Shown here piece after piece: positions 1-64,000 of a DNA stretch of 64,000 nt. Both the position numbers and the translations under genes were made by a program. Below the pieces are notes generated by a model. It did not search any database. It was given only the letters and a program-made list of their open reading frames with translations, and was not told where the DNA came from. The DNA lies in contig JAKPMO010000004.1 of the NCBI GenBank assembly GCA_029548865.1, forward strand, positions 96,001 through 160,000. The letters run 5' to 3'. The stretch's first letter is position 1, and each line of letters begins with the position of its first letter. This DNA comes from Caldisericota bacterium (lineage in GTDB: Bacteria > Caldisericota > Caldisericia > JAAYUI01).

Positions 1-1392
1 CAGATAAATGCCAAAATGGCAACATCCGCCCCATGCGTTATTTCACCAGGCGGGTTGATAGTCACAAAAGACAAATCAAAGGACGTAAAGCTTACATTTA
101 AGGGCCTTGGTACTGATGCAAATTTCAAAGTGAGATTTGAAGTTCTGAATAAGCTTGATGATTATGTCAAGTTTACTGGTCAGGAGACTGTAAGTGTGCC
201 TTCAAAAAATGAAGCAACATACACTTTCTCAATTGATTATTCTGCGACTGAAATCCCATGGAATGTAGAGTGCGTTATCTGGTTTGAAAGCGACAAGATA
301 AAGTTGCATGTTCCGGTCATTTGCTGGAAAGGCTATGCCACAAGTGAGAAAAGGAATATTACCTCACTCAAAGTTACAGGAAACAACATCAATTATGATG
401 GGAAGGGCGACAAGGTAACCATCGAATTTGGTGTTGCGATGGGCGATAAATTTACATACAAGCCTCTTTTTTACAAAATGCAGAGCGATGAGGAAGCTCC
501 GCAGCCAAGAGAAACGATGATTTCTGGTGTCCAGTTTGATCTTATTGATGGTAATGGTGATACATGGGTGACAATAAAACGCTTTGAGAACACCCAGTAT
601 GGTTACTACAAATTTGACTGGTTTGGTGAAGATGCCGAGGGCATGCATTCAATACCTGATGGTTCTTATGGTCTCAAGATTGTTATTAGCGAAACAGTTC
701 TGGAGCCAGGAAGCGCCAAATTGAAAACCAAGAATTCATCTCAGATTGCAAAAGACACTATAAGAATAAATGGAAGCAAAGTGCAAAGTCCACCAAGGTT
801 CTTTATGGTTGCACAACCACATACGCCCTCTGCCAACCAGAAAGTTCTTGTGGATTGTTATGTGACATTTGCAAAAGATATTTCATCGCTTAATTTCAAT
901 GTAGCCTACAATCCGGATGAGGTTAAAATACTCCAGGTTTGGCCTGGGAGATTCCTCCAATCAGACGGCTCGCCGGTAGAATCCGATGTTTATCTCGATG
1001 ATGTCAATGGTAAAATCAAAGTTATTTCCAAGAGAGCAAATCAAACTGGCATTAGCGGACATGGTATCATTCTGAAGTTCTTGGCCATCTTCCCCAATCC
1101 GTCTGCGCCAACCATTAAATTTGATGATCTTAGTCCATATGATCCAAGAGGAAGGATGATCCCACACATGGGTTTCCCACTGGAACTTGAAGTTACCGAT
1201 GTCGAACCACTACTTGGCGACCTCAATTTCGATGGAATTGTAGATATGGAAGACTACTTTATTTTCGCGCAATCGTATGGTGCAAAGAGGGATGAATTAC
1301 ACTACAACCCTCTTGCTGATTTCAACTCGGATGGTATTATTGACTTCGAAGATTTGAAAGTATTGCTTAATAATCTTGGCAAAAGTGAGTGA
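1..1392 (+). CDS. C-terminal part (5' truncated by the window) of a probable S8 peptidase paralog with FlgD-Ig-like, cohesin and dockerin domains
   Basis: The frame is open to base 1 (QINAKMATSAP...). The sequence is collinear with the post-catalytic half of 4550..7735. It shows a FlgD-Ig-like motif (YKFDWFGEDAEG..IPDGSY), a cohesin (NFNVAYNPDEVKILQVWPGRFL...GISGHG) and a dockerin with two Ca loops (GDLNFDGIVDMED, ADFNSDGIIDFED). The catalytic domain lies outside the window. Confidence 0.75.
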   Translation, partial: QINAKMATSAPCVISPGGLIVTKDKSKDVKLTFKGLGTDANFKVRFEVLNKLDDYVKFTGQETVSVPSKNEATYTFSIDYSATEIPWNVECVIWFESDKIKLHVPVICWKGYATSEKRNITSLKVTGNNINYDGKGDKVTIEFGVAMGDKFTYKPLFYKMQSDEEAPQPRETMISGVQFDLIDGNGDTWVTIKRFENTQYGYYKFDWFGEDAEGMHSIPDGSYGLKIVISETVLEPGSAKLKTKNSSQIAKDTIRINGSKVQSPPRFFMVAQPHTPSANQKVLVDCYVTFAKDISSLNFNVAYNPDEVKILQVWPGRFLQSDGSPVESDVYLDDVNGKIKVISKRANQTGISGHGIILKFLAIFPNPSAPTIKFDDLSPYDPRGRMIPHMGFPLELEVTDVEPLLGDLNFDGIVDMEDYFIFAQSYGAKRDELHYNPLADFNSDGIIDFEDLKVLLNNLGKSE

Positions 1393-1408
1393 AGAAAGGG
1401 CAGTCTAA

Positions 1409-4400
1409 ATGAAAAAAGCGCTTGCATTGATTGTCGCAGTTGCCGTGCTGGCAGGTTTGCCAGTCATCATGGCTCGAAACACCGTCGCTTCCGATGTGAA
1501 AATTACAGTGGAGCAGGTTTATGGTGTAATGCCTGATTCTTACATCGGCTCATTCAACCTTTCAGGCCCGAATACAGTGGAGTCTGACTATATGGTTGGC
1601 TACTATTATCCGATGTGTGCGATGAAGGTAACAAGTGATGGCAATTTGATAGTTGCCGATACCGCCTATGGAAGAGTCCATGTGCTTGGCTCGGATCTCT
1701 CCCACAAGAGTGTTTTTGGATCCCTTGGTTTTGGCGATGGCAAGTTTCAATATCCAGTTGATTGTGCCGAAGATGGGGATGGCAACCTTTATTTTGTAGA
1801 CATGTATAATTGCCAGGTTTCAAAATGGGACAAATATGGCAAATTTATTGGCGCTTTTGGCTCTGAAGGCCAGGAGAATGGGCAGTTTATTGCACCAGGT
1901 GGAATAGCAGTTGATAGTGATGGAAATATTTATGTTTCCGATGGCAACACAGCCAGAATACAAAAGTTTGATTCTTCCTTCAAATTTAAAAACTTAATGA
2001 ATGTTGGAAGTGAGACCGTTGCTCTTGATTCTCCTGGACCGATCAGAATTGGACCAAATGATGAAGTTTTTGTTGCAGAAATGAAAAGTGGGACCATTTA
2101 TCAATTCAAACCATCCGGTGATTTTGTAAAGGCAGTTGTCAAATCAACCGACGAAAAAAATCCCATTTTTAAAAAGCTGGGTGCTTTCGAAGTTGGTTCA
2201 GACGGGACATTCTATCTCCTTGATCGTGCAGATGGTTCAAACGCAATAAAGATTTTTGACAAGGATGGGAAAGAAAAGTCAAGGTTCCAGAGCGTTGCTT
2301 CCAATGAGGAGTATCTTGATGGCATGGCAGTTGGAGCAGACAGTGTTTATGTCCATGTTTATGGTTCAATCAATCCAGGGTCTGGCGTCTCGATTGACAA
2401 CCCGTTTATTGTGCCAAGCTCACAAAGACTCATCAAATTTGACAAATCAGGTTCCAAAAAGGGTGAGGAATCATACAACCCGATGCAAGAGGGCAGGGGT
2501 GGAAACATCACATCATGCGCTGTGACTTCAGATGGGACACTCTATGCCGTTTCAAACATCAATGTTGATCAGGGTGGTAAATACGCTAGTAATATCCTTG
2601 TTTGGGACGCAAAAGGAAACTATCAGAACTCGATTTCAACTGATGATCTTAATCTTTCAAATCAAGCTCTCTTCTCTGACGTAACAGTTGATTCATATGA
2701 TAATGTTTATGTTTCTGTCAATGAAGGTTTTAGGGGCGAGGTTCCAGGTTACATCATAAAGATTGCAACTGGCTCCGAAATGCTTTCAACGGTAACCCCA
2801 AATTCAAGGACCGCTATTTCTTACTCATCCGAGCAAATCGGAAAAGGTGATCTTGGAACTCCAGCAGGTCTGTGTGTTGATCGTATGGACAACCTTTATG
2901 TTGCCGACAGGGCAAGACAGTCAGTGATCATATTTACAAGCAAGGGGAGAAAAAGGGATGAACTTGGTGTCAATACTTCACCCAGCAATGTTTCGGTTGA
3001 CCCATTCCGCAATATGGCCTGTGCAACCGATGGACAGATAGTTGTCATTGACAAAAAAGGCAGAGACATCGCCAGTATGGGTGGTCAGGGAAGAAAACCA
3101 GGACAACTCTATTATCCCCATGGAGTTCTTTTCGCAAATAATGGAGCAGTAATTGTTTCTGATGGCGAAAATGGAAGAATCCAGATTTTTGAACGCAAAG
3201 AGGGTTCTGATTTCACGGCCACATATACTTCTCCTCGTATGTTCTATGTTCCGCAGGGAATGTGCTGGGGCAAGGACCAGAAGGTTTATCTCACAGATAA
3301 CTTCCATAATGTAATTTACAGGCTCAACATCAATGGTTACACACCACCAGGAATTGGCGAAACTGGTCCAGAACCGCCGCTCCCACCACAACCACCGGCC
3401 CCACAAAATATCCCATCAGATGGTGAGATTTACTTCCAGCCATCAGATGTGAAAATTCCATCGGGTGGATCATCAGACATCAATATCAGCATCAGGTATG
3501 CGTCAAATGTCTATGGTGTTGGTATGACACTCAAATATGACCCGCAATATCTCCAGCTTGACAAGTGCGAACAGGGGAATTTCCTTTCCTCTGACGGAAA
3601 CAAAAACCTCTTTATCTACAAAGATGAGCCAAAGGGTACAGTAAAAATTGGTGGCCCGACAAGAACATCAGCGGTTGCTGGAATGAATGGTGAAGGCATA
3701 CTTATAAAGTTCCGTTTCGTTGGTGTCAAGGAGGGCGACACAAAGCTCGAAGTATCAGAGGTATTAGTTAAAGATCCAGATCTTAACAATATTCAAGTTT
3801 CAGTCACAAATGCCAAAGTTAAAGTGTTGCCAAAAGACAGCACGCCACCACCAGTAAATGTCAATATTCCAAAATGTTCTTGGGATGCTTCATTTACCGG
3901 TTCCGGAACCACTGAAAAAGATGCAAAACTTGTACTCAAGACTGTTGATGGAAGCCAGGACATAAAAGTTGGTGCAGATGGAAGCTTCAAGTTTACAGTG
4001 AATTTGAAAAAAGGTGCCAACAACTTCACAATTACAGCAACTGATCCAGCGGGTAATTCAAAAGACTATACCTTTACAATCAATCAGGCAACAAAAAATG
4101 TTGTTGTCATGTGGGTTGGAAAGCTCGTTTACATGGTTAATGGTTCCAATATGAACCTTAATGCTGCTCCGCAGCTTATCGGTGGTTCAACATATGTTCC
4201 AATGCGTGACCTTGGAAATGCTCTCAGCTGTGTTGTTGATTGGGACGCTAAAGAAAAGAAAGCAACATATACATACACAGATCCATGCTCTGGTACACAA
4301 ACAGTCCTTGAAGCCTGGATTGACAAAACCATGGGAAGACTCAATGGTTCGCCACTAGATTTTGGTAAGGCACCAAAGATAATTGGTGGAAGAACGCTCG

Positions 4401-4492
4401 TGCCGTTACGTGCTATCTCGTCTGGACTTGGTGCTGATGTAAAGTATGAGGCTTCAAACAAGCAGATAACAATCACTCATCCGAAGCCCTGA
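1409..4492 (+). CDS. Secreted NHL-repeat beta-propeller protein with Pro-rich linker, cohesin, Ig-like and C-terminal CAO-N (stalk) domains
   Basis: Signal peptide; NHL repeats (FQYPVDCAEDGDGNLYFVD, FIAPGGIAVDSDGNIYVSD, LYYPHGV); PEPPLPPQPPAPQ linker; cohesin (YGVGMTLKYDPQYLQLDKCEQGNFL); CAO-N motifs APQLIGGSTYVPMR and APKIIGGRTLVPLRAIS. Confidence 0.85.
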   Translation: MKKALALIVAVAVLAGLPVIMARNTVASDVKITVEQVYGVMPDSYIGSFNLSGPNTVESDYMVGYYYPMCAMKVTSDGNLIVADTAYGRVHVLGSDLSHKSVFGSLGFGDGKFQYPVDCAEDGDGNLYFVDMYNCQVSKWDKYGKFIGAFGSEGQENGQFIAPGGIAVDSDGNIYVSDGNTARIQKFDSSFKFKNLMNVGSETVALDSPGPIRIGPNDEVFVAEMKSGTIYQFKPSGDFVKAVVKSTDEKNPIFKKLGAFEVGSDGTFYLLDRADGSNAIKIFDKDGKEKSRFQSVASNEEYLDGMAVGADSVYVHVYGSINPGSGVSIDNPFIVPSSQRLIKFDKSGSKKGEESYNPMQEGRGGNITSCAVTSDGTLYAVSNINVDQGGKYASNILVWDAKGNYQNSISTDDLNLSNQALFSDVTVDSYDNVYVSVNEGFRGEVPGYIIKIATGSEMLSTVTPNSRTAISYSSEQIGKGDLGTPAGLCVDRMDNLYVADRARQSVIIFTSKGRKRDELGVNTSPSNVSVDPFRNMACATDGQIVVIDKKGRDIASMGGQGRKPGQLYYPHGVLFANNGAVIVSDGENGRIQIFERKEGSDFTATYTSPRMFYVPQGMCWGKDQKVYLTDNFHNVIYRLNINGYTPPGIGETGPEPPLPPQPPAPQNIPSDGEIYFQPSDVKIPSGGSSDINISIRYASNVYGVGMTLKYDPQYLQLDKCEQGNFLSSDGNKNLFIYKDEPKGTVKIGGPTRTSAVAGMNGEGILIKFRFVGVKEGDTKLEVSEVLVKDPDLNNIQVSVTNAKVKVLPKDSTPPPVNVNIPKCSWDASFTGSGTTEKDAKLVLKTVDGSQDIKVGADGSFKFTVNLKKGANNFTITATDPAGNSKDYTFTINQATKNVVVMWVGKLVYMVNGSNMNLNAAPQLIGGSTYVPMRDLGNALSCVVDWDAKEKKATYTYTDPCSGTQTVLEAWIDKTMGRLNGSPLDFGKAPKIIGGRTLVPLRAISSGLGADVKYEASNKQITITHPKP

Positions 4493-4502
4493 TAAACTTT
4501 TG

Positions 4503-4532
4503 AAAGGGAGGCCTTTTGGCCTCCCTTTTTTT
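4503..4532 (+). terminator. Intrinsic terminator
   Basis: AAAGGGAGGCC-TTTT-GGCCTCCCTTT hairpin with a T tract, about 10 bp after the 4492 stop. Confidence 0.85.
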
Positions 4533-4549
4533 GTAGACATGGAGGGGAT

Positions 4550-7500
4550 ATGAAAATACTCAAAAACATTGTTGTAGGTCTTATCATTTTTTCCATGTTT
4601 CTTTTTTGTGGTCCCTCTTTTGCGGCCCAGGATTATGGGTATGCAAAAATAGATAAAGCTCTAATTGGAAAAACAGGCACCGTTAATGTCATAATAATCA
4701 CTGGTGACAAAACTGTTGTCGATTATGTTGGTAATCTTTCTTACTCCAACAAATTTTTCCAGGGAACAATTGAGTCTTGTATAAACAATTCCGTCGAGAG
4801 CGTTTATCTGCGGTGCAAGTCCATTTCACCTGATCTCACAAAAAGATGGGTTTTTAATACGGTGATTAATGGTTTTTCTTGTGAAGTCGATGCAAGTAAA
4901 TTGATTGATCTTGCCAAACTGCCTTCGGTGAAAAAAATTGTTGATGCAACATTCAGATATGAAATGCAAATCAACAAGCACCTTCCATATCTTGGTGTAA
5001 CAAAACTGAGGCAGATAGGAACACCTGATGGTAAAAAAGCGACAGGCGCTGGCATAAGAGTCGGTGTTATTGACAGTGGAATAAACTATAAGCACCTTGC
5101 TCTTGGTGATGGCTGGGGCAAAAGGGTCAAATTTGGGTATGATTTTGCCGATAAAGATTCTGACCCGCTTGATTTTATGGGGCATGGTTCACACTGTGCT
5201 GGAATAATTGGTGCCAATGGCAAGTATCTTGATACTCCAATAACTGGTGTCGCACCGGAAGCTACTTTTGGTGCATACAAAGTTTTTACTGTCGACGAGG
5301 GTGGAGCAAGACCGGACAATGTGGCCGCGGCGCTTGAGATGGCTGCAAAAGATAAGTGTGCTGTTGCCAATATGTCGCTTGGAAGAGCGTTATATTATGG
5401 TGGTGAGAATGAAGTTGAAGATCAGGCAATAAAAAACGCCACAAAAGCCGGAATGCTTGTTGTAGTTGCAGCAGGTAATGACGGTTATCGCTCGGATAGG
5501 TTGCCATTGCCAATAGGTGTTCCAGCAGTAACAGAGGAGGCACTTTGTGTTGCGGCAACTGATGAGCGTGGCAAATGTCTCATAGAGGTAATGACAAAAA
5601 CTGGTGAAACAAAGAGGATGTTGGCAAACAATCATATATGGGGCCTTCCATCCATAAACCCGGATGATTCCCTTTACGAGGTTGTTGATGGTGGCACTGA
5701 TCCCAACAAAATTCCTGATTGTGCTGGCAAGGTTTTATTGATTCAATATAAAGACAATATCAGAAGCTGGCACAGATTGGAAACTCAAAATTTCATTCGA
5801 AAACTAAAAACACTCAAATGCAAAGCTTTTATTTTCTGGTCCGATGGTTTTGATGGAACACCATTTACCCTCTCCTATTTTGAAAGCTTTGAAGATGCAA
5901 TGACTTTTCAGGTGCCCATCTATACCTTGAACAGAAGGGATGCAAAGATACTTCTGGATGCGGTAAAAGAAGGGCAGAAAATACATTTCAAGAGAATATC
6001 ATACCCTGGAGATTTTTCCTCGACTGGTCCGTACCTTGGACCAAGGGGTCTGAAATTCAAACCAGAAGTTTCTGCGCCTGGAATGTGGATTTTTTCAACG
6101 GTTTATGATGAGAAGAATCCGAAGGATGCTTGGGACTCATATTCTGGAACATCAATGGCGGCACCATTCGTAACTGGCATGTCAGCACTTGTAAAGAGTT
6201 ATCACCCTGATTGGCTACCATGGCAAATAAAAGCCTCACTTATGAATACAGCCAAGTTCCAGATCAATCCACTCAATGGTGACCCCTATCCATTGGTAAT
6301 CCAGGGGTCAGGGCTTGCCAATGTTTATGATGCTTGTACAACGCCAGTAATAACGGACCCTCCAGCATTTACCTTCCATGGTGGTAACTACAAGGATGGA
6401 GTAAAGATAAATCTTATCAATGTTGATTCGAAGAGGGCTACAGTAAAACTCACTTCCAAAGTGACCTTTGTCGGGGATGTTGAAGGTGTTGATATATCAA
6501 TTACTCAATCAGATGAAGTGGTCTCTCCACCGCCACAATCCTCACCAAGGGATGCAACTGCTTCGCTTGATCTCAAAATAAATCTGGACAAGCAAAAAGT
6601 TCCAAAAAATAGAGTTGTTGAGGGCTCAATTGAAATCACCATCGATAGTTCAACCCAGATCCATGTTCCGTTCATGGCTTTGTTTGGCGAGATAGAGATT
6701 TACAACTCTCTTAAATCGTTTTCAAATCTTCTCGTGCAGAATGACAAGATTGATGTTGCCCAGGGTGAAAAACCTGGAACAGTCAAGTTTCATGTTGGAG
6801 TTGGCTCAAAATCGTTCTTCTGGGGCAACCAATATGACAATTTTGCCTATATGACAAGGATATCTGTTCTAGATAAGATCTTGGATAGGTGGAGAGATAT
6901 TTATGAAGGCAATTATCTCATTCCAGGTGATTATGAATTCGAATGGGACGGAAAAGATATTGATGGAGATTTGTTCTTGCCAAATGGGCCAAATGGCATA
7001 GGAAGTTTTATGTACTATGAAGCCATAGTTGGTAGTACGCAAAATAAACTTGTTGAGAGTTCAGTGCCAAGGGATGCTCAAGCTTGGGTGGAGGTGATTG
7101 GTTCAGACAAATTACCGCTTCCTGAGCTGAATCTTAGTGTTAACCCAGAGTTTGGTGCATTGAATAAAACACTCACAGTGAAGATGTCTCTTGCAAGGTC
7201 GAGCCAAAATAAGGTCATAAGGTTCTCTCTGCTCTATGATGCAAAAATGGTAACTTACACTGGCAATTATAGAAGAGGTTCTATGACTGAAGATTCAACA
7301 AGTATGATGATTTCAATCGAGGATAACCAGGACGGTAAAATGACCGTGGAGATCTCGCCATCTTATGCTGGTTTAACATTGGATGGAACAGGCGATCTCA
7401 TGGAGATTGATTTTACTTGCAATAGGGTTGGTGGAACGGAGTTCGATACTTCTTTTGTAGAAATACTTGACAATGAAATTAAAAATATTAGATTCGTAAG

Positions 7501-7735
7501 ACCGTTGCCAGTTGAGGTGCTTATAACCGATCGGTATCTTTTGATCGGTGATTTCAACGTAGACTGGGTGGTAGATGACAAAGATCTTGTTATTTTCGGT
7601 CAGCAGTTTGGTAAGAAAGAGGGAGATCCCGACTACAACAAGCTGTGCGACATTAACAGGGACAAGGTCATCGACGAAAAGGATTTTATCTACTTCTCTA
7701 AACATTTTGGAGAAAGAAGTGAAAAACCAAAATAA
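4550..7735 (+). CDS. Secreted S8 (subtilisin/Vpr-like) serine protease with I9 propeptide, PA-like insert, FlgD-Ig-like, cohesin and dockerin domains
   Basis: Catalytic triad motifs VGVIDSGI, HGSHCAG and SGTSMAAP; oxyanion AAGN; C-terminal cohesin (FSLLYDAKMVTY) and dockerin (GDFNVDWVVDDKD...CDINRDKVIDEKD); GGAGG RBS. Confidence 0.9.
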   Translation: MKILKNIVVGLIIFSMFLFCGPSFAAQDYGYAKIDKALIGKTGTVNVIIITGDKTVVDYVGNLSYSNKFFQGTIESCINNSVESVYLRCKSISPDLTKRWVFNTVINGFSCEVDASKLIDLAKLPSVKKIVDATFRYEMQINKHLPYLGVTKLRQIGTPDGKKATGAGIRVGVIDSGINYKHLALGDGWGKRVKFGYDFADKDSDPLDFMGHGSHCAGIIGANGKYLDTPITGVAPEATFGAYKVFTVDEGGARPDNVAAALEMAAKDKCAVANMSLGRALYYGGENEVEDQAIKNATKAGMLVVVAAGNDGYRSDRLPLPIGVPAVTEEALCVAATDERGKCLIEVMTKTGETKRMLANNHIWGLPSINPDDSLYEVVDGGTDPNKIPDCAGKVLLIQYKDNIRSWHRLETQNFIRKLKTLKCKAFIFWSDGFDGTPFTLSYFESFEDAMTFQVPIYTLNRRDAKILLDAVKEGQKIHFKRISYPGDFSSTGPYLGPRGLKFKPEVSAPGMWIFSTVYDEKNPKDAWDSYSGTSMAAPFVTGMSALVKSYHPDWLPWQIKASLMNTAKFQINPLNGDPYPLVIQGSGLANVYDACTTPVITDPPAFTFHGGNYKDGVKINLINVDSKRATVKLTSKVTFVGDVEGVDISITQSDEVVSPPPQSSPRDATASLDLKINLDKQKVPKNRVVEGSIEITIDSSTQIHVPFMALFGEIEIYNSLKSFSNLLVQNDKIDVAQGEKPGTVKFHVGVGSKSFFWGNQYDNFAYMTRISVLDKILDRWRDIYEGNYLIPGDYEFEWDGKDIDGDLFLPNGPNGIGSFMYYEAIVGSTQNKLVESSVPRDAQAWVEVIGSDKLPLPELNLSVNPEFGALNKTLTVKMSLARSSQNKVIRFSLLYDAKMVTYTGNYRRGSMTEDSTSMMISIEDNQDGKMTVEISPSYAGLTLDGTGDLMEIDFTCNRVGGTEFDTSFVEILDNEIKNIRFVRPLPVEVLITDRYLLIGDFNVDWVVDDKDLVIFGQQFGKKEGDPDYNKLCDINRDKVIDEKDFIYFSKHFGERSEKPK

Positions 7736-8669
7736 TAGGATTATTGCTACAGAAGATGGTCAGAAAAAAAGGGCGGGTAAGAAAACGCCCTTTTTTTCTG
7801 GTCCTATCTGGCATGAAATCGTAAGGTATTCAGAACTTGTTATAGGGGCTGTGATATTTGGCTTTGGTCAGGTAACTTTTCTTGTTCCAGCACAATTGGC
7901 TCCAGGTGGGTTGAATGGTTTTGGCATTATCATCAATAGTGCCACCGGTTTTCCCGTAGGTCTTGCGTATTTTCTCATGAACATCCCGGGGTTTCTATGG
8001 GCGTTCAAACTTCTTGGGCCAAGGTACCTCTTAAGGACCGGCGTTGCCATTGCTGTTTCATCAGCTACCATGGATTTATGTGCCATGTTTATAGTCCCAA
8101 AACTCAATATCTTTCCAAATGGGCCGGACTATGTTTTGGCATCCATATTTGGAGGAGTTCTCCTTGGGATAGGTGTCGGCCTGATTTTCAGAAGCGGAGG
8201 AAGTGCCGGAGGAACCGAGGTCATTTCCCAGCTTTTATACTGGTCGACTGGCTATGAATATGGAAAAGCTGTCCTAGTTCTTGATTCGGTTATTATAGCT
8301 ATTGTGACATTGTATTTTAGAAATATTCAACTGGCCCTTTATTCAATCATCACCCTTTTTATCTATTCAATGGTTTTGAATATGGTTGCGTCTGGGATGA
8401 CGTCAACAAAACTTGTGATAATCATCACCAACGAGTGCGATAAGATAAGAAATGTAATTATGGAGAAACTTGGAAGAGGCGTTACGATATTGGATGCTGA
8501 AGGCGGCTATCGCTTTGATCCCAAGAAAATGGTTATTTGTGCAGTTCCTCAATCTCAGGTAAGCAGGATAAAAGAGTTTGTTAGGGAGGTTGATCAGGAA
8601 TCTTTTATGATGGTGTCTGACCTTTCAGAAGTTGTTGGAAAAGGTTTTGAGAGAAAATTACCCAAGTAA
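7719..8669 (+). CDS. YitT family membrane protein
   Basis: Multiple TM helices, LAPGGLNG and GGSAGGTEV motifs, and a C-terminal LGRGVTIL...AEGGY...EVVGKGF domain. The start is reassigned to GTG 7719 after a GGAG, because the track's 7575 start overlaps the protease gene. Confidence 0.88.
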   Translation: MKNQNNRIIATEDGQKKRAGKKTPFFSGPIWHEIVRYSELVIGAVIFGFGQVTFLVPAQLAPGGLNGFGIIINSATGFPVGLAYFLMNIPGFLWAFKLLGPRYLLRTGVAIAVSSATMDLCAMFIVPKLNIFPNGPDYVLASIFGGVLLGIGVGLIFRSGGSAGGTEVISQLLYWSTGYEYGKAVLVLDSVIIAIVTLYFRNIQLALYSIITLFIYSMVLNMVASGMTSTKLVIIITNECDKIRNVIMEKLGRGVTILDAEGGYRFDPKKMVICAVPQSQVSRIKEFVREVDQESFMMVSDLSEVVGKGFERKLPK

Positions 8670-8913
8670 ATATATCATTTCTAAAATGATTCACAAGAAA
8701 TAATTATCTATACTTATTTTCTTTTGATCATCTAAAATAACCTATTATTTTTGAATTTTTAAGAAACCAACAGGGAGAGGAATAGGAATACCCCCCAAAA
8801 AAATCTACCCATTTTTTTGTTATAAATCTTTGAACTCAAACTATCATATTACTAAATTAAATTATCCTTTAATGCAATCATATATACCAAGATAATAATG
8901 TAAAAATCAATAA

Positions 8914-8941
8914 AAAAGCCCGAGGATATCCTCGGGCTTTT
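8914..8941. terminator. Bidirectional intrinsic terminator (perfect 28-bp palindrome)
   Basis: AAAAGCCCGAGGATATCCTCGGGCTTTT lies between convergent genes, 16 bp past the 8958 stop. Confidence 0.85.
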
Positions 8942-8957
8942 AAAGTAGGTTTTGATC

Positions 8958-11726
8958 TTATGGCCGAATTTGTTTTGTGAGGATTATTGATTTTGTTGTG
9001 GCATCGTAAGTGACCTCAGCCCCGAATGCCTCAGCTATAAATCTGAATGGCACTGTTACTCTTCCGGATTTATGTGTTTCAGGAGGAGGTGATATTTTTA
9101 CACGTTTTCCGTTTACGATAGCCTCTGTTTTATTCACAACCATAGTTATTTTTATCTGACCATATTTTATCGAGATACTCTTGGTTTTCCCATCATAGTT
9201 GACCTCGGCCCCAAATGCATCTGCAATTGCCCTCAGTGGAACCATTGTTGTCCCACCTTTTATATAAGGTGGAGGATTAATTTGTACCTCAACTCCATCA
9301 ACCATCATTGTTTGACTGCCAACAGTGAGTTCCACTCTCTTTTCGGCAATGTTTATAATTATAACATCAGCCATTGTTTTGTTGCCTGATTCGTCGGTTA
9401 CTTCAATCTTGAATATATTTTTGCTTGGGGCCGGTTTTAGCGGGACAGTAATAGTAAATGTATTTGGGGCATTTTGTTTTCCATTTATTTCGATGCCACC
9501 AAAAATAGCTTTAGCGGTTACAGTTTCATTGGCACTACCCATAATTACATAGGAATCCTGATTTACTAGGTCCCCTATCTTATCGATTGTTATTTTGGGT
9601 GATGTAACATCTTTCACCATTTCAACTTTTACAGGCAGCTCTAGTTCACCCTTTGGCCATTTGACTATTACGATGCCAGTGTGTGTTTTACTTAGTGCGA
9701 GGCCATTCGTTGATATCTCAAATTCAAAAGTGGCTTCGTTGTCTGCCGGAATAATTATTTCTTCTACTGGAACTTTCAACCATGGCGTGGTGGACTTGCA
9801 GCTTATCTTATATTCCTTTTTTGCCTGGTTGATGATCTGGAAAGATTTTTTGATGTTCTCACCCTGCTTGACACCAGCCAGTTCAATTTCCTTTGGCGCA
9901 AGAAGTGGTGGTGGATTATATGTTTTTTGAGCCTGGATAGTGATTTCGCCTTCACCATAATTATATTCAAGCTCTGCTTTTTCGGTTACAAGTTGGTCCA
10001 TCTCAAGCGATTCAGGATTTGCTGTCGCTTTGATAGTTATTGTGTTTTCCGGGTCAATTTTCCCACTTGAAGGATCAAATGTAACCCACTTGCTTTTTGT
10101 AGTTATTTTGAATTTTGCTTCGTATGGTTCGGGGTTTTTAATTACGAATTCGATTGTACGCGTTGTGTCTTGTTCAACTTCGCCAAAATCCAATATTTCT
10201 GTAAATTCCAGTGGCTGTTTCATATAAACTTCAACATTTGTAGATGCAGAGAGTTTACCAATTGAGGCTGTAATAGTGCAATTCCCCTTTTCAGCTGGAA
10301 GGAAAACTCCAAATTGGTCGATTGTGCCATATTTTGGAGGATCAACTTTCCAAACCGGTTGCAAACCAATGATTTTTTTGCCATCCTGGTCAAGAACTGT
10401 TGCTTCAAATTGTATCTTTTCATTTACAAAAGCTGTTGGATTTTTTGGAGAAATATCAATTGAAGTTGGTTTTGGACCAGATTTCCCCTCGAAACAGATT
10501 ATGTTGTTGTCTGTAGTTGAAACAATGACCATGTTATCAAGCACAGCAGGTGGTGTTGGAACAGCTCCATTGGTCTCATATTTTGCAGCTATTTTGCCAG
10601 AAAGCTTGTTGATACAGTAAAGATTGTCATCATAGCACCCAATAAGAATGTATTTTCCAAAAATTGTAGGGGAACCAATTATTTTTTCTGGTAGTGTAAG
10701 GTTCCATTTTTCTTTTCCTGTTTCTATGTCAAGCCCGTACATTTTTGAGTCTACGCAACCAAAAAAAACTGAATTTGAATCTTGATCAACTGCAAAGCCA
10801 GAAAAGACATCATCTTGGGTTTTGAACTTCCAGAGAACTTTCCCTTTTTCCTGCTCGACACAAACTATTGTATTTGGTGTTGGTTTATCTTCATCATCAT
10901 TTGCAAAATAGTTTGTATTGGAACTTCTCTGATCTATTGACGCGATAATTTTATCTTTGTATGAAGAAATGTTTGCCAAACCTGTTCCACCATTGCCAAC
11001 AAATGAACTCCATATTTGGCGACCATTTGATGGGGACAGGCAATAGAGATTGTCCATTAGCACAAATAATTTATTGTTAGAAATGATTGGGGATGAATAG
11101 GAATAATAGTTTGAACTGCTTGTAATTTTATCAAGCCAGAGTTTTCCTCCTGACATGGAAAAACATGCTATTTTTCCAAGGCCAAAAGTTGTGTATATCT
11201 TGTCGTCGTAAATTGTTGGTTTCGGGGAGTAAATGATTGTTTGCATTACCTCTGAGATGTCGACATCATAGCTCCATAAGGGCATGCCGCTTTTTGTTGA
11301 AAGACATTTCATGCCCATAGCATCGCCATAAAAGATTTTCTCGCCTGAAATTGCCATTTGAGAAAACAACATTGGAAGATCCAGTTGTCTTGACCATATA
11401 ATTTTGCCATCAGTTGATCTCAGGCAATGCATCATTGTTTTTTTGAAATCGAGATCTTCTGTAATGGTGTAGATTTTTCCTTTAGCAGTCACTAGTGATT
11501 CTATACCAATAAAATCTGATTCTGGTATCTTGGATTCCCATTTTTTCTTCAGAAGTGAAACATCTTCAATGCAATGATCTTGAGCAACACCTGAATGTTC
11601 TTCATCTCCACCAAACATTGGATAAATGCAGCTGTTATTGTCATCATCATCTTCTGCGGTTATCATCGGCGGTGTGATTGAGCAAAAGACCACCAGTGAA
11701 ATCAAAATAGCGATAGTTTTTTTCAT
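8958..11726 (-). CDS. Secreted PQQ-like (BamB-type) beta-propeller protein with Ig/BACON-like domains and C-terminal CAO-N domain
   Basis: Signal peptide from MKKTIAIL (start moved to 11726, with GAGGG upstream); propeller repeats (GLDIETGKEKWN, CLSTKSGMPLWS); Ig-like domains; CAO-N motif PPYIKGGTTMVPLRAIA. Confidence 0.82.
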   Translation of the reverse strand: MKKTIAILISLVVFCSITPPMITAEDDDDNNSCIYPMFGGDEEHSGVAQDHCIEDVSLLKKKWESKIPESDFIGIESLVTAKGKIYTITEDLDFKKTMMHCLRSTDGKIIWSRQLDLPMLFSQMAISGEKIFYGDAMGMKCLSTKSGMPLWSYDVDISEVMQTIIYSPKPTIYDDKIYTTFGLGKIACFSMSGGKLWLDKITSSSNYYSYSSPIISNNKLFVLMDNLYCLSPSNGRQIWSSFVGNGGTGLANISSYKDKIIASIDQRSSNTNYFANDDEDKPTPNTIVCVEQEKGKVLWKFKTQDDVFSGFAVDQDSNSVFFGCVDSKMYGLDIETGKEKWNLTLPEKIIGSPTIFGKYILIGCYDDNLYCINKLSGKIAAKYETNGAVPTPPAVLDNMVIVSTTDNNIICFEGKSGPKPTSIDISPKNPTAFVNEKIQFEATVLDQDGKKIIGLQPVWKVDPPKYGTIDQFGVFLPAEKGNCTITASIGKLSASTNVEVYMKQPLEFTEILDFGEVEQDTTRTIEFVIKNPEPYEAKFKITTKSKWVTFDPSSGKIDPENTITIKATANPESLEMDQLVTEKAELEYNYGEGEITIQAQKTYNPPPLLAPKEIELAGVKQGENIKKSFQIINQAKKEYKISCKSTTPWLKVPVEEIIIPADNEATFEFEISTNGLALSKTHTGIVIVKWPKGELELPVKVEMVKDVTSPKITIDKIGDLVNQDSYVIMGSANETVTAKAIFGGIEINGKQNAPNTFTITVPLKPAPSKNIFKIEVTDESGNKTMADVIIINIAEKRVELTVGSQTMMVDGVEVQINPPPYIKGGTTMVPLRAIADAFGAEVNYDGKTKSISIKYGQIKITMVVNKTEAIVNGKRVKISPPPETHKSGRVTVPFRFIAEAFGAEVTYDATTKSIILTKQIRP

Positions 11727-11737
11727 TCTGCCCTCCC

Positions 11738-14700
11738 TCATGGCATTTTGTCCATGTTAAGTGTTATTGTTTTTGTTTTTGGGTCCCATTCCACCTGCGC
11801 GCCAAGCGCTTCAGCAATAAATCTAAACGGGACCATTGTCTTCCCGTTGTAGATAATTGCTGGTGGTTTTATCAATTTGGTCTCTCCATCAACGATTGCA
11901 GTCTGGGAGCCAATAAATATGATTATCTTTCTTCCATCAAGTGTTATTGTGACAGAGTTGGTATCTTTGTTAAATTCTGTTGTAGCGTCAAAAGCATCGG
12001 CGATTGCTCTTACAGGTACCATTGTTGCCCCACGAAGTATAGTTGGTGGTGGGTTTATGGCCACTGATTTCCCATTTACGGTCATAGTTGCCACTCCGAC
12101 AGTCATGACAACCTTTCTTCTTTTTATGTTTACAATAAGCACTTCTTTGACTGTTTTATTGCCTGATTTGTCAGTACTTTCAATGATTATTGTTTTTTTA
12201 GAAGGTGCTTGGACAACTTTTATTTTTGCGCTGAACTGGGTTCCAGTGAGTTTTGCCTGAATCCCATCCACAATCACAGAGCAGCCTTTTTCTGTTTCTC
12301 CGGTAATTTCTGCTTCTGTTGCGTTATATATCGTTATGGTATCGGAAATTCTGATTTGTGGAGGCGTTTTGTCTGGCAGGGCATTGACTTTTACGGGTAC
12401 CTCGACATTTCCAAGGGGCCAATCAAACATGACTAGTCCATTGTATGTTTTGTTCCCTTCAAATTCCCAAGTTTCGATAGTTATTGTAACCGACCCATCC
12501 TTGCCAGATTTGATTGCTACACTTTCAGGGCTGTATTTGATCCAGTTAGCACTGGAAGAAATGGCCATTTGAACATCGTTTTTTGTGTTGTTTGATATTA
12601 TGATCGTTCTAGACTGTATTTGCGAAACTTGGATGTCCCCAATATCAATTTCTGTTCTTGAGAATGATATTCCCTTGCCTACCACTTTCACCTTGATGTC
12701 TTTTTTGTCATCTCCCCAATCAAGATTCAGTTTTCCTGTTAACCAGGCGCCATCAGGCAGTTTATCTGGCACAGTCCTGATTTTTAGAGTGTATGTTTCA
12801 CCTTTCTGGATATGAACACTTGGCAGCGAGCATTCAAACCACTCGTCGCTCTCACTAATTCTAATATCAATTGAGGTGCAAGACTGGTTTTTTACCTTTA
12901 GCTCCAGGGTTTTTTCTACACCAGGCTCGACCGTACCAAAGTCAATTTCGTCCGAACATTCAGGTGGTATTTTCCCTACAACTTCTATGTCAAGATTTGC
13001 TTCAAGTTTTTCTGTGCGGCATATTATTTTGCATTTGCCGATACTTGTTGCTTTGAGGACACCCTTATCGCTTATTGTAACAATCCCTTCTGGTTCTGAC
13101 GCCCAGGATACTGGATAACCTCTCATCTGATTATCTTTTGCATCCAGTACTGCGCCTTCAAGCTGAACTGTTTGTTCCAGCTCTACTTTTTCTCCAATAT
13201 TCCTGATTTCAAGTTTTGTTGGAACTGCATTTTCATCGTTATTTAAACAATAAACGATTCCTTCGTCGTCGACTGCATAAAGGTCTCCATTTACAAGGAT
13301 TACACCACTTGTGATGGGCGCTTTTGTTGGAACTGTCCATACCAAGGAACCAGCGTTTTTGTCGATGCAGAATATTTTTAAAGCTGTGTTGCCAAAAAAG
13401 AGTTTGTCGCCGCTTAAAACTGGCGTTGCTGATATTATGCCCTCGGAGTTAAAAATCCATTTCCTTGTACCTTTTTTTGCATCAAGGCAGTACATGAAAC
13501 CATCACTGCACCCAAAATACACAAATTCACCGTCTGAGATGATACTTGAGTGAATTTTCCCCTCAATTTTTGAGGACCATACATTTTTCCCAGATACTAG
13601 ATCAATGCAATTAACGAATGTTTGTTCTGATGCACCTATGTTGTTAGTAGATGCAATAGAGGTAACAATAAAAATATTGCCATTACTTATTGATGGAGAA
13701 TTTGTTGGTTTTCCACTAAGGGATGATTCCCAGATTATTAATCCTGTGCTGGATTCAATGCAATATAACTTGCTGGCTGATACAGCGTACACTTTCCCTT
13801 TGTCATATGCTGGATATGCGGATACACTTTCTCCTAGTGGAGTAGACCAGATTTTTTCTCCTGTATCGGAGGCAACACTATATAGATTCCCATCGCTGGC
13901 TGTGAAGAATATCCTGCCCGGTCTACTTATGGGTTTAATATTTACTTTACTATTTTTATCTGCGTCTATTTTGAAGCTCCATCGTTCTTTTCCGGTTTCC
14001 ACACTCATCGAATATAGTTCGTAGCTGGAACCAAAGAGGATATTGCCACCTTCAATAGAGGCCGAACCCTCATTTGTTGATTCCATGGATTCATTCCAGA
14101 GTTTTTCACCGCTTGATCTTTTCAAACAGAACAATTTTCCATAGTGATTCGAATTAGCGAGTGCGACAAAAATTTTTGACTGGTCAGAAAGTAGCGAATA
14201 GTTTGATTCACCAGCTTTTAATGCTGTTATCCAGGCTTTTTTCAAGTAATTTGATGTCGGTGCACATTTGGGGTCGCAAGTGAAGCTGTGAGTGGATGTT
14301 TTGCCAAAATTCTTCCATTCACATGAATTTGGATCCTCTTCTGATCCTGACAGTGTGTATGCCATCAATTCAACGCTGGCTTCCAAAGATCCAGAACTTA
14401 TTGTGATTTTACCTTTATAAATGCCACTTTGGGCCATTTTATCAGGAATCAGGGAAACTTTGATTTTCCCATCCTGACGCCCGTTAAGCGATATCTTTGT
14501 TTTATCTATCCTTATCCAATCACCATTTGTTATGGTGACTTTGAATTCTTGTTGGGATTGTTGGTTGTTTCTGACATTAATTTCTCTTTCCAGCTTTTGG
14601 CCAGATGTGATTTCGCCAAAATCAATAATGTGCTGATTGACGATTGATTCAGTATAACAGTGCAAAGTTCCATCGGCTTCTCCAACAACTACCATATTAT

Positions 14701-15856
14701 TGGAAATTGAGAAAGAACTACCCGCGTATGAATCCAAACTAGCTTGCCATAGTGTTGCACCTGTTTCGAGATCAAGTGCGTATGCTATTCCTTTGCCAAA
14801 AGTCAGATACACAATTCCATTTGAGATAGCAGGGTCTGTTGTGCTACCAATATCAGCAAATTTTTTCCATATTATTTTCCCTGATGCGATGTCGATGCCA
14901 TATATGCTGCAATCCGATGATCCATCCTTTATGTTCTGCTGTTCTGGGTCCATTGTGCCAATGACCAACATATTTCCTGATATTCCCGGAGTGCTCGCGA
15001 TTGGATGATCAAGTTTGATCATCCAGACTTCATTTCCGGTATTTGCATCAACACAATACAACTGTCCTTTAGAATTTCCAAAATAAATCTTCGCATCTTT
15101 GTGGGCCGAGCTTGCAATAAAATCATTATCTGATTGGCCGTATGTTTTTTTCCAGACGATAGCTCCATTTTCCTGGTTTAAACAATAAATTGTTCCATCA
15201 GATGCGCCTATATATAATTTCCCATTGGAGCAGACCGGTGAAGATGAATAAATCATAGCTCCTATTTTTGTCTTCCATTTCATTGCCCCTGATGTGGCAT
15301 CAAGGCAGTAAATGAAATTGTTTTCATCAAATGTACCGAAAAAAACACTCGATCCAACCACAACTGGTGAACACATGACAGGGCATTTTGTATCAAATTT
15401 CCAGAGCTCTTTGCCATCGAGTGCATTGAAGCAATAAAATTTGCATCCACGAAACAACTCTTCAGATGGTTTATAACCTGCGAAACAGCCGGAGTAAACT
15501 TTCCCGCCATAGACAGCAGGAGCACAATAGTTTCCATAACCACTCATCCTTGCTTTCCACATTTCTTTTCCAGTTGTAAGATCGATGCAGTGCAAACTGG
15601 CATTTGGAGTGCTTCTCGCATGATCACAAAAAAATACCTTTCCATTAGATATGACAGCTGGAGAATCTATTCTTCCATTCGCAGTAAAAGTCCAAAGCTC
15701 TCTAAGTTCCGCAGAGCCTGGGCCACATGATGAATAGCCTTGTGATTCAGCTGTACCATGAAAGAAATTCCAGTCGCAATCATCAATTGCAATAGCGGTG
15801 GTCAGTGTTGTTATAAGAAAAATAGTTATTATTGCCAAAAATATCGTCCTCTTCAT
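11738..15856 (-). CDS. Secreted double PQQ-like beta-propeller protein with Ig/BACON-like domains and C-terminal CAO-N domain
   Basis: Signal peptide; two sets of [CA]LD..tG...W repeats; Ig-like domains; C-terminal PPTILRGATMVPVRAIA and GKTMVPFRFIAEALGA. Paralogous to 8958..11726. Confidence 0.85.
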   Translation of the reverse strand: MKRTIFLAIITIFLITTLTTAIAIDDCDWNFFHGTAESQGYSSCGPGSAELRELWTFTANGRIDSPAVISNGKVFFCDHARSTPNASLHCIDLTTGKEMWKARMSGYGNYCAPAVYGGKVYSGCFAGYKPSEELFRGCKFYCFNALDGKELWKFDTKCPVMCSPVVVGSSVFFGTFDENNFIYCLDATSGAMKWKTKIGAMIYSSSPVCSNGKLYIGASDGTIYCLNQENGAIVWKKTYGQSDNDFIASSAHKDAKIYFGNSKGQLYCVDANTGNEVWMIKLDHPIASTPGISGNMLVIGTMDPEQQNIKDGSSDCSIYGIDIASGKIIWKKFADIGSTTDPAISNGIVYLTFGKGIAYALDLETGATLWQASLDSYAGSSFSISNNMVVVGEADGTLHCYTESIVNQHIIDFGEITSGQKLEREINVRNNQQSQQEFKVTITNGDWIRIDKTKISLNGRQDGKIKVSLIPDKMAQSGIYKGKITISSGSLEASVELMAYTLSGSEEDPNSCEWKNFGKTSTHSFTCDPKCAPTSNYLKKAWITALKAGESNYSLLSDQSKIFVALANSNHYGKLFCLKRSSGEKLWNESMESTNEGSASIEGGNILFGSSYELYSMSVETGKERWSFKIDADKNSKVNIKPISRPGRIFFTASDGNLYSVASDTGEKIWSTPLGESVSAYPAYDKGKVYAVSASKLYCIESSTGLIIWESSLSGKPTNSPSISNGNIFIVTSIASTNNIGASEQTFVNCIDLVSGKNVWSSKIEGKIHSSIISDGEFVYFGCSDGFMYCLDAKKGTRKWIFNSEGIISATPVLSGDKLFFGNTALKIFCIDKNAGSLVWTVPTKAPITSGVILVNGDLYAVDDEGIVYCLNNDENAVPTKLEIRNIGEKVELEQTVQLEGAVLDAKDNQMRGYPVSWASEPEGIVTISDKGVLKATSIGKCKIICRTEKLEANLDIEVVGKIPPECSDEIDFGTVEPGVEKTLELKVKNQSCTSIDIRISESDEWFECSLPSVHIQKGETYTLKIRTVPDKLPDGAWLTGKLNLDWGDDKKDIKVKVVGKGISFSRTEIDIGDIQVSQIQSRTIIISNNTKNDVQMAISSSANWIKYSPESVAIKSGKDGSVTITIETWEFEGNKTYNGLVMFDWPLGNVEVPVKVNALPDKTPPQIRISDTITIYNATEAEITGETEKGCSVIVDGIQAKLTGTQFSAKIKVVQAPSKKTIIIESTDKSGNKTVKEVLIVNIKRRKVVMTVGVATMTVNGKSVAINPPPTILRGATMVPVRAIADAFDATTEFNKDTNSVTITLDGRKIIIFIGSQTAIVDGETKLIKPPAIIYNGKTMVPFRFIAEALGAQVEWDPKTKTITLNMDKMP

Positions 15857-15882
15857 ATTTGTCCCTCCTATGGCAACAAGTT

Positions 15883-15910
15883 ATTGTAAATAATAAAATT
15901 TAAATTTCAA
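15883..15910 (-). promoter_or_regulatory. Putative sigma70 promoter of the PQQ-propeller gene pair
   Basis: TTGAAA-16-TACAAT upstream of an AGGAGG RBS. Confidence 0.5.
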
Positions 15911-15944
15911 CAACCCAGTCCGAACCATTATAGGCCGTAAAATA

Positions 15945-15974
15945 AAAAAGGCGACCCTATAGGGTCGCCTTTTT
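15945..15974 (-). terminator. Intrinsic terminator after rpoC (perfect 30-bp palindrome)
   Basis: AAAAAGGCGACCCTATAGGGTCGCCTTTTT, about 20 bp downstream of the rpoC stop. Confidence 0.88.
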
Positions 15975-15995
15975 GTAAATTTTTGTTTACGAAAG

Positions 15996-18900
15996 TTAAT
16001 CCTGCTGTTTGGGTGGTGCAGTTTCCTGATCCGTTGTGAAAGGAGTTTCCTCCTTTGTTTCCACAACCATGTCAAGATAGCATGGGGTTCCTGTGCCTGC
16101 AGGTATGAGTTGTCCTACAATGACTGCTTCTTTGAGGCCGTGTATCGGGTCTATCTTGCCTTTTACAGCTGCTTCAGCAAGAACCCTTGGTGTTTCCTGG
16201 AACGAAGCTGCAGAGAGGAATGATTCGGATGTGATAGCTGATTTGGTGACCCTTTGAAGTATTGGTTCGAATGTTGCAGGTTTTTTGTTTTGTGCAATCA
16301 GATATCTGTTTTCTTCCTCAATTTCCTGCTTGTCGGCAGTTTCACCAGGCAAGAATCTTGAATCTCCCGAATCTTTGATTTTTATTCTGCGGAGGAGCTG
16401 TCTGATGATTATTTCGACATGCTTATCGTTTATGTCTACACCCTGTGATTTATAGACTTTTTGAATTGCTTCGATCAGATAAGACTGGGTGGCCATTACA
16501 CCTTTAATTCTCAATAGTTCGTGTGGATTGAGTGAGCCTTCGGTTATTGGCGTTCCTGCCTCTACTTCCTCATTGTTTTGAACAAGAAGCTGGCTTGTGT
16601 ATGGCACTTCGTATGTTTTTTGGGCACCGTCTTTGGAGGTTACAATAACATTGAGCATATCCTTGCCCTGATCGATTGTTATCTTGCCGGATATTTCAGT
16701 GACAGGAGCTTCTCCCTTTGGCTTCCTTGCTTCAAAAAGCTCCTCGACCCTTGGAAGACCGGTGGTGATGTCGGCCGAAGCGACGCCTCCGGTGTGGAAT
16801 GTCTGGAGTGTGAGCTGTGTGCCTGGTTCTCCGATTGATTGGGCGGCGACGATTCCAACTGCTTCGCCAACATTCACAAGGTTTCCGGAGGATAAGTCTC
16901 TGCCGTAGCAAAGAGCGCATACACCTTCGGTGCTCTGGCAAGTAAGTGGTGAACGCATTCTGACTTGTGCTATTCCAGCATCATTGATCTCTTCGACTGC
17001 CTTTTCATCAACCATCTGGCCTGCCTTGACGATTGCCCATGGCTCGCCAGTTGCAACAGCAATCTTTTCGAAATCAAGATTCTTTGCTGTTTTAAGCATT
17101 TGCTTGGTTATTTTGGACCCACGTTCATAATGAATCTTACCACGTTTGACGATGTCATGGGCTAAAATCCCGCCAACAACTGATTCATCATCAACTGGCA
17201 CTGTTTTTGAAGGATAACCAAGGATATCTTCGATTGCTATTCTGCCTATTATTCTGTCGCCAAGCTGTTCAACGATTGTTTTGTCGTCATAGAGGGCTGT
17301 GTAAACAACGCCATCAATGGATGTTTTGACCTTTGCAATCTTGATGTTCGCTTCGTCCATCAGCTGGGCTTTTTTCCATGTGATTGTTTGCCCCGCACTG
17401 ATGATTACTTCACCAGTTTCAGGATTGACGATATCTTCTATGGCAATTTTCCCGACAGCCTGTTTTGAAATGGGTTTTACAACCTTGTTGGCGATGATTA
17501 TTGGATAAATTTCTGTCTGGGAGCAATCATATTCCCTGACTATGATGTCGTGCGAAACATCAACAAGACGCCTTGTAAGATAACCAGAGTCTGATGTCCT
17601 TAGAGCGGTGTCTGCGAGACCTTTTCTGGAACCGTGGGTTGACATGAAGTATTCAAGAACCGTAAGGCCTTCTCTGAGGTTGGATTTAATTGGAAACTCG
17701 ATGATTTTATTGGTAGGGTCGGTCATAAGTCCCCTCATTCCGACCATCTGATTGATCTGCTTAGGTGATCCTCTTGCTCCCGAGTTTGCCATCATGTGGA
17801 CCGAATCAAACTTGCCGAAGTTGGCAAAAACAGCGCCCTTGATGTCATCAGTTGCACCAGTCCAGAGTGTTACTATTGCTTGATATCTTTCGTTGTCAGA
17901 AATAAGACCGTTGTCAAAATATTCTGTTATTTTATCTACTTCTTTTTCTGCTTTCTTGATGATTTCATTTCTTTGTGGTGGGATTTTCATATCTGTCAGG
18001 GCGATTGTTACACCGGCCTGGGTCGACATTTCATATCCGATGTCCTTGATGATGTCGAGCAATTCTGCGGTTATTGCAGGTCCATTGAGTCTGAAACACT
18101 CTGAAATGTGCTTCTGGATCATCTTGACTGCCATCAGTTCATTGAAGAATGGAAGGTTCCATTTTGTTGGGGCTTTGTCGCCAGCCATCTCAGCAACGGC
18201 TGCCCTATGGGTAATGCTCTTTTCAAGGGCTTCTCTGATCCTGCCATTGTAGATGACTCTTCCAACTGATGTTTTTATCTCAAGGCCCTTGAGGTCTTTG
18301 ACTTGGACGGTTTTACCCTTTTGGAAGAGGCTTTCACCCTTTGGAATCCTGAAGTTGATTTTGTCATGAAGGCTTACAAGGCCAGCATTCAGTGCAGCAT
18401 TTACCTCATAATAGCTGTCATAAACTTTCTTCTCATGATAGGTATCATTTTCCAGGGAGATGTAGTAGCAACCTAAAACGATGTCTTGGATTGGTTTGAT
18501 GATCGGCTGTCCAGAGGCTGGCGAAAGAATCGAGCGCGATGAAAGCATCAACAATCTTGATTCCATCTGTGCCGCAATGGTCAGAGGAACATGAACTGCC
18601 ATCTGGTCACCGTCGAAGTCAGCGTTGAATGGCGGGCAGACGAGAGGTGGTATCTGGAGTGCTTTGCCTTCAACAAGGATTGGGTCAAATGCTTCAATGC
18701 CCAGCCTGTGAAGTGTTGGAGCGCGATTTAGAAGCACCGGGTGACCTTTGACGACCTCTGATAGGATTCTGTAAACCTCTGGATGTTGCTGCTCGATTAG
18801 AGACCTTGCCTGTCTGAGACTCTGGGTGAAGCCAGTTCTGACAAGACCTTCCATCACGAATGGCTTGAAGAGTTCGAGGGCCATTTCTTTTGGAAGCCCG

Positions 18901-19949
18901 CATTGGTCTATCTTGAGGTTCGGGTTGACGACAATGACCGAACGGCCAGAGTAATCAACACGTTTTCCAAGCAGATTCTGCCTGAATCTTCCCTCTTTCC
19001 CCTTGAGTATGTCTGACAGAGATTTGAGTGGTCTGTTGGCCGTTCCAAGTATCGGGCGGTCCCTCTTTGAGTTGTCAAACAGGGCATCAACGGACTCCTG
19101 GAGCATCCTTTTTTCGTTCTGGATCATGATGTCAGGGGCCTTGACTTCCATGAGCTTTTTGAGCCTGGTATTACGGTTGATGACGCGCTGATAGAGATCG
19201 TTAAGGTCAGATGTGGCAAATCTTCCACCATCAAGCTGGAGCAATGGACGGAGGTCTGGTGGGATAACCGGAATTACTTCCAGTATCATATTTATTGGGG
19301 ACCTGCTTGTTTCATTGAATGCCTGGACAACATCCAGCCTCTTGATGGCTTTTGCTTTGCGTTGTGCTGAGCCTGAGCCAAGCTCTTCATAGAGTTCAGT
19401 GTTGAGTTTTTCGAGGTCGATTTCACCAATAAGGTCCAGGATTGCCTCGGCGCCTTTTTTGGCCTTGAAAGAATATTTTCTTCTAAGCTCCCTGTATTCT
19501 TCGTCGGTGAGAAGCTGCATCTTTTGGACATTTGGTGCATTTCCTGGGTCAACAACAACGTAGTTGATGAAGTATGTTATCTTTTCAAGTACCTTGCCAG
19601 TGACTTTGAGCAGGAGAGCGATATAAGGCATGGTTTTTAGATACCATGTGTGCACGACCGGGGCGGCCAGTTCTATGTGGCCAAAGCGCTCACGTCTTAC
19701 CTTGTTGATTGTTACTTCAACACCACATCTGTCGCAGATTACGCCTTTGTACCTTGCGCCCTTGAATTTACCGCAACGGCACTCGTAATCCTTGACTGGT
19801 CCGAATATCTTTTCGCAAAAAAGCCCATCTGGCTCGGGCTTAAAGTTGCGATATGAGATAGTTTCGGATTTTTTGACTTCGCCATGGCTCCATGAACGGA
19901 TTTCCTCGGCTGAAGACAGTATTATCTGAACGGCGGAGTTTTTGTCCAC
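15996..19949 (-). CDS. rpoC: DNA-directed RNA polymerase subunit beta'
   Basis: NADFDGD catalytic motif, N-terminal Zn ribbon (CRCG...CDRC), LLGKRVDYSGRS, bridge helix KGLADTAL, and DITTGLPRVEELFEAR. GTG start with AGGAGG RBS. Confidence 0.99.
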   Translation of the reverse strand: MDKNSAVQIILSSAEEIRSWSHGEVKKSETISYRNFKPEPDGLFCEKIFGPVKDYECRCGKFKGARYKGVICDRCGVEVTINKVRRERFGHIELAAPVVHTWYLKTMPYIALLLKVTGKVLEKITYFINYVVVDPGNAPNVQKMQLLTDEEYRELRRKYSFKAKKGAEAILDLIGEIDLEKLNTELYEELGSGSAQRKAKAIKRLDVVQAFNETSRSPINMILEVIPVIPPDLRPLLQLDGGRFATSDLNDLYQRVINRNTRLKKLMEVKAPDIMIQNEKRMLQESVDALFDNSKRDRPILGTANRPLKSLSDILKGKEGRFRQNLLGKRVDYSGRSVIVVNPNLKIDQCGLPKEMALELFKPFVMEGLVRTGFTQSLRQARSLIEQQHPEVYRILSEVVKGHPVLLNRAPTLHRLGIEAFDPILVEGKALQIPPLVCPPFNADFDGDQMAVHVPLTIAAQMESRLLMLSSRSILSPASGQPIIKPIQDIVLGCYYISLENDTYHEKKVYDSYYEVNAALNAGLVSLHDKINFRIPKGESLFQKGKTVQVKDLKGLEIKTSVGRVIYNGRIREALEKSITHRAAVAEMAGDKAPTKWNLPFFNELMAVKMIQKHISECFRLNGPAITAELLDIIKDIGYEMSTQAGVTIALTDMKIPPQRNEIIKKAEKEVDKITEYFDNGLISDNERYQAIVTLWTGATDDIKGAVFANFGKFDSVHMMANSGARGSPKQINQMVGMRGLMTDPTNKIIEFPIKSNLREGLTVLEYFMSTHGSRKGLADTALRTSDSGYLTRRLVDVSHDIIVREYDCSQTEIYPIIIANKVVKPISKQAVGKIAIEDIVNPETGEVIISAGQTITWKKAQLMDEANIKIAKVKTSIDGVVYTALYDDKTIVEQLGDRIIGRIAIEDILGYPSKTVPVDDESVVGGILAHDIVKRGKIHYERGSKITKQMLKTAKNLDFEKIAVATGEPWAIVKAGQMVDEKAVEEINDAGIAQVRMRSPLTCQSTEGVCALCYGRDLSSGNLVNVGEAVGIVAAQSIGEPGTQLTLQTFHTGGVASADITTGLPRVEELFEARKPKGEAPVTEISGKITIDQGKDMLNVIVTSKDGAQKTYEVPYTSQLLVQNNEEVEAGTPITEGSLNPHELLRIKGVMATQSYLIEAIQKVYKSQGVDINDKHVEIIIRQLLRRIKIKDSGDSRFLPGETADKQEIEEENRYLIAQNKKPATFEPILQRVTKSAITSESFLSAASFQETPRVLAEAAVKGKIDPIHGLKEAVIVGQLIPAGTGTPCYLDMVVETKEETPFTTDQETAPPKQQD

Positions 19950-19958
19950 AGTTCCTCC

Positions 19959-22043
19959 TTATTGTTCGGCCTGCTCGGCTTTTGCCTTTGCAACGACCTC
20001 CTCAACGACTCTTGGCGGTGCTTCTTCGTAATGATCAAATTCCATACTGAAAGATCCCCTACCTCCTGTGATGGAGCCAAGGTCAATTGCGTACCTCTGT
20101 ACTTCGATAAGCGGGGCGGTTGCTTTTATGACCTGGATCTTTCCATGAGCCTCGCTACCGATTATTTTTCCTCTCCTGGAGCTGATGTCACCCATGATGT
20201 CACCCATGTACTGGTCCGGTACAGTTATTGTGAGCATATAGATTGGCTCAAGAAGAACGGACCCGCCATCTTCAAACGCTTTTCTGTATGCGAGGTTTGC
20301 GGCAAGTTTGAATGCCATTTCAGACGAGTCAACCGGGTGGTATGAACCATCGTAAACGTTTACCGAAATATCGATGACAGGATAACCTGCCAGTGTTCCT
20401 ACCTGGATGGATTCCCTGAACCCCTTTTCGATTGCAGGGATGAAGTTCTTTGGAATGGAACCACCAAACACGGATTCCTCAAAGACAAATCCTGAACCCC
20501 TTGGAAGTGGCTTGACTTCAACCCAGCAGTCACCAAACTGACCATGGCCACCGGTCTGTTTCTTGTGGCGTCCCTGGACTTTTACTGCCTTTTTGATGGT
20601 CTCGCGGTATGGAATCTTTGGAATTGATAGTGTTGTTGCAACGCCGAATTTCCTTGCTAACTTTTCGGCTGCGGCCTGCAAATGGGCCTCTCCAAGTCCG
20701 CCAAGGATGATTTCCCTGGTTTCTTCGTTGCGTGTGTATTCAAGGGTGGAATCTTCTTCGAGGAGTCTTGGAACTGCAACACCGATTTTGTCATCATCAG
20801 CTTTTGATTTTGCCTTGAGAGACATTCTAAGAACTGGTTTTGGAAAATCTATGCCTTTTATAATGATTGGTTTGACTGGATCAGCGAGAGTCTCGCCGGT
20901 AAGGGTTTTGCTGAGTTTTGTGAGGACCCCAATGTCACCAGCCTTGAGCTCTGAAACGTTGTCCTGCTTTTTGCCTATCGGGATTGATACAACACTGATG
21001 CGCTCTTCCTCGTCCTTGTTGATGTTTTCAAGTTTTGTATCTGGCGTGAGTGAACCAGTGATGACCTTGAGGTATGTGATTCTTCCAACAAATGGATCAG
21101 CAGTTGTCTTAAAGACGAGTGCTGAGAATGGCTGGGATGGGTCAGTTTTTACCTTTATTTCCTGCTCTGTTTTTGCATCTTTGGCTGACTCTGGTTGTGC
21201 GTGGTCCGGCGATGGGAAGTAGTCGATTATTGCATCAAGAACATTTTGTGTTCCAATATTGGAGAGTGAGGATGTGGCCATGACTGGATAGACCTTGCCA
21301 TTTTTTACAGACTCGTGGAGTGCTTTGACAACCTGTTCCGGGGTTGGGATTTTTCCTTCAAGGTATGCCTCTAGCAGCTCATCATCCGATTCAGAAACGA
21401 CTTCTACGAGCTTGTTGTAATAGGCTTCCTGTTTTGACTTGAGATCGGCCGGGATGTCGCCTTCGACAACTTTCTTGCCACCATCGGCAAATGTGTATGA
21501 TTTTCCCTTTATAACATCGACGACGCCCTTGAATTGTGGGCCTTCGCCTATTGGGAAAGTGAGTACGAGGTAATTTTTGGTGAGGGTCTCTTCAATCTGG
21601 GCAAGGGCATTGTCAAAATTTGCATGTTCCCTGTCCATCTTGTTGATTACGATTATTCTTGGGAGTTTTCTGTCTTCGCAATACTGCCAGACCTTTTCAG
21701 TTCCGACCTGGACACCGCCACCGACATCAACAAAGATGAGTGCGCTTTCAGCAGCGCGGACACCTTCGAGTGTTTCACCGACGAAATCGAAGAAACCTGG
21801 AGTGTCAAGAAGGTTTATTTTGGTGTTCTGGTGAACAACAGGAACAACAGACAGGTTTATTGAAATTTGCCTTTTTGCTTCGTCCGGATCAAAATCCGAT
21901 ATTGTTGTCCCGGCGATTACATTGCCCATTCTTTCAATAAGCCCTGTGTCAAAAGCAGCGGCTTCTACCCATGAGGTTTTACCGGCTCCACCGTGGGAGC
22001 ATAGAGCCACATTCCTGATTGATTGGGTGTCAAAAGTCTTCAT
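19959..22043 (-). CDS. fusA: Elongation factor G-like protein (EF-G2 type)
   Basis: Five-domain EF-G layout; G1 SHGGAGKTS, switch I RQISI, G3 DTPGFFDF, G4 NKMD; also HKKQTGGHGQFG and DGSYHPVDSSEMAF. Confidence 0.95.
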   Translation of the reverse strand: MKTFDTQSIRNVALCSHGGAGKTSWVEAAAFDTGLIERMGNVIAGTTISDFDPDEAKRQISINLSVVPVVHQNTKINLLDTPGFFDFVGETLEGVRAAESALIFVDVGGGVQVGTEKVWQYCEDRKLPRIIVINKMDREHANFDNALAQIEETLTKNYLVLTFPIGEGPQFKGVVDVIKGKSYTFADGGKKVVEGDIPADLKSKQEAYYNKLVEVVSESDDELLEAYLEGKIPTPEQVVKALHESVKNGKVYPVMATSSLSNIGTQNVLDAIIDYFPSPDHAQPESAKDAKTEQEIKVKTDPSQPFSALVFKTTADPFVGRITYLKVITGSLTPDTKLENINKDEEERISVVSIPIGKKQDNVSELKAGDIGVLTKLSKTLTGETLADPVKPIIIKGIDFPKPVLRMSLKAKSKADDDKIGVAVPRLLEEDSTLEYTRNEETREIILGGLGEAHLQAAAEKLARKFGVATTLSIPKIPYRETIKKAVKVQGRHKKQTGGHGQFGDCWVEVKPLPRGSGFVFEESVFGGSIPKNFIPAIEKGFRESIQVGTLAGYPVIDISVNVYDGSYHPVDSSEMAFKLAANLAYRKAFEDGGSVLLEPIYMLTITVPDQYMGDIMGDISSRRGKIIGSEAHGKIQVIKATAPLIEVQRYAIDLGSITGGRGSFSMEFDHYEEAPPRVVEEVVAKAKAEQAEQ

Positions 22044-22055
22044 TGGTCCTCCAGT

Positions 22056-25000
22056 CTATTCTTCGTCTAGTTCTATCTCATCGCTGATACTGAAGGTTTC
22101 TGGAACGATAACCTTCATCTGGTCAGCATCCATTGATTCCTGTATGGCTGCGTCAACCTTCATGTTGAAGAGGCCCTTGTCAGATTTTGATTTGTCTTCC
22201 TTCTCACCAATAATCTGAAGATCTATGCAAAGTCCCCTGAGTTCTCTCTGGATGACCTTGAATGATTCCGGTGTTCCTGATTCAGGGATCGGTTTCCCCC
22301 TGCAGATTGCCTCGTAGGCCTTGATTCTTCCCTCTGTGTCATCGGATTTTAGGGTGAGCATTTCTCTTAGTGTGTGTGCTGCACCGTAGGCTTCGAGTGC
22401 CCAGACTTCCATTTCTCCGAGTCTCTGGCCTCCAAACTGTGCTTTTCCGCCCAATGGCTGTTGGGTTATGAGGGCATATGGTCCGGTTGAACGGGCGTGG
22501 ATCTTGTCTTCAACAAGATGGTTGAGTTTAAGCATGTATGCTATGCCAATGGTAACCATGTTTTCAAACTTTTCGCCGGTGTAGCCATCATAAAGATTCA
22601 TCTTGCCATCTTTTGGAAGGCTTGCCTTCTCAAGCGCATCAACGACATCTTTTTCAGTTGCGCCGGAGAAAATTGGCGTGGCAAAGTAAACGCCAAGCTG
22701 TCTGGCTGCATAACCAAGGTTGCACTCAAGAATCTGGCCGATATTCATACGCGAAGGAACACCAAGTGGTGAAAGAATTATGTCTACTGGTGAACCATCC
22801 TCAAGGAAAGGCATGTCATAAATTGGGAGGATTTTCGAGATGACACCCTTGTTTCCGTGCCTTCCTGACATCTTGTCGCCAACTTGGATTTTACGTTTTT
22901 CGGCGACGTATACCTTGGCAAGCATGTTCAATCCAACCTGAAGCTCGTCCGATTTGTCCCTCTTGAAAAGCTGTGTTCCGATTACAACACCCTTTTCTCC
23001 CGGGCTTACCCTGAGCGATGAATCACGGACGTCTTGACCCTTGCGGTCGAACATGGCCCTCCAGAGCTTCATTTCTGGGGTAAATTCGGATTCGGCCTTT
23101 GGGGTGACCTTTCCGACGAGAATATCGCCGGATTTGACCTCGGTTCCGACCCTTACGATTCCATTTTCATCAAGATTGCGAAGCATCTCTTCGGAGACGT
23201 TTGGTATTTCCCTGGTCAGTTCTTCCGGTCCGACCTTGGTGTCTCTTACTGCAAGCTTGTATTCTTTTATATGGATTGAAGTGTAAACATCGTCATAAAC
23301 AAGGCGCTCTGAAACAATGATGGCGTCCTGATAGTTGTACCCTCTCCATGGGAGATATGAAACAAGAACGTTCTGGCCAAGTGCCAGGTCGCCCCTGTCG
23401 CAGGCTTCTCCATCGATAATGACATCGCCAGCCGAGACGAAGTCTCCCTTACGGACGAGCGCCCTCTGGTTGATGCAAATGTCCTGGTTTGACCTGAAGA
23501 ACTTTTGAAGCTTGTAGGTTGTTTCATAGGATACATGTATATCATCAACACCTATTGAGGCTAGGCGCTTCAAAAGATCAACTGTAAGGTACGAACCTTT
23601 GTATGCTACAACTTCTTTGGAATCATAGATGTCTTCGGCAAGAATTCTTGAAGAGTTGAGCATCTCCTGATTGAAGGTGTAAACTTCTTCCTCGTGAAGG
23701 GCCATTATGTCGACAACCCTGATTTCAGTTGCGCCGAGTTGCAGTAGCTGGCGGAGCACATCTTCGGTTACAAAGGAAGAATCGATATTGTCAAATATTT
23801 CCTGTTCCTTTGGCCCCCTGAGGAGGATTTTTCCAAGGAAACTGTTTCTTGAGGCTGCAACTTTGAGAATGGCTACAGGAAGGTTTTCGGGTGAACCCTC
23901 AACCTCGACGATTACATCTCTTATGCCTGCTTTGTAGAGTTTCTCAAGGCCTGTTTCAGTTATCTTTTTGCCTGCGGCGATGAGGGTTTTTCCTTCAGAA
24001 TCAAGGGCTGGCTCGACAAGGATTTTGCCTATCAGTTCGTCATTTCTTTCGACTTTTACGAACTCGCCTAGGTTGATTGTTTCTACTTCATCCCTGCTTA
24101 TGGTTCTTACTTTAAAGAAATTGTTCTGGATGAGCTTTCTGGCCACTGTTCCATCAACGAGATCGCCTATCCTGCCGACGTTTGCTATATCTTCACCAAG
24201 AAACCTGTAGAGTGCTTCAGAGTTGATGCTACCAAGCTTGAATTTGACTGGTTGTGCATCAAGTGATGCAATTTTTATTGTTCCGGCATCAACATAGGAG
24301 ACTACGCCAGACTCTTTGGCCAGGACAACAGAGCAGTTGTCCACGACGATCTGGTGCTCCATGCCAGTGCCAACTCTTGGGGCCTCTGGCTGGATGAGTG
24401 GAACGGCCTGGTGTTGCATGTTGCAGCCCATGAGGGCACGGTTTGCTTCATCGTGCTCAAGGAATGGAATGATTGTGGCCGAAGCTGAGAAGACCTGGTT
24501 TGGAGAAATGTCTATAAGATCAACATCGAGAGGCTCAACTTCTACAATTTCTCCACCCTTTTGCCTGCAGATGGCAGTGCCTTTGATTATTCCTTTGCGG
24601 TCAGTCTCGGTGTTTGCCTGTGCGATATTGTAGTTTTCCTCATCATCGGCAGTCAGGTAGATGACCTCGTCTGTGACCCTTCCCTCTATAACCTTGAAAT
24701 AGGGGGCCCTTATAAAGCCAAATTCATCGACGATTGAGTGCGAGGTCAGTGAGTTGATAAGACCGATTTTTCCGCCTTCAGGTGTTTCAATAGGGCATAT
24801 CCTTGAGTAATGGCTGTGGTGGACATCACGCACATCTGCACCAGCACGATCCCTATTGAGACCACCTGGTCCAAGAGATGAAAGTTTACGTTTGTGGGTG
24901 AGTGCAGCGACAGGATTTGTCTGGTCCATGAACTGGGAAAGCTGGCCGAGGCCGAAGAATTCCCTCATGGCTGCAATTATTGGCCTAACGTTGATGATAT

Positions 25001-26255
25001 TCTGGACGGTAAGCTCTTCATCCGGAAGGGTGATGATCTTTTCCCTTACAATCTTGAGCATCCTGAGAAAGCCGACCCTGAGCTGGTTTTCGAGCAATTC
25101 ACCAACTGCCCTGATACGCTTGTTTGCAAGGTGGTCCTTGTTGTCTGGTGGGACATTGCCCAGTTTTAGCTGGAACAAGAATTTCAGGATTGCTCTTACG
25201 TCTTCAAGCGTAACGAGGTTGGAGTCAAGGTTTAGCTCGAGCTTCTTGTTGATTTTGTATCTACCAACAACCGAGAGGTTGTTTCTTCTTGGATCCCTGA
25301 GCAGGTTGTGAATAAGGCTTTCGGCATTTTCGATTGTTGGACGCTCACCAGGCCTGATGTGCTTGAACATATCGACAAGAGCTTCTTCTCTTGTTTTGGT
25401 CTGGTCTTTTTCGAGTGTGGCCACAATGAAGCTGGCTATGTCTTTGTCAAAGTATTTTACTTTTTTGATTCCAAGGCGTTTTATTTCATCGAGGATTATG
25501 TTAGTGAGTGTCGTACCAGCTTGATAAAGATCATCACCGGTTGTTGGGTGATAAATAGTATCAGCAAGAGGTTTTCCTTTTGCCCTCTCGAGATCAGTTT
25601 TATTGTCAGACTTTGCTTCGGAGGTTTTGTCCTGGTTGAAGAGATTACGGATTTCATCATCCGTGTAATCGCCCATCACCCTCAGTAATTCTGTGACGGG
25701 GAATTTCTTGGATTTTTTATCTATCTTGACATAACAAATGTCATCATCGCCCATTTCAAATTCGAGCCATGAACCTCTGTCTGGTATGACGGTTGCCATG
25801 GCCCTGTTTCTGTTTGAATTTGGCAGTTGTTCAAATTCGAAATACACTCCTGGTGAGCGCACGAGCTGGGAAACAACGACACGCTCAACGCCGTTGATTA
25901 TGAATGTTCCGGCATCTGTCATTTGTGGAAGCTCTCCAGCGAAAAGCTCCTGCTCTTTTATTTCGCCGGTTTCTTTATTTATAAGCCTAACAGTGAGTTT
26001 TAATGGTATGGTGTATGTCAAACTGCGCTGTTTGCATTCAATTTGACTGTATGGTGGATCACCGAGTGTGTAATCAACAAACTCGACTTCGACTTTTCCC
26101 GATTCACGAAGTGAACGATCTTCGTTCAATGAAGCAATGAGGTTTTTGAGGTCCTCGGTCAAAAACCTTTTGTAAGAATCGGTCTGGATTCTTATCAAAT
26201 CTGGTGGATTGACCTCAGTTCTTCTCTTGCCAAACCAAACCCGTTCAATTCTCAT
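22056..26255 (-). CDS. rpoB: DNA-directed RNA polymerase subunit beta
   Basis: FIINGVERVVVSQL, SQFMDQTNP, GDKMSGRHGNKG, GVPSRMNIGQ and GGQRLGEMEVWALEAYGA. Confidence 0.99.
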   Translation of the reverse strand: MRIERVWFGKRRTEVNPPDLIRIQTDSYKRFLTEDLKNLIASLNEDRSLRESGKVEVEFVDYTLGDPPYSQIECKQRSLTYTIPLKLTVRLINKETGEIKEQELFAGELPQMTDAGTFIINGVERVVVSQLVRSPGVYFEFEQLPNSNRNRAMATVIPDRGSWLEFEMGDDDICYVKIDKKSKKFPVTELLRVMGDYTDDEIRNLFNQDKTSEAKSDNKTDLERAKGKPLADTIYHPTTGDDLYQAGTTLTNIILDEIKRLGIKKVKYFDKDIASFIVATLEKDQTKTREEALVDMFKHIRPGERPTIENAESLIHNLLRDPRRNNLSVVGRYKINKKLELNLDSNLVTLEDVRAILKFLFQLKLGNVPPDNKDHLANKRIRAVGELLENQLRVGFLRMLKIVREKIITLPDEELTVQNIINVRPIIAAMREFFGLGQLSQFMDQTNPVAALTHKRKLSSLGPGGLNRDRAGADVRDVHHSHYSRICPIETPEGGKIGLINSLTSHSIVDEFGFIRAPYFKVIEGRVTDEVIYLTADDEENYNIAQANTETDRKGIIKGTAICRQKGGEIVEVEPLDVDLIDISPNQVFSASATIIPFLEHDEANRALMGCNMQHQAVPLIQPEAPRVGTGMEHQIVVDNCSVVLAKESGVVSYVDAGTIKIASLDAQPVKFKLGSINSEALYRFLGEDIANVGRIGDLVDGTVARKLIQNNFFKVRTISRDEVETINLGEFVKVERNDELIGKILVEPALDSEGKTLIAAGKKITETGLEKLYKAGIRDVIVEVEGSPENLPVAILKVAASRNSFLGKILLRGPKEQEIFDNIDSSFVTEDVLRQLLQLGATEIRVVDIMALHEEEVYTFNQEMLNSSRILAEDIYDSKEVVAYKGSYLTVDLLKRLASIGVDDIHVSYETTYKLQKFFRSNQDICINQRALVRKGDFVSAGDVIIDGEACDRGDLALGQNVLVSYLPWRGYNYQDAIIVSERLVYDDVYTSIHIKEYKLAVRDTKVGPEELTREIPNVSEEMLRNLDENGIVRVGTEVKSGDILVGKVTPKAESEFTPEMKLWRAMFDRKGQDVRDSSLRVSPGEKGVVIGTQLFKRDKSDELQVGLNMLAKVYVAEKRKIQVGDKMSGRHGNKGVISKILPIYDMPFLEDGSPVDIILSPLGVPSRMNIGQILECNLGYAARQLGVYFATPIFSGATEKDVVDALEKASLPKDGKMNLYDGYTGEKFENMVTIGIAYMLKLNHLVEDKIHARSTGPYALITQQPLGGKAQFGGQRLGEMEVWALEAYGAAHTLREMLTLKSDDTEGRIKAYEAICRGKPIPESGTPESFKVIQRELRGLCIDLQIIGEKEDKSKSDKGLFNMKVDAAIQESMDADQMKVIVPETFSISDEIELDEE

Positions 26256-26320
26256 GTGGTTTCCTTCCTACCCCACTCATCAGGGCATACGAATTGCTAG
26301 GGGCATATTCACAAAAGAAT

Positions 26321-26349
26321 ATCCTAACCTATGGCCCTTTTAATGTCAA
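26321..26349 (-). promoter_or_regulatory. Putative sigma70 promoter of rpoB-fusA2-rpoC
   Basis: TTGACA-17-TAGGAT, about 65 bp upstream of the rpoB ATG. Confidence 0.65.
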
Positions 26350-26359
26350 TGAACAATGG

Positions 26360-29300
26360 TTAAGGTAACCACACTCTTTCAATTACTATAAAACCTTTGA
26401 GCAGGTCAGTATTTAGTGTGCATTCAAGCACAGACCTGAGAATTTCTTGCGTCAGATAGAACGAACCATCCACCAGTGAAGGTGAGTTTGGCAATTGTAT
26501 CTGGGTACCTCCAGAAAGAGCAACGGTTGAACCTGACTCAAAGATGATTGATTTTCCAAACACATCAAGTTTGCAGGTGTTTGCTTCCTGGGAAACTTGG
26601 AACGAGGCACCGAAAATTACCCGTAAAGCGTCTACTGGTATCAATCCATCCTTTGTCAGAGAGGATTGCATCACGCCAATCACATCACCTTTTTGGTCAA
26701 AAACTTCTTTCTGGCCAACAACAATTCGGCCCCAGCCTTGTGCATATACCGGGATTTCTACTGTTTCGATGGCAATGTTTCCTGCCTGGTCAACAGCTTC
26801 AATCTTGATCTGATTCTTGCCAGGCACCAAAGAAATGCTGGCCTGATAAATGTCGTAAACCACGGTTGCATCTTTGCCATTGATCTTGACAGAGGCCCCT
26901 GGCTCAACCCTTCCCTTTATTATAAATTCTTGTGCACCAATAAGCTCTGGGAATTTTGGCACAAGCAATTCTGGTTTTATGGTATCGAGTGTTATTGAAA
27001 GTTGCAGTGTTCTTGATGGGCCTTTTGAAAGTTGGGACACGATAACCACAAAATTCGGGCCTTCAACAAGAGACACCTTTGTGGTGAAAGAACCATCCTG
27101 GGCAACCTGGGTCAGTTTTCCATTGATTACCAGTGTTGCTCCTGGGGACGTCTTGCCTTTTAGCGTGACCGTTTGTTTGTTGGTGAGGGATGGGTATGGA
27201 TCAACCTCAAGAACTGGAGGTTCGGTTTGGTCACCTGTGTATTCGATGATTTCCCCGGGCACAAAACCTTTGGCTGTCGCAGATATAACGATCTTCATGA
27301 CTGATTTGGGCTCTATTTCAAGCGTTACTTTGCCGTTTGCATCAGTTTGCCCTTCAGCATCAACATCCTCGCCTTTAACCCTTACTGCGGCATTCGGTAT
27401 CACTGCTTTTGTGGCCCTATCAATGATCTGAATAGTCAGGGTGTTTTTGATTCCATTGACGATTTTTGATGGTGAGAGAAGTATTGGGACAATTCCGGGT
27501 GAGCTGTCAAGTGCAGCAATCGGGTAAATGGAGAAGTATTCGGGGGCATCTTTTATGGTGAATTCAAATGGTTCTTTGTCCAGCAAAGTGTTTTTGCATG
27601 TGTATCCAAGCTGTATAACTGATTTACCCTGTCCCGTTGGGTTTAGAGTGAGGTAGGTATAAGGAACACTTCCTGGCTCAAATGCGTAGAATCCACCCTG
27701 GGAGAGGAAGCTCTCATTTGCTCCAGTGGCCATTATGTAGCCACCGCCAGTGATCTGGATATCCCTGTCATCAGCCGGCATTATTTCTACCAGTATGTGG
27801 TTGTCAGTGGCATAGGCCAGATCAAAGTTGTTCTGGTCGAGTAACCCTATTGAAAGCGGCATCTTGCTTTCTGCTGATTTAAAGGCCATCTTTGGTGTTT
27901 CAAGCGAGAGCATTGTCTCTGGGAAAGCATCCCAGTCGAGAGCAAATGTTCCGTCCCTGGAACCCATGGTTGAACCTTCCAGTGGCCCAGGATTTGTCTT
28001 GTACTTGAACCTGGTGTAATGGAAGCCAGGATCTGTGTAGTTTGAGAAAGGAGCACCTGCTACATCTGCAAAGAGGTCGTCAGTTGAGTATGAGTTGAGG
28101 CCAACTAGACCACCTACCTTGCATACGTCTTCGGCAAAAATATAGAACTTGCATGAACCAAGCTCATCCAGAGGCAGAGTATCTTTGATATCCAGGATAC
28201 CGTCCTTTTCCCTGTCAGCGAAGAGATATGTACCCTCGTGAGGATTGTTGTATATGCAACCAAGGCCCCACCCATATGGAGTAGGTTTGTACTCCGGCTG
28301 GACAAGCATATTCGGCCTGTCCGAGAACGTATCGTTATTGTAGTGGATATTTGTTATGTTGTAGAGGACTGGCTCATTGCGCCTTAATATCGTTACAGCC
28401 CTTAACTGCTCATCCCACGTGAAGAATTCCCTCTTTGTCAGGAATGAACTAAATTGGAGTATCTCACCATTTGATCTCTGGAGCTGTCTATCTCCGTTCC
28501 AGTCCAATCCAAGGTGAACGCTGTATTTTGTCTCACACCTTTCACAGGGGAAGAAGCTTCTCGGACGCCAGTTGGCGGGGACGTTTATAAATGGGGTAAA
28601 GTGAGCTGGGTATGTTATCTTGTCACCGCAAATTCTCACCTCTTTTGGAGGTTGTTTGAGAATAAAACCTTGCCGGTTCTTGCAGACAGCTGTTACCTCG
28701 TAGACTCTATTGGATCCCGCAGTAAGCAAGAAATCTGGTTCACCAGGAGTTGTGAACACTTTTCTTTCTGGGTCATCAAGGTTTGTAACATTGTATTCAA
28801 CAATTGGAAGCTCAACCTTGATCTTGGTTGTTCCAAAGTGTTTTCTGTTGGGCGTGTAAACAGTAAGATAAAATTCGCCTGCATCGTTGGCACAGAAGCC
28901 TTTAAATTGATATATTCCATCTTTTGAGCGCGAGAAGTCAATCTGGATTGGTTCAAATGATCTCTTCTTGGCATCTTCCCAATCAGAGTAGAGGAACATG
29001 TTGGCGTAGTAATTATAGGAAACGTTGTGAAGGTCTGTTCTTACCCAGTAATATTGCGGCAATCTTGCGTCTGGGCCAAAGAACAGCTCATCGTCCGGGA
29101 ACCAGTCCTTAAAGCAATGTAACCATGCTCGATCAGGTGGGACTTCGTTGTCTCCGCCCATGTCCCTTACGCCCTGGAGAAGGTCGACTGGAGTACCTGT
29201 TGCATCGGTGACCCTTATGGTTAGGGGTTTAGACGGATCAGCCATCTCATTTACAACTCCAGCTGTAAGTGGTTGTGGCGAAATCTCAACGGTGAGGTCG

Positions 29301-32300
29301 TCTTTTGGTCCGATGTTTGCTTTGGCTTCGCCTGCGAGATAGACCTCGTGGGTATAGCTTAGTTCAAACCATTCGTGGTAATAATATGGCGAATAGGACC
29401 TATCATTGTTGTCATCACCATATTTGTAAGCAGTAACATAAACGCTTGTTTCTTCCTGTTCCGAGATGACGTGGTCGGCAGGTGTCATCATTTTTCTCAT
29501 AAACCCAATATTCATGCCGCCAATGTCCATACCTACATCGGTGATTTGGCAACCTGTCTCTTTTGTAAGATCAAGTTCGTAAATACCATCATTTCTGTTG
29601 AATGTCCTGGCGTCATACATTCCACCGTTCCACAGGTTTGTTGCAAGATCATAGGTACCAATTATTTCTGTCTCGTATTCCGAAAAACTTATTTTTCCAT
29701 TTTCGTTGAAATCGTCGCGTTCAGAATACATCCTGCCGCCGCTACGCGAATTACCTCTCATTGGCATTGGTGTTCCCATTGTTCTTCCATCACCCATGCC
29801 CAAATGGATTGGTTCGTCCATTCCTTCAATCTGGAAGGCGATTCCCCTGTCTTGCCATATATAGACGAAAGCGTTGTTGCACGCTTCCTCTATTTGCATG
29901 TCTTCTTGTTCGGTGATTTTTATTTTGAAATGATGGTCTTGATCAACTGGAATTGCGTCTGGAAGGCCCGTGATTGTGAGCCCATGCACCCTTATTCCAA
30001 ATTCGTTTTTGTTGCCACAGCAGTCCTGGAATTTCTTTATGGTACCGTCAAACAACTCAACTTCGATTTCTATCCTGCCTGAACCAACAGGGGTCAATTC
30101 ATCAATCTTTATGACGTTTGAAACGCCTGTATAATCCAGCCTTTTGTTCCATATGAGGAATTTGTTGAATTCATCAGGCATGAATGTTATCTTGTCTGGG
30201 CCAAAACCTATTTCACCGATCCAGTTTTGCCCTTCAAACTCGTACCATTGATAGTTAGTACTGTCTATGACTACTTTTCCAGTGAAATCATATATGATTG
30301 GAAGTCTGACCATTCCCTCAAAGGCAAAGTCAGTTGTGACCCTTCCAGTTATCGGGTCCATGATCTTTGGCCTCTTGAATGGCCCTGTAACCGTGAGTTT
30401 CTTTATTAGTCTTTTGAATGGTGTTGGATTTGATGTGGTTCCAGGATTGAATGTCAAATGAGTACCATTTGAGTCTTTCAAGACGAAATAAATGCCGTAA
30501 TCAGTGAGCGGGAAGAATTCGGTACCAAGCTTGTTAAAGTTTACCTTCCTTTGTTTTTTGTCTTCATCGGGGTCTTTGCCAAGTGCTTCTTTGTTTGCAT
30601 TGAGCCTTTGTCCCCATTCGGACCATATTGCGGGATATGAGTTGTAGCCACATATCATTGCTCTGGCAAAAGGAATATTTATGATCCTGCTCAAGTGCGC
30701 CTGTCCGCCTGGATAGACCCTGAAATCATCTTGCAAATTCCTTAGCATTGGATTGTATGGGTGCTGGATTTGTGGAGTTGGCGGCGAGATCTGGTTTATG
30801 GAGTTTTTCCCTGCTGTGTAATCCAGTTGCGAGAATTGCAGACCATGATCGATGACCTCGAGTTCTGAGAAGTTGAGTACTGGGTCGAGTGTAAGAACCT
30901 TTGCTGTTGCATAACCGCTGTAATCAAGACCAAGGTGATCATCAAGCAGGAAGTGTGAAGGGTGGACTGGTAGTTTGCTGTTATAGTCGAACATAATGTT
31001 GAAACTGCTTATTCTCAGCCTTATCTGGGTGTTCTCTTTTGGTTTTACAAGACCCAGTGCCCACCCACCGGTATCTGTATCTGTGAATGTTGAAGCACTG
31101 GTGATATATGTTGGGACACCATAAGTCTCAATTCTTCCAAATTTAACACCTGTTTTTGGGTCTGTGGTAATGCCATCGAACAATCCGAGTTCATCACCCT
31201 TTGTGACTACTCCCCAGGCGAGGAAACCATCGTCATCACCCCATGTTTGGGCCATCTGCGAGGAATTGTTTACATCAACCAGCGATGCCTGTGATGAAAC
31301 TTCTATTGGTCTGGATGTCCCAACAAATAGAGGTGGCATAAAGCTTGGATCATCACCAACATAGTCACCCGAATCAAGTGCTCCAGGAACATAACCTATA
31401 TCATTCCAATACCAGAAGTAGTATGTTTTGTCTATGTTGTATTGGATTATGTATCGCTGTCCGTTTTCACCTATGGCGGTTGCCATCCAATTTACGCCAC
31501 CGCCAGTGGCATTATAGGAAACAATTGTTTGCTCGTCCTTATTGAGGGCAAACGGGATGCAACATGGGTCGTTAATATCGAGCATGTTGTCTGCATCATA
31601 GGTCTCAAGAGAGATGTTTGGATATCTCTCTTCGAGCATGTCCAGACACTTTCTTGTGGAATTTATTTCGAGCCTTTCACTCCTGACTTTCAGATAGCCC
31701 TTTTCCCATGCGTCATACTTGTTTGCAAGTGAAATCGGAACAGCCGGTTGCGGCCATGGAGGAGGGACTGCAGTGAGAGTATTTTTGTTGTTCTGAACGT
31801 TGTCTGTGGGCATGTATTTTGTCAGGTAGAACATGTCCTGATAAGGCCCATCTGGTGGCGCTACTTTTACTGGGTCGCCAAAATCTGCAAAAGCCGTTAC
31901 AACGAGCGGATCGTATCTCCCATTTGAATAAAGTGAACCCTGGTAAGGGGTTATTTCAAAATAGATTTCTCTGTCGGCATCAGTTATTGTGCTTGTCTGT
32001 TCCCACGGAATTTTTCCATAAGTTGCTGGTGACCTGAGGGTAACATAGATTTTTTGGTTTTTTTCTAGCAAAATTGGACTTTTGATACGCAACTTTGATG
32101 TCTGTTCAACACGCAGTTCCCTGTCAACATAAAGATCAAGACCAACTTTTCCAGGGAGTACTGGAATATCTATTGCTGTTGGGTGGCCGCATTTACCGAT
32201 TGAGAAACCATGAGCCTTGTATTCATGGACAAAACAACCCCATTCATCAACAACATCACTGCACGGATATGAGTAGTAGCCGATTTTTATCTGGCTCATT

Positions 32301-34486
32301 CTCACATCACCATAGTCGATGATCAGGTTGTTATTGAGGTCATTGTATATATCTTCGCCAACATCATATTCGCCATTTGGCTGATTCTCACCATGGATCA
32401 CATCGTAAAAACGTAATGTGGTTGGCAAATTAAGGAGTGGGGCGCCACAGTCCAGGTCGCCTGCGGTTACATTTGTGCCGGCCTTGTAGGTGACAGTATT
32501 GTTGCCCTTTGTGATCGTGACCTCTGTTATCCTTATGTCGGCTGATTCTACCTGGTTTGTGTTGCTTCTGTATTTCCTGTAAATCGATCTCTGGCAACCA
32601 AATGCACCCGTTCCAATATCGGTGCATCTATACGCAGAAGAAAAACCTATTAGACCTTCGCCGCCCCAAGGGGGTGGCGATGTCCTTCCTGCATCTGGCG
32701 ACTGGAGGCCTTCCTCGGCCCCAAGATAACTTTCGGAATGCTTGCCAGCCAAGAAGTCCGAATTAACATTGTTTGAAAATACCTCCGGACTTGGCCCGAG
32801 AAGATTGTCTATTCCATTATCAAGGAATATTGATAACCCAAAATATGACCTGAAATCGGCTTTTACATTAAAGAACGTTGTCGATGGTATGGCGAAATCT
32901 TCTGCAGAGCTATCAAGAGAAGTTGATTTATTGATGTTCTGGGAGCCAGTTAGCAACCTTCCGTATGGGTCATAGAGCGAGGTGACAGAATTTGCAGGGG
33001 TTGCGCCCATCCAGACATCAGACTGGACGACTACATCATACGTCGGTGCGAAAGGCCCAGATTGGAGCAATTCAACGGCCATGAAAAGATCACCGGCTTC
33101 AAGACCACCCAATACACAGTTGCCCTCGGCATTTGCATTCTCAAACTTGTGAGCATTTGTGTTTACATCCGTGAGTGCGATGTCTCTTTCGGTTACCGTT
33201 GCTTCGGCATCACCTTTTCTGTAAATGAACTCATGTGGGTCGTAGACGAGGTTCCTGTTTACATTTTCAGTGTGTAGCTCATCACCGGAGGCTGTTGTCC
33301 CGGAATGGACAAACTGGACCAGCAATCTTCCAACATCAAGATCGTCCCCTGGATCAAGAACGCCGATTGGCGGAGCATCAACTACTGAGGATCCTGCAAG
33401 GTATGTTCTTGGCTCACCGTTTGTCGATATGACGATTACATTTGTAAGCCTTGTGTCACCCGATGAAACTACCGGTGCTGTGGTAAGGTTTGTGGTTCTC
33501 CGATATATCCACTCTGCCGGTGTGTATCTTCCATCGGTGTTTATGTTCTCGGCGTGCCATTCTTCGCCTTGTTCAAAATCTGTGTCAAAGTCATTTACAA
33601 AAGGTACATAATGAAGGCCTATGTCCCACCTTTCGATTGTGGAACTGGAAACCGGCCTTGGTTTTAATGTAGTCCCTATAGATGGGATAATTGGGAAATC
33701 GGTGCTTGGATTGTTGTCCTGGATGAGTGGGAAGTCAGGCATGTCGACCCAACCGATCTGGAAAAGCCTTGTTCTTACAGGTGGTTTCTGGTTGAATGGA
33801 TCTGGCTGGAACCCCTCCCAGATCTCTTTGTCAATCCTAAAATACACTTCCGACCCCGATTTGTAGTTCGGCTGGATGGAGCCATCAGCTTTTGTCGGGA
33901 GGATAAAATATGGCCCCTGGGTGTTGTTGCAGTTTATGGGGTCAACATAACAGCATGGATTCAGTTTTATATTGTCCCATTGATATGATGGATCTGGGTC
34001 CCTGCCATAGTTTGGGTCATCTGGGTTCGCATAACCATAGTATCTGCAGTCTTCAAATGCCCCTGTTCTGGAGAACCAGAGTTGTCCGGCCGAGTCAAGC
34101 GCAGCTATAACTTTTTCGGTCAGGTTGGTTGCTTTGCTTGTTCCAGATTTGTTTAGATAGAAAATGGTATAATAAAGTGGGGTTGTCATTGTGGCCTGGG
34201 TGGCCCTTATGTTGTATCCGCCAGAGACGGCTAATGATGCATCTGGCATTGGAAATTCTGTTCTACCCCAAGAAGTCACACCTTCGCCATCAAAGGCATA
34301 ATTTTGTGCTGGAACAAGCTGATTTCCGCTCCATGCAGACCCTACTGGTGCCCATCTTGTAGCAGCGAAGACTGCTGACTGGTTGTTGCTCACTTGTTCG
34401 GCGTTGGCAAACGATGAAAATGGCAATCCATTAATAAGAATCAAAAGAGCCAAAATTAATCTGTAACTTTTTCTCATTTTCCTCAT
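26360..34486 (-). CDS. Giant (2708 aa) secreted/cell-surface protein with internal repeats, Ca-binding-like motifs, Ig-like domains and a degenerate CAO-N-like C-terminus
   Basis: Single 8.1-kb ORF with a signal peptide. The C-terminal Ig-like modules (LKGKTSPGATLVING; DTIKPEL...GRVEPGASVKING) resemble those of the other surface proteins. The function of the central region is unrecognised. Confidence 0.8.
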   Translation of the reverse strand: MRKMRKSYRLILALLILINGLPFSSFANAEQVSNNQSAVFAATRWAPVGSAWSGNQLVPAQNYAFDGEGVTSWGRTEFPMPDASLAVSGGYNIRATQATMTTPLYYTIFYLNKSGTSKATNLTEKVIAALDSAGQLWFSRTGAFEDCRYYGYANPDDPNYGRDPDPSYQWDNIKLNPCCYVDPINCNNTQGPYFILPTKADGSIQPNYKSGSEVYFRIDKEIWEGFQPDPFNQKPPVRTRLFQIGWVDMPDFPLIQDNNPSTDFPIIPSIGTTLKPRPVSSSTIERWDIGLHYVPFVNDFDTDFEQGEEWHAENINTDGRYTPAEWIYRRTTNLTTAPVVSSGDTRLTNVIVISTNGEPRTYLAGSSVVDAPPIGVLDPGDDLDVGRLLVQFVHSGTTASGDELHTENVNRNLVYDPHEFIYRKGDAEATVTERDIALTDVNTNAHKFENANAEGNCVLGGLEAGDLFMAVELLQSGPFAPTYDVVVQSDVWMGATPANSVTSLYDPYGRLLTGSQNINKSTSLDSSAEDFAIPSTTFFNVKADFRSYFGLSIFLDNGIDNLLGPSPEVFSNNVNSDFLAGKHSESYLGAEEGLQSPDAGRTSPPPWGGEGLIGFSSAYRCTDIGTGAFGCQRSIYRKYRSNTNQVESADIRITEVTITKGNNTVTYKAGTNVTAGDLDCGAPLLNLPTTLRFYDVIHGENQPNGEYDVGEDIYNDLNNNLIIDYGDVRMSQIKIGYYSYPCSDVVDEWGCFVHEYKAHGFSIGKCGHPTAIDIPVLPGKVGLDLYVDRELRVEQTSKLRIKSPILLEKNQKIYVTLRSPATYGKIPWEQTSTITDADREIYFEITPYQGSLYSNGRYDPLVVTAFADFGDPVKVAPPDGPYQDMFYLTKYMPTDNVQNNKNTLTAVPPPWPQPAVPISLANKYDAWEKGYLKVRSERLEINSTRKCLDMLEERYPNISLETYDADNMLDINDPCCIPFALNKDEQTIVSYNATGGGVNWMATAIGENGQRYIIQYNIDKTYYFWYWNDIGYVPGALDSGDYVGDDPSFMPPLFVGTSRPIEVSSQASLVDVNNSSQMAQTWGDDDGFLAWGVVTKGDELGLFDGITTDPKTGVKFGRIETYGVPTYITSASTFTDTDTGGWALGLVKPKENTQIRLRISSFNIMFDYNSKLPVHPSHFLLDDHLGLDYSGYATAKVLTLDPVLNFSELEVIDHGLQFSQLDYTAGKNSINQISPPTPQIQHPYNPMLRNLQDDFRVYPGGQAHLSRIINIPFARAMICGYNSYPAIWSEWGQRLNANKEALGKDPDEDKKQRKVNFNKLGTEFFPLTDYGIYFVLKDSNGTHLTFNPGTTSNPTPFKRLIKKLTVTGPFKRPKIMDPITGRVTTDFAFEGMVRLPIIYDFTGKVVIDSTNYQWYEFEGQNWIGEIGFGPDKITFMPDEFNKFLIWNKRLDYTGVSNVIKIDELTPVGSGRIEIEVELFDGTIKKFQDCCGNKNEFGIRVHGLTITGLPDAIPVDQDHHFKIKITEQEDMQIEEACNNAFVYIWQDRGIAFQIEGMDEPIHLGMGDGRTMGTPMPMRGNSRSGGRMYSERDDFNENGKISFSEYETEIIGTYDLATNLWNGGMYDARTFNRNDGIYELDLTKETGCQITDVGMDIGGMNIGFMRKMMTPADHVISEQEETSVYVTAYKYGDDNNDRSYSPYYYHEWFELSYTHEVYLAGEAKANIGPKDDLTVEISPQPLTAGVVNEMADPSKPLTIRVTDATGTPVDLLQGVRDMGGDNEVPPDRAWLHCFKDWFPDDELFFGPDARLPQYYWVRTDLHNVSYNYYANMFLYSDWEDAKKRSFEPIQIDFSRSKDGIYQFKGFCANDAGEFYLTVYTPNRKHFGTTKIKVELPIVEYNVTNLDDPERKVFTTPGEPDFLLTAGSNRVYEVTAVCKNRQGFILKQPPKEVRICGDKITYPAHFTPFINVPANWRPRSFFPCERCETKYSVHLGLDWNGDRQLQRSNGEILQFSSFLTKREFFTWDEQLRAVTILRRNEPVLYNITNIHYNNDTFSDRPNMLVQPEYKPTPYGWGLGCIYNNPHEGTYLFADREKDGILDIKDTLPLDELGSCKFYIFAEDVCKVGGLVGLNSYSTDDLFADVAGAPFSNYTDPGFHYTRFKYKTNPGPLEGSTMGSRDGTFALDWDAFPETMLSLETPKMAFKSAESKMPLSIGLLDQNNFDLAYATDNHILVEIMPADDRDIQITGGGYIMATGANESFLSQGGFYAFEPGSVPYTYLTLNPTGQGKSVIQLGYTCKNTLLDKEPFEFTIKDAPEYFSIYPIAALDSSPGIVPILLSPSKIVNGIKNTLTIQIIDRATKAVIPNAAVRVKGEDVDAEGQTDANGKVTLEIEPKSVMKIVISATAKGFVPGEIIEYTGDQTEPPVLEVDPYPSLTNKQTVTLKGKTSPGATLVINGKLTQVAQDGSFTTKVSLVEGPNFVVIVSQLSKGPSRTLQLSITLDTIKPELLVPKFPELIGAQEFIIKGRVEPGASVKINGKDATVVYDIYQASISLVPGKNQIKIEAVDQAGNIAIETVEIPVYAQGWGRIVVGQKEVFDQKGDVIGVMQSSLTKDGLIPVDALRVIFGASFQVSQEANTCKLDVFGKSIIFESGSTVALSGGTQIQLPNSPSLVDGSFYLTQEILRSVLECTLNTDLLKGFIVIERVWLP

Positions 34487-34559
34487 TCTACTATATACGT
34501 AGCGCTTTCAGTTTTTGTTACCCAAAATATATACACACGAATACCACGCGTGTTTATCG

Positions 34560-34588
34560 ATTCTATTATTGTACTATTCATGTGTCAA
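34560..34588 (-). promoter_or_regulatory. Putative sigma70 promoter of the giant surface protein
   Basis: TTGACA-17-TAGAAT on the minus strand. Confidence 0.65.
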
Positions 34589-34606
34589 GCGTATTTTTTC
34601 CATTAC

Positions 34607-34634
34607 TTGAGTTAAAAAGCGTCCATGCTAGAAT
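34607..34634 (+). promoter_or_regulatory. Putative extended -10 promoter of the C25 peptidase
   Basis: TTGAGT-16-TAGAAT with TGn, 8 nt before the ATG. Confidence 0.5.
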
Positions 34635-34642
34635 TGTTTTAA

Positions 34643-36811
34643 ATGAAAAAAACGATAAATTATATCATCTTAATTATCTTTATATTAACTATCTCACCTG
34701 TACACAAAGTCTTTTCAGAAGAGCAAAAACCTTGCTTTCTTATTATCTCAAAGCATCCGCAAGCACTTTTGGATGAGCTGGTCAAATCCAAAGAAGCGGC
34801 AGGATTTCAAGTTAAGTATATAAATATTGGTGAGATACCACATGATGATGATCTTGGGCCGAAAGATATCAGAATATTTTTGAAGAAGAATAAAGATGCC
34901 TGGAACATAAAATATCTGCTTATAGTGGGAACAGAAGATACCGTGCCCATGATGTATTGTTCTCCTGCCTCCGAGGGTGTTGTATCGAGAGACCTTGTTG
35001 ATACGCCAACAGATTTCTATTACTCGTCGATCTATGACGATTGGGACAAGGATGATGACGGAAGGGTTGGGGAGTACCCGGATGATGGGATAGCAGAACA
35101 CAAAGCCGATATTTTTGTTGGCAGGATACCGTTTGATGAACCGAAAACAATTTCCGAAATTTCCAAATCAATGGCCGAATTCGACAGCCTACCTGATTTC
35201 CAGAAAGCAAAGATGCTTTTTGGTGGTGCAATGCTTGGTTTCCAGGGTGAGGTCTGGGACGACAAGATAATGGAAAGAACAGACGGTGGGGAATACTGCG
35301 AGAAAATATATTCGGAAATTTTTAGTGGCAAGGGATTTTCCAGATACAGACTCTATGAAAAAGATGGTTTTCTTCCATCTCCATTCCAATGTGAAGAGCC
35401 GCTCAACGCAGAGACTTTCGGCTACCAGATACCAAACAGGTATGGGCTTGTCTTGTGGACTGCCCATGGCTCGCCTGAACATATAGTTAGGACAGTCTGG
35501 AACTCGGGTAGTGCCCAAAAATCCTCTCCTTCCAAGGCCGATCTTTCACAGCCAAGACTCCTGAACTCAACCCAGATGACAGGTGCCAAGACCAGGTGGG
35601 GGATTGTTGTTTCGGCATCTTGCTCAACATCGAACCCTTCCGCAGGAACGGGTCTGGGTGCTTCGGTAATCAAGGCTGGTGCTTCAGCTTATGTTGGTTC
35701 AACCAGGGTTGCCTGGTCACCATCATACTGGAGGAAACTCGAAGATGGCGGAATGGACACTATTTTGTACCTCTTTTGCAGGTACCTTTCCGTTCCAGGC
35801 ACATCCGTGGGGCAGGCAATCGCACAGGCGAGGGTTGAGTTTGCCAAACAATATTTCTTTGGTGACATCGAGGACCCAATCGAGTCGGCCCAGATGAATA
35901 TTTACAACTTCAATCTCTATGGCGATCCATCGGTTTGCCTGATAAAGGGTGATATTGGAGGAAGCGTCGAAATACTTGAACCAAGCATCAGCGCCTCTCC
36001 TGGAGAAGTGGCAAAATGGGAGGCAAATATCTCCGGCAGCGATTTGACTGGCAATATCTTTCAGGTGATCCCGGACAAGCAGGACATGAGCTGGGCCGTC
36101 CCGGAAGTCGTGATTGCTGGAAACAAGCTTGTTTTGACAGCAGAAATTCCATCATCAGTTCCTAACGGCAAGAGATTTTGGATACTCCACCAGAAGAGGG
36201 GCGACCTGTCGTCGCAAATACCGATAGTTCTCAATATTGTGCCAAAACCGGAGGCCAGCTTTGGATTTTCATCAGGAGATGGCGCGATAATCCCGTTTTC
36301 AAGGGTCAAGTCCAGCCTTAATTTGACACAGAAAACAAAATATCTTGAGGTCACACTGAAATATGATCCTGACAAAATCAAGTTTGTTTCCATAGGTCAG
36401 CCATCAAAAAAATCAGATGTTTTCTCGTTTTTTGATAACCATTTTGGTCTTGCATACATCAGGATTTCAGGAGCTTCCGAGGTACTGCCGCTGATAAGCT
36501 TCAGGGTGATGAAATTTGTAGGAAAAACATCAATCGATGTATCAAAAATTGTTGCAATGACAGACAGACCGGAGGCTTTAGCCATCCAGTCCAAATCGTT
36601 TGAAATAGCAATTGGGGAGAAAGAACTTTGGATCTCGAGAGCCGATTTTGATAGATCTGGTAAAGTGGATTCTTTTGACCTAGCGCTTCTTCTGTCGCGA
36701 ATCGGGTGCACAAAACAGGACCCAAAATATGATCCAGTTTATGATCTGGATGATAACGGCCTGATAGATTTTATTGATTACAGCCTTGCTTTCAAAAGAA
36801 TCAGTGGTTGA
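34643..36811 (+). CDS. Secreted C25 (gingipain family) cysteine peptidase with a cohesin-like domain and C-terminal dockerin
   Basis: KYLLIVG, PTDFYYS and DIFVGRIP motifs; catalytic His (TAHGS) and Cys (SASCST); NLYGDPS; cohesin-like LEVTLKYDPDKIKFV; dockerin ADFDRSGKVDSFD...YDLDDNGLIDFID. Confidence 0.88.
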   Translation: MKKTINYIILIIFILTISPVHKVFSEEQKPCFLIISKHPQALLDELVKSKEAAGFQVKYINIGEIPHDDDLGPKDIRIFLKKNKDAWNIKYLLIVGTEDTVPMMYCSPASEGVVSRDLVDTPTDFYYSSIYDDWDKDDDGRVGEYPDDGIAEHKADIFVGRIPFDEPKTISEISKSMAEFDSLPDFQKAKMLFGGAMLGFQGEVWDDKIMERTDGGEYCEKIYSEIFSGKGFSRYRLYEKDGFLPSPFQCEEPLNAETFGYQIPNRYGLVLWTAHGSPEHIVRTVWNSGSAQKSSPSKADLSQPRLLNSTQMTGAKTRWGIVVSASCSTSNPSAGTGLGASVIKAGASAYVGSTRVAWSPSYWRKLEDGGMDTILYLFCRYLSVPGTSVGQAIAQARVEFAKQYFFGDIEDPIESAQMNIYNFNLYGDPSVCLIKGDIGGSVEILEPSISASPGEVAKWEANISGSDLTGNIFQVIPDKQDMSWAVPEVVIAGNKLVLTAEIPSSVPNGKRFWILHQKRGDLSSQIPIVLNIVPKPEASFGFSSGDGAIIPFSRVKSSLNLTQKTKYLEVTLKYDPDKIKFVSIGQPSKKSDVFSFFDNHFGLAYIRISGASEVLPLISFRVMKFVGKTSIDVSKIVAMTDRPEALAIQSKSFEIAIGEKELWISRADFDRSGKVDSFDLALLLSRIGCTKQDPKYDPVYDLDDNGLIDFIDYSLAFKRISG

Positions 36812-38309
36812 AGTGTCTCTGTCCTGAGAAAACCAGACCAATCCCAAGTTTGTTTGCCGCTGCAATCACTTCATCGTCTCTGATGGAACCGCCTGGTTCA
36901 ATGATTGCTTTTACCCCAAAGCTTGCCGCGTGCTCAATCGAATCTGCAAACGGGAAGTATGCATCAGAGGCAAGATAGGAGCCCTTGGCTTTTTCGCCGG
37001 CCTGTGATGAGGCGATTTTCACGGAACCAACCCTGTTTGGTTGACCGGCACCAACACCTACTGTTGCAAAATCTTTTGCCAGAACTATTGCATTGGATTT
37101 TACATGCTTGGCCACCGCCATGGCAAAAGTGAGCTGTTCGAGATCGTGCTCGGATACTGGAGTTTCGCCAGCAATTTTGAATGAGTCAGCCAGGCTGAGA
37201 TCGGGTTGCTGGAAAAGAGTTCCGAACATTGTTGATCTGATGGCAAATTTTGCCCTGGGAAGGTCTTTATTGTATGTCACCAGTCTTGTATTTTTTTTCT
37301 TCGCAAAAATAGAGAGTGCCTCTTTGCTGAAATCTTTTGCGATAATCACTTCGACAAATAGTTTTCCAACCTCGATTGCTGCTTCCTCGTCAATTGTGTC
37401 ATTTATAGCAACGATACCGCCATACGCGGAAACTGGGTCGCATTCCAGTGCCCTAAGGTAGGCCTCTTTCATGCTTGTGCCTATCGCCACCCCGCATGGA
37501 GTGAGGTGTTTGACAATTACAGCACATGTTGGATCAAACTCCAGCAGTGTCGAGAGCGCGGCATCAATGTCGAGGATGTTGTTGTAGGAGAGCTCTTTCC
37601 CTTGTAGTGATGCAATTGGCCACTCATTGTTGCCGACGGAATAAAGCCCGGCCTGCTGGTGAGGGTTTTCACCATACCTGAGAGGCATCACCTGCCTTGT
37701 ATGGATTGTTTCAGGAACACCAAGATGGTCTTTTATAGGACCTTCAAGATATGCTGATATTGCGCCATCGTATGCGTTTGTTGTTCTAAAAGCTCTGATC
37801 GCAAGAGATTTCTTGTACTCAATGTCAAACCTGCCAAGTGAAAGCCTCTCGATGAACTCACTATATTGTGAAGGATCACTAAGGATTGTGACATGCTGGA
37901 AGTTTTTTGCGCTTGCGCGGAGGAGTGTTACACCGCCGATGTCTATCTCCTCAATGGCCTTCTCAAGAGTGCAGTCCTGTGATGCGATGGTTTTTTCAAA
38001 AGGATAGAGATTACAGATCACGATATCTATCGACTCGGCAGTCATTTTGCCAAGCTCTTCCATGTCTTTGGGGTTGTCTCTCCTGCAGAGTATTCCGGCG
38101 TGGATTTTGGGATGGAGCGTCTTGACCCTGCCGCCAAGGACCTCAGGTGAGCCCGTATAGCTGGCAACTTCAGTAATCTGGAAGCCTAGTTTTCTAAGGT
38201 GGTCTGCTGTTCCGCCCGTTGAAAGGATTTTATAGCCTGTCTGTGTGATTGCCCTAGCGAGTGGCTCAAGTCCTGTTTTATCGTGCACTGAAATGAGAAC
38301 GTAGCTCAT
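36801..38309 (-). CDS. purH: Bifunctional AICAR transformylase/IMP cyclohydrolase
   Basis: LSTGGT, GGRVKTLHP, IDIGGVTL, LRYGENPHQ, KHVKSNAI and ASDAYFPF. Confidence 0.98.
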   Translation of the reverse strand: MSYVLISVHDKTGLEPLARAITQTGYKILSTGGTADHLRKLGFQITEVASYTGSPEVLGGRVKTLHPKIHAGILCRRDNPKDMEELGKMTAESIDIVICNLYPFEKTIASQDCTLEKAIEEIDIGGVTLLRASAKNFQHVTILSDPSQYSEFIERLSLGRFDIEYKKSLAIRAFRTTNAYDGAISAYLEGPIKDHLGVPETIHTRQVMPLRYGENPHQQAGLYSVGNNEWPIASLQGKELSYNNILDIDAALSTLLEFDPTCAVIVKHLTPCGVAIGTSMKEAYLRALECDPVSAYGGIVAINDTIDEEAAIEVGKLFVEVIIAKDFSKEALSIFAKKKNTRLVTYNKDLPRAKFAIRSTMFGTLFQQPDLSLADSFKIAGETPVSEHDLEQLTFAMAVAKHVKSNAIVLAKDFATVGVGAGQPNRVGSVKIASSQAGEKAKGSYLASDAYFPFADSIEHAASFGVKAIIEPGGSIRDDEVIAAANKLGIGLVFSGQRHFNH

Positions 38310-38917
38310 TGATCCTCCTTTATTAGCGTCTTTCTTCCAGAAACGCTTACTCTCCCATCAAGCATGATTTTGCATGCCCTCCAGAGTGTGTCATGCTCTA
38401 CCGAAAGTATTCTATCGGCAAACGTCTCTTCGGTGTCTGTTTCAAGAACTTCTACAGGCTTCTGGATGAGTATGGGGCCTGTGTCGCAACCCTCATCAAC
38501 TATGAATACCGTGCACCCGGAGACCTTTACCCCGTAATCAAATGCCTGTTGTTGTGCATCAAGGCCCGGGAAGGACGGCAGAAGCGAAGGATGGATATTG
38601 ATAACCCTGTTTTTGAAACGCCGGATGAAATTGGGTGTTACAAGCATCATAAATCCGGCGAGTACTACCAGGTCCGCATTGGATGGGGCGAGGATGCCTG
38701 CCAGATGATCGAAAAAGACTTCTCTTGACTCAAAATCTTTCAGCTTGCAAACCTGATAGGGGATATTCTTGTCCCTGCAAAATTCAAGCGCAGGTGCTTT
38801 TGATTTGTTTGAAACCACAAGACAAATTTCTGCTTCTAGCTTACCCTGTTCTATTGCGCCGTAGAGCGCCTTGAGATTGGAGCCCCTGCCAGATACTAGA
38901 ACTGCAATCTTTTTCAT
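38306..38917 (-). CDS. purN: Phosphoribosylglycinamide formyltransferase
   Basis: VSGRGSNL, LAGFM, NIHPSLLPSFPG and DTGPIL. Confidence 0.98.
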   Translation of the reverse strand: MKKIAVLVSGRGSNLKALYGAIEQGKLEAEICLVVSNKSKAPALEFCRDKNIPYQVCKLKDFESREVFFDHLAGILAPSNADLVVLAGFMMLVTPNFIRRFKNRVINIHPSLLPSFPGLDAQQQAFDYGVKVSGCTVFIVDEGCDTGPILIQKPVEVLETDTEETFADRILSVEHDTLWRACKIMLDGRVSVSGRKTLIKEDQ

Positions 38918-39918
38918 CAGACAAGCCCGAAAGAAGGCTCCCCGTCACCCTCGACTGTTCCTATGGCTACCGAGCCTGGGTAGAGGGACATTGTTTTTGA
39001 GGCTTCTTCTTCCGGTACAAACAATGCCATGCCGATTCCCATGTTGAAGGTCCTGAATGCGTCTTCATCTGAAAGCTTGGCCTCTTTGATAAGGAACTCG
39101 ATTATCGGGATTTTTGGGAGGCTGTTTCTTTTTACGACCGCTTTTCCAGAGCCCATGATTCTTGGAAGGTTGTCAGCGAGGCCACCACCCGTTATGTGGG
39201 AGATACCGTGGAGTTCAACAGCTTGTGCTATTTTGACAATATATTGGGCATATATTTTTGTTGGCTCGAGAAGCGCAAGACCAAAGTGGTCAATCCCGTC
39301 AAATTTTGAATCCAGGGAATATTTTGATGCAATCTTCCTGACAAGCGAATATCCGTTTGAATGGAGTCCTGATGATGGCAGTCCAACTATTATATCACCT
39401 TTTTTTATCTTTGATCCATCGATGATCTTTGATTTCTCGACTATTCCAACTGCAAAACCTGCAAGGTCATATTCGTTGGGCTGGTAGATGTCACCCATCT
39501 GGGCAGTTTCTCCACCAATTAGGGCGCATCCAGCCTGAACGCAACCCTCGGCCACACCTTTTATTATCTGGTATGACACTTCTTCATCGAGCCTGTTTAC
39601 GGCCAGATAATCAAGAAAATACAGTGGTTTTGCGCCTGAGCAGACTATGTCATCAACGTTCATGGCCACGCAATCAATACCAACCGTGTCGTGTTTGCCA
39701 AGTGCCTGGGCGATCTTCACTTTTGTCCCGACACCATCGGCGCCTGAGACCATGACGGGGTTCGAATAACCCTTTGGGACCTCAAAAAAACCGCCAAAAA
39801 AACCTATTCCACCCAAGACACCGGGAATAATTGTCCTTTTTGCGGCTTCTTTTATTTTTTCGACAAACCTGTCTGAGGCGTCAATAGAAACTCCCGTTGA
39901 CTCATAGGCCTTGCTCAT
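38917..39918 (-). CDS. purM: AIR synthetase
   Basis: DGVGTK, GIDCVAMNVDD, GGETAQ, SSGLHSNGYSL and TFNMGIG. Confidence 0.98.
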   Translation of the reverse strand: MSKAYESTGVSIDASDRFVEKIKEAAKRTIIPGVLGGIGFFGGFFEVPKGYSNPVMVSGADGVGTKVKIAQALGKHDTVGIDCVAMNVDDIVCSGAKPLYFLDYLAVNRLDEEVSYQIIKGVAEGCVQAGCALIGGETAQMGDIYQPNEYDLAGFAVGIVEKSKIIDGSKIKKGDIIVGLPSSGLHSNGYSLVRKIASKYSLDSKFDGIDHFGLALLEPTKIYAQYIVKIAQAVELHGISHITGGGLADNLPRIMGSGKAVVKRNSLPKIPIIEFLIKEAKLSDEDAFRTFNMGIGMALFVPEEEASKTMSLYPGSVAIGTVEGDGEPSFGLV

Positions 39919-42106
39919 CCATCACCTTCCTCAGGGAATTCTCATAGAGCTCTTTCAGCTCCTGCACTGGGATATCAAATGAACCTGTCACCGATAGTGT
40001 TTTGCCGCCAACAACGCCAAGTATTTTTATCTGTGTTTCGTTCTGGGCGCATATCTCGGTGAGCCTTGAAACACAATCTGGAGATACAGTCACCAGAGCC
40101 CTTGCGTTGCTCTCGGAGAAAAGCTGTTCTGTTATATGGATGCCAGTTGCCTTCAGGGCGATTTGCGCGCCAAGGCCTGAGTTGCACACGCACTCAACGA
40201 GTGCCTGTGCAAGACCGCCCTCTGAAAGATCAGTTGCCGAACGAATAATGCCTTCACTAGTTGCTGCGAGAAGCGTTTTTGAAAGTGAAACCTCTGCATT
40301 AATTCTGATCATTGGCGGTGTACCAAAAGTCTCTCCGGTAAGCATCTCAAAGAGTGCCGATCCGCCGAGTTCTGGCAATGTTTCACCAAGCAGCACGATG
40401 ACGTCTCCGGTGTTCTGGAAGTCTGGCTTGTTTATTTTTCCAGCCCTTGCCTTGCCAACCATGACTACGACAGGGGTTGGTTTTATGGCCCCGCTTGGAC
40501 TTTCGTTATAGAAGCTGACGTTTCCGGAGATGACCGGGATGTTGAGGGCCCTCAAGGCATCGCACATCCCAAGGACACTCTGCTCGAATTCGTAGTAGAT
40601 TTCAGGATTGGTTGGGTTGCCGAAATTCAGGCAGTCAGAAACGGCAAGCGGGGTGAATCCTGCCGCCCACAAATTTCTTGCTGCCTCACAAATTGTTGCC
40701 TGGCCTCCGCCAAATGGATTCAGGTAGCAGTGCCTTGGTTTTGCGTCGGATTTGATGGCAAGCAGTGTGTCAGTGCCCTTGACCCTTACAATCCCAGGAC
40801 CAAGTGATGGTGGTATTACTGTGTTTGTGAGGAGTGTTGTGTCGTACTGGTGCCACACCCATTCCCTTGAACAACCGTTGAAGGAGGAAGCCATCTTTTT
40901 TACAAGATTGGCATAGTCCCATGATGGAACCTGGAAACCATGCGGTTCCCTGCGCCTCTCTTCGAGGTTCGGCCTTGATGTGTCCATCTTGTAGCACGGG
41001 GCACCCTTGGTGAGGTGTGGTATCGGGATTGTTGCGACAACTTCGCCCTTTTCGATGACTGTTAGCAATCCATCGGCCGTTACTTCGCCAACAACTGCAG
41101 ACTCCAGCTCCCATTTTGTGAGTATCTGGCTGACAGATTCGACCATGTCGGGTTTGCAGATGACCAGCATTCTTTCCTGGCTCTCGGAAAGCATGACCTC
41201 GTAGGCCGTCATGTTCTCTGCACGTTTTGGGACTGCATCGATGTTCAGGACGAGGCCCATATCGCCCCTACCGGCCATTTCGACCGAGGAGGATGTTAGT
41301 CCGGCAGCACCAAGATCCTGGACTCCTTCGACAAGGTCTTTCTCGATGAGTTCAAGAGTTGCCTCTATGAGGAGTTTCTCAAGGAACGGATCGCCAACCT
41401 GTACTGCGGAGCGTTTCTCTTCAGACTCTTTTGAAAGGACGTCCGAAGCAAACGTCGCGCCATGGATTCCGTCCCTTCCAGTCCTGGCACCAATGAGCAT
41501 GACAATGTCACCTGGTTCGGAGGCCCTTGCATAACGGATTTCCTCTTTCTTGGCAATGCCAAGGCAAAACACGTTTACCAGGGGGTTTATTGTGTAAGAT
41601 TTGTCAAAATGAAGTTCTCCACCAGCGTTTGGGACGCCGACACAATTGCCGTAGCCACTTATTCCGGCAACAACTCCTTCAAGAAGGCTCCTGTTGTGGG
41701 GGTCATTCGGGTGGCCAAAAAAAAGTGGATCAAGGGAGAGGATGGGTCTGGCGCCCATTGTGAAAACATCTCTTATGATGCCGCCAACGCCTGTTGCGGC
41801 ACCCTGGTATGGCTCTATGGCTGATGGATGATTGTGGCTTTCAACCTTAAAGATTGCAGTATATCCATCGCCAATATCAACTACGCCGGCATTTTCACCT
41901 GGCCCCTGAATGACGGCAGGGCCCTGTGTTGGGAAGTTCTTGAGCACCATTCTAGACGATTTGTAGGAGCAGTGTTCCGACCACATCACCGAGAATATGG
42001 CCAGCTCAAGAAAATTTGGCGTCTTTTCGAGTCGCGTCTTGATGTCTTCAAACTCGATTTTTGTCAAACCAAAATTTTGTGCGTCCTGAAGTGTTCCTTC
42101 TCTCAT
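39902..42106 (-). CDS. purL: FGAM synthase subunit PurL (small, 734-aa type)
   Basis: MWSEHCSYKSS, ESHNHPS, QDLGAAG, SESQERM and SGNVSFYN. Confidence 0.98.
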   Translation of the reverse strand: MREGTLQDAQNFGLTKIEFEDIKTRLEKTPNFLELAIFSVMWSEHCSYKSSRMVLKNFPTQGPAVIQGPGENAGVVDIGDGYTAIFKVESHNHPSAIEPYQGAATGVGGIIRDVFTMGARPILSLDPLFFGHPNDPHNRSLLEGVVAGISGYGNCVGVPNAGGELHFDKSYTINPLVNVFCLGIAKKEEIRYARASEPGDIVMLIGARTGRDGIHGATFASDVLSKESEEKRSAVQVGDPFLEKLLIEATLELIEKDLVEGVQDLGAAGLTSSSVEMAGRGDMGLVLNIDAVPKRAENMTAYEVMLSESQERMLVICKPDMVESVSQILTKWELESAVVGEVTADGLLTVIEKGEVVATIPIPHLTKGAPCYKMDTSRPNLEERRREPHGFQVPSWDYANLVKKMASSFNGCSREWVWHQYDTTLLTNTVIPPSLGPGIVRVKGTDTLLAIKSDAKPRHCYLNPFGGGQATICEAARNLWAAGFTPLAVSDCLNFGNPTNPEIYYEFEQSVLGMCDALRALNIPVISGNVSFYNESPSGAIKPTPVVVMVGKARAGKINKPDFQNTGDVIVLLGETLPELGGSALFEMLTGETFGTPPMIRINAEVSLSKTLLAATSEGIIRSATDLSEGGLAQALVECVCNSGLGAQIALKATGIHITEQLFSESNARALVTVSPDCVSRLTEICAQNETQIKILGVVGGKTLSVTGSFDIPVQELKELYENSLRKVMDEQGL

Positions 42107-43299
42107 GGCCTCGATACTATCAACTTTGTGTCTCTGGCGATCACAAGCTCTTCGTTGGTTGGGATAACAAGGACTTTGACCTTCGAATCTTCCGTGCTTA
42201 TGTCGCGCGTTTCTTTTGACCTTGCGGTGTTTTTCTCCTGGTCAAGATTGATTCCAAGGAATTCGAGCCCTGCAAGCGAGTCCCTTCTTGTCAGGTCAGA
42301 ATTTTCACCTATTCCTGCTGTGAAAACAACCGCATCCAGTCCACCCATTGCGGCGGCGTATGCACCAATGTATTTCTTTATTCTTCTGCAGAACATTATG
42401 TGCGCAAGTGTGCACATTTCATCGCCTTTAAGGTATCCTTCCTCAACGTCCCTTGAGTCATTGTAGCCAGAAATACCAAGCAGACCCGATTTTTTGTTGA
42501 GGATATTATCAACACCCTTTGGATCAAGTTTTTCTTTCTCCATTATGAAGAAAGGCAAAGCTGGATCGAGATCACCACACCTTGTTCCCATGATGAGTCC
42601 TTCAAGCGGTGTCATGCCCATTGTTGTGTCTACGGATTTTCCACCATCAACAGCGCATATCGAACTGCCATTACCGAGGTGGCATGTGACTATTTTCAGC
42701 TGGCTTGCCGGTTTGCCAAGGAATTTTGCAGCCTCTTGCGAGACAAAGAGGTGCGATGTGCCGTGGAATCCATACCTTCTGAAATGGTGCTTTTTGTAGA
42801 GCTCGTATGGTATGGCGTAGAGGTATGACTCTCTTGGCATTGTCTGATGGAATGCCGTATCAAAAACACCGACCTGAGGGATGTCCGGGAGGAGTTTTTT
42901 GAATGCGCCTATGCCAGCAAGGTTTGGTGGGTTGTGAAGTGGGGCAAGAGGTATGCACTCTTCCATCTTTTTTATTACCTCTTCGGTCAGCAGTTGCGAA
43001 CCGGAAAAAGTTTCTGCGCCATGAACAACTCTGTGACCCACTGCCTTTATTTCGTGCACATCCTTTAGTGCCCCTCTCTCTGGATCGGTTATATTCTGGA
43101 GGATTTTTTTGATGCCGATTTCATAGTCTGGCAGGGGAATTGTTTCTTTGTATTTTGTGTTCCCTCTTTTGTGGTTTACAATGCCTTCCTGGGTGCCGAC
43201 CTTTTCAAGAAGCCCGGAACAGAGTTCCTGTTCGTTTTCCATGTTGTAGAGTTTGTACTTGATGGATGATGAACCGCAGTTGATGACCAGTACCTTCAC
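42103..43299 (-). CDS. ackA: Acetate kinase
   Basis: VINCGSSSIK, GHRVVHG, APLHNP, FDTAFH, HLGNGSS and PTNEEL. GTG start with AAGGAGG RBS. Confidence 0.98.
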   Translation of the reverse strand: MKVLVINCGSSSIKYKLYNMENEQELCSGLLEKVGTQEGIVNHKRGNTKYKETIPLPDYEIGIKKILQNITDPERGALKDVHEIKAVGHRVVHGAETFSGSQLLTEEVIKKMEECIPLAPLHNPPNLAGIGAFKKLLPDIPQVGVFDTAFHQTMPRESYLYAIPYELYKKHHFRRYGFHGTSHLFVSQEAAKFLGKPASQLKIVTCHLGNGSSICAVDGGKSVDTTMGMTPLEGLIMGTRCGDLDPALPFFIMEKEKLDPKGVDNILNKKSGLLGISGYNDSRDVEEGYLKGDEMCTLAHIMFCRRIKKYIGAYAAAMGGLDAVVFTAGIGENSDLTRRDSLAGLEFLGINLDQEKNTARSKETRDISTEDSKVKVLVIPTNEELVIARDTKLIVSRP

Positions 43300-43433
43300 T
43301 TGAAATCCTCCTTAAGGGATTGTGCAAAGCTTCACGCAAGGTATTGCAACGATAAATGATTACAATTACCTTTTGTCAACTACAGGGCAAAAATTGTACA
43401 CCCTATTCCTGCCCTTTCAAGATACTCTTGGGC

Positions 43434-43967
43434 TTATTGCCTGTTCCTTCCATAGTATGGAGAGAGCACAGATCCGATGATGTATATAATATAACCGAGG
43501 ACAATATCTTTTGCAAAAAGCACAAGCAGAGTGATACTCAGTATATCTGCGATGGCTTTTTGATTGCCAAGGAAAAAATAGGTGCAGATGCATGTGTATG
43601 CAATTCCAATTGCAAAAGCAACGATGACTCCTGCTGCCACGGAAATTATCTTCTTCCAGCCCTGCTTGTCCCATAGCCACCCTGTAAGGAACGAGGAGAG
43701 CGGGAGTGCCAGAAGGTAGCCAAAAGATGGTTGCAGTACATACATTGGCCCGCCACCTTTTGCAAAGACCGGAAGGCCTATCAGACCCAGAACAAGATAT
43801 ATGCCTTGGGATGCCGGGCCAAGCACCTTACCAAGAAAAATACCGGATGCAATTGCTGTTGCAAGCTGGAATGTGAGTGGCAATCCCGGAAGCGGGATCT
43901 TTAGGAAGGCCGAAATGACAGAAAGGCTGACAAAAATAGCGACAAGGACCAAGTCTCTGGTTTTCAT
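43434..43967 (-). CDS. bioY: BioY biotin ECF S-component
   Basis: PLTFQ, YLVLGLIGLPVFAKGGG and PSFGYL. The start is uncertain (43967 or 44018). Confidence 0.9.
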   Translation of the reverse strand: MKTRDLVLVAIFVSLSVISAFLKIPLPGLPLTFQLATAIASGIFLGKVLGPASQGIYLVLGLIGLPVFAKGGGPMYVLQPSFGYLLALPLSSFLTGWLWDKQGWKKIISVAAGVIVAFAIGIAYTCICTYFFLGNQKAIADILSITLLVLFAKDIVLGYIIYIIGSVLSPYYGRNRQ

Positions 43968-44014
43968 GCTGGAAATACTATTATTGTTTTGATTTTTGGC
44001 AACCAACAATCCAG

Positions 44015-45118
44015 TCATCCGCTCAGGATTTTTGAAAAAATAGGATTGGAAACCAGGATAAATGAGGGATTTATTGTGTAAATACTGCCATTTTTATCAA
44101 TTTTGCCATCCTGGACAAGTTCATCCAGCCTGCTTTGAAGTTTGGAAATACTTTCTGGATCGTATCTTTGTGCCAGCAAACTCAGATCCGTTCCATTTTC
44201 CAGGAGCCTGAGGTTTAGCATTGCCTCTTCGAATATTTTGTCTTCAGATGAAAGTTTCTCTTCGATAAATTTGCATGAAAGCGGATTGCTTATGTATTTT
44301 TCGAGATTTTCCTCGTTCTTGAATCTGATACCGTCTAGGTGTGATGATGCACCCGGGCCAAGGCCAAGATACTCACTACATTTCCAGTAATTGATGTTGT
44401 GGAGTGATTCTTCCTCAGAAATGGCAAAATTTGAAATCTCGTAGTGGTGAAAATTTTTGGAAACCAGCAAATCCCTACACTCCTCAAAAAGAATTGCTTG
44501 ATCATCATCTGATGGTAAGTTGCCAGGCATGTTTTGATAAATTTTTGTTCCTTCCTCAAGCGAAAGGCAGTAGGCGGAGATGTGCTTAAGCCCAAACTCT
44601 ACAAACTTGGACAATGTCGACAGCAAGGAGCTTTTTGTTTGTCCAGGCAATCCAATTATTAAATCGGCCGAGACTCTTTTAAAATATCTGTTTGCGATGG
44701 CAATAGCATCGATTGCCTTTTTTGAATTGTGTATTCTTCCAACCGACTTGAGTTCACCATCATTTAACGATTGGATACCAATTGAAACCCTGTCAAATTC
44801 ACAATTTATGGCCGAGAGCGCAAATTCCTCCGTCAGGCTTTCCGGATTGGCTTCTATTGTGGCTTCAAGGATTTTTTCAAATCCGAATGTTCTCCTTAGC
44901 CCTGAGTATAGTTTTTCGAGATTTTCCGGGCCAAGTAGACTTGGGGTACCGCCACCAAAGTAAATAGTGTCGAAATACAGCCCCTGATATTGCTTTGCTT
45001 CTGTAAGGACAGCTTCGACATAACCATGGATTCGTCCTTCAGATTTTGCAAGGCTGTAAAAATCGCAATAGTCGCATTTCTTTGCGCAAAAAGGAACGTG
45101 GACGTAAAGCCCGATCAC
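44015..45118 (-). CDS. hemW: Radical SAM heme chaperone HemW (HemN-like)
   Basis: YVHVPFCAKKCDYCDF, GGGTPS and YEISNF...HNINYW; directly follows lepA. Confidence 0.9.
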   Translation of the reverse strand: MIGLYVHVPFCAKKCDYCDFYSLAKSEGRIHGYVEAVLTEAKQYQGLYFDTIYFGGGTPSLLGPENLEKLYSGLRRTFGFEKILEATIEANPESLTEEFALSAINCEFDRVSIGIQSLNDGELKSVGRIHNSKKAIDAIAIANRYFKRVSADLIIGLPGQTKSSLLSTLSKFVEFGLKHISAYCLSLEEGTKIYQNMPGNLPSDDDQAILFEECRDLLVSKNFHHYEISNFAISEEESLHNINYWKCSEYLGLGPGASSHLDGIRFKNEENLEKYISNPLSCKFIEEKLSSEDKIFEEAMLNLRLLENGTDLSLLAQRYDPESISKLQSRLDELVQDGKIDKNGSIYTINPSFILVSNPIFSKILSG

Positions 45119-46911
45119 TCTTCTTCTTCAACCTTTAGCAGGGACAGGAAGGCCTCCTGCGGAATTTCGACTGCGCCGACCATCTTCATGCGCTTTTTGC
45201 CTTCCTTCTGTTTCTCGAGCAGCTTTTTCTTTCTTGTCACATCGCCACCGTAGCATTTTGCAAGAACGTCTTTCCTGTAGGCCACTATGTCTTCCCTTGC
45301 GATGATCTTTCCGCCTATTGCGGCCTGGAGCGGGATTTTGAACTGTTGCCTTGGGATGAGCTTCCTGAGCTTGTTGATCAGCGACCTCCCCTTTTGAACG
45401 GCAAAGTCCCTGTGGGAGATGTATGAGAGCGCATCTACCTGGTCACCATTGACCAACACGTCAACCTTGACGAGGTCATCCGGGCGATATCCTGTGAAAT
45501 CATAATCAAGACTGCCATATCCATGTGTAATACTTTTCAGTTTGTCGTAATAGTCCGTTATTATTTCGGCGAGAGGGAATTCGTAGTGAATGATGGTTCT
45601 CTTCTGATCTGGATATTCCATGCCGGTCATGGTGCCTCTCCTTGCTTGTGAGAGCTCCATTACCGGACCAATCGTGTCATTTTGTGTGATTACCTGGGCC
45701 TTTACAATTGGCTCCTCGATTGATTCAATTTCATTTGGATCAGGAAACTTGGAGGGGTTGTCGATGTAGGTTTCCTGGCCTTTTGTGCCGATGACTTTGT
45801 AAACAACGGTGGGCATCGTTGCGATTATTTCCTGCTCAAACTCCCTTTTTAGCCTCTCAACAACAATTTCCATGTGTAGCATCCCAAGGAAGCCAACCCT
45901 GAAACCGTGCCCAAGTGCTGCAGAACTCTCTTTTTCGTAGACAATCGAGCTGTCGTTTAGCTGATACTTTTCAATGGCGGTGCGAAGCTTGTCATAGTCA
46001 TTGGTCGAGATAGGGTATACACCACAGAAGACCATTGGCTGCATTCTTCTAAAACCAGGGATGGCCATAGTGTCTGGAAACTCCGGAGAAATTATTGTGT
46101 CTCCGACATGTATGTCGTTTGTATCTCTTATGATTGCGGCAAAATATCCAACTTCACCAGCCTTCAGCTCGTCGCACCGAATAAGTCTCAATCCAAAATA
46201 GCCAACCTCTTCAACCTCAAAGATTTTGCTGTTGGACTTGAGCATTATCTTGTCACCCGGTTTTATTGAACCATCAAAAATCCTTATGTGGCTAATGGCA
46301 CCCTTGTAGGAATCATAGTGGCTGTCGAATATCAGGCACCTGAGTGGTGCTGATTCGCTTATTCTTGGTGGTGGTATCTTGCGGACAATTTCTTCAAGCA
46401 GTTCTGGCACTCCGGTGCCATCTTTTGCAGAGACGAGCATCGCATCGTCAGAAGGCAGGCCAAGCATGTCTTCCATCTGTATCTTGCATTCATCGATCAT
46501 CGCATTTGGGAGATCGATTTTGTTTATGACCGGGATTATGTGGAGGTCAGCATCCATTGCCAGATATGCGTTGGCAATTGTCTGAGCCTCAACCCCCTGC
46601 GTGGCGTCAACGAGGAGAAGCGCTCCCTCACAGGCCTTCAGGCTCCTTGAAACTTCATAGTTGAAATCCACATGGCCTGGGGTGTCTATCAGGTTCAGGA
46701 TGTACTCCTGGCCGTTTTTTGCCTTGTACGGGATTCTGACTGGAGAGGCCTTGATTGTTATTCCCCTCTCCTTTTCCAGGTCCATGCTGTCCAAAATCTG
46801 GGCATTGCCTGTTGTGTGGACAACATCGGTCAGCTCCAGTATTCTGTCGGCCAGCGTCGATTTGCCATGGTCGATATGGGCTATTATGCAAAAATTGCGA
46901 ATATTGTTCAT
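45115..46911 (-). CDS. lepA: Elongation factor 4
   Basis: AHIDHGKSTLADR, ERGITIKA, GFLGMLHMEI and KCYGGDVTRKKKLL. Confidence 0.99.
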   Translation of the reverse strand: MNNIRNFCIIAHIDHGKSTLADRILELTDVVHTTGNAQILDSMDLEKERGITIKASPVRIPYKAKNGQEYILNLIDTPGHVDFNYEVSRSLKACEGALLLVDATQGVEAQTIANAYLAMDADLHIIPVINKIDLPNAMIDECKIQMEDMLGLPSDDAMLVSAKDGTGVPELLEEIVRKIPPPRISESAPLRCLIFDSHYDSYKGAISHIRIFDGSIKPGDKIMLKSNSKIFEVEEVGYFGLRLIRCDELKAGEVGYFAAIIRDTNDIHVGDTIISPEFPDTMAIPGFRRMQPMVFCGVYPISTNDYDKLRTAIEKYQLNDSSIVYEKESSAALGHGFRVGFLGMLHMEIVVERLKREFEQEIIATMPTVVYKVIGTKGQETYIDNPSKFPDPNEIESIEEPIVKAQVITQNDTIGPVMELSQARRGTMTGMEYPDQKRTIIHYEFPLAEIITDYYDKLKSITHGYGSLDYDFTGYRPDDLVKVDVLVNGDQVDALSYISHRDFAVQKGRSLINKLRKLIPRQQFKIPLQAAIGGKIIAREDIVAYRKDVLAKCYGGDVTRKKKLLEKQKEGKKRMKMVGAVEIPQEAFLSLLKVEEEE

Positions 46912-46922
46912 ACCAAGTAATC

Positions 46923-46997
46923 ATTTTACTGCCAGTCGCAATTTGTTCAAGGTTTGACACTCATTTCCTTGACAGCCATGAAGCCCATAACTATACA
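46923..46997. promoter_or_regulatory. Divergent putative sigma70 promoters for lepA and topB
   Basis: Minus strand TTGAAC-16-TAAAAT (46950-46923); plus strand TTGACA-17-TATACA (46969-46997). Confidence 0.5.
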
Positions 46998-47010
46998 CGG
47001 CACGTAAACT

Positions 47011-49665
47011 ATGGAAAAAACATTGATATTGACCGAGAAGCCTTCAGTTGCCGCCGATATAGCACACGCACTAGGCGGTTTCGACAAAAAAGAGGATTTT
47101 TACGAGAGTGACGACACCTATATAACATGGGCAGTCGGTCACCTTGTAACACTGGCTGAGCCTGAAGATTATGACAAGGGTTATAAGTATTGGACTTTGC
47201 AGTCCCTTCCAATAATCCCCAATAAGTTCGAGCTCAAGCCAATCCCAAAATCTGAAAGCAGGTTGAAGAAGATAGCTTCGCTGGCAAAAAAATCATCAAC
47301 GCTTGTAAATGCCTGTGATGCTGGCCGCGAGGGTGAACTGATATTCAGGTACATCTATGAGTACCTTGGACTTGAAGCACCGACAAAAAGGTTGTGGCTC
47401 CAGTCCATGACCAAATCGGCCATTGCTGATGGTTTTGAAAGGCTTAGACCATCAAAAGAGCTGAACAACCTTGGGGAGTCGGCAAAGTGCAGATCTGAGG
47501 CCGATTGGCTCATTGGAATCAATGCAACCAGGGCCTTTACAAGGAGACTTGGCAACCTCCTCTCGATTGGCAGAGTACAGACACCAACACTCTCGATAAT
47601 CATCTCGAGGGAAAAAGAGATAAATGCCTTTGTCCCAAGGACATATTTTGATATTTTTGCAGAGTTTGAAGCCAAATCTGGTGTCTACAGGGGGAAATGG
47701 TTTATCGATGTTCCCAAGGTGTCAAAAGAAAAAAATGCACCAATAACCGATGATATTTTGGCCTCACTAGTAAAGAAATATGGCCAGATAGCTACATCTG
47801 CCCTTAAGGCCAATGATGGTGCCGTCCAGGGAGACACTGTTGAATCTGTTGGGGACAAGAAAGCTGCTGATGAGATAGTTAACAGGATCAAGGGAAAGGA
47901 AGGCAAAGTTATTGTTGAGGACCATAAGCTCCAGAAGCAGAGCCCGCCGCTCCTTTTTGATCTCAATGAACTCCAGAGAGAGGCCAATAGAAGGTTTTCA
48001 TTTTCTGCTGCCAGAACCTTGCAGCTTGCCCAGCAACTTTACGAAGAGAAAAAACTGGTCACCTACCCAAGGTCTGACAGCAAACATCTTCCCGAGGACT
48101 ACACGGATGTTGTTCCGAGAATTTTTGGCATACTTTCCCACACAAAATATGACAAGGTGGCCCTGCCACTTGTTGGCCAGAAGGTTGCAAAAAACAAGAG
48201 AATATTTGACAACAAGAAGATCTCTGACCACTTTGCAATAATCCCCACAGAAAAATCGCTTGAGGAAGTATCTCTCACTCCAGAACAGACAAAAATTTAT
48301 GATTTGATAGTGAAAAAATTCCTTGCAGCGTTCTACCCGGATGCAGTCTGGGAGGTCGTGCACAGGGTGACCCAGGTTGACGGGCTTGATTTCAAGTCCG
48401 ATGCCAAGAGTTTGAAAGAAAAAGGTTTCTACGCTGTCTATGGCAGGGAAGAGCAGGAAGAATCTTCTCTACCAGTGGTTGCAGAAGGCGAAACAGTGGA
48501 AACTGTTGCACAGGAACTACAGGAAAAACAAACAACGCCACCGCCAAGATATAACGAGGCAACCCTCCTTGGAGCAATGGAAACGGCTGGCAAGTTTATC
48601 GATGATGAGGAACTTAGAGATGCAATGAAGGAAAAAGGCCTGGGAACTCCGGCCACAAGAGCTTCTATCATCGAAAGGATACTGGAAGTTGGCTACATTG
48701 AACGTGTTGGCAGAGACCTTGTCCCAACAACAAAAGGGATAGCGCTGTACGATCTTTTGATTGGTTTCCCTCTTCCGGAACTATATTCACCAGAAATGAC
48801 CGGAAACTGGGAATACAAGCTTGCCTGTATTGAAAAAGGCGAGATGAGCCCCGAGGATTTCCTTAATGAAATTGTGGATTTCACAAAACAGCTTGTAAAC
48901 AAGGTAAAGGACAGGAGTCTTGATGCTCCAATTGCCAGCCAGGATGGCAATGGAGAGGCGAGGGCCATTGGAACTTGCCCTCTCTGCGGGGAAGATGTTG
49001 TTGACTCTTTTATGTCTTTCAGGTGTGCCAACTACAAATCCACAAAGACCAAAAAAGGCGCAAAGAAAACGAAAGCCAAGGAAGAAGATGAAGAGAGCGG
49101 GTGCAATTTTGCGATCTGGAAAACGATTGCCGGAAAAATCATTACCGAGGACATCGCAAAAGAGCTCATCGAAAAGAAGAAGGCAGGTCCTCTTTCCGGT
49201 TTCAGATCAAAATCTGGCAGGCCATTTTCTGCTACCCTTTTGCTTGGCGATGACGGTAAAATAACCTTCGAGTTCTCCAAGAGCCAGGATGAAGGTGGCC
49301 AGGAAAAAACAAAAATAGAAGAAGTCTTCCTTGAAGACCCTGTTGCAAAGTGCCCGGTCTGCAAGGCCGACATCCTCGAGGGAACCTCGGTGTACCGCTG
49401 CCAAAACTTTGGCAAGTCTTGCAAAATGTCCCTTAGTAAAGTAATTTTAGGGAAGGCCATAGCTCGCGAAACGGCCGCCAGACTTTTTGAAGAAGGCAAA
49501 ACAGAAAAGATTTCAGGCTTCATAAGTCGCAAAGGCAGACCGTTTTCTGCGTATCTGGTTTTAAAAGATGACGGGAAGGTAGGGTTTGAATTTGACAATG
49601 CAACAGGAAGGACAGCAAAAGGCGCATCCAAAGTTTCAAAGCCAAAAACTAAAAAAAGCAAATAG
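47011..49665 (+). CDS. topB: DNA topoisomerase III with C-terminal repeats
   Basis: EKPSVA, CDAGREGELI, GRVQTPTL, catalytic TYPRSD, GLGTPATRA, and two C-terminal GFxS[KR]xGRPFSA repeats. Confidence 0.93.
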   Translation: MEKTLILTEKPSVAADIAHALGGFDKKEDFYESDDTYITWAVGHLVTLAEPEDYDKGYKYWTLQSLPIIPNKFELKPIPKSESRLKKIASLAKKSSTLVNACDAGREGELIFRYIYEYLGLEAPTKRLWLQSMTKSAIADGFERLRPSKELNNLGESAKCRSEADWLIGINATRAFTRRLGNLLSIGRVQTPTLSIIISREKEINAFVPRTYFDIFAEFEAKSGVYRGKWFIDVPKVSKEKNAPITDDILASLVKKYGQIATSALKANDGAVQGDTVESVGDKKAADEIVNRIKGKEGKVIVEDHKLQKQSPPLLFDLNELQREANRRFSFSAARTLQLAQQLYEEKKLVTYPRSDSKHLPEDYTDVVPRIFGILSHTKYDKVALPLVGQKVAKNKRIFDNKKISDHFAIIPTEKSLEEVSLTPEQTKIYDLIVKKFLAAFYPDAVWEVVHRVTQVDGLDFKSDAKSLKEKGFYAVYGREEQEESSLPVVAEGETVETVAQELQEKQTTPPPRYNEATLLGAMETAGKFIDDEELRDAMKEKGLGTPATRASIIERILEVGYIERVGRDLVPTTKGIALYDLLIGFPLPELYSPEMTGNWEYKLACIEKGEMSPEDFLNEIVDFTKQLVNKVKDRSLDAPIASQDGNGEARAIGTCPLCGEDVVDSFMSFRCANYKSTKTKKGAKKTKAKEEDEESGCNFAIWKTIAGKIITEDIAKELIEKKKAGPLSGFRSKSGRPFSATLLLGDDGKITFEFSKSQDEGGQEKTKIEEVFLEDPVAKCPVCKADILEGTSVYRCQNFGKSCKMSLSKVILGKAIARETAARLFEEGKTEKISGFISRKGRPFSAYLVLKDDGKVGFEFDNATGRTAKGASKVSKPKTKKSK

Positions 49666-52153
49666 GCTTTTCTGGACAGTTTTAAGGTTCGGCCTTGCCG
49701 TCGGTTTTGTAGTGGCCATTGCCCTTGCTCTTTTCATATACAGGGTCGGATCAGATGTTGTTGCGACTTTGCCAAATCTTGATGAACAGAAGAGGCCGCC
49801 AGTGGCGTCCCAGATATTTGATTACGACAACCAACTAATAGGCTCCGTCTTTTTTGAGGACAGGATACCTGTAAAGATAAGTGAAGTTTCAAAGGATTTC
49901 CTCAACACAATAGTGACCTCTGAGGATGAAAGGTTTTACCAGCATAAGGGTTTTGATCTTCGTTCAATCTTCAGGGCATTTTTTGTCAACATAAAGACAG
50001 GTTCCATGAGTCAGGGTGGTTCTACGCTGACCCAACAGGTTGCCCGTTCGGAGCTTTTTATAGACAGCAAAGAAACTTCGGTCACAAGGAAGATCAAGGA
50101 AATAATACTGGCATTCAAGCTTGAGCAGCGTTACACAAAAGAAGAGATTCTAGAAGCCTATGTCAACCAGATATTCTTTGGGTTTGGCTCCTATGGTGTG
50201 GAATCTGCAGCTAGAAACTATTTTGGAAAACATGCAAAAGACCTTAACTATGCAGAAAGCTCCCTTCTCGTGGCGATCCTTCCTGCCCCTTCGGTCGACA
50301 ATCCGATAATCAACCTTGCTGGTACAAAAGAGCGCCAGAAAAACGTTTTGCGGAAACTTGTTGTAAATAATGTAATAACTGAAGAAGAATCGAAGAAATA
50401 TTTTGAGGTGCCGTACCAAAGAAAATCTTTCAGGGAAGTCGGGGACAACGATTCTGTAAACTACTTCATCGACTACGTCAAAGCCGAGATGGAGAAGCGC
50501 TACGATCCAAAGGACCTGAAAGAGGGTGGCCTCAGGATCAAGACAACGCTTATCAGGTCCTACCAAAAATATGCCGAGAACGCCATGAGAAATGTGTTTG
50601 CAAAAGCTGAAAAAAGTGGCGAATTCTCCTCAAAAGTTTTTGATGAATTTGGTGTAAAACAGCCACAGGCTTGTTTTGTGGCAATGAACCCCCGCAATGG
50701 GTATGTTCTCGCGATGGTTGGTGGAAGAGACTACAAAAACACAAAGTGGAACCGCACAACAGCAGAAAGACACCCCGGCTCGTCATTCAAGATTTTTGAC
50801 TACTCGGCCGCACTTGAGAACAAATCTGTTACCCCTGCTTCCATCCTCAAGTCAGACTACAGCTTCAACGTGAATGGATGGAACCCGGGTGAATGGAATT
50901 ACAGCGTTACCAACAAGCTTTATACTGTAAGAGGCGCACTTTTGACCTCTTCGAACGTCTGTGCATTGAGAGCGGGCCTTAGGGTTGGATTAGATAGAGT
51001 CGCTTATTATGCAGCCAAAATGGGCCTCAAGACCCCAATAATGCCTTACCCTTCAATCACCGTTGGTTCAGTTGAAGTCAGACCTGTTGATATGTGTACT
51101 GCCTATGCCTCCCTCGCTTCAGGTGGAATTCGTCATGATCCGGTTGCCATACTGGAAGTACAAAACAGGGACGGGATAATAATCGAGCGCTATCAGGGCA
51201 CAGGTTTTAGAGTCCTCTCCGAAGAAACAGCGTGGATACTTGGAAATATTTTTCAAGATGTTTTACACTCTATTCTTGGCTCCACAATAAAAACACCGGC
51301 GGCTGGAAAAACTGGTACTTCTACTGGTTCACTCAATGCCTGGTATTGTTGCTTTACACCAGAAATAACTGTTACCTGCTATGTTGGAAAAGACTCGAAA
51401 AAAGTCATGAGTGCTGTCAACACAATCATCTGGGGTTCTTCAATGGCAGCTCCAATGGCAAGAGATTTTGTAAATGCCTGCCTCACTGACAAAAAACATC
51501 CTCTGCCAAAAACCCCATTCCCACCTGCACCAAAAGGCATGACTGGAAGTATTTTCTGTAAAACATCCGGCGAGCTTGTCAATGGTTTTTGCCCAAGGGA
51601 CCAGATTAGCAGCGATTATTTCTTTGCCGGGACCACACCTGACACTCCATGCCAATACCACAAACAGGGCGTTTTCCCATACAACGTTGTTGAAGAAATT
51701 GTTGACGGGAAAAAATATTATTATAAACCCGGAAACTCCTGGTGTGTGACAAAAGAAGTTCTCCTTTCAAAAGATGTTTACGAAAAACTCCAGACAAAAT
51801 CTGATTGTCCGGCATTGATCAACCTTACCATCTCCGACCAATCAGGCCAGCTGATGCAGGAGCCATACTCACTTTCCAAGGGCAATATCTACAACCTTGA
51901 TGTTTCCATACCACAGGATGTCCTTGGAAAATTCAACGAAATAGATGTCTATTTTGGTGATATGAGGGTAAAGAAATGGCAAGAGGGTGATCTTGATTCC
52001 GATACAGGTCAAAAAGTGGAATTCAGCTCACCGCTCAATGCCATGTTTGCTGTGTCTCCAGATGATGCAGACAAAACAAAAAAATTGATTTTTGAGATAA
52101 GGGGCCCAGGCGGCTTTTATCTCAAAAAAACTTTTGATGTGGGGATAAGCTAG
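49598..52153 (+). CDS. Class A (bifunctional) penicillin-binding protein, PBP1A family
   Basis: TM anchor; glycosyltransferase EDERFYQHKG and GGSTLTQQ; transpeptidase SSFK, SSN and KTG. The start is uncertain (49586 TTG or 49598 ATG). Confidence 0.93.
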   Translation: MQQEGQQKAHPKFQSQKLKKANRLFWTVLRFGLAVGFVVAIALALFIYRVGSDVVATLPNLDEQKRPPVASQIFDYDNQLIGSVFFEDRIPVKISEVSKDFLNTIVTSEDERFYQHKGFDLRSIFRAFFVNIKTGSMSQGGSTLTQQVARSELFIDSKETSVTRKIKEIILAFKLEQRYTKEEILEAYVNQIFFGFGSYGVESAARNYFGKHAKDLNYAESSLLVAILPAPSVDNPIINLAGTKERQKNVLRKLVVNNVITEEESKKYFEVPYQRKSFREVGDNDSVNYFIDYVKAEMEKRYDPKDLKEGGLRIKTTLIRSYQKYAENAMRNVFAKAEKSGEFSSKVFDEFGVKQPQACFVAMNPRNGYVLAMVGGRDYKNTKWNRTTAERHPGSSFKIFDYSAALENKSVTPASILKSDYSFNVNGWNPGEWNYSVTNKLYTVRGALLTSSNVCALRAGLRVGLDRVAYYAAKMGLKTPIMPYPSITVGSVEVRPVDMCTAYASLASGGIRHDPVAILEVQNRDGIIIERYQGTGFRVLSEETAWILGNIFQDVLHSILGSTIKTPAAGKTGTSTGSLNAWYCCFTPEITVTCYVGKDSKKVMSAVNTIIWGSSMAAPMARDFVNACLTDKKHPLPKTPFPPAPKGMTGSIFCKTSGELVNGFCPRDQISSDYFFAGTTPDTPCQYHKQGVFPYNVVEEIVDGKKYYYKPGNSWCVTKEVLLSKDVYEKLQTKSDCPALINLTISDQSGQLMQEPYSLSKGNIYNLDVSIPQDVLGKFNEIDVYFGDMRVKKWQEGDLDSDTGQKVEFSSPLNAMFAVSPDDADKTKKLIFEIRGPGGFYLKKTFDVGIS

Positions 52154-52160
52154 GCTGGCG

Positions 52161-54869
52161 ATGCTCCCAGTTCCACTACCAAGAACAAAAACGAAAAAAC
52201 CCAGAGGATTCCCGTTTCTGGGTTTTTTCGTGCTTATTATTCTGGTGGTAGTTTTTTCTGCGGCCTTCTACCTTGCGTTCATTGTTTCAGACTATGATGT
52301 CAGGTGGCTGCCCACAATCCTTGACCCACAAAACCATAAACCGCCAAATCCCCACGAGACTGTAAATGAAACAAACAGGATCTTTGATGCCGAGGGGAAC
52401 CTTATCCATGAGTTCCATGGCGATGAGGACAGGATATATGTCCCGCTCGAACAAATTTCCGAATGGGCCAGAAAAGCAATCATCGCGTCTGAAGATGTAA
52501 GGTTTTATTACCACAAGGGTTTTGACATGAGGGCCACACTGAGAGCATTTTTCAAAAATGTCCAGACGCGAGAAGCCTCTGAGGGTGGCTCAACTATCAC
52601 CCAGCAGCTTGCCAGAAACATGTACCTTGGAACTGGGAAAACCCTTTCAAACGAGAGGACTTTTACAAGAAAGCTAAAAGAGTTGCTGCTGGCTCGAAAA
52701 ATAGAGCAAGCCTACTCTAAAAATGAAATCCTCGAATTCTACCTGAATCAGGTCTACTTTGGCTCAAGGGCCTACGGAATAGAGTCTGCGGCAAAGAGAT
52801 ATTTTGGCATTCCAGCCAAAAACCTTACGCTTGCACAGTCATCGATGCTTGCAGGCGTCCTGTCTTCGCCATCATTTAATAACCCGTATGACAATCTGGC
52901 AGAGGCCAAAAAAGCGCAGGAAGTTGTTCTCGAAAAGATGGCCAAAAATGGTTTTATAACCGATGTCCAGATGGAAAAGGCATCAAAGGAGAAGCTCAAT
53001 TTCCGGCCATATTCCATCCAGCTTAAGGCTGGCGATTCCCTAGGTTATTTCATAGATTACGTCAAAGACGAGCTTTACGACAAACTTGGAGAGTTCCCAA
53101 TCAAAAAGGGTGGCCTAGACATATACACAACCATAAACCAGGACTGCCAAAAGTATGCCGTTCAAGCCGTTAACAAAGTCCTTGGAGAAGCCATAAAAGC
53201 TGGTGATTTTGGCAAAATTCAAAAAGATAAGCTTGGAGTTGAACAGCCGCAGGTGGCCCTTTGTGCCATTGATGCCGATACTGGCCAGATACAGGCAATG
53301 GTTGGCGGAAGGGACTACAAGAACACCCAATACAACAGGTGCACAGCGTTAAGACAGCCTGGCTCTTCATTTAAAATACTTGTTTACAGCGCCGCACTCC
53401 AGCATGGCGTCCTCTCACCATCAAGTCTGGTCCGCTCCAGCCCGATTTCAATTGGTGACTGGCAGCCAAAGGAATGGTTCAGGGGATATTTTGGAACTGT
53501 AACAGTCAAATATGCTCTCCAGGAATCAAGCAATATCTGTGCAATAAGGGCAGCTCTGAAGGTCGGGCTTGGCAATGTTGTCGCGACAGCCAAAAAAATG
53601 GGCATCAGCACATCAAAATTGCTTGCCGTGCCATCTATTGCCATTGGCTATGTAGAGGTCAAACCCATCGAAATGGCTTCCGTTGGCCAAACTATTTCAA
53701 ACTATGGAACCCACATACCACCAATTGCCATCAAGAGGATAGAGAACAGAAAAACAGGCAAGACCATTGACCCTGCCTATGGGCAACCAACCAGGGCAAT
53801 CGATGAGCCAACAGCATACGACATGATCTCGATGCTGAAGAATGTTGTTGAGCGAGGCACTGGGATGTCGGCCAAAGTGCCAGGCGTCCCGTGCGCTGGC
53901 AAAACAGGAACTACAGGCTCCTTTAGAGATGGCTGGTTTGTTGGCTTTACCCCTGAAATCTCTGCCTCGGTTTACCTTGGCTCTGACTCCAGAGAGGTTG
54001 ATTTGTCATTTGTTTCCAACTATGGATCAAAATATTCAGCACGCATCTGGAAAGAGTTTATTTCGATGTATTCAAAGGGCAGGACGATCAAGGACTGGGT
54101 GGACAAAAACCCTGATGATTACGTCAGAGTGAGGGTCTGTGAGGAAACTGGTCTTATAGCAAACGACACCTGCCCGGGCTATTACATGCTTGTAAGAAAG
54201 AGCAAGATGCCCAGTGAGAGATGTAAAATAGACCACCCAAAGAAGATTTTTGTAACAATATGCAAAGAAACCAAGCTCCTGGCCAATCAATATTGCCCTG
54301 AAAAAGAAAAGGTTGAGTTTGAGCTTGGCAAGGAACCAAAAAAGTTTTGCGAAGTCCATAAAAAACCTGAAGACAAGAAACCTGAAGAACAGGACAAACA
54401 AACCGATGAAGAAAAGCAGTCTTCAGGGAAAGACACCCAGAAACCACCCACCAAAAAGCCTTCCACCGAGAAGCCTGGCAATGGAGGAAAAGACACGACT
54501 CCCGGCACAAAACCACCAATTGACAAGCCAAATCCAGAGCCACAACCCCAACCTGAACCGGAGCCACAGCCGCAGCCAGAGCCTGAGCCCCAACCTGAAC
54601 CGGAGCCAAGGTACTTTTTTGTCTCCCCAAGCCAGGCCTCAGCCTCAGTTGGTGAATTTGTCAGGTTTGACTACGTTTTCAATTACGAAGGGGTCAGCTG
54701 GGTAACGATGTATGTGGACGGTGTCCAGGTGGACACAGCAACGAGCTTCCCATGGTCAATTGTCTGGGCGCCGAGATCGGCCAAAACCTATAATCTCCTT
54801 TTTATTCTCTACAATGATGCGGGTGGAAGGGTGGCCGAGTATTCAAGGTCATACACGGTGTACCCATGA
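52161..54869 (+). CDS. Class A PBP (PBP1A family) with Cys-rich repeats, a Pro/Glu/Gln linker and a C-terminal Ig-like domain
   Basis: EDVRFYYHKG, GGSTITQQ, SSFK, SSN and KTGT; paralog of the upstream PBP. Confidence 0.93.
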   Translation: MLPVPLPRTKTKKPRGFPFLGFFVLIILVVVFSAAFYLAFIVSDYDVRWLPTILDPQNHKPPNPHETVNETNRIFDAEGNLIHEFHGDEDRIYVPLEQISEWARKAIIASEDVRFYYHKGFDMRATLRAFFKNVQTREASEGGSTITQQLARNMYLGTGKTLSNERTFTRKLKELLLARKIEQAYSKNEILEFYLNQVYFGSRAYGIESAAKRYFGIPAKNLTLAQSSMLAGVLSSPSFNNPYDNLAEAKKAQEVVLEKMAKNGFITDVQMEKASKEKLNFRPYSIQLKAGDSLGYFIDYVKDELYDKLGEFPIKKGGLDIYTTINQDCQKYAVQAVNKVLGEAIKAGDFGKIQKDKLGVEQPQVALCAIDADTGQIQAMVGGRDYKNTQYNRCTALRQPGSSFKILVYSAALQHGVLSPSSLVRSSPISIGDWQPKEWFRGYFGTVTVKYALQESSNICAIRAALKVGLGNVVATAKKMGISTSKLLAVPSIAIGYVEVKPIEMASVGQTISNYGTHIPPIAIKRIENRKTGKTIDPAYGQPTRAIDEPTAYDMISMLKNVVERGTGMSAKVPGVPCAGKTGTTGSFRDGWFVGFTPEISASVYLGSDSREVDLSFVSNYGSKYSARIWKEFISMYSKGRTIKDWVDKNPDDYVRVRVCEETGLIANDTCPGYYMLVRKSKMPSERCKIDHPKKIFVTICKETKLLANQYCPEKEKVEFELGKEPKKFCEVHKKPEDKKPEEQDKQTDEEKQSSGKDTQKPPTKKPSTEKPGNGGKDTTPGTKPPIDKPNPEPQPQPEPEPQPQPEPEPQPEPEPRYFFVSPSQASASVGEFVRFDYVFNYEGVSWVTMYVDGVQVDTATSFPWSIVWAPRSAKTYNLLFILYNDAGGRVAEYSRSYTVYP
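54534..54608 (+). repeat. Coding low-complexity PEPQPQ-type repeat
   Basis: PEPQPQPEPEPQPQPEPEPQPEPEP; the 21-bp direct repeat CCCCAACCTGAACCGGAGCCA occurs at 54546 and 54588. Confidence 0.85.
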
Positions 54870-55468
54870 GTGGTAAATTCATTGTTTTTGAGGGTGTTGA
54901 CGGCGCAGGAAAAACCACACAGATGAAACTCCTTCACAAAAAACTCACAACTATAGGGCATGATTGCATCATGACTTACGAGCCTGGTGACAATTCGGTT
55001 GGTGTGAGTGTCAGAAAGTTTCTGATAGAAAAGGACCTTGATGCAGTTTCGGAGGCACTCCTTTTTGCTTTTGACAGGGCTGTTCATATAAGGGAGGTTG
55101 TGCGTCCCGCCATCGATGAAGGCAAGATAGTGCTTTGTGACAGGTTTCTTATGTCCTCGCTGGTTTACCAGGGGATTGCCAGGGGGCTTGGTGAAGAATG
55201 GATAAACGAAATAAACAGCAAGGGGCTGGGAGGGCTTGTCCCAGACGTAACTTTGGTATTTGATATCGCAGTTGACATGGCTCTCAAAAGAGTTCAAAAT
55301 GCTAACAGGTTTGAGAACACTTCCCTGCAGGAAAAGGTGAGGGAAGGATTTATAAAAAAATCAGGAGAGACCCCAAACACTTTCCTAATTGAAGCTGGCA
55401 GGAGCGAAGAAGAGGTGTTCCTCTCAGTGTGGGAAAAGGTTTCGTGGTTGCTCAAGGAGGAAAAATGA
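54866..55468 (+). CDS. tmk: Thymidylate kinase
   Basis: FEGVDGAGKTT, EPG and LCDRFLMSSLVYQG. Confidence 0.97.
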   Translation: MSGKFIVFEGVDGAGKTTQMKLLHKKLTTIGHDCIMTYEPGDNSVGVSVRKFLIEKDLDAVSEALLFAFDRAVHIREVVRPAIDEGKIVLCDRFLMSSLVYQGIARGLGEEWINEINSKGLGGLVPDVTLVFDIAVDMALKRVQNANRFENTSLQEKVREGFIKKSGETPNTFLIEAGRSEEEVFLSVWEKVSWLLKEEK

Positions 55469-55794
55469 AACTTATTGCCGCAATAATCCAGCAGGAAGAC
55501 GCAAACGAAGCAACTGCAGAACTTCTCCAGAACGGCTATAAAATAACAAAGCTAAGAGGTATTGGCGGTTTTCTTGAAGAGGGCAACCTTGTTCTTTTGA
55601 TTGGTGTCGAAGACGCCCATGTACCAAAGGTTCTCCAGATTTTTCAGAAAACATGTGTTGCAAGAGACAGATACATCAACGCCCTGCCGTTTGTCCCGAT
55701 GGAGGGAATGCCACCACTTTCGTTCCCGGTGAAAGTGACCGTTGGTGGCGCAAAGATTTTCGTGCTTCCTGTCGAAGAATTCCACATGCTGTGA
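55465..55794 (+). CDS. darA: PII-like cyclic-di-AMP receptor (DarA/PstA/YaaQ family)
   Basis: MKLIAAIIQQEDA, GGFLEEGN and VTVGGAKIFVLPVE; conserved position between tmk and holB; AGGAGG RBS. Confidence 0.88.
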   Translation: MKLIAAIIQQEDANEATAELLQNGYKITKLRGIGGFLEEGNLVLLIGVEDAHVPKVLQIFQKTCVARDRYINALPFVPMEGMPPLSFPVKVTVGGAKIFVLPVEEFHML

Positions 55795-56744
55795 TGGGTC
55801 TTTCGGATTTACCCATACAACCGTTTTTTACCAAGCGTTTTAAAAACCACATAGCTTCGCTAAGGGTTTCTGCAAGCTATATATTTGTTGGGACAGAGTC
55901 AAGGGGTGCCTCCATTTTGGCGAGGGCCTTTGCAAAAACGCTAAACTGTGAGAAGCAGGATTCCGATTTTTGTGGCGTTTGCCATTCATGCAGGATGATT
56001 GAAGCCCAGACGCATCCTGATGTGAAGATCTATGATCCCGGCGATGCAAGATTTGGAATAGGTCTTGCAAGACAAGTGCAGCAGGAATCGATGGAGTCCA
56101 ATTATAGCGCCAGGTACAGGGTGAACATCCTCAAGAACGCACACTCCATGACGACTGAGGCCCAGAACGCCCTGCTCAAGCTTCTTGAGGACGGAAAGCC
56201 AAACTGCACCAACGTTCTCCTTTCGGAGAGTCTTGACGAGATACTGCCAACGATACAGTCAAGATCAATCATTTTGAGGTTGCCGCCACTCCCTGTCGGC
56301 CCTTCTGCCGCCCTGCTTGTTGAAAAAGGTCTTGCAGAAGAAATTGCAAAAAGGGAGTCTGAAAGTTTTCTGGGCGACATCTCTCTTAGCGCGTGGATGG
56401 CGGAAAACACAGAGAAAACTGAACAGCTGCTTCAGGTCATGACAAGTTTTGGCGAAGGTACAGTTCTCCCTTTGCTTGCTGTTCTTGAAGATGATGAAAA
56501 TCTCGAATATATTTTGCACTTGGTGCGAGAAGTTCTCCATAGGGCGGTCCTTCTGAAACACGGAATTCATATTGATGGTGCATTCCTTGAGAAGGCTGTT
56601 CCAAAAATTGCCAGCATGCCTCAAGAGAGGCTGCAAACAATTGAGAGGGCCCTCGCAGAAACGGAAAGGTTATGGAAGACACAATCGAAAAAAACGACGT
56701 TGGCACAGGCAATGTTCCTGAGGGCATGGACGTCGTCGGCATAA
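55794..56744 (+). CDS. holB: DNA polymerase III delta' subunit
   Basis: Zn motif C...CGVCHSC, HPDV, AQNALLKLLE and LPTIQSR; TGATG coupling with darA. Confidence 0.9.
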   Translation: MGLSDLPIQPFFTKRFKNHIASLRVSASYIFVGTESRGASILARAFAKTLNCEKQDSDFCGVCHSCRMIEAQTHPDVKIYDPGDARFGIGLARQVQQESMESNYSARYRVNILKNAHSMTTEAQNALLKLLEDGKPNCTNVLLSESLDEILPTIQSRSIILRLPPLPVGPSAALLVEKGLAEEIAKRESESFLGDISLSAWMAENTEKTEQLLQVMTSFGEGTVLPLLAVLEDDENLEYILHLVREVLHRAVLLKHGIHIDGAFLEKAVPKIASMPQERLQTIERALAETERLWKTQSKKTTLAQAMFLRAWTSSA

Positions 56745-57784
56745 AATTCAGGGGAAGCAACAAGGTATATCACTTTCTTACGGACGAGATCGGATTAAGG
56801 CCCGGTGATGCCGTGGTTGCCCTCACTGAAAAAGGTATTGATATTGGTCATGTGACCTACACAACCCAAAAAGTGGAGAACCCGGCAGGGCTCAAAAAAC
56901 TGCTCCGCAGGGCAACAGCGCTTGACCTTATAAGGTTCCATGAAAATATGGCCCTGGAGAATGTTGCCAGGGTTGAGGCCCAGAAACTTGCTGATTCAAT
57001 GAATCTCCAGATGCAGTTTGTTGTTGCCTGCTACAACCTCGACAGGTCAAAGGTGACCCTGTATTTCATGGCTGAAAAGAGAATTGACTTCAGGGAATTT
57101 GTCAGGGAACTCTCCAAAAAACTCCATATTAAAGTTGAACTGTGGCAGATCGGACAAAGGGACGAAACGAGACTGTTTGGTGGGATTGGCCCATGCAACA
57201 AGGTTTTTTGTTGCGCAACTTTCCTCAACTCAAAAGAGTCAGTCACCATTAAAGATGCAAAATGCCAGAGGCTCGATATTAACCCACAGAAGATAACAGG
57301 AATGTGTGGAAAACTGATGTGCTGCCTGAAGTATGAGGTTGACACATACAAAGAAGCATTACAGGATTTTCCTGAAGACGGGGAAACGGTGCTTTATTCA
57401 GGCCAGGAGTGCAAGGTCCAGAGCGTAAATCCGTTTGCCAGGACTGTAACAGTTACAGGCCCAGAAGTGTCTATCGTAACGGTCAAGATAGAGGAAATAT
57501 CAAGAAACTACCATGGCGAGTGGATCCCTGCAATCGGCTCGTATGAGAAGATGTCAGAGCAAAAAGCTGAAAGAGCAAGAATCAGCTTTGAAAATGCAGA
57601 ACTGGCAAAAACCAGGAAGAAAAAAAAGAAAGATAAACCGAGTGTCAGGCCCCCACACCATGGCCAGCCTGGTGACCAACCCTCGCAAGGACAGTTTCAG
57701 CACCAGTCACATGAAGTCCTGGATGAACAAGAACATCATAATCATCCCCCCACAGAACAAGATCAACCTGAGAGCCCCTTTTGA
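56672..57784 (+). CDS. ricT: PSP1/YaaT (RicT) family Fe-S protein
   Basis: RIDFREFVRELS, QIGQRDE, GIGPCNKVFCC and GMCGKLMCCLKYE. The start could be 56726. Confidence 0.9.
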   Translation: MEDTIEKNDVGTGNVPEGMDVVGIKFRGSNKVYHFLTDEIGLRPGDAVVALTEKGIDIGHVTYTTQKVENPAGLKKLLRRATALDLIRFHENMALENVARVEAQKLADSMNLQMQFVVACYNLDRSKVTLYFMAEKRIDFREFVRELSKKLHIKVELWQIGQRDETRLFGGIGPCNKVFCCATFLNSKESVTIKDAKCQRLDINPQKITGMCGKLMCCLKYEVDTYKEALQDFPEDGETVLYSGQECKVQSVNPFARTVTVTGPEVSIVTVKIEEISRNYHGEWIPAIGSYEKMSEQKAERARISFENAELAKTRKKKKKDKPSVRPPHHGQPGDQPSQGQFQHQSHEVLDEQEHHNHPPTEQDQPESPF

Positions 57785-58367
57785 TAAAGCTGACTTTTTG
57801 CCCCTGGTTGATGTAATCGTTCTCTGATACGAAACAGTCTATCTTGTTGACTACCTTGTCGGCAATTTCAATCATGGCCATCTTTATAGGGCCCTCAATA
57901 AATATGGTGTTTCTTTCATTCACAAGCTGATATTTTGCCCCAAGAAGGTTTACTGCCCTGCGGAGCCAACAAAACTGTATGTACTCCCAGAGGTCAACCA
58001 TTGGCAGATTCAGCTTTGCCTGTGTGTGGACAACCTTTGTTATTTTCCCTGATATTGGCGCGTAGTTGAAATGGACATCAAAGGGAGACATGTATATTCC
58101 AAAAAGAAGCCCTTTCTGGGGTTTGTCATCAGATTTGGAAATTTCCTCAACCTTTATTTTTGTACCGAGTTTTTCGCACTCAACTTGCCCGTTTTCGATC
58201 TTTTTTACATACATGAGCATGCCGTCGCACGGCGAGACAATAACAGATGAGTCTCCAAGAGAAGTTCTTGGTGGGTCCCTGAAGAACCAGATGTTTCTTT
58301 TCCAGTGCTGGTAAAGAAAATTTAGGCCAATCAGCACCACAATAATGCCCAGAATCCAGTAAACCAC
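57645..58367 (-). CDS. psd: Phosphatidylserine decarboxylase proenzyme (short PSD-A/archaeal-like type)
   Basis: FFRDPPR, VSPCDG, IYMSPFDVHFNYAPISG, NERN and the self-cleavage site RGS. GTG start after GGAGGT. Confidence 0.88.
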   Translation of the reverse strand: MVYWILGIIVVLIGLNFLYQHWKRNIWFFRDPPRTSLGDSSVIVSPCDGMLMYVKKIENGQVECEKLGTKIKVEEISKSDDKPQKGLLFGIYMSPFDVHFNYAPISGKITKVVHTQAKLNLPMVDLWEYIQFCWLRRAVNLLGAKYQLVNERNTIFIEGPIKMAMIEIADKVVNKIDCFVSENDYINQGQKVSFIKRGSQVDLVLWGDDYDVLVHPGLHVTGAETVLARVGHQAGHGVGA

Positions 58368-58531
58368 TTGCACCTCCAGCAAAAACAGAATCCTTGGGAT
58401 TATAGCAACAATTGGCCTAGTCGTCCAGAAGCTGTGCTTTTCTGTGGTTACTTAATCCTGATAAAATCAATATCTCATGGACATGTGAGTATTTGAAAAT
58501 TAGATAAATTATTGATAAACAAAAAAATTGC

Positions 58532-58690
58532 TTATTGTTGTTTTCTACCAGTAGTGAGCCAGTAAATTCCAATGATTACCAATCCAAAAACGAAATAGAG
58601 CATCCACCCAAGCAAATCAAAAACAAACCCAACAACCAAAACCACAGAAACAGAGAGTACTCCCAGGATTATCCAAAAGACGTTTTTCAT
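58532..58690 (-). CDS. Small 52-aa two-TM membrane protein (absent from the ORF track)
   Basis: MKNVFWIILGVLSVSVVLVVGFVFDLLGWMLYFVFGLVIIGIYWLTTGRKQQ; its ATG overlaps the upstream stop (TAATG). Confidence 0.7.
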   Translation of the reverse strand: MKNVFWIILGVLSVSVVLVVGFVFDLLGWMLYFVFGLVIIGIYWLTTGRKQQ

Positions 58691-59670
58691 TACTTTTCCT
58701 TTAGCCATTTATATGTGACGTATGGAAATTTGGGCGCATAGTAACCCAAAAAACCTGCGGTCGGTTGAAGAAATTTTCCAACAAACGGAGATGGTTTTTT
58801 ATAGAGGATGCCGTCCATTCTATAGAGTGAATCGATGTGCCTGTAGGTTTCTTCTAGCCCGTATTTCTCATACATCTTGGCAGTGGTGTCTGATTGCGTG
58901 TGCTGAATCAGCTCAACCGGGAAGTTGGAGTATTTGTTCAAATCGCGGGCAAGCTGGACAATCTCGGGGTTTGCGCCATTTGTTATCGCCTGTTCCCTGA
59001 GCTTCTTGTATCTCTCGAGGTCCAGTGAGTAGTGGTCTTTTATTTGCGCAAGCGCATAAACAGCGTCCAAAACATATTTTATTCTACTTGTGCACGTGAC
59101 TGGATCAAGCGCCCTGACCTCTATTGTTCCAAGCCTCCTGCTGATGATGAGGTCCTGAAAACGGTAGAACCTGTCGCCTGTGAGCGGCCCTGTTGCATAG
59201 CCAACAGCCAATCTGTAAGACTGCCCAAACCTCTCCCCCATCCGGAACGGGGCGTTTGCGGTCATGAGCATGATGGCTGGCAGGAAGTGTGCGATATTGT
59301 CATAAGCGCGCTCTATGTCCTCTGGCCCGCCGATATGGATTTGAAGGGCGCAAACGTTCGTTGGGGCATCAATCTGGATAAGATGCCCCAACGGAACGAT
59401 GTATCCCATTGCTATTTTTGACAGTTCGGCCCTCAGCCCTCGAAGCTGGGTTATGATCTCCAGTGGTGAATGGCAGATGTCGGTGGCCACTTCAAGGCCG
59501 CTCATCATGCCATATTTTAGGTCTTTTCCCCTTGCGAAGTTCGATGCCGTGAGGTGATAGTTTCTAGAGGGTTTTTTCCACAGGAGTTTTGCCAGGTAAT
59601 ATAGGGAGCGTGTCGTTGGAAGAAGGGGTTCTGTTACAAAAACCTCTTCCTCAAGGCCGAGTGTAATCAA
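58690..59670 (-). CDS. Glutamate--cysteine ligase family 2 (GCS2/YbdK-like) carboxylate-amine ligase
   Basis: TLGLEEE, LEVAT, ALQIHIG, ANAPF...SYR and GTIEVRALD. Confidence 0.75.
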   Translation of the reverse strand: MITLGLEEEVFVTEPLLPTTRSLYYLAKLLWKKPSRNYHLTASNFARGKDLKYGMMSGLEVATDICHSPLEIITQLRGLRAELSKIAMGYIVPLGHLIQIDAPTNVCALQIHIGGPEDIERAYDNIAHFLPAIMLMTANAPFRMGERFGQSYRLAVGYATGPLTGDRFYRFQDLIISRRLGTIEVRALDPVTCTSRIKYVLDAVYALAQIKDHYSLDLERYKKLREQAITNGANPEIVQLARDLNKYSNFPVELIQHTQSDTTAKMYEKYGLEETYRHIDSLYRMDGILYKKPSPFVGKFLQPTAGFLGYYAPKFPYVTYKWLKEK

Positions 59671-59676
59671 TTGCTA

Positions 59677-60225
59677 CTATTCCTCCTTGGCTACGATATA
59701 GTTCCTATTGTAGAAAGAATAAAAAGGTATCATGATTATCGATGATACTGTTCCTGAGATCAAGTTGAATAAAGGGGCGCTATAATAAATAAATTTGCCC
59801 CATCCTTGAGGATTAAGGCCATACAGTCTTATTGAAACCTCATTTGTTGGAAGCATGATCAATGCCCTGGCAACAACACCAATGAGCAATGCGACACCAA
59901 ACCATATCAAATAGTTTTTGTTTTTTGAAAATGGCTTGAAGACCGCATAAGAAACAAGACAGAATGTTGACAATGCAATAAAATTTGCCGTAAGACCTAT
60001 TGCGTCGGGTGTTACAAGGAAGTGACGCAATATATCTTTAATTGCGATAATCAAGACACCGGCAACCGGCCCAAGCATGAATGTTCCAAGAAGACAAAAA
60101 ATCTCGGAAAAGTCAAACTTTAGAATTGGATCCACCCAGAATGGAATTTGGATCAACATCCCCAAAAACGAAAGACATGACAAGACTCCGATAATTGCGA
60201 TGGTTTTTACAGACAACCTTTTCAT
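59677..60225 (-). CDS. ribU: Riboflavin ECF S-component
   Basis: LKFDFSE and GPVAG...IKD motifs, PLFNLI; directly downstream of an FMN riboswitch. Confidence 0.88.
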   Translation of the reverse strand: MKRLSVKTIAIIGVLSCLSFLGMLIQIPFWVDPILKFDFSEIFCLLGTFMLGPVAGVLIIAIKDILRHFLVTPDAIGLTANFIALSTFCLVSYAVFKPFSKNKNYLIWFGVALLIGVVARALIMLPTNEVSIRLYGLNPQGWGKFIYYSAPLFNLISGTVSSIIMIPFYSFYNRNYIVAKEE

Positions 60226-60271
60226 GTAGTGCTCCTTTCCGCCAAGTCGGGGAAAATATACGGAAAGAAGA

Positions 60272-60388
60272 GACCTTCTTTCATCCGGACTTTACCGTCG
60301 GCCCCGGAATTTCACCGGATCTGCAAGGCCTTGCCTTGCTTGCGGGCTTTACCGCCGATAGGGAATTTCACCCATCCCCGAAGGCAGT
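60272..60388 (-). ncRNA. FMN riboswitch (RFN element)
   Basis: Minus strand reads CCTTCGGGGATGGGTGAAATTCCCTATCGGCGGTAAAGCCCGC...GATCCGGTGAAATTCCGGGGCCGACGGTAAAGTCCGGATGAAAGAAGG. The downstream CTTCTTTCCG can pair with CGGAAAGGAG, which contains the ribU SD. Confidence 0.95.
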
Positions 60389-60395
60389 CTGGATT

Positions 60396-61094
60396 CTATA
60401 AAATAATTTGGTTATCTTCAAGGTCATAAAGCGACCCCAACAGCTCCTGGGTTATGTTTTTCGGTTCGCCCTGCCAGAAAATCCTGCCGTCTTTTAAAAA
60501 CACTGTCCAGTCACAAAAGGCCCTTGCCAGTGATGTGTCATGCACGACCGCAACAGCGCAGTTTTGCGGCCCAAGCCTCTTTTTTATCTCTGCAAATGTC
60601 TTGACCTTGTACTTCAGGTCGAGGTGGGCTGTAGGTTCATCCAGAAGGTAAACCTTGGGGTCCCTGATGACAGTTTGGGCAAGCGATGCCCTTTGCAGTG
60701 TGCCATCGGAAAGGTCTGAAATAGGGGTGTTTCTGAACGCCACAAGGTCAAAGTCTTGTAAAACATTGTCCAGCCTGTTTTTATCGGCTACGGTCAATCC
60801 AAGCGACACATAGGCAGAGAGAGGGAGTTTGATTGTTCCGGATTTTACCGGTCTCTGGACTGCGACCGTTTTTGACAATTCGTCGAGTGTGTAGCTTTTT
60901 GTATTTTTGCCAAGCACTGATATGCTGCCTGAGAAAGTTTTTGCGATGCCAAAGAATGTTTTTATAATGGTCGACTTACCAGAGCCATTGGGCCCCATCA
61001 GGCCGACAAGTTTTGAGTTCTCGACATCAAACGAAACATCATCAATGACAACTTTGCTCCCGTATCCGGCCCTCAGGTTTCTGACTTTTACCAT
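60396..61094 (-). CDS. btuD: ABC transporter ATPase (BtuD/FepC-like)
   Basis: GPNGSGKST, LSDG signature and LLDEPTAHLD; start reassigned to MVKVRNL. Confidence 0.85.
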   Translation of the reverse strand: MVKVRNLRAGYGSKVVIDDVSFDVENSKLVGLMGPNGSGKSTIIKTFFGIAKTFSGSISVLGKNTKSYTLDELSKTVAVQRPVKSGTIKLPLSAYVSLGLTVADKNRLDNVLQDFDLVAFRNTPISDLSDGTLQRASLAQTVIRDPKVYLLDEPTAHLDLKYKVKTFAEIKKRLGPQNCAVAVVHDTSLARAFCDWTVFLKDGRIFWQGEPKNITQELLGSLYDLEDNQIIL

Positions 61095-62089
61095 GACGGT
61101 TTCCTTGATACGAGATAGAAGAAGAACAGGCCGCCGGCTATGTTCATGATGACCGAGGCGGGGACTTCCTGGAAAGGCATTATCGATCTCCCCACGGCAT
61201 CGGCAAGACCTAGCGTTATTCCACCAAGCAGAATACTGCACGGAACAACATATCTTGACTCCCCGCCAACGATTCTTCTAGAGATATGGGGTGTTATGAG
61301 ACCCACAAAGCCCATCAGGCCAGCAGTTGTGACCGCCATGCCTGTCAGGAGCGAGACGATCACGAACATCAATGATCTGAGCTTGACGGGATTTACGCCA
61401 AGGTAAGTGGCCTGTTCGTCGCCAAGCAGGTAAGCATCCATCTTTCTTGGAATCCCTATGAGCATGACGACCGATATGGCGACTGCGATGGCCAGGAAAA
61501 TGACCCCGGTATAGGATGAACTCGAGAGGCCATTATAGCTCCAGAAAAACGTCTTCTGGAGGATGTCTCTGCCCAGCACCACAATGATGTAGTTCAGCCC
61601 TGCGAACACAAACGAGAGCGCGACACCGGCGAGCACGAGGCTGGTGCCTGTGCTGCCTGTTCTTCCCGAAAGCAACCATATTATCAGGCAGGCAAGAACC
61701 GCACCAGCAAAAGCGAAAACAGAGACTGCGGAAAATCCCAGGATGGTCAGGCTGGCACCAGAAAGCAACGCGATGTTGACCCCAAATATTGCACCTGAGC
61801 CAATACCTGCGATGTACGGGTCTGCAAGGTCGTTCCTGAAGAGCGTTTGCGAGAGTGCTCCGGCAAGTCCCAGAGCCATGCCAGAGAGAACAGACACAAG
61901 CATTCTTGGCAGTCTCATGAGTAGAATTATCCTCGTGTGGGTTTCGGGAGAATTACCAAAGCCAAGAATGCTTGCAATGGCTTTTATTGCATCAATCGGG
62001 CCAATGCCTGAAGAGCCAAATAGTAGCCCGACAGACATTACCAGAAACAGGGCAAAAACGAGTAACAGTATTATTCTGGTTTGCTTCAC
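61088..62089 (-). CDS. btuC: FecCD/BtuC family ABC permease
   Basis: RLPR, QTLFRNDLADP, LGDEQATYLGV and GFVGLITPH. Confidence 0.88.
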   Translation of the reverse strand: MKQTRIILLLVFALFLVMSVGLLFGSSGIGPIDAIKAIASILGFGNSPETHTRIILLMRLPRMLVSVLSGMALGLAGALSQTLFRNDLADPYIAGIGSGAIFGVNIALLSGASLTILGFSAVSVFAFAGAVLACLIIWLLSGRTGSTGTSLVLAGVALSFVFAGLNYIIVVLGRDILQKTFFWSYNGLSSSSYTGVIFLAIAVAISVVMLIGIPRKMDAYLLGDEQATYLGVNPVKLRSLMFVIVSLLTGMAVTTAGLMGFVGLITPHISRRIVGGESRYVVPCSILLGGITLGLADAVGRSIMPFQEVPASVIMNIAGGLFFFYLVSRKPSW

Positions 62090-62907
62090 TTGCCGACAAT
62101 CTGCGAGATTATCTTCAGTGCGTCTAGCACCCTTGGGCTTGGCCTCATCAAAAGATCATCATTCATTATGTATATCGAGCCGTTTTTGGCGGCCCTGGTT
62201 TTGGCGACACCTTGCCTCTTCTCGATTTCGGCAACCGTCTTTTTGTATGATTCCGGAACAATGATTACTTCTGGATCAAGGCCGGCGATTGCTTCTTCTG
62301 AAAGCGTCGGGAAATCGCCATCAAGCCTGTCGCCAGCATTCTCTGCTCCAACCCACCTTACCATGTCGGCGCCAAGTGAATTCTTGCCAAATGTTGTTGG
62401 CGGGTTGTCCCATATTTCGAGATAAACCAGTTTTTTGCTGCCCTTCGCTGTCTCTTTGTGGAGCGATTCAATTTCTGGCCTGAGCTCCTGGGACTTTGCC
62501 GGCAGACCACAGATGTCTGCAACTTTGTCTATTGTGTCCAGAACATCGTTTACGGTTTGCGGATCAAAGGTCTCGACCCTTATTCCGGATGATTTTATCT
62601 TGTTTATGACATCAAGCGGAACAAGTCTGTTTACAAGAACGACATCCGGTAAAAGCTCGACTACACGCTCTATCTTTAGTGCATACGGATTTCCAAGGCT
62701 TTCCACTTTGGCAACTTCCGGGGGATAGTTGCACTGTGAGGTTCTCCCAATGAGCCTGTCGCCTGCACCAACAAAATAAACTATCTCTGTGATGTTTGGT
62801 GAAAGGGAGATGATCTTCTCCGGGGCATTGGCAGAAGGCTGGGCCGGCTGGACTCCACAAGAACAGAGCATGAATGCCAGCAATAAAACAGACAATATCT
62901 TTTTCAT
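62086..62907 (-). CDS. btuF: Cobalamin-binding lipoprotein (BtuF-like)
   Basis: Lipoprotein signal (LCSC), IISLSPNITE, CNYP and LMRPSPR. The start MKKIL follows GGAGGT; the longer track ORF runs through the riboswitch. Confidence 0.88.
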   Translation of the reverse strand: MKKILSVLLLAFMLCSCGVQPAQPSANAPEKIISLSPNITEIVYFVGAGDRLIGRTSQCNYPPEVAKVESLGNPYALKIERVVELLPDVVLVNRLVPLDVINKIKSSGIRVETFDPQTVNDVLDTIDKVADICGLPAKSQELRPEIESLHKETAKGSKKLVYLEIWDNPPTTFGKNSLGADMVRWVGAENAGDRLDGDFPTLSEEAIAGLDPEVIIVPESYKKTVAEIEKRQGVAKTRAAKNGSIYIMNDDLLMRPSPRVLDALKIISQIVGK

Positions 62908-62926
62908 ATTTACCTCCTCGGGTTTT

Positions 62927-63062
62927 CGCAAAGACGGTCTCCTGGCTTGCGGCTTGGCGCCTTGCGGGGTTTCCTTCCCGGTTGCCCAGTGGATTCCCCA
63001 GACTTGCCGCTTACAGTGGCGGGACCGCGCCGGATTCTCACCGGCTTCCGCTGCCTTTGCAT
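62927..63062 (-). ncRNA. Cobalamin riboswitch
   Basis: Minus strand reads GGAAGCCGGTGAGAATCCGGCGCGGTCCCGCCACTGTAA...CCACTGGG..CCGGGAAGG...AAGCCAGGAGACC (B12 box), upstream of btuF. Confidence 0.93.
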
Positions 63063-63067
63063 GGTCG

Positions 63068-63116
63068 AGTCTAGCCTCGCATTGGTCCTTGTCAAGATTG
63101 AATGCCAACATACAAT
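63068..63116. promoter_or_regulatory. Overlapping divergent promoters for the btu operon and radA
   Basis: Minus strand TTGACA-16-TAGACT; plus strand TTGTCA-16-TACAAT; the -35 hexamers overlap at 63089-63095. Confidence 0.55.
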
Positions 63117-63123
63117 CCAGAAT

Positions 63124-64000
63124 GTGGCCAAAAAAACGATAAGTTATGCCTGTTCGAATTGTGGTTATTCAAGCACGAAACCGCTTGGAAAATGCCCCGA
63201 ATGTGGTGCATGGGGAACATTTGAAGAGAAAGAGATGTTCCCGCAGGACTCCTCCAAATGCAAAGACATTGAGGTGGAGGGCATTTCTCTTGCCGAAGAA
63301 AACAGGATTGAAACTGGCATAACAGAATTTGACAGAGTCATGGGTGGTGGTGTTGTCCAGGGGTCGGTCGTTCTCATTGGAGGAGAACCAGGTGTTGGCA
63401 AATCCACGCTCATGCTCGCGGTGGCAAACAGCTACGCAAAAACTTCCCAAAGCACCCTCTATTGTTCTGGCGAGGAGTCCCCAAAGCAGATATCCATGAG
63501 GGCAAAACGCATTGGGGTGATGGACTCTGGCATTTCGCTGGTTTTTGAAACAGATCTTGATGCAATCCTGAACGAGGCCGCAGAAAACCTCCCAAAAGCA
63601 CTGTTCATCGACTCGGTCCAGACAATAATGCTTGAGGATGCAGGCACCCCTGGCGGGCCAAACATGCTGAGGGAAGCGACCAGAAAAATAGTCGAGTTCT
63701 CAAAAAAGCATTCTGTAACAACCTTTCTTATTGGCCATGTCACAAAAGAAGGCAACATTGCAGGGCCAAAGACCCTTGAGCACCTCGTTGATGTGGTTTG
63801 CTACCTTGAGGGCGAAAGATATTCAACCCTAAGGATACTACATGGTGTAAAAAACCGCTTTGGTGCGACAGATGAAGTTGGTTTGATGGAAATGACCGAG
63901 GGTGGCTTCAGGGCAGCAGACAGGCAATCGCTTGTCAGGAATGAGAATGTTCCTGGGGTGGCAATAACCGCCGTTTCAAAGGGAAACAGGCCGATAGCGC
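63124..64000 (+). CDS. radA: DNA repair protein RadA/Sms (3' truncated by the window; absent from the ORF track)
   Basis: GTG start; Zn finger CSNCG...KCPECGAW; Walker A GEPGVGKST; DSVQT; AGPKTLEHLVD; KNRFG. Confidence 0.96.
   Translation, partial: MAKKTISYACSNCGYSSTKPLGKCPECGAWGTFEEKEMFPQDSSKCKDIEVEGISLAEENRIETGITEFDRVMGGGVVQGSVVLIGGEPGVGKSTLMLAVANSYAKTSQSTLYCSGEESPKQISMRAKRIGVMDSGISLVFETDLDAILNEAAENLPKALFIDSVQTIMLEDAGTPGGPNMLREATRKIVEFSKKHSVTTFLIGHVTKEGNIAGPKTLEHLVDVVCYLEGERYSTLRILHGVKNRFGATDEVGLMEMTEGGFRAADRQSLVRNENVPGVAITAVSKGNRPIA

Follow-up and report, generated by a model that had tools for sequence, protein, structure and literature searches.

A candidate cohesin–dockerin system for one-to-one surface tethering of peptidases in Caldisericia

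Introduction

Among described systems, the closest in build to the one reported here are the cell-surface anchors OlpC and ScaG, which are described as holding single dockerin proteins (PMC3413522, PMC4582956, PMC6780208). OlpC of Clostridium (Acetivibrio) thermocellum and ScaG of A. cellulolyticus, C. clariflavum and C. alkalicellulosi are described as combining one cohesin with a PF07833 domain, as do the anchors of Caldisericia, and secondary wall polymers are the reported ligands of the OlpC domain matching PF07833 (PMC4582956, citing Pinheiro et al.). The OlpC cohesin (4DH2) is, furthermore, among the top fold matches of the two Caldisericia cohesins that were modelled. There are two differences: OlpC and ScaG are presented as accessories of complete cellulosomes that carry CAZymes, whereas in the Caldisericia genome studied here eight proteins of this kind are the only free sockets found; and most of these eight anchors, unlike OlpC and ScaG as described, carry extra propeller or enzyme domains, with PF07833 occurring on about 85 proteins of the genome.

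The peptidase side has counterparts as well. ScaO and ScaP of Acetivibrio are described as peptidases with a cohesin immediately followed by a dockerin on one chain, including an S8 protease of A. mesophilus in which this unit is C-terminal (PMC11557425, PMC6780208); they are reported as minor cellulosome members, whereas in Caldisericia this build makes up the system's core, present in every family examined and with a conserved neighbouring anchor gene. Genome studies have repeatedly put forward peptidase-bearing cohesin–dockerin systems (PMC6461901, PMC8542988). The planctosome of freshwater Planctomycetes (Andrei et al. 2019, PMC6461901) is presented as a hypothetical peptidase display without cellulases, as in Caldisericia, and its described parts are a one-cohesin anchor, a cohesin-plus-dockerin adaptor and dockerin-bearing peptidases; it belongs, however, to another phylum with another envelope, and has a lamin-tail anchor and M12B and M14 cargo. 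The Caldisericia system, with its peptidase cargo and no cellulases, is planctosome-like in this sense, a likeness in working rather than a shown ancestry. Candidatus Stygibacter of the Cloacimonadota (Williams et al. 2021, PMC8542988) is reported to have S8 and C25 peptidases with dockerins, like Caldisericia. It is also credited with a scaffoldin of 3,755 aa that bears several cohesins as well as CBMs, and its cargo includes GH18 and GH57 enzymes; no counterpart to these was found in the Caldisericia host.

Archaeal cohesin–dockerin pairs have also been reported to bind (PMC9012536), and the non-cellulosomal cohesin 2XDH of Archaeoglobus fulgidus matches the Caldisericia anchor cohesin best in both sequence and fold, at about 20% identity. 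Caldisericia mix this compact, helix-free type of cohesin with a dockerin that matches 2Y3N chain B of Bacteroides cellulosolvens best and may be nearest to type II. The first-pass annotation of the DNA described here had noted that non-cellulosomal examples exist but are poorly characterised; they do exist, and the planctosome, Ca. Stygibacter, OlpC/ScaG and ScaO amount to more precedent than this implied. Every element of the system has a precedent: cohesin–PF07833 anchors, peptidase cohesin–dockerin units, and proposed peptidase displays. No report of such a system for Caldisericia was found among the literature matches listed, which came from the main texts of openly accessible papers; supplementary tables of surveys that catalogue dockerins across genomes could include Caldisericia.

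The gene cluster and its modules

The window, by which we mean the whole stretch of 64,000 nucleotides that was analysed (G000:C16:96001-160000), belongs to an anaerobic bacterium of the class Caldisericia with a genome (G000) of 1.8 Mb that is 93% complete. Its first genes form a cluster in the order S8a–S8b–NHL–S8c, in which S8a lies upstream of the window and S8b starts at G000:C16:94291, 1,710 bases before it (Table 1). The open reading frames of the first-pass annotation are borne out in their coordinates. Its two S8-type proteins ending in cohesin and dockerin are real in the case of S8c and of the full-length S8b, although the S8 domain is absent from 1..1392 itself, and the middle gene does encode an NHL propeller, a cohesin and a CAO-N tail. 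This NHL protein is, by analogy, likely a wall anchor; its propeller region matches generic NHL families only, and its gene follows S8b after a gap of 16 bases. A hydrophobic N-terminal stretch of the signal-peptide type is present in 7/7 proteins checked with a simple hydropathy test. Relatives that match most of the S8 C-terminal region are labelled Caldisericia or Caldisericales; outside those labels there are two weaker matches, one of them from Poribacteria. The closest proteins bear the Caldisericia and Caldisericales names too.

Table 1. Features of the gene cluster and of the C25 gene; positions are those of the window unless a contig is named
Feature	Position	Strand	Remarks
S8a, S8-PA-cohesin-dockerin, 1,024 aa	C16:91155-94229		directly upstream of S8b
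S8b, C-terminal 463 aa (residues 571-1033 of 1,033)	1..1392	+	secreted S8-PA protease; Ig-like middle, cohesin, dockerin
S8b cohesin-fold domain, immediately before dockerin	790..1197	+	without anchor-type face residues; Z 16.9
S8b dockerin, two Ca-binding loops	1192..1389	+	partner in complex prediction
NHL-cohesin-CAO-N protein, 1,027 aa, secreted	1409..4492	+	NHL propeller region, Pro-rich linker, cohesin, Ig, CAO-N tail
Anchor-type cohesin of NHL protein	3410..3841	+	predicted contacts Y35, G36, G38, L67, T84-S87 (domain numbering)
CAO-N tail (copper amine oxidase N-terminal-like) of NHL protein	4055..4489	+	PF07833 E 8e-24
Terminator-like hairpin and T run, 3' of NHL gene	4502..4533	+	-23.3 kcal/mol, z -5.2
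S8c, secreted S8 protease, 1,061 aa	4550..7735	+	D175, H212, N310, S535; outside conserved core
S8c cohesin	7118-7531	+	class profile E 4e-16
S8c dockerin	7532-7723	+	C-terminal end of S8c
C25 peptidase, 722 aa, secreted	34643..36811	+	H275, C327
C25 weakly cohesin-like domain	36236-36631	+	before dockerin
C25 dockerin	36620-36808	+	class dockerin profile

The Asp-His-Ser triad and the oxyanion Asn are complete in S8a, in S8c and in the S8 protein at C19:102935. S8b has the triad motifs and Asp289 in place of the oxyanion Asn, and its orthologues in the host's own family (f1) have Asp or Glu there in 8/8 cases, the triad being kept where the patterns read it; judged from these residues, the substitution suggests that S8b is a specialised or weakened enzyme.

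Except for the supposed cohesin of the C25 protein, the cohesins and dockerins that had been proposed are genuine. Pfam scores for single proteins of the window are low, at 19.5–19.9 bits against a cut-off of 22.9 for the dockerins. A class profile built from 99 Caldisericia dockerins finds all three window dockerins (E 9e-23, 4e-21 and 3e-15), and matches among solved dockerins 2Y3N_B of B. cellulosolvens best (E 4e-20), with 2B59_B third, a type I dockerin between the two, and calmodulins at about 1e-5. As a control, 4,629 reversed ORFs gave a single dockerin score under 0.05 (the best being 0.039) and no cohesin score. Two Ca-binding loop–helix repeats are present, and two helices are seen in the model; the dockerin assignment is based on sequence and secondary structure, the fold search having taken in the cohesin part only. 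The domain preceding the S8 dockerin has the cohesin fold and is not an X module. The C25 peptidase, which had been credited with the same tail as the S8 proteins, does have the dockerin, but the class-wide cohesin profile misses the domain before it: HHalign aligns that domain weakly with cohesins (probability 19 and 33%), and the domain-plus-dockerin piece, which scores 0.95 to cohesin/dockerin clusters, includes the dockerin.

Cargo and sockets in the host genome

Thirteen proteins of the host genome carry a dockerin, two of them with weak scores (E 2e-4). Nine are peptidases: four of S8 type, four M6-like metallopeptidases (HExxH; TIGR03296 at 94–126 bits in the three scanned, one of them above cut-off) and the C25. 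The four non-peptidases are a propeller protein of 1,709 aa and three esterases, which have an alpha/beta fold and a GxSAG motif, match BD-FAE and, going by sequence, could act on carbohydrate esters. A glycoside hydrolase domain is found on 0/13, which extends to the whole genome what had been noticed for the window, and the census bears out the expectation of mainly peptidase cargo both here (9/13) and in five relatives (24/32, counting one partial dockerin match on an aminopeptidase-like protein). Three further S8 proteases of the host are without a dockerin.

The sockets are equally simple. Cohesins are found on thirteen proteins, never more than one per protein: five together with a dockerin and eight, of the OlpC/ScaG-type build, together with a CAO-N tail. 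Two of these eight (C18:8715 and C19:64389) consist of cohesin, spacers and CAO-N alone. No tandem-cohesin scaffoldin is present among the 13 in this 93% complete genome, and the sole multi-cohesin exception in all fetched loci is a fused S8a–S8b frame of 2,092 aa in one genome. No protein bears both a dockerin and a CAO-N tail, either among the 84 CAO-N proteins of the host or among the 113 dockerin proteins of the fetched loci. The CAO-N tail itself is found on 84 host proteins by the class profile, or 85 with one weak S8; among the 85, most of which were scanned at E 1e-12, there are three peptidase domains (C25, M28 and S8) and two amidases, and for many no cargo was recognised. The surface proteins of the host freely shuffle folds of the BACON and Big kinds and others like them. 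No match to BamA was found in the host genome, the control search being positive in 7/14 genomes, which is in line with a single-membrane cell.

In a large library the anchor-cohesin profile matches 30,460 proteins at E 0.001, the best being multi-cohesin proteins. The CAO-N tail is absent in all 18 matches scanned, and ten matches that were looked up include one cluster named Desantisbacteria and none from Caldisericia.

Distribution across the class and recurring gene pairs

Dockerins occur in 41/41 Caldisericia genomes searched, in five families (f1–f5), and the anchor-cohesin profile finds matches in 77/84 genomes of the class and in 0/9 of another class of the phylum. In five relatives, each from a different family, a complete census gives 32 dockerin matches, on the peptidases counted above, three esterases, four propeller proteins and one protein without assigned cargo; 28/32 fall into classes other than glycoside hydrolases, as judged by cargo profiles or NCBIfam and not by glycoside hydrolase profiles. 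From 30 further relatives chosen loci were fetched, a sample biased to S8 and propeller genes.

Two arrangements that put a dockerin gene beside an anchor gene recur. Pair 1, an S8-cohesin-dockerin gene followed by an NHL-cohesin-CAO-N gene, is adjacent in 24/36 genomes: 8/8 in f1, 8/8 in f2 (two cut by contig ends), 7/7 in f4 (one cut), 1/6 in f5 and 0/7 in f3 (five readable), where the pair is split. Pair 2, a cohesin-CAO-N gene followed by a propeller-cohesin-dockerin gene, accompanies 19/19 propeller genes (f1, f3 and f5). In f2 each of the 8/8 genomes has one dockerin and two cohesins, which are pair 1 itself. None of the seven further f1 genomes fetched shows S8c behind the NHL gene.

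Cohesin faces and the predicted complex

The NHL cohesin is modelled at pLDDT 94.4, and its top Foldseek match is the Archaeoglobus cohesin (E 4e-14, TM 0.79), the best 50 rows listed all being cohesins or cohesin complexes. The S8b cohesin–dockerin piece is modelled at pLDDT 94.9; its cohesin superposes on its fold match with an rmsd of 2.4 over 137 residues, and the best 20 rows of a wide fold search are all cohesins, with Z from 16.9 to 11.6. Both models show the nine-stranded cohesin beta-sandwich, while S8c is assigned by profile. Type II cohesins carry a crowning helix and beta-flaps. The 144-residue model of the NHL cohesin has no helix, and type II cohesins rank below its archaeal and type I matches.

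In the complex predicted for the NHL cohesin and the S8b dockerin, helix 1 of the dockerin packs against the flat face formed by the cohesin strands, contacting residues 35–38, 65–69, 81–88 and 119–125. The score is 0.61 against 0.18 for the best of three controls; the mark that it passes is reached by 116/157 solved and 2/215 mismatched pairs, counts that hold roughly for alignments made in this analysis. At least 97% of contacts are shared between runs, and the partner pLDDT is at least 84. The prediction covers a single pair, with the NHL cohesin as receptor. Cohesin and dockerin are a textbook pair, and the pass may for this reason reflect mere likeness to solved complexes. Taken together, we consider it probable that dockerin proteins dock on the anchor cohesins borne by CAO-N proteins.

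Anchor-type and protease-borne cohesins appear to differ on this face. We compared 61 anchor, 68 S8-borne and 19 propeller-borne cohesins, a set in which kin are not independent. At two face positions (36 and 82), which were picked after inspection of the same data, both residues are Gly or Ala in 57/61 anchors, covering every family, but in only 7/68 S8-borne cohesins, all in f2, and 1/19 propeller-borne ones; a first alignment, in which Ser was also allowed, gave 58/61, 8/68 and 6/19. The f2 S8-borne cohesins keep the face in 7/8 cases, against 0/60 for those of f1, f3, f4 and f5. Furthermore, the contact columns are better conserved in the 61 anchors than in the 68 S8-borne cohesins, the entropy gap being 0.96 bits where random columns give 0.38 (p 5e-5 by permutation of columns, neither columns nor kin being independent), although S8-borne cohesins are more variable overall, with 3.29 and 2.87 bits where the anchors have 2.33 and 2.57. 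The recognition positions of the S8 dockerins are variable, and clear specificity classes were not found among them. In a quick tree of 138 columns with many open forks, the anchors are not one group, and the f2 S8-borne cohesins group with the NHL anchor cohesins (support 97).

The f1 protease-borne cohesin, which lacks the face residues that anchors keep, thus looks like a support for the dockerin; f2 may differ. That the cohesin-dockerin proteases are adaptors, in chains growing from a CAO-N anchor without a scaffoldin, would suit the clear cohesins of intact fold on 5/13 dockerin proteins, the fused S8a–S8b frame, the kept face in f2 and the recognised class of dockerin-plus-one-cohesin adaptors described elsewhere (PMC11557425), but the 0/60 of the other four families stands against it, and we consider it quite unlikely; a degenerate cohesin face could nevertheless define a second specificity class. 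A related view, that the S8 and NHL pair is an ancestral, class-wide two-subunit surface protease in which the propeller captures or gates substrate, also has f2 proteases stacked head-to-tail from one anchor, free of a scaffold, since their cohesins keep the binding face; we judge this unlikely too.

Also quite unlikely is a reading in which no binding between proteins takes place, the cohesins being spacers and the dockerin a Ca-stabilised tail or a module packed on its own chain. It would agree with the shuffling of surface folds, the weak single-protein Pfam scores and a pre-dockerin domain that is a cohesin in S8 proteins but of another kind in the M6-like proteins and the esterases. It fits poorly, however, with the recurrence of plug-beside-socket gene order in two separate pairs, the position of the cohesin at the N-terminal tip of the cohesin-only anchors, the face-specific conservation and the passing complex prediction.

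The cellulosome-like multi-protease assembly originally proposed is not supported by these comparisons: all 13 cohesin proteins of the host are single-cohesin proteins, and in f1 the face residues are present in 0/30 protease-borne against 17/18 anchor cohesins. This system is not a cellulosome, and would work like the single-cohesin anchoring arm of one. Because tandem cohesins are missing and protease-borne cohesins are without the anchor face, one-to-one tethering on several separate anchors is the arrangement that we propose.

Function and significance

The reading that we lean towards, with some reserve, is that hydrolases are tethered one-to-one to the cell surface for protein breakdown and nutrition, and not gathered in one large complex. 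The S8, M6-like and C25 peptidases and the esterases would be exported, likely by Sec; the dockerin would fold on calcium and bind, in a predicted 1:1 complex, the single cohesin of a separately encoded anchor; and the anchor cohesin would be held on a stalk by the CAO-N tail on the cell wall, by analogy to OlpC. Many such units on eight kinds of anchor would make up a mixed hydrolase coat, in which some anchors bring a propeller or a second enzyme beside the protease and the 13 dockerins would cross-use the eight anchors. The cohesin before the dockerin would have a structural role, comparable to that of the X module in type II dockerins. Peptide transporters would take up the products. Peptide scavenging, the purpose suggested at the outset, is plausible.

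The same 1:1 docking could instead serve the envelope, with the proteases maturing, trimming or shedding CAO-N surface proteins or defending the surface, which we hold to be rather unlikely. In its favour are the sheer mass of CAO-N proteins, 84–85 with about 76,000 residues in a genome of 1.8 Mb, the minimal f2 system of one S8 and one NHL partner, the SpoIID/LytB wall-enzyme domain on the f5 pair-2 anchor, and the oxyanion substitution of S8b. Feeding is better matched by a plug common to three unrelated peptidase classes and esterases, by S8 paralogues numbering up to eight in one genome, by the three oligopeptide-binding proteins of the host, and by the naming of Caldisericota among amino-acid degraders in digesters (PMC7382037).

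The system is small and class-wide, and its f2 version comes down to a pair of neighbouring genes that encode one plug and two sockets. This minimal core, together with the split between anchor-type and protease-borne cohesins, makes two questions tractable with a handful of domains of 60–150 residues: whether proteases are displayed by non-cellulosomal pairs, and whether a dockerin-adjacent cohesin serves as an adaptor or only as a spacer. If our reading is true, a common digester and sludge lineage has a defined route of protein breakdown, and Caldisericia might supply new cohesin–dockerin pairs for engineering.

Expression

Eight runs on record as RNA contain 46–97% of the words of window positions 1–7735, and RNA contigs from four runs of four studies cover the cluster. 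The S8b–NHL junction is bridged by contigs in three of these four runs. Pair 2 is also covered, its junction being bridged in three. Such contigs neither rank expression nor prove a single transcript, DNA in the libraries being possible and gaps uninformative. A promoter scan gave 32 sites against 32.2 by chance, and the same scan missed the hairpin 3' of the NHL gene; its three best sites stand before S8a and S8b. At the 3' end of the NHL gene, contigs of three studies stop within six bases of the stop codon, by the hairpin.

Active site of S8b

In all eight f1 genomes (f1 being the family of class Caldisericia to which the source genome, G000, belongs), the S8 protease encoded directly before the NHL gene, S8b, has two changes at its active site: the oxyanion asparagine is replaced by aspartate or glutamate, and the proline after the catalytic serine motif is absent. 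The orthologue set comprises G000 and loci L093, L152, L154, L156, L159, L162, and L164. The S8b enzyme may be pH-shifted or weakened.

At L156:3483-9758 (genome G005), one 2,092-aa open frame spans both S8b and the preceding protease S8a, with the signal peptide of the second protease retained internally; the joined frame reflects either a lost stop codon or an assembly error. The best three sigma-70-like sites of a promoter scan (11–12 of 12) precede S8a and S8b (L001:2906-3128 and 6164-6193), in a scan whose total of such sites was no different from chance expectation.

Features of the protease cluster, its surroundings, and related anchors
Feature	Location	Strand	Context
S8b	G000:C16:94291-97392 (includes window 1..1392)		S8 gene immediately 5′ of NHL gene
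Two propeller-Ig-CAO-N proteins	window 8958-15856	(-)	adjoin cluster, opposite strand
2,708-aa secreted protein, CAO-N tail	window 26360-34486	(-)	immediately upstream of rpoB
Second C25 peptidase	G000:C29:32698-35382 (L006)		C-terminus cohesin + CAO-N, without dockerin
f5 anchor, ~1,000 aa	L116:2787-5810; also L183, L185, L190		5′ of propeller-cohesin-dockerin gene

Anchors and CAO-N tails

Because the second C25 peptidase of G000 ends in cohesin and CAO-N, not dockerin, both tails are used by one enzyme class. In the single anchor scanned from family f5, a SpoIID/LytB domain lies N-terminal to the cohesin. P0034, a large-library match to the anchor-cohesin profile, combines a TIR domain and several cohesins in one protein.

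Across the whole G000 genome, the CAO-N tail (PF07833) is found on about 85 proteins, totaling about 76,000 residues, which include a Ser/Thr kinase, thioredoxin-like proteins, and amidases; in several, longer than 2,000 aa, no cargo domain was recognized. The first 2,300 residues of the 2,708-aa protein in the window gave zero Pfam matches, and neither propeller-Ig-CAO-N protein carries a cohesin. RpoB and rpoC genes are neighbors as a rule; here (window 15996-26255, minus strand) an elongation factor G gene separates them.
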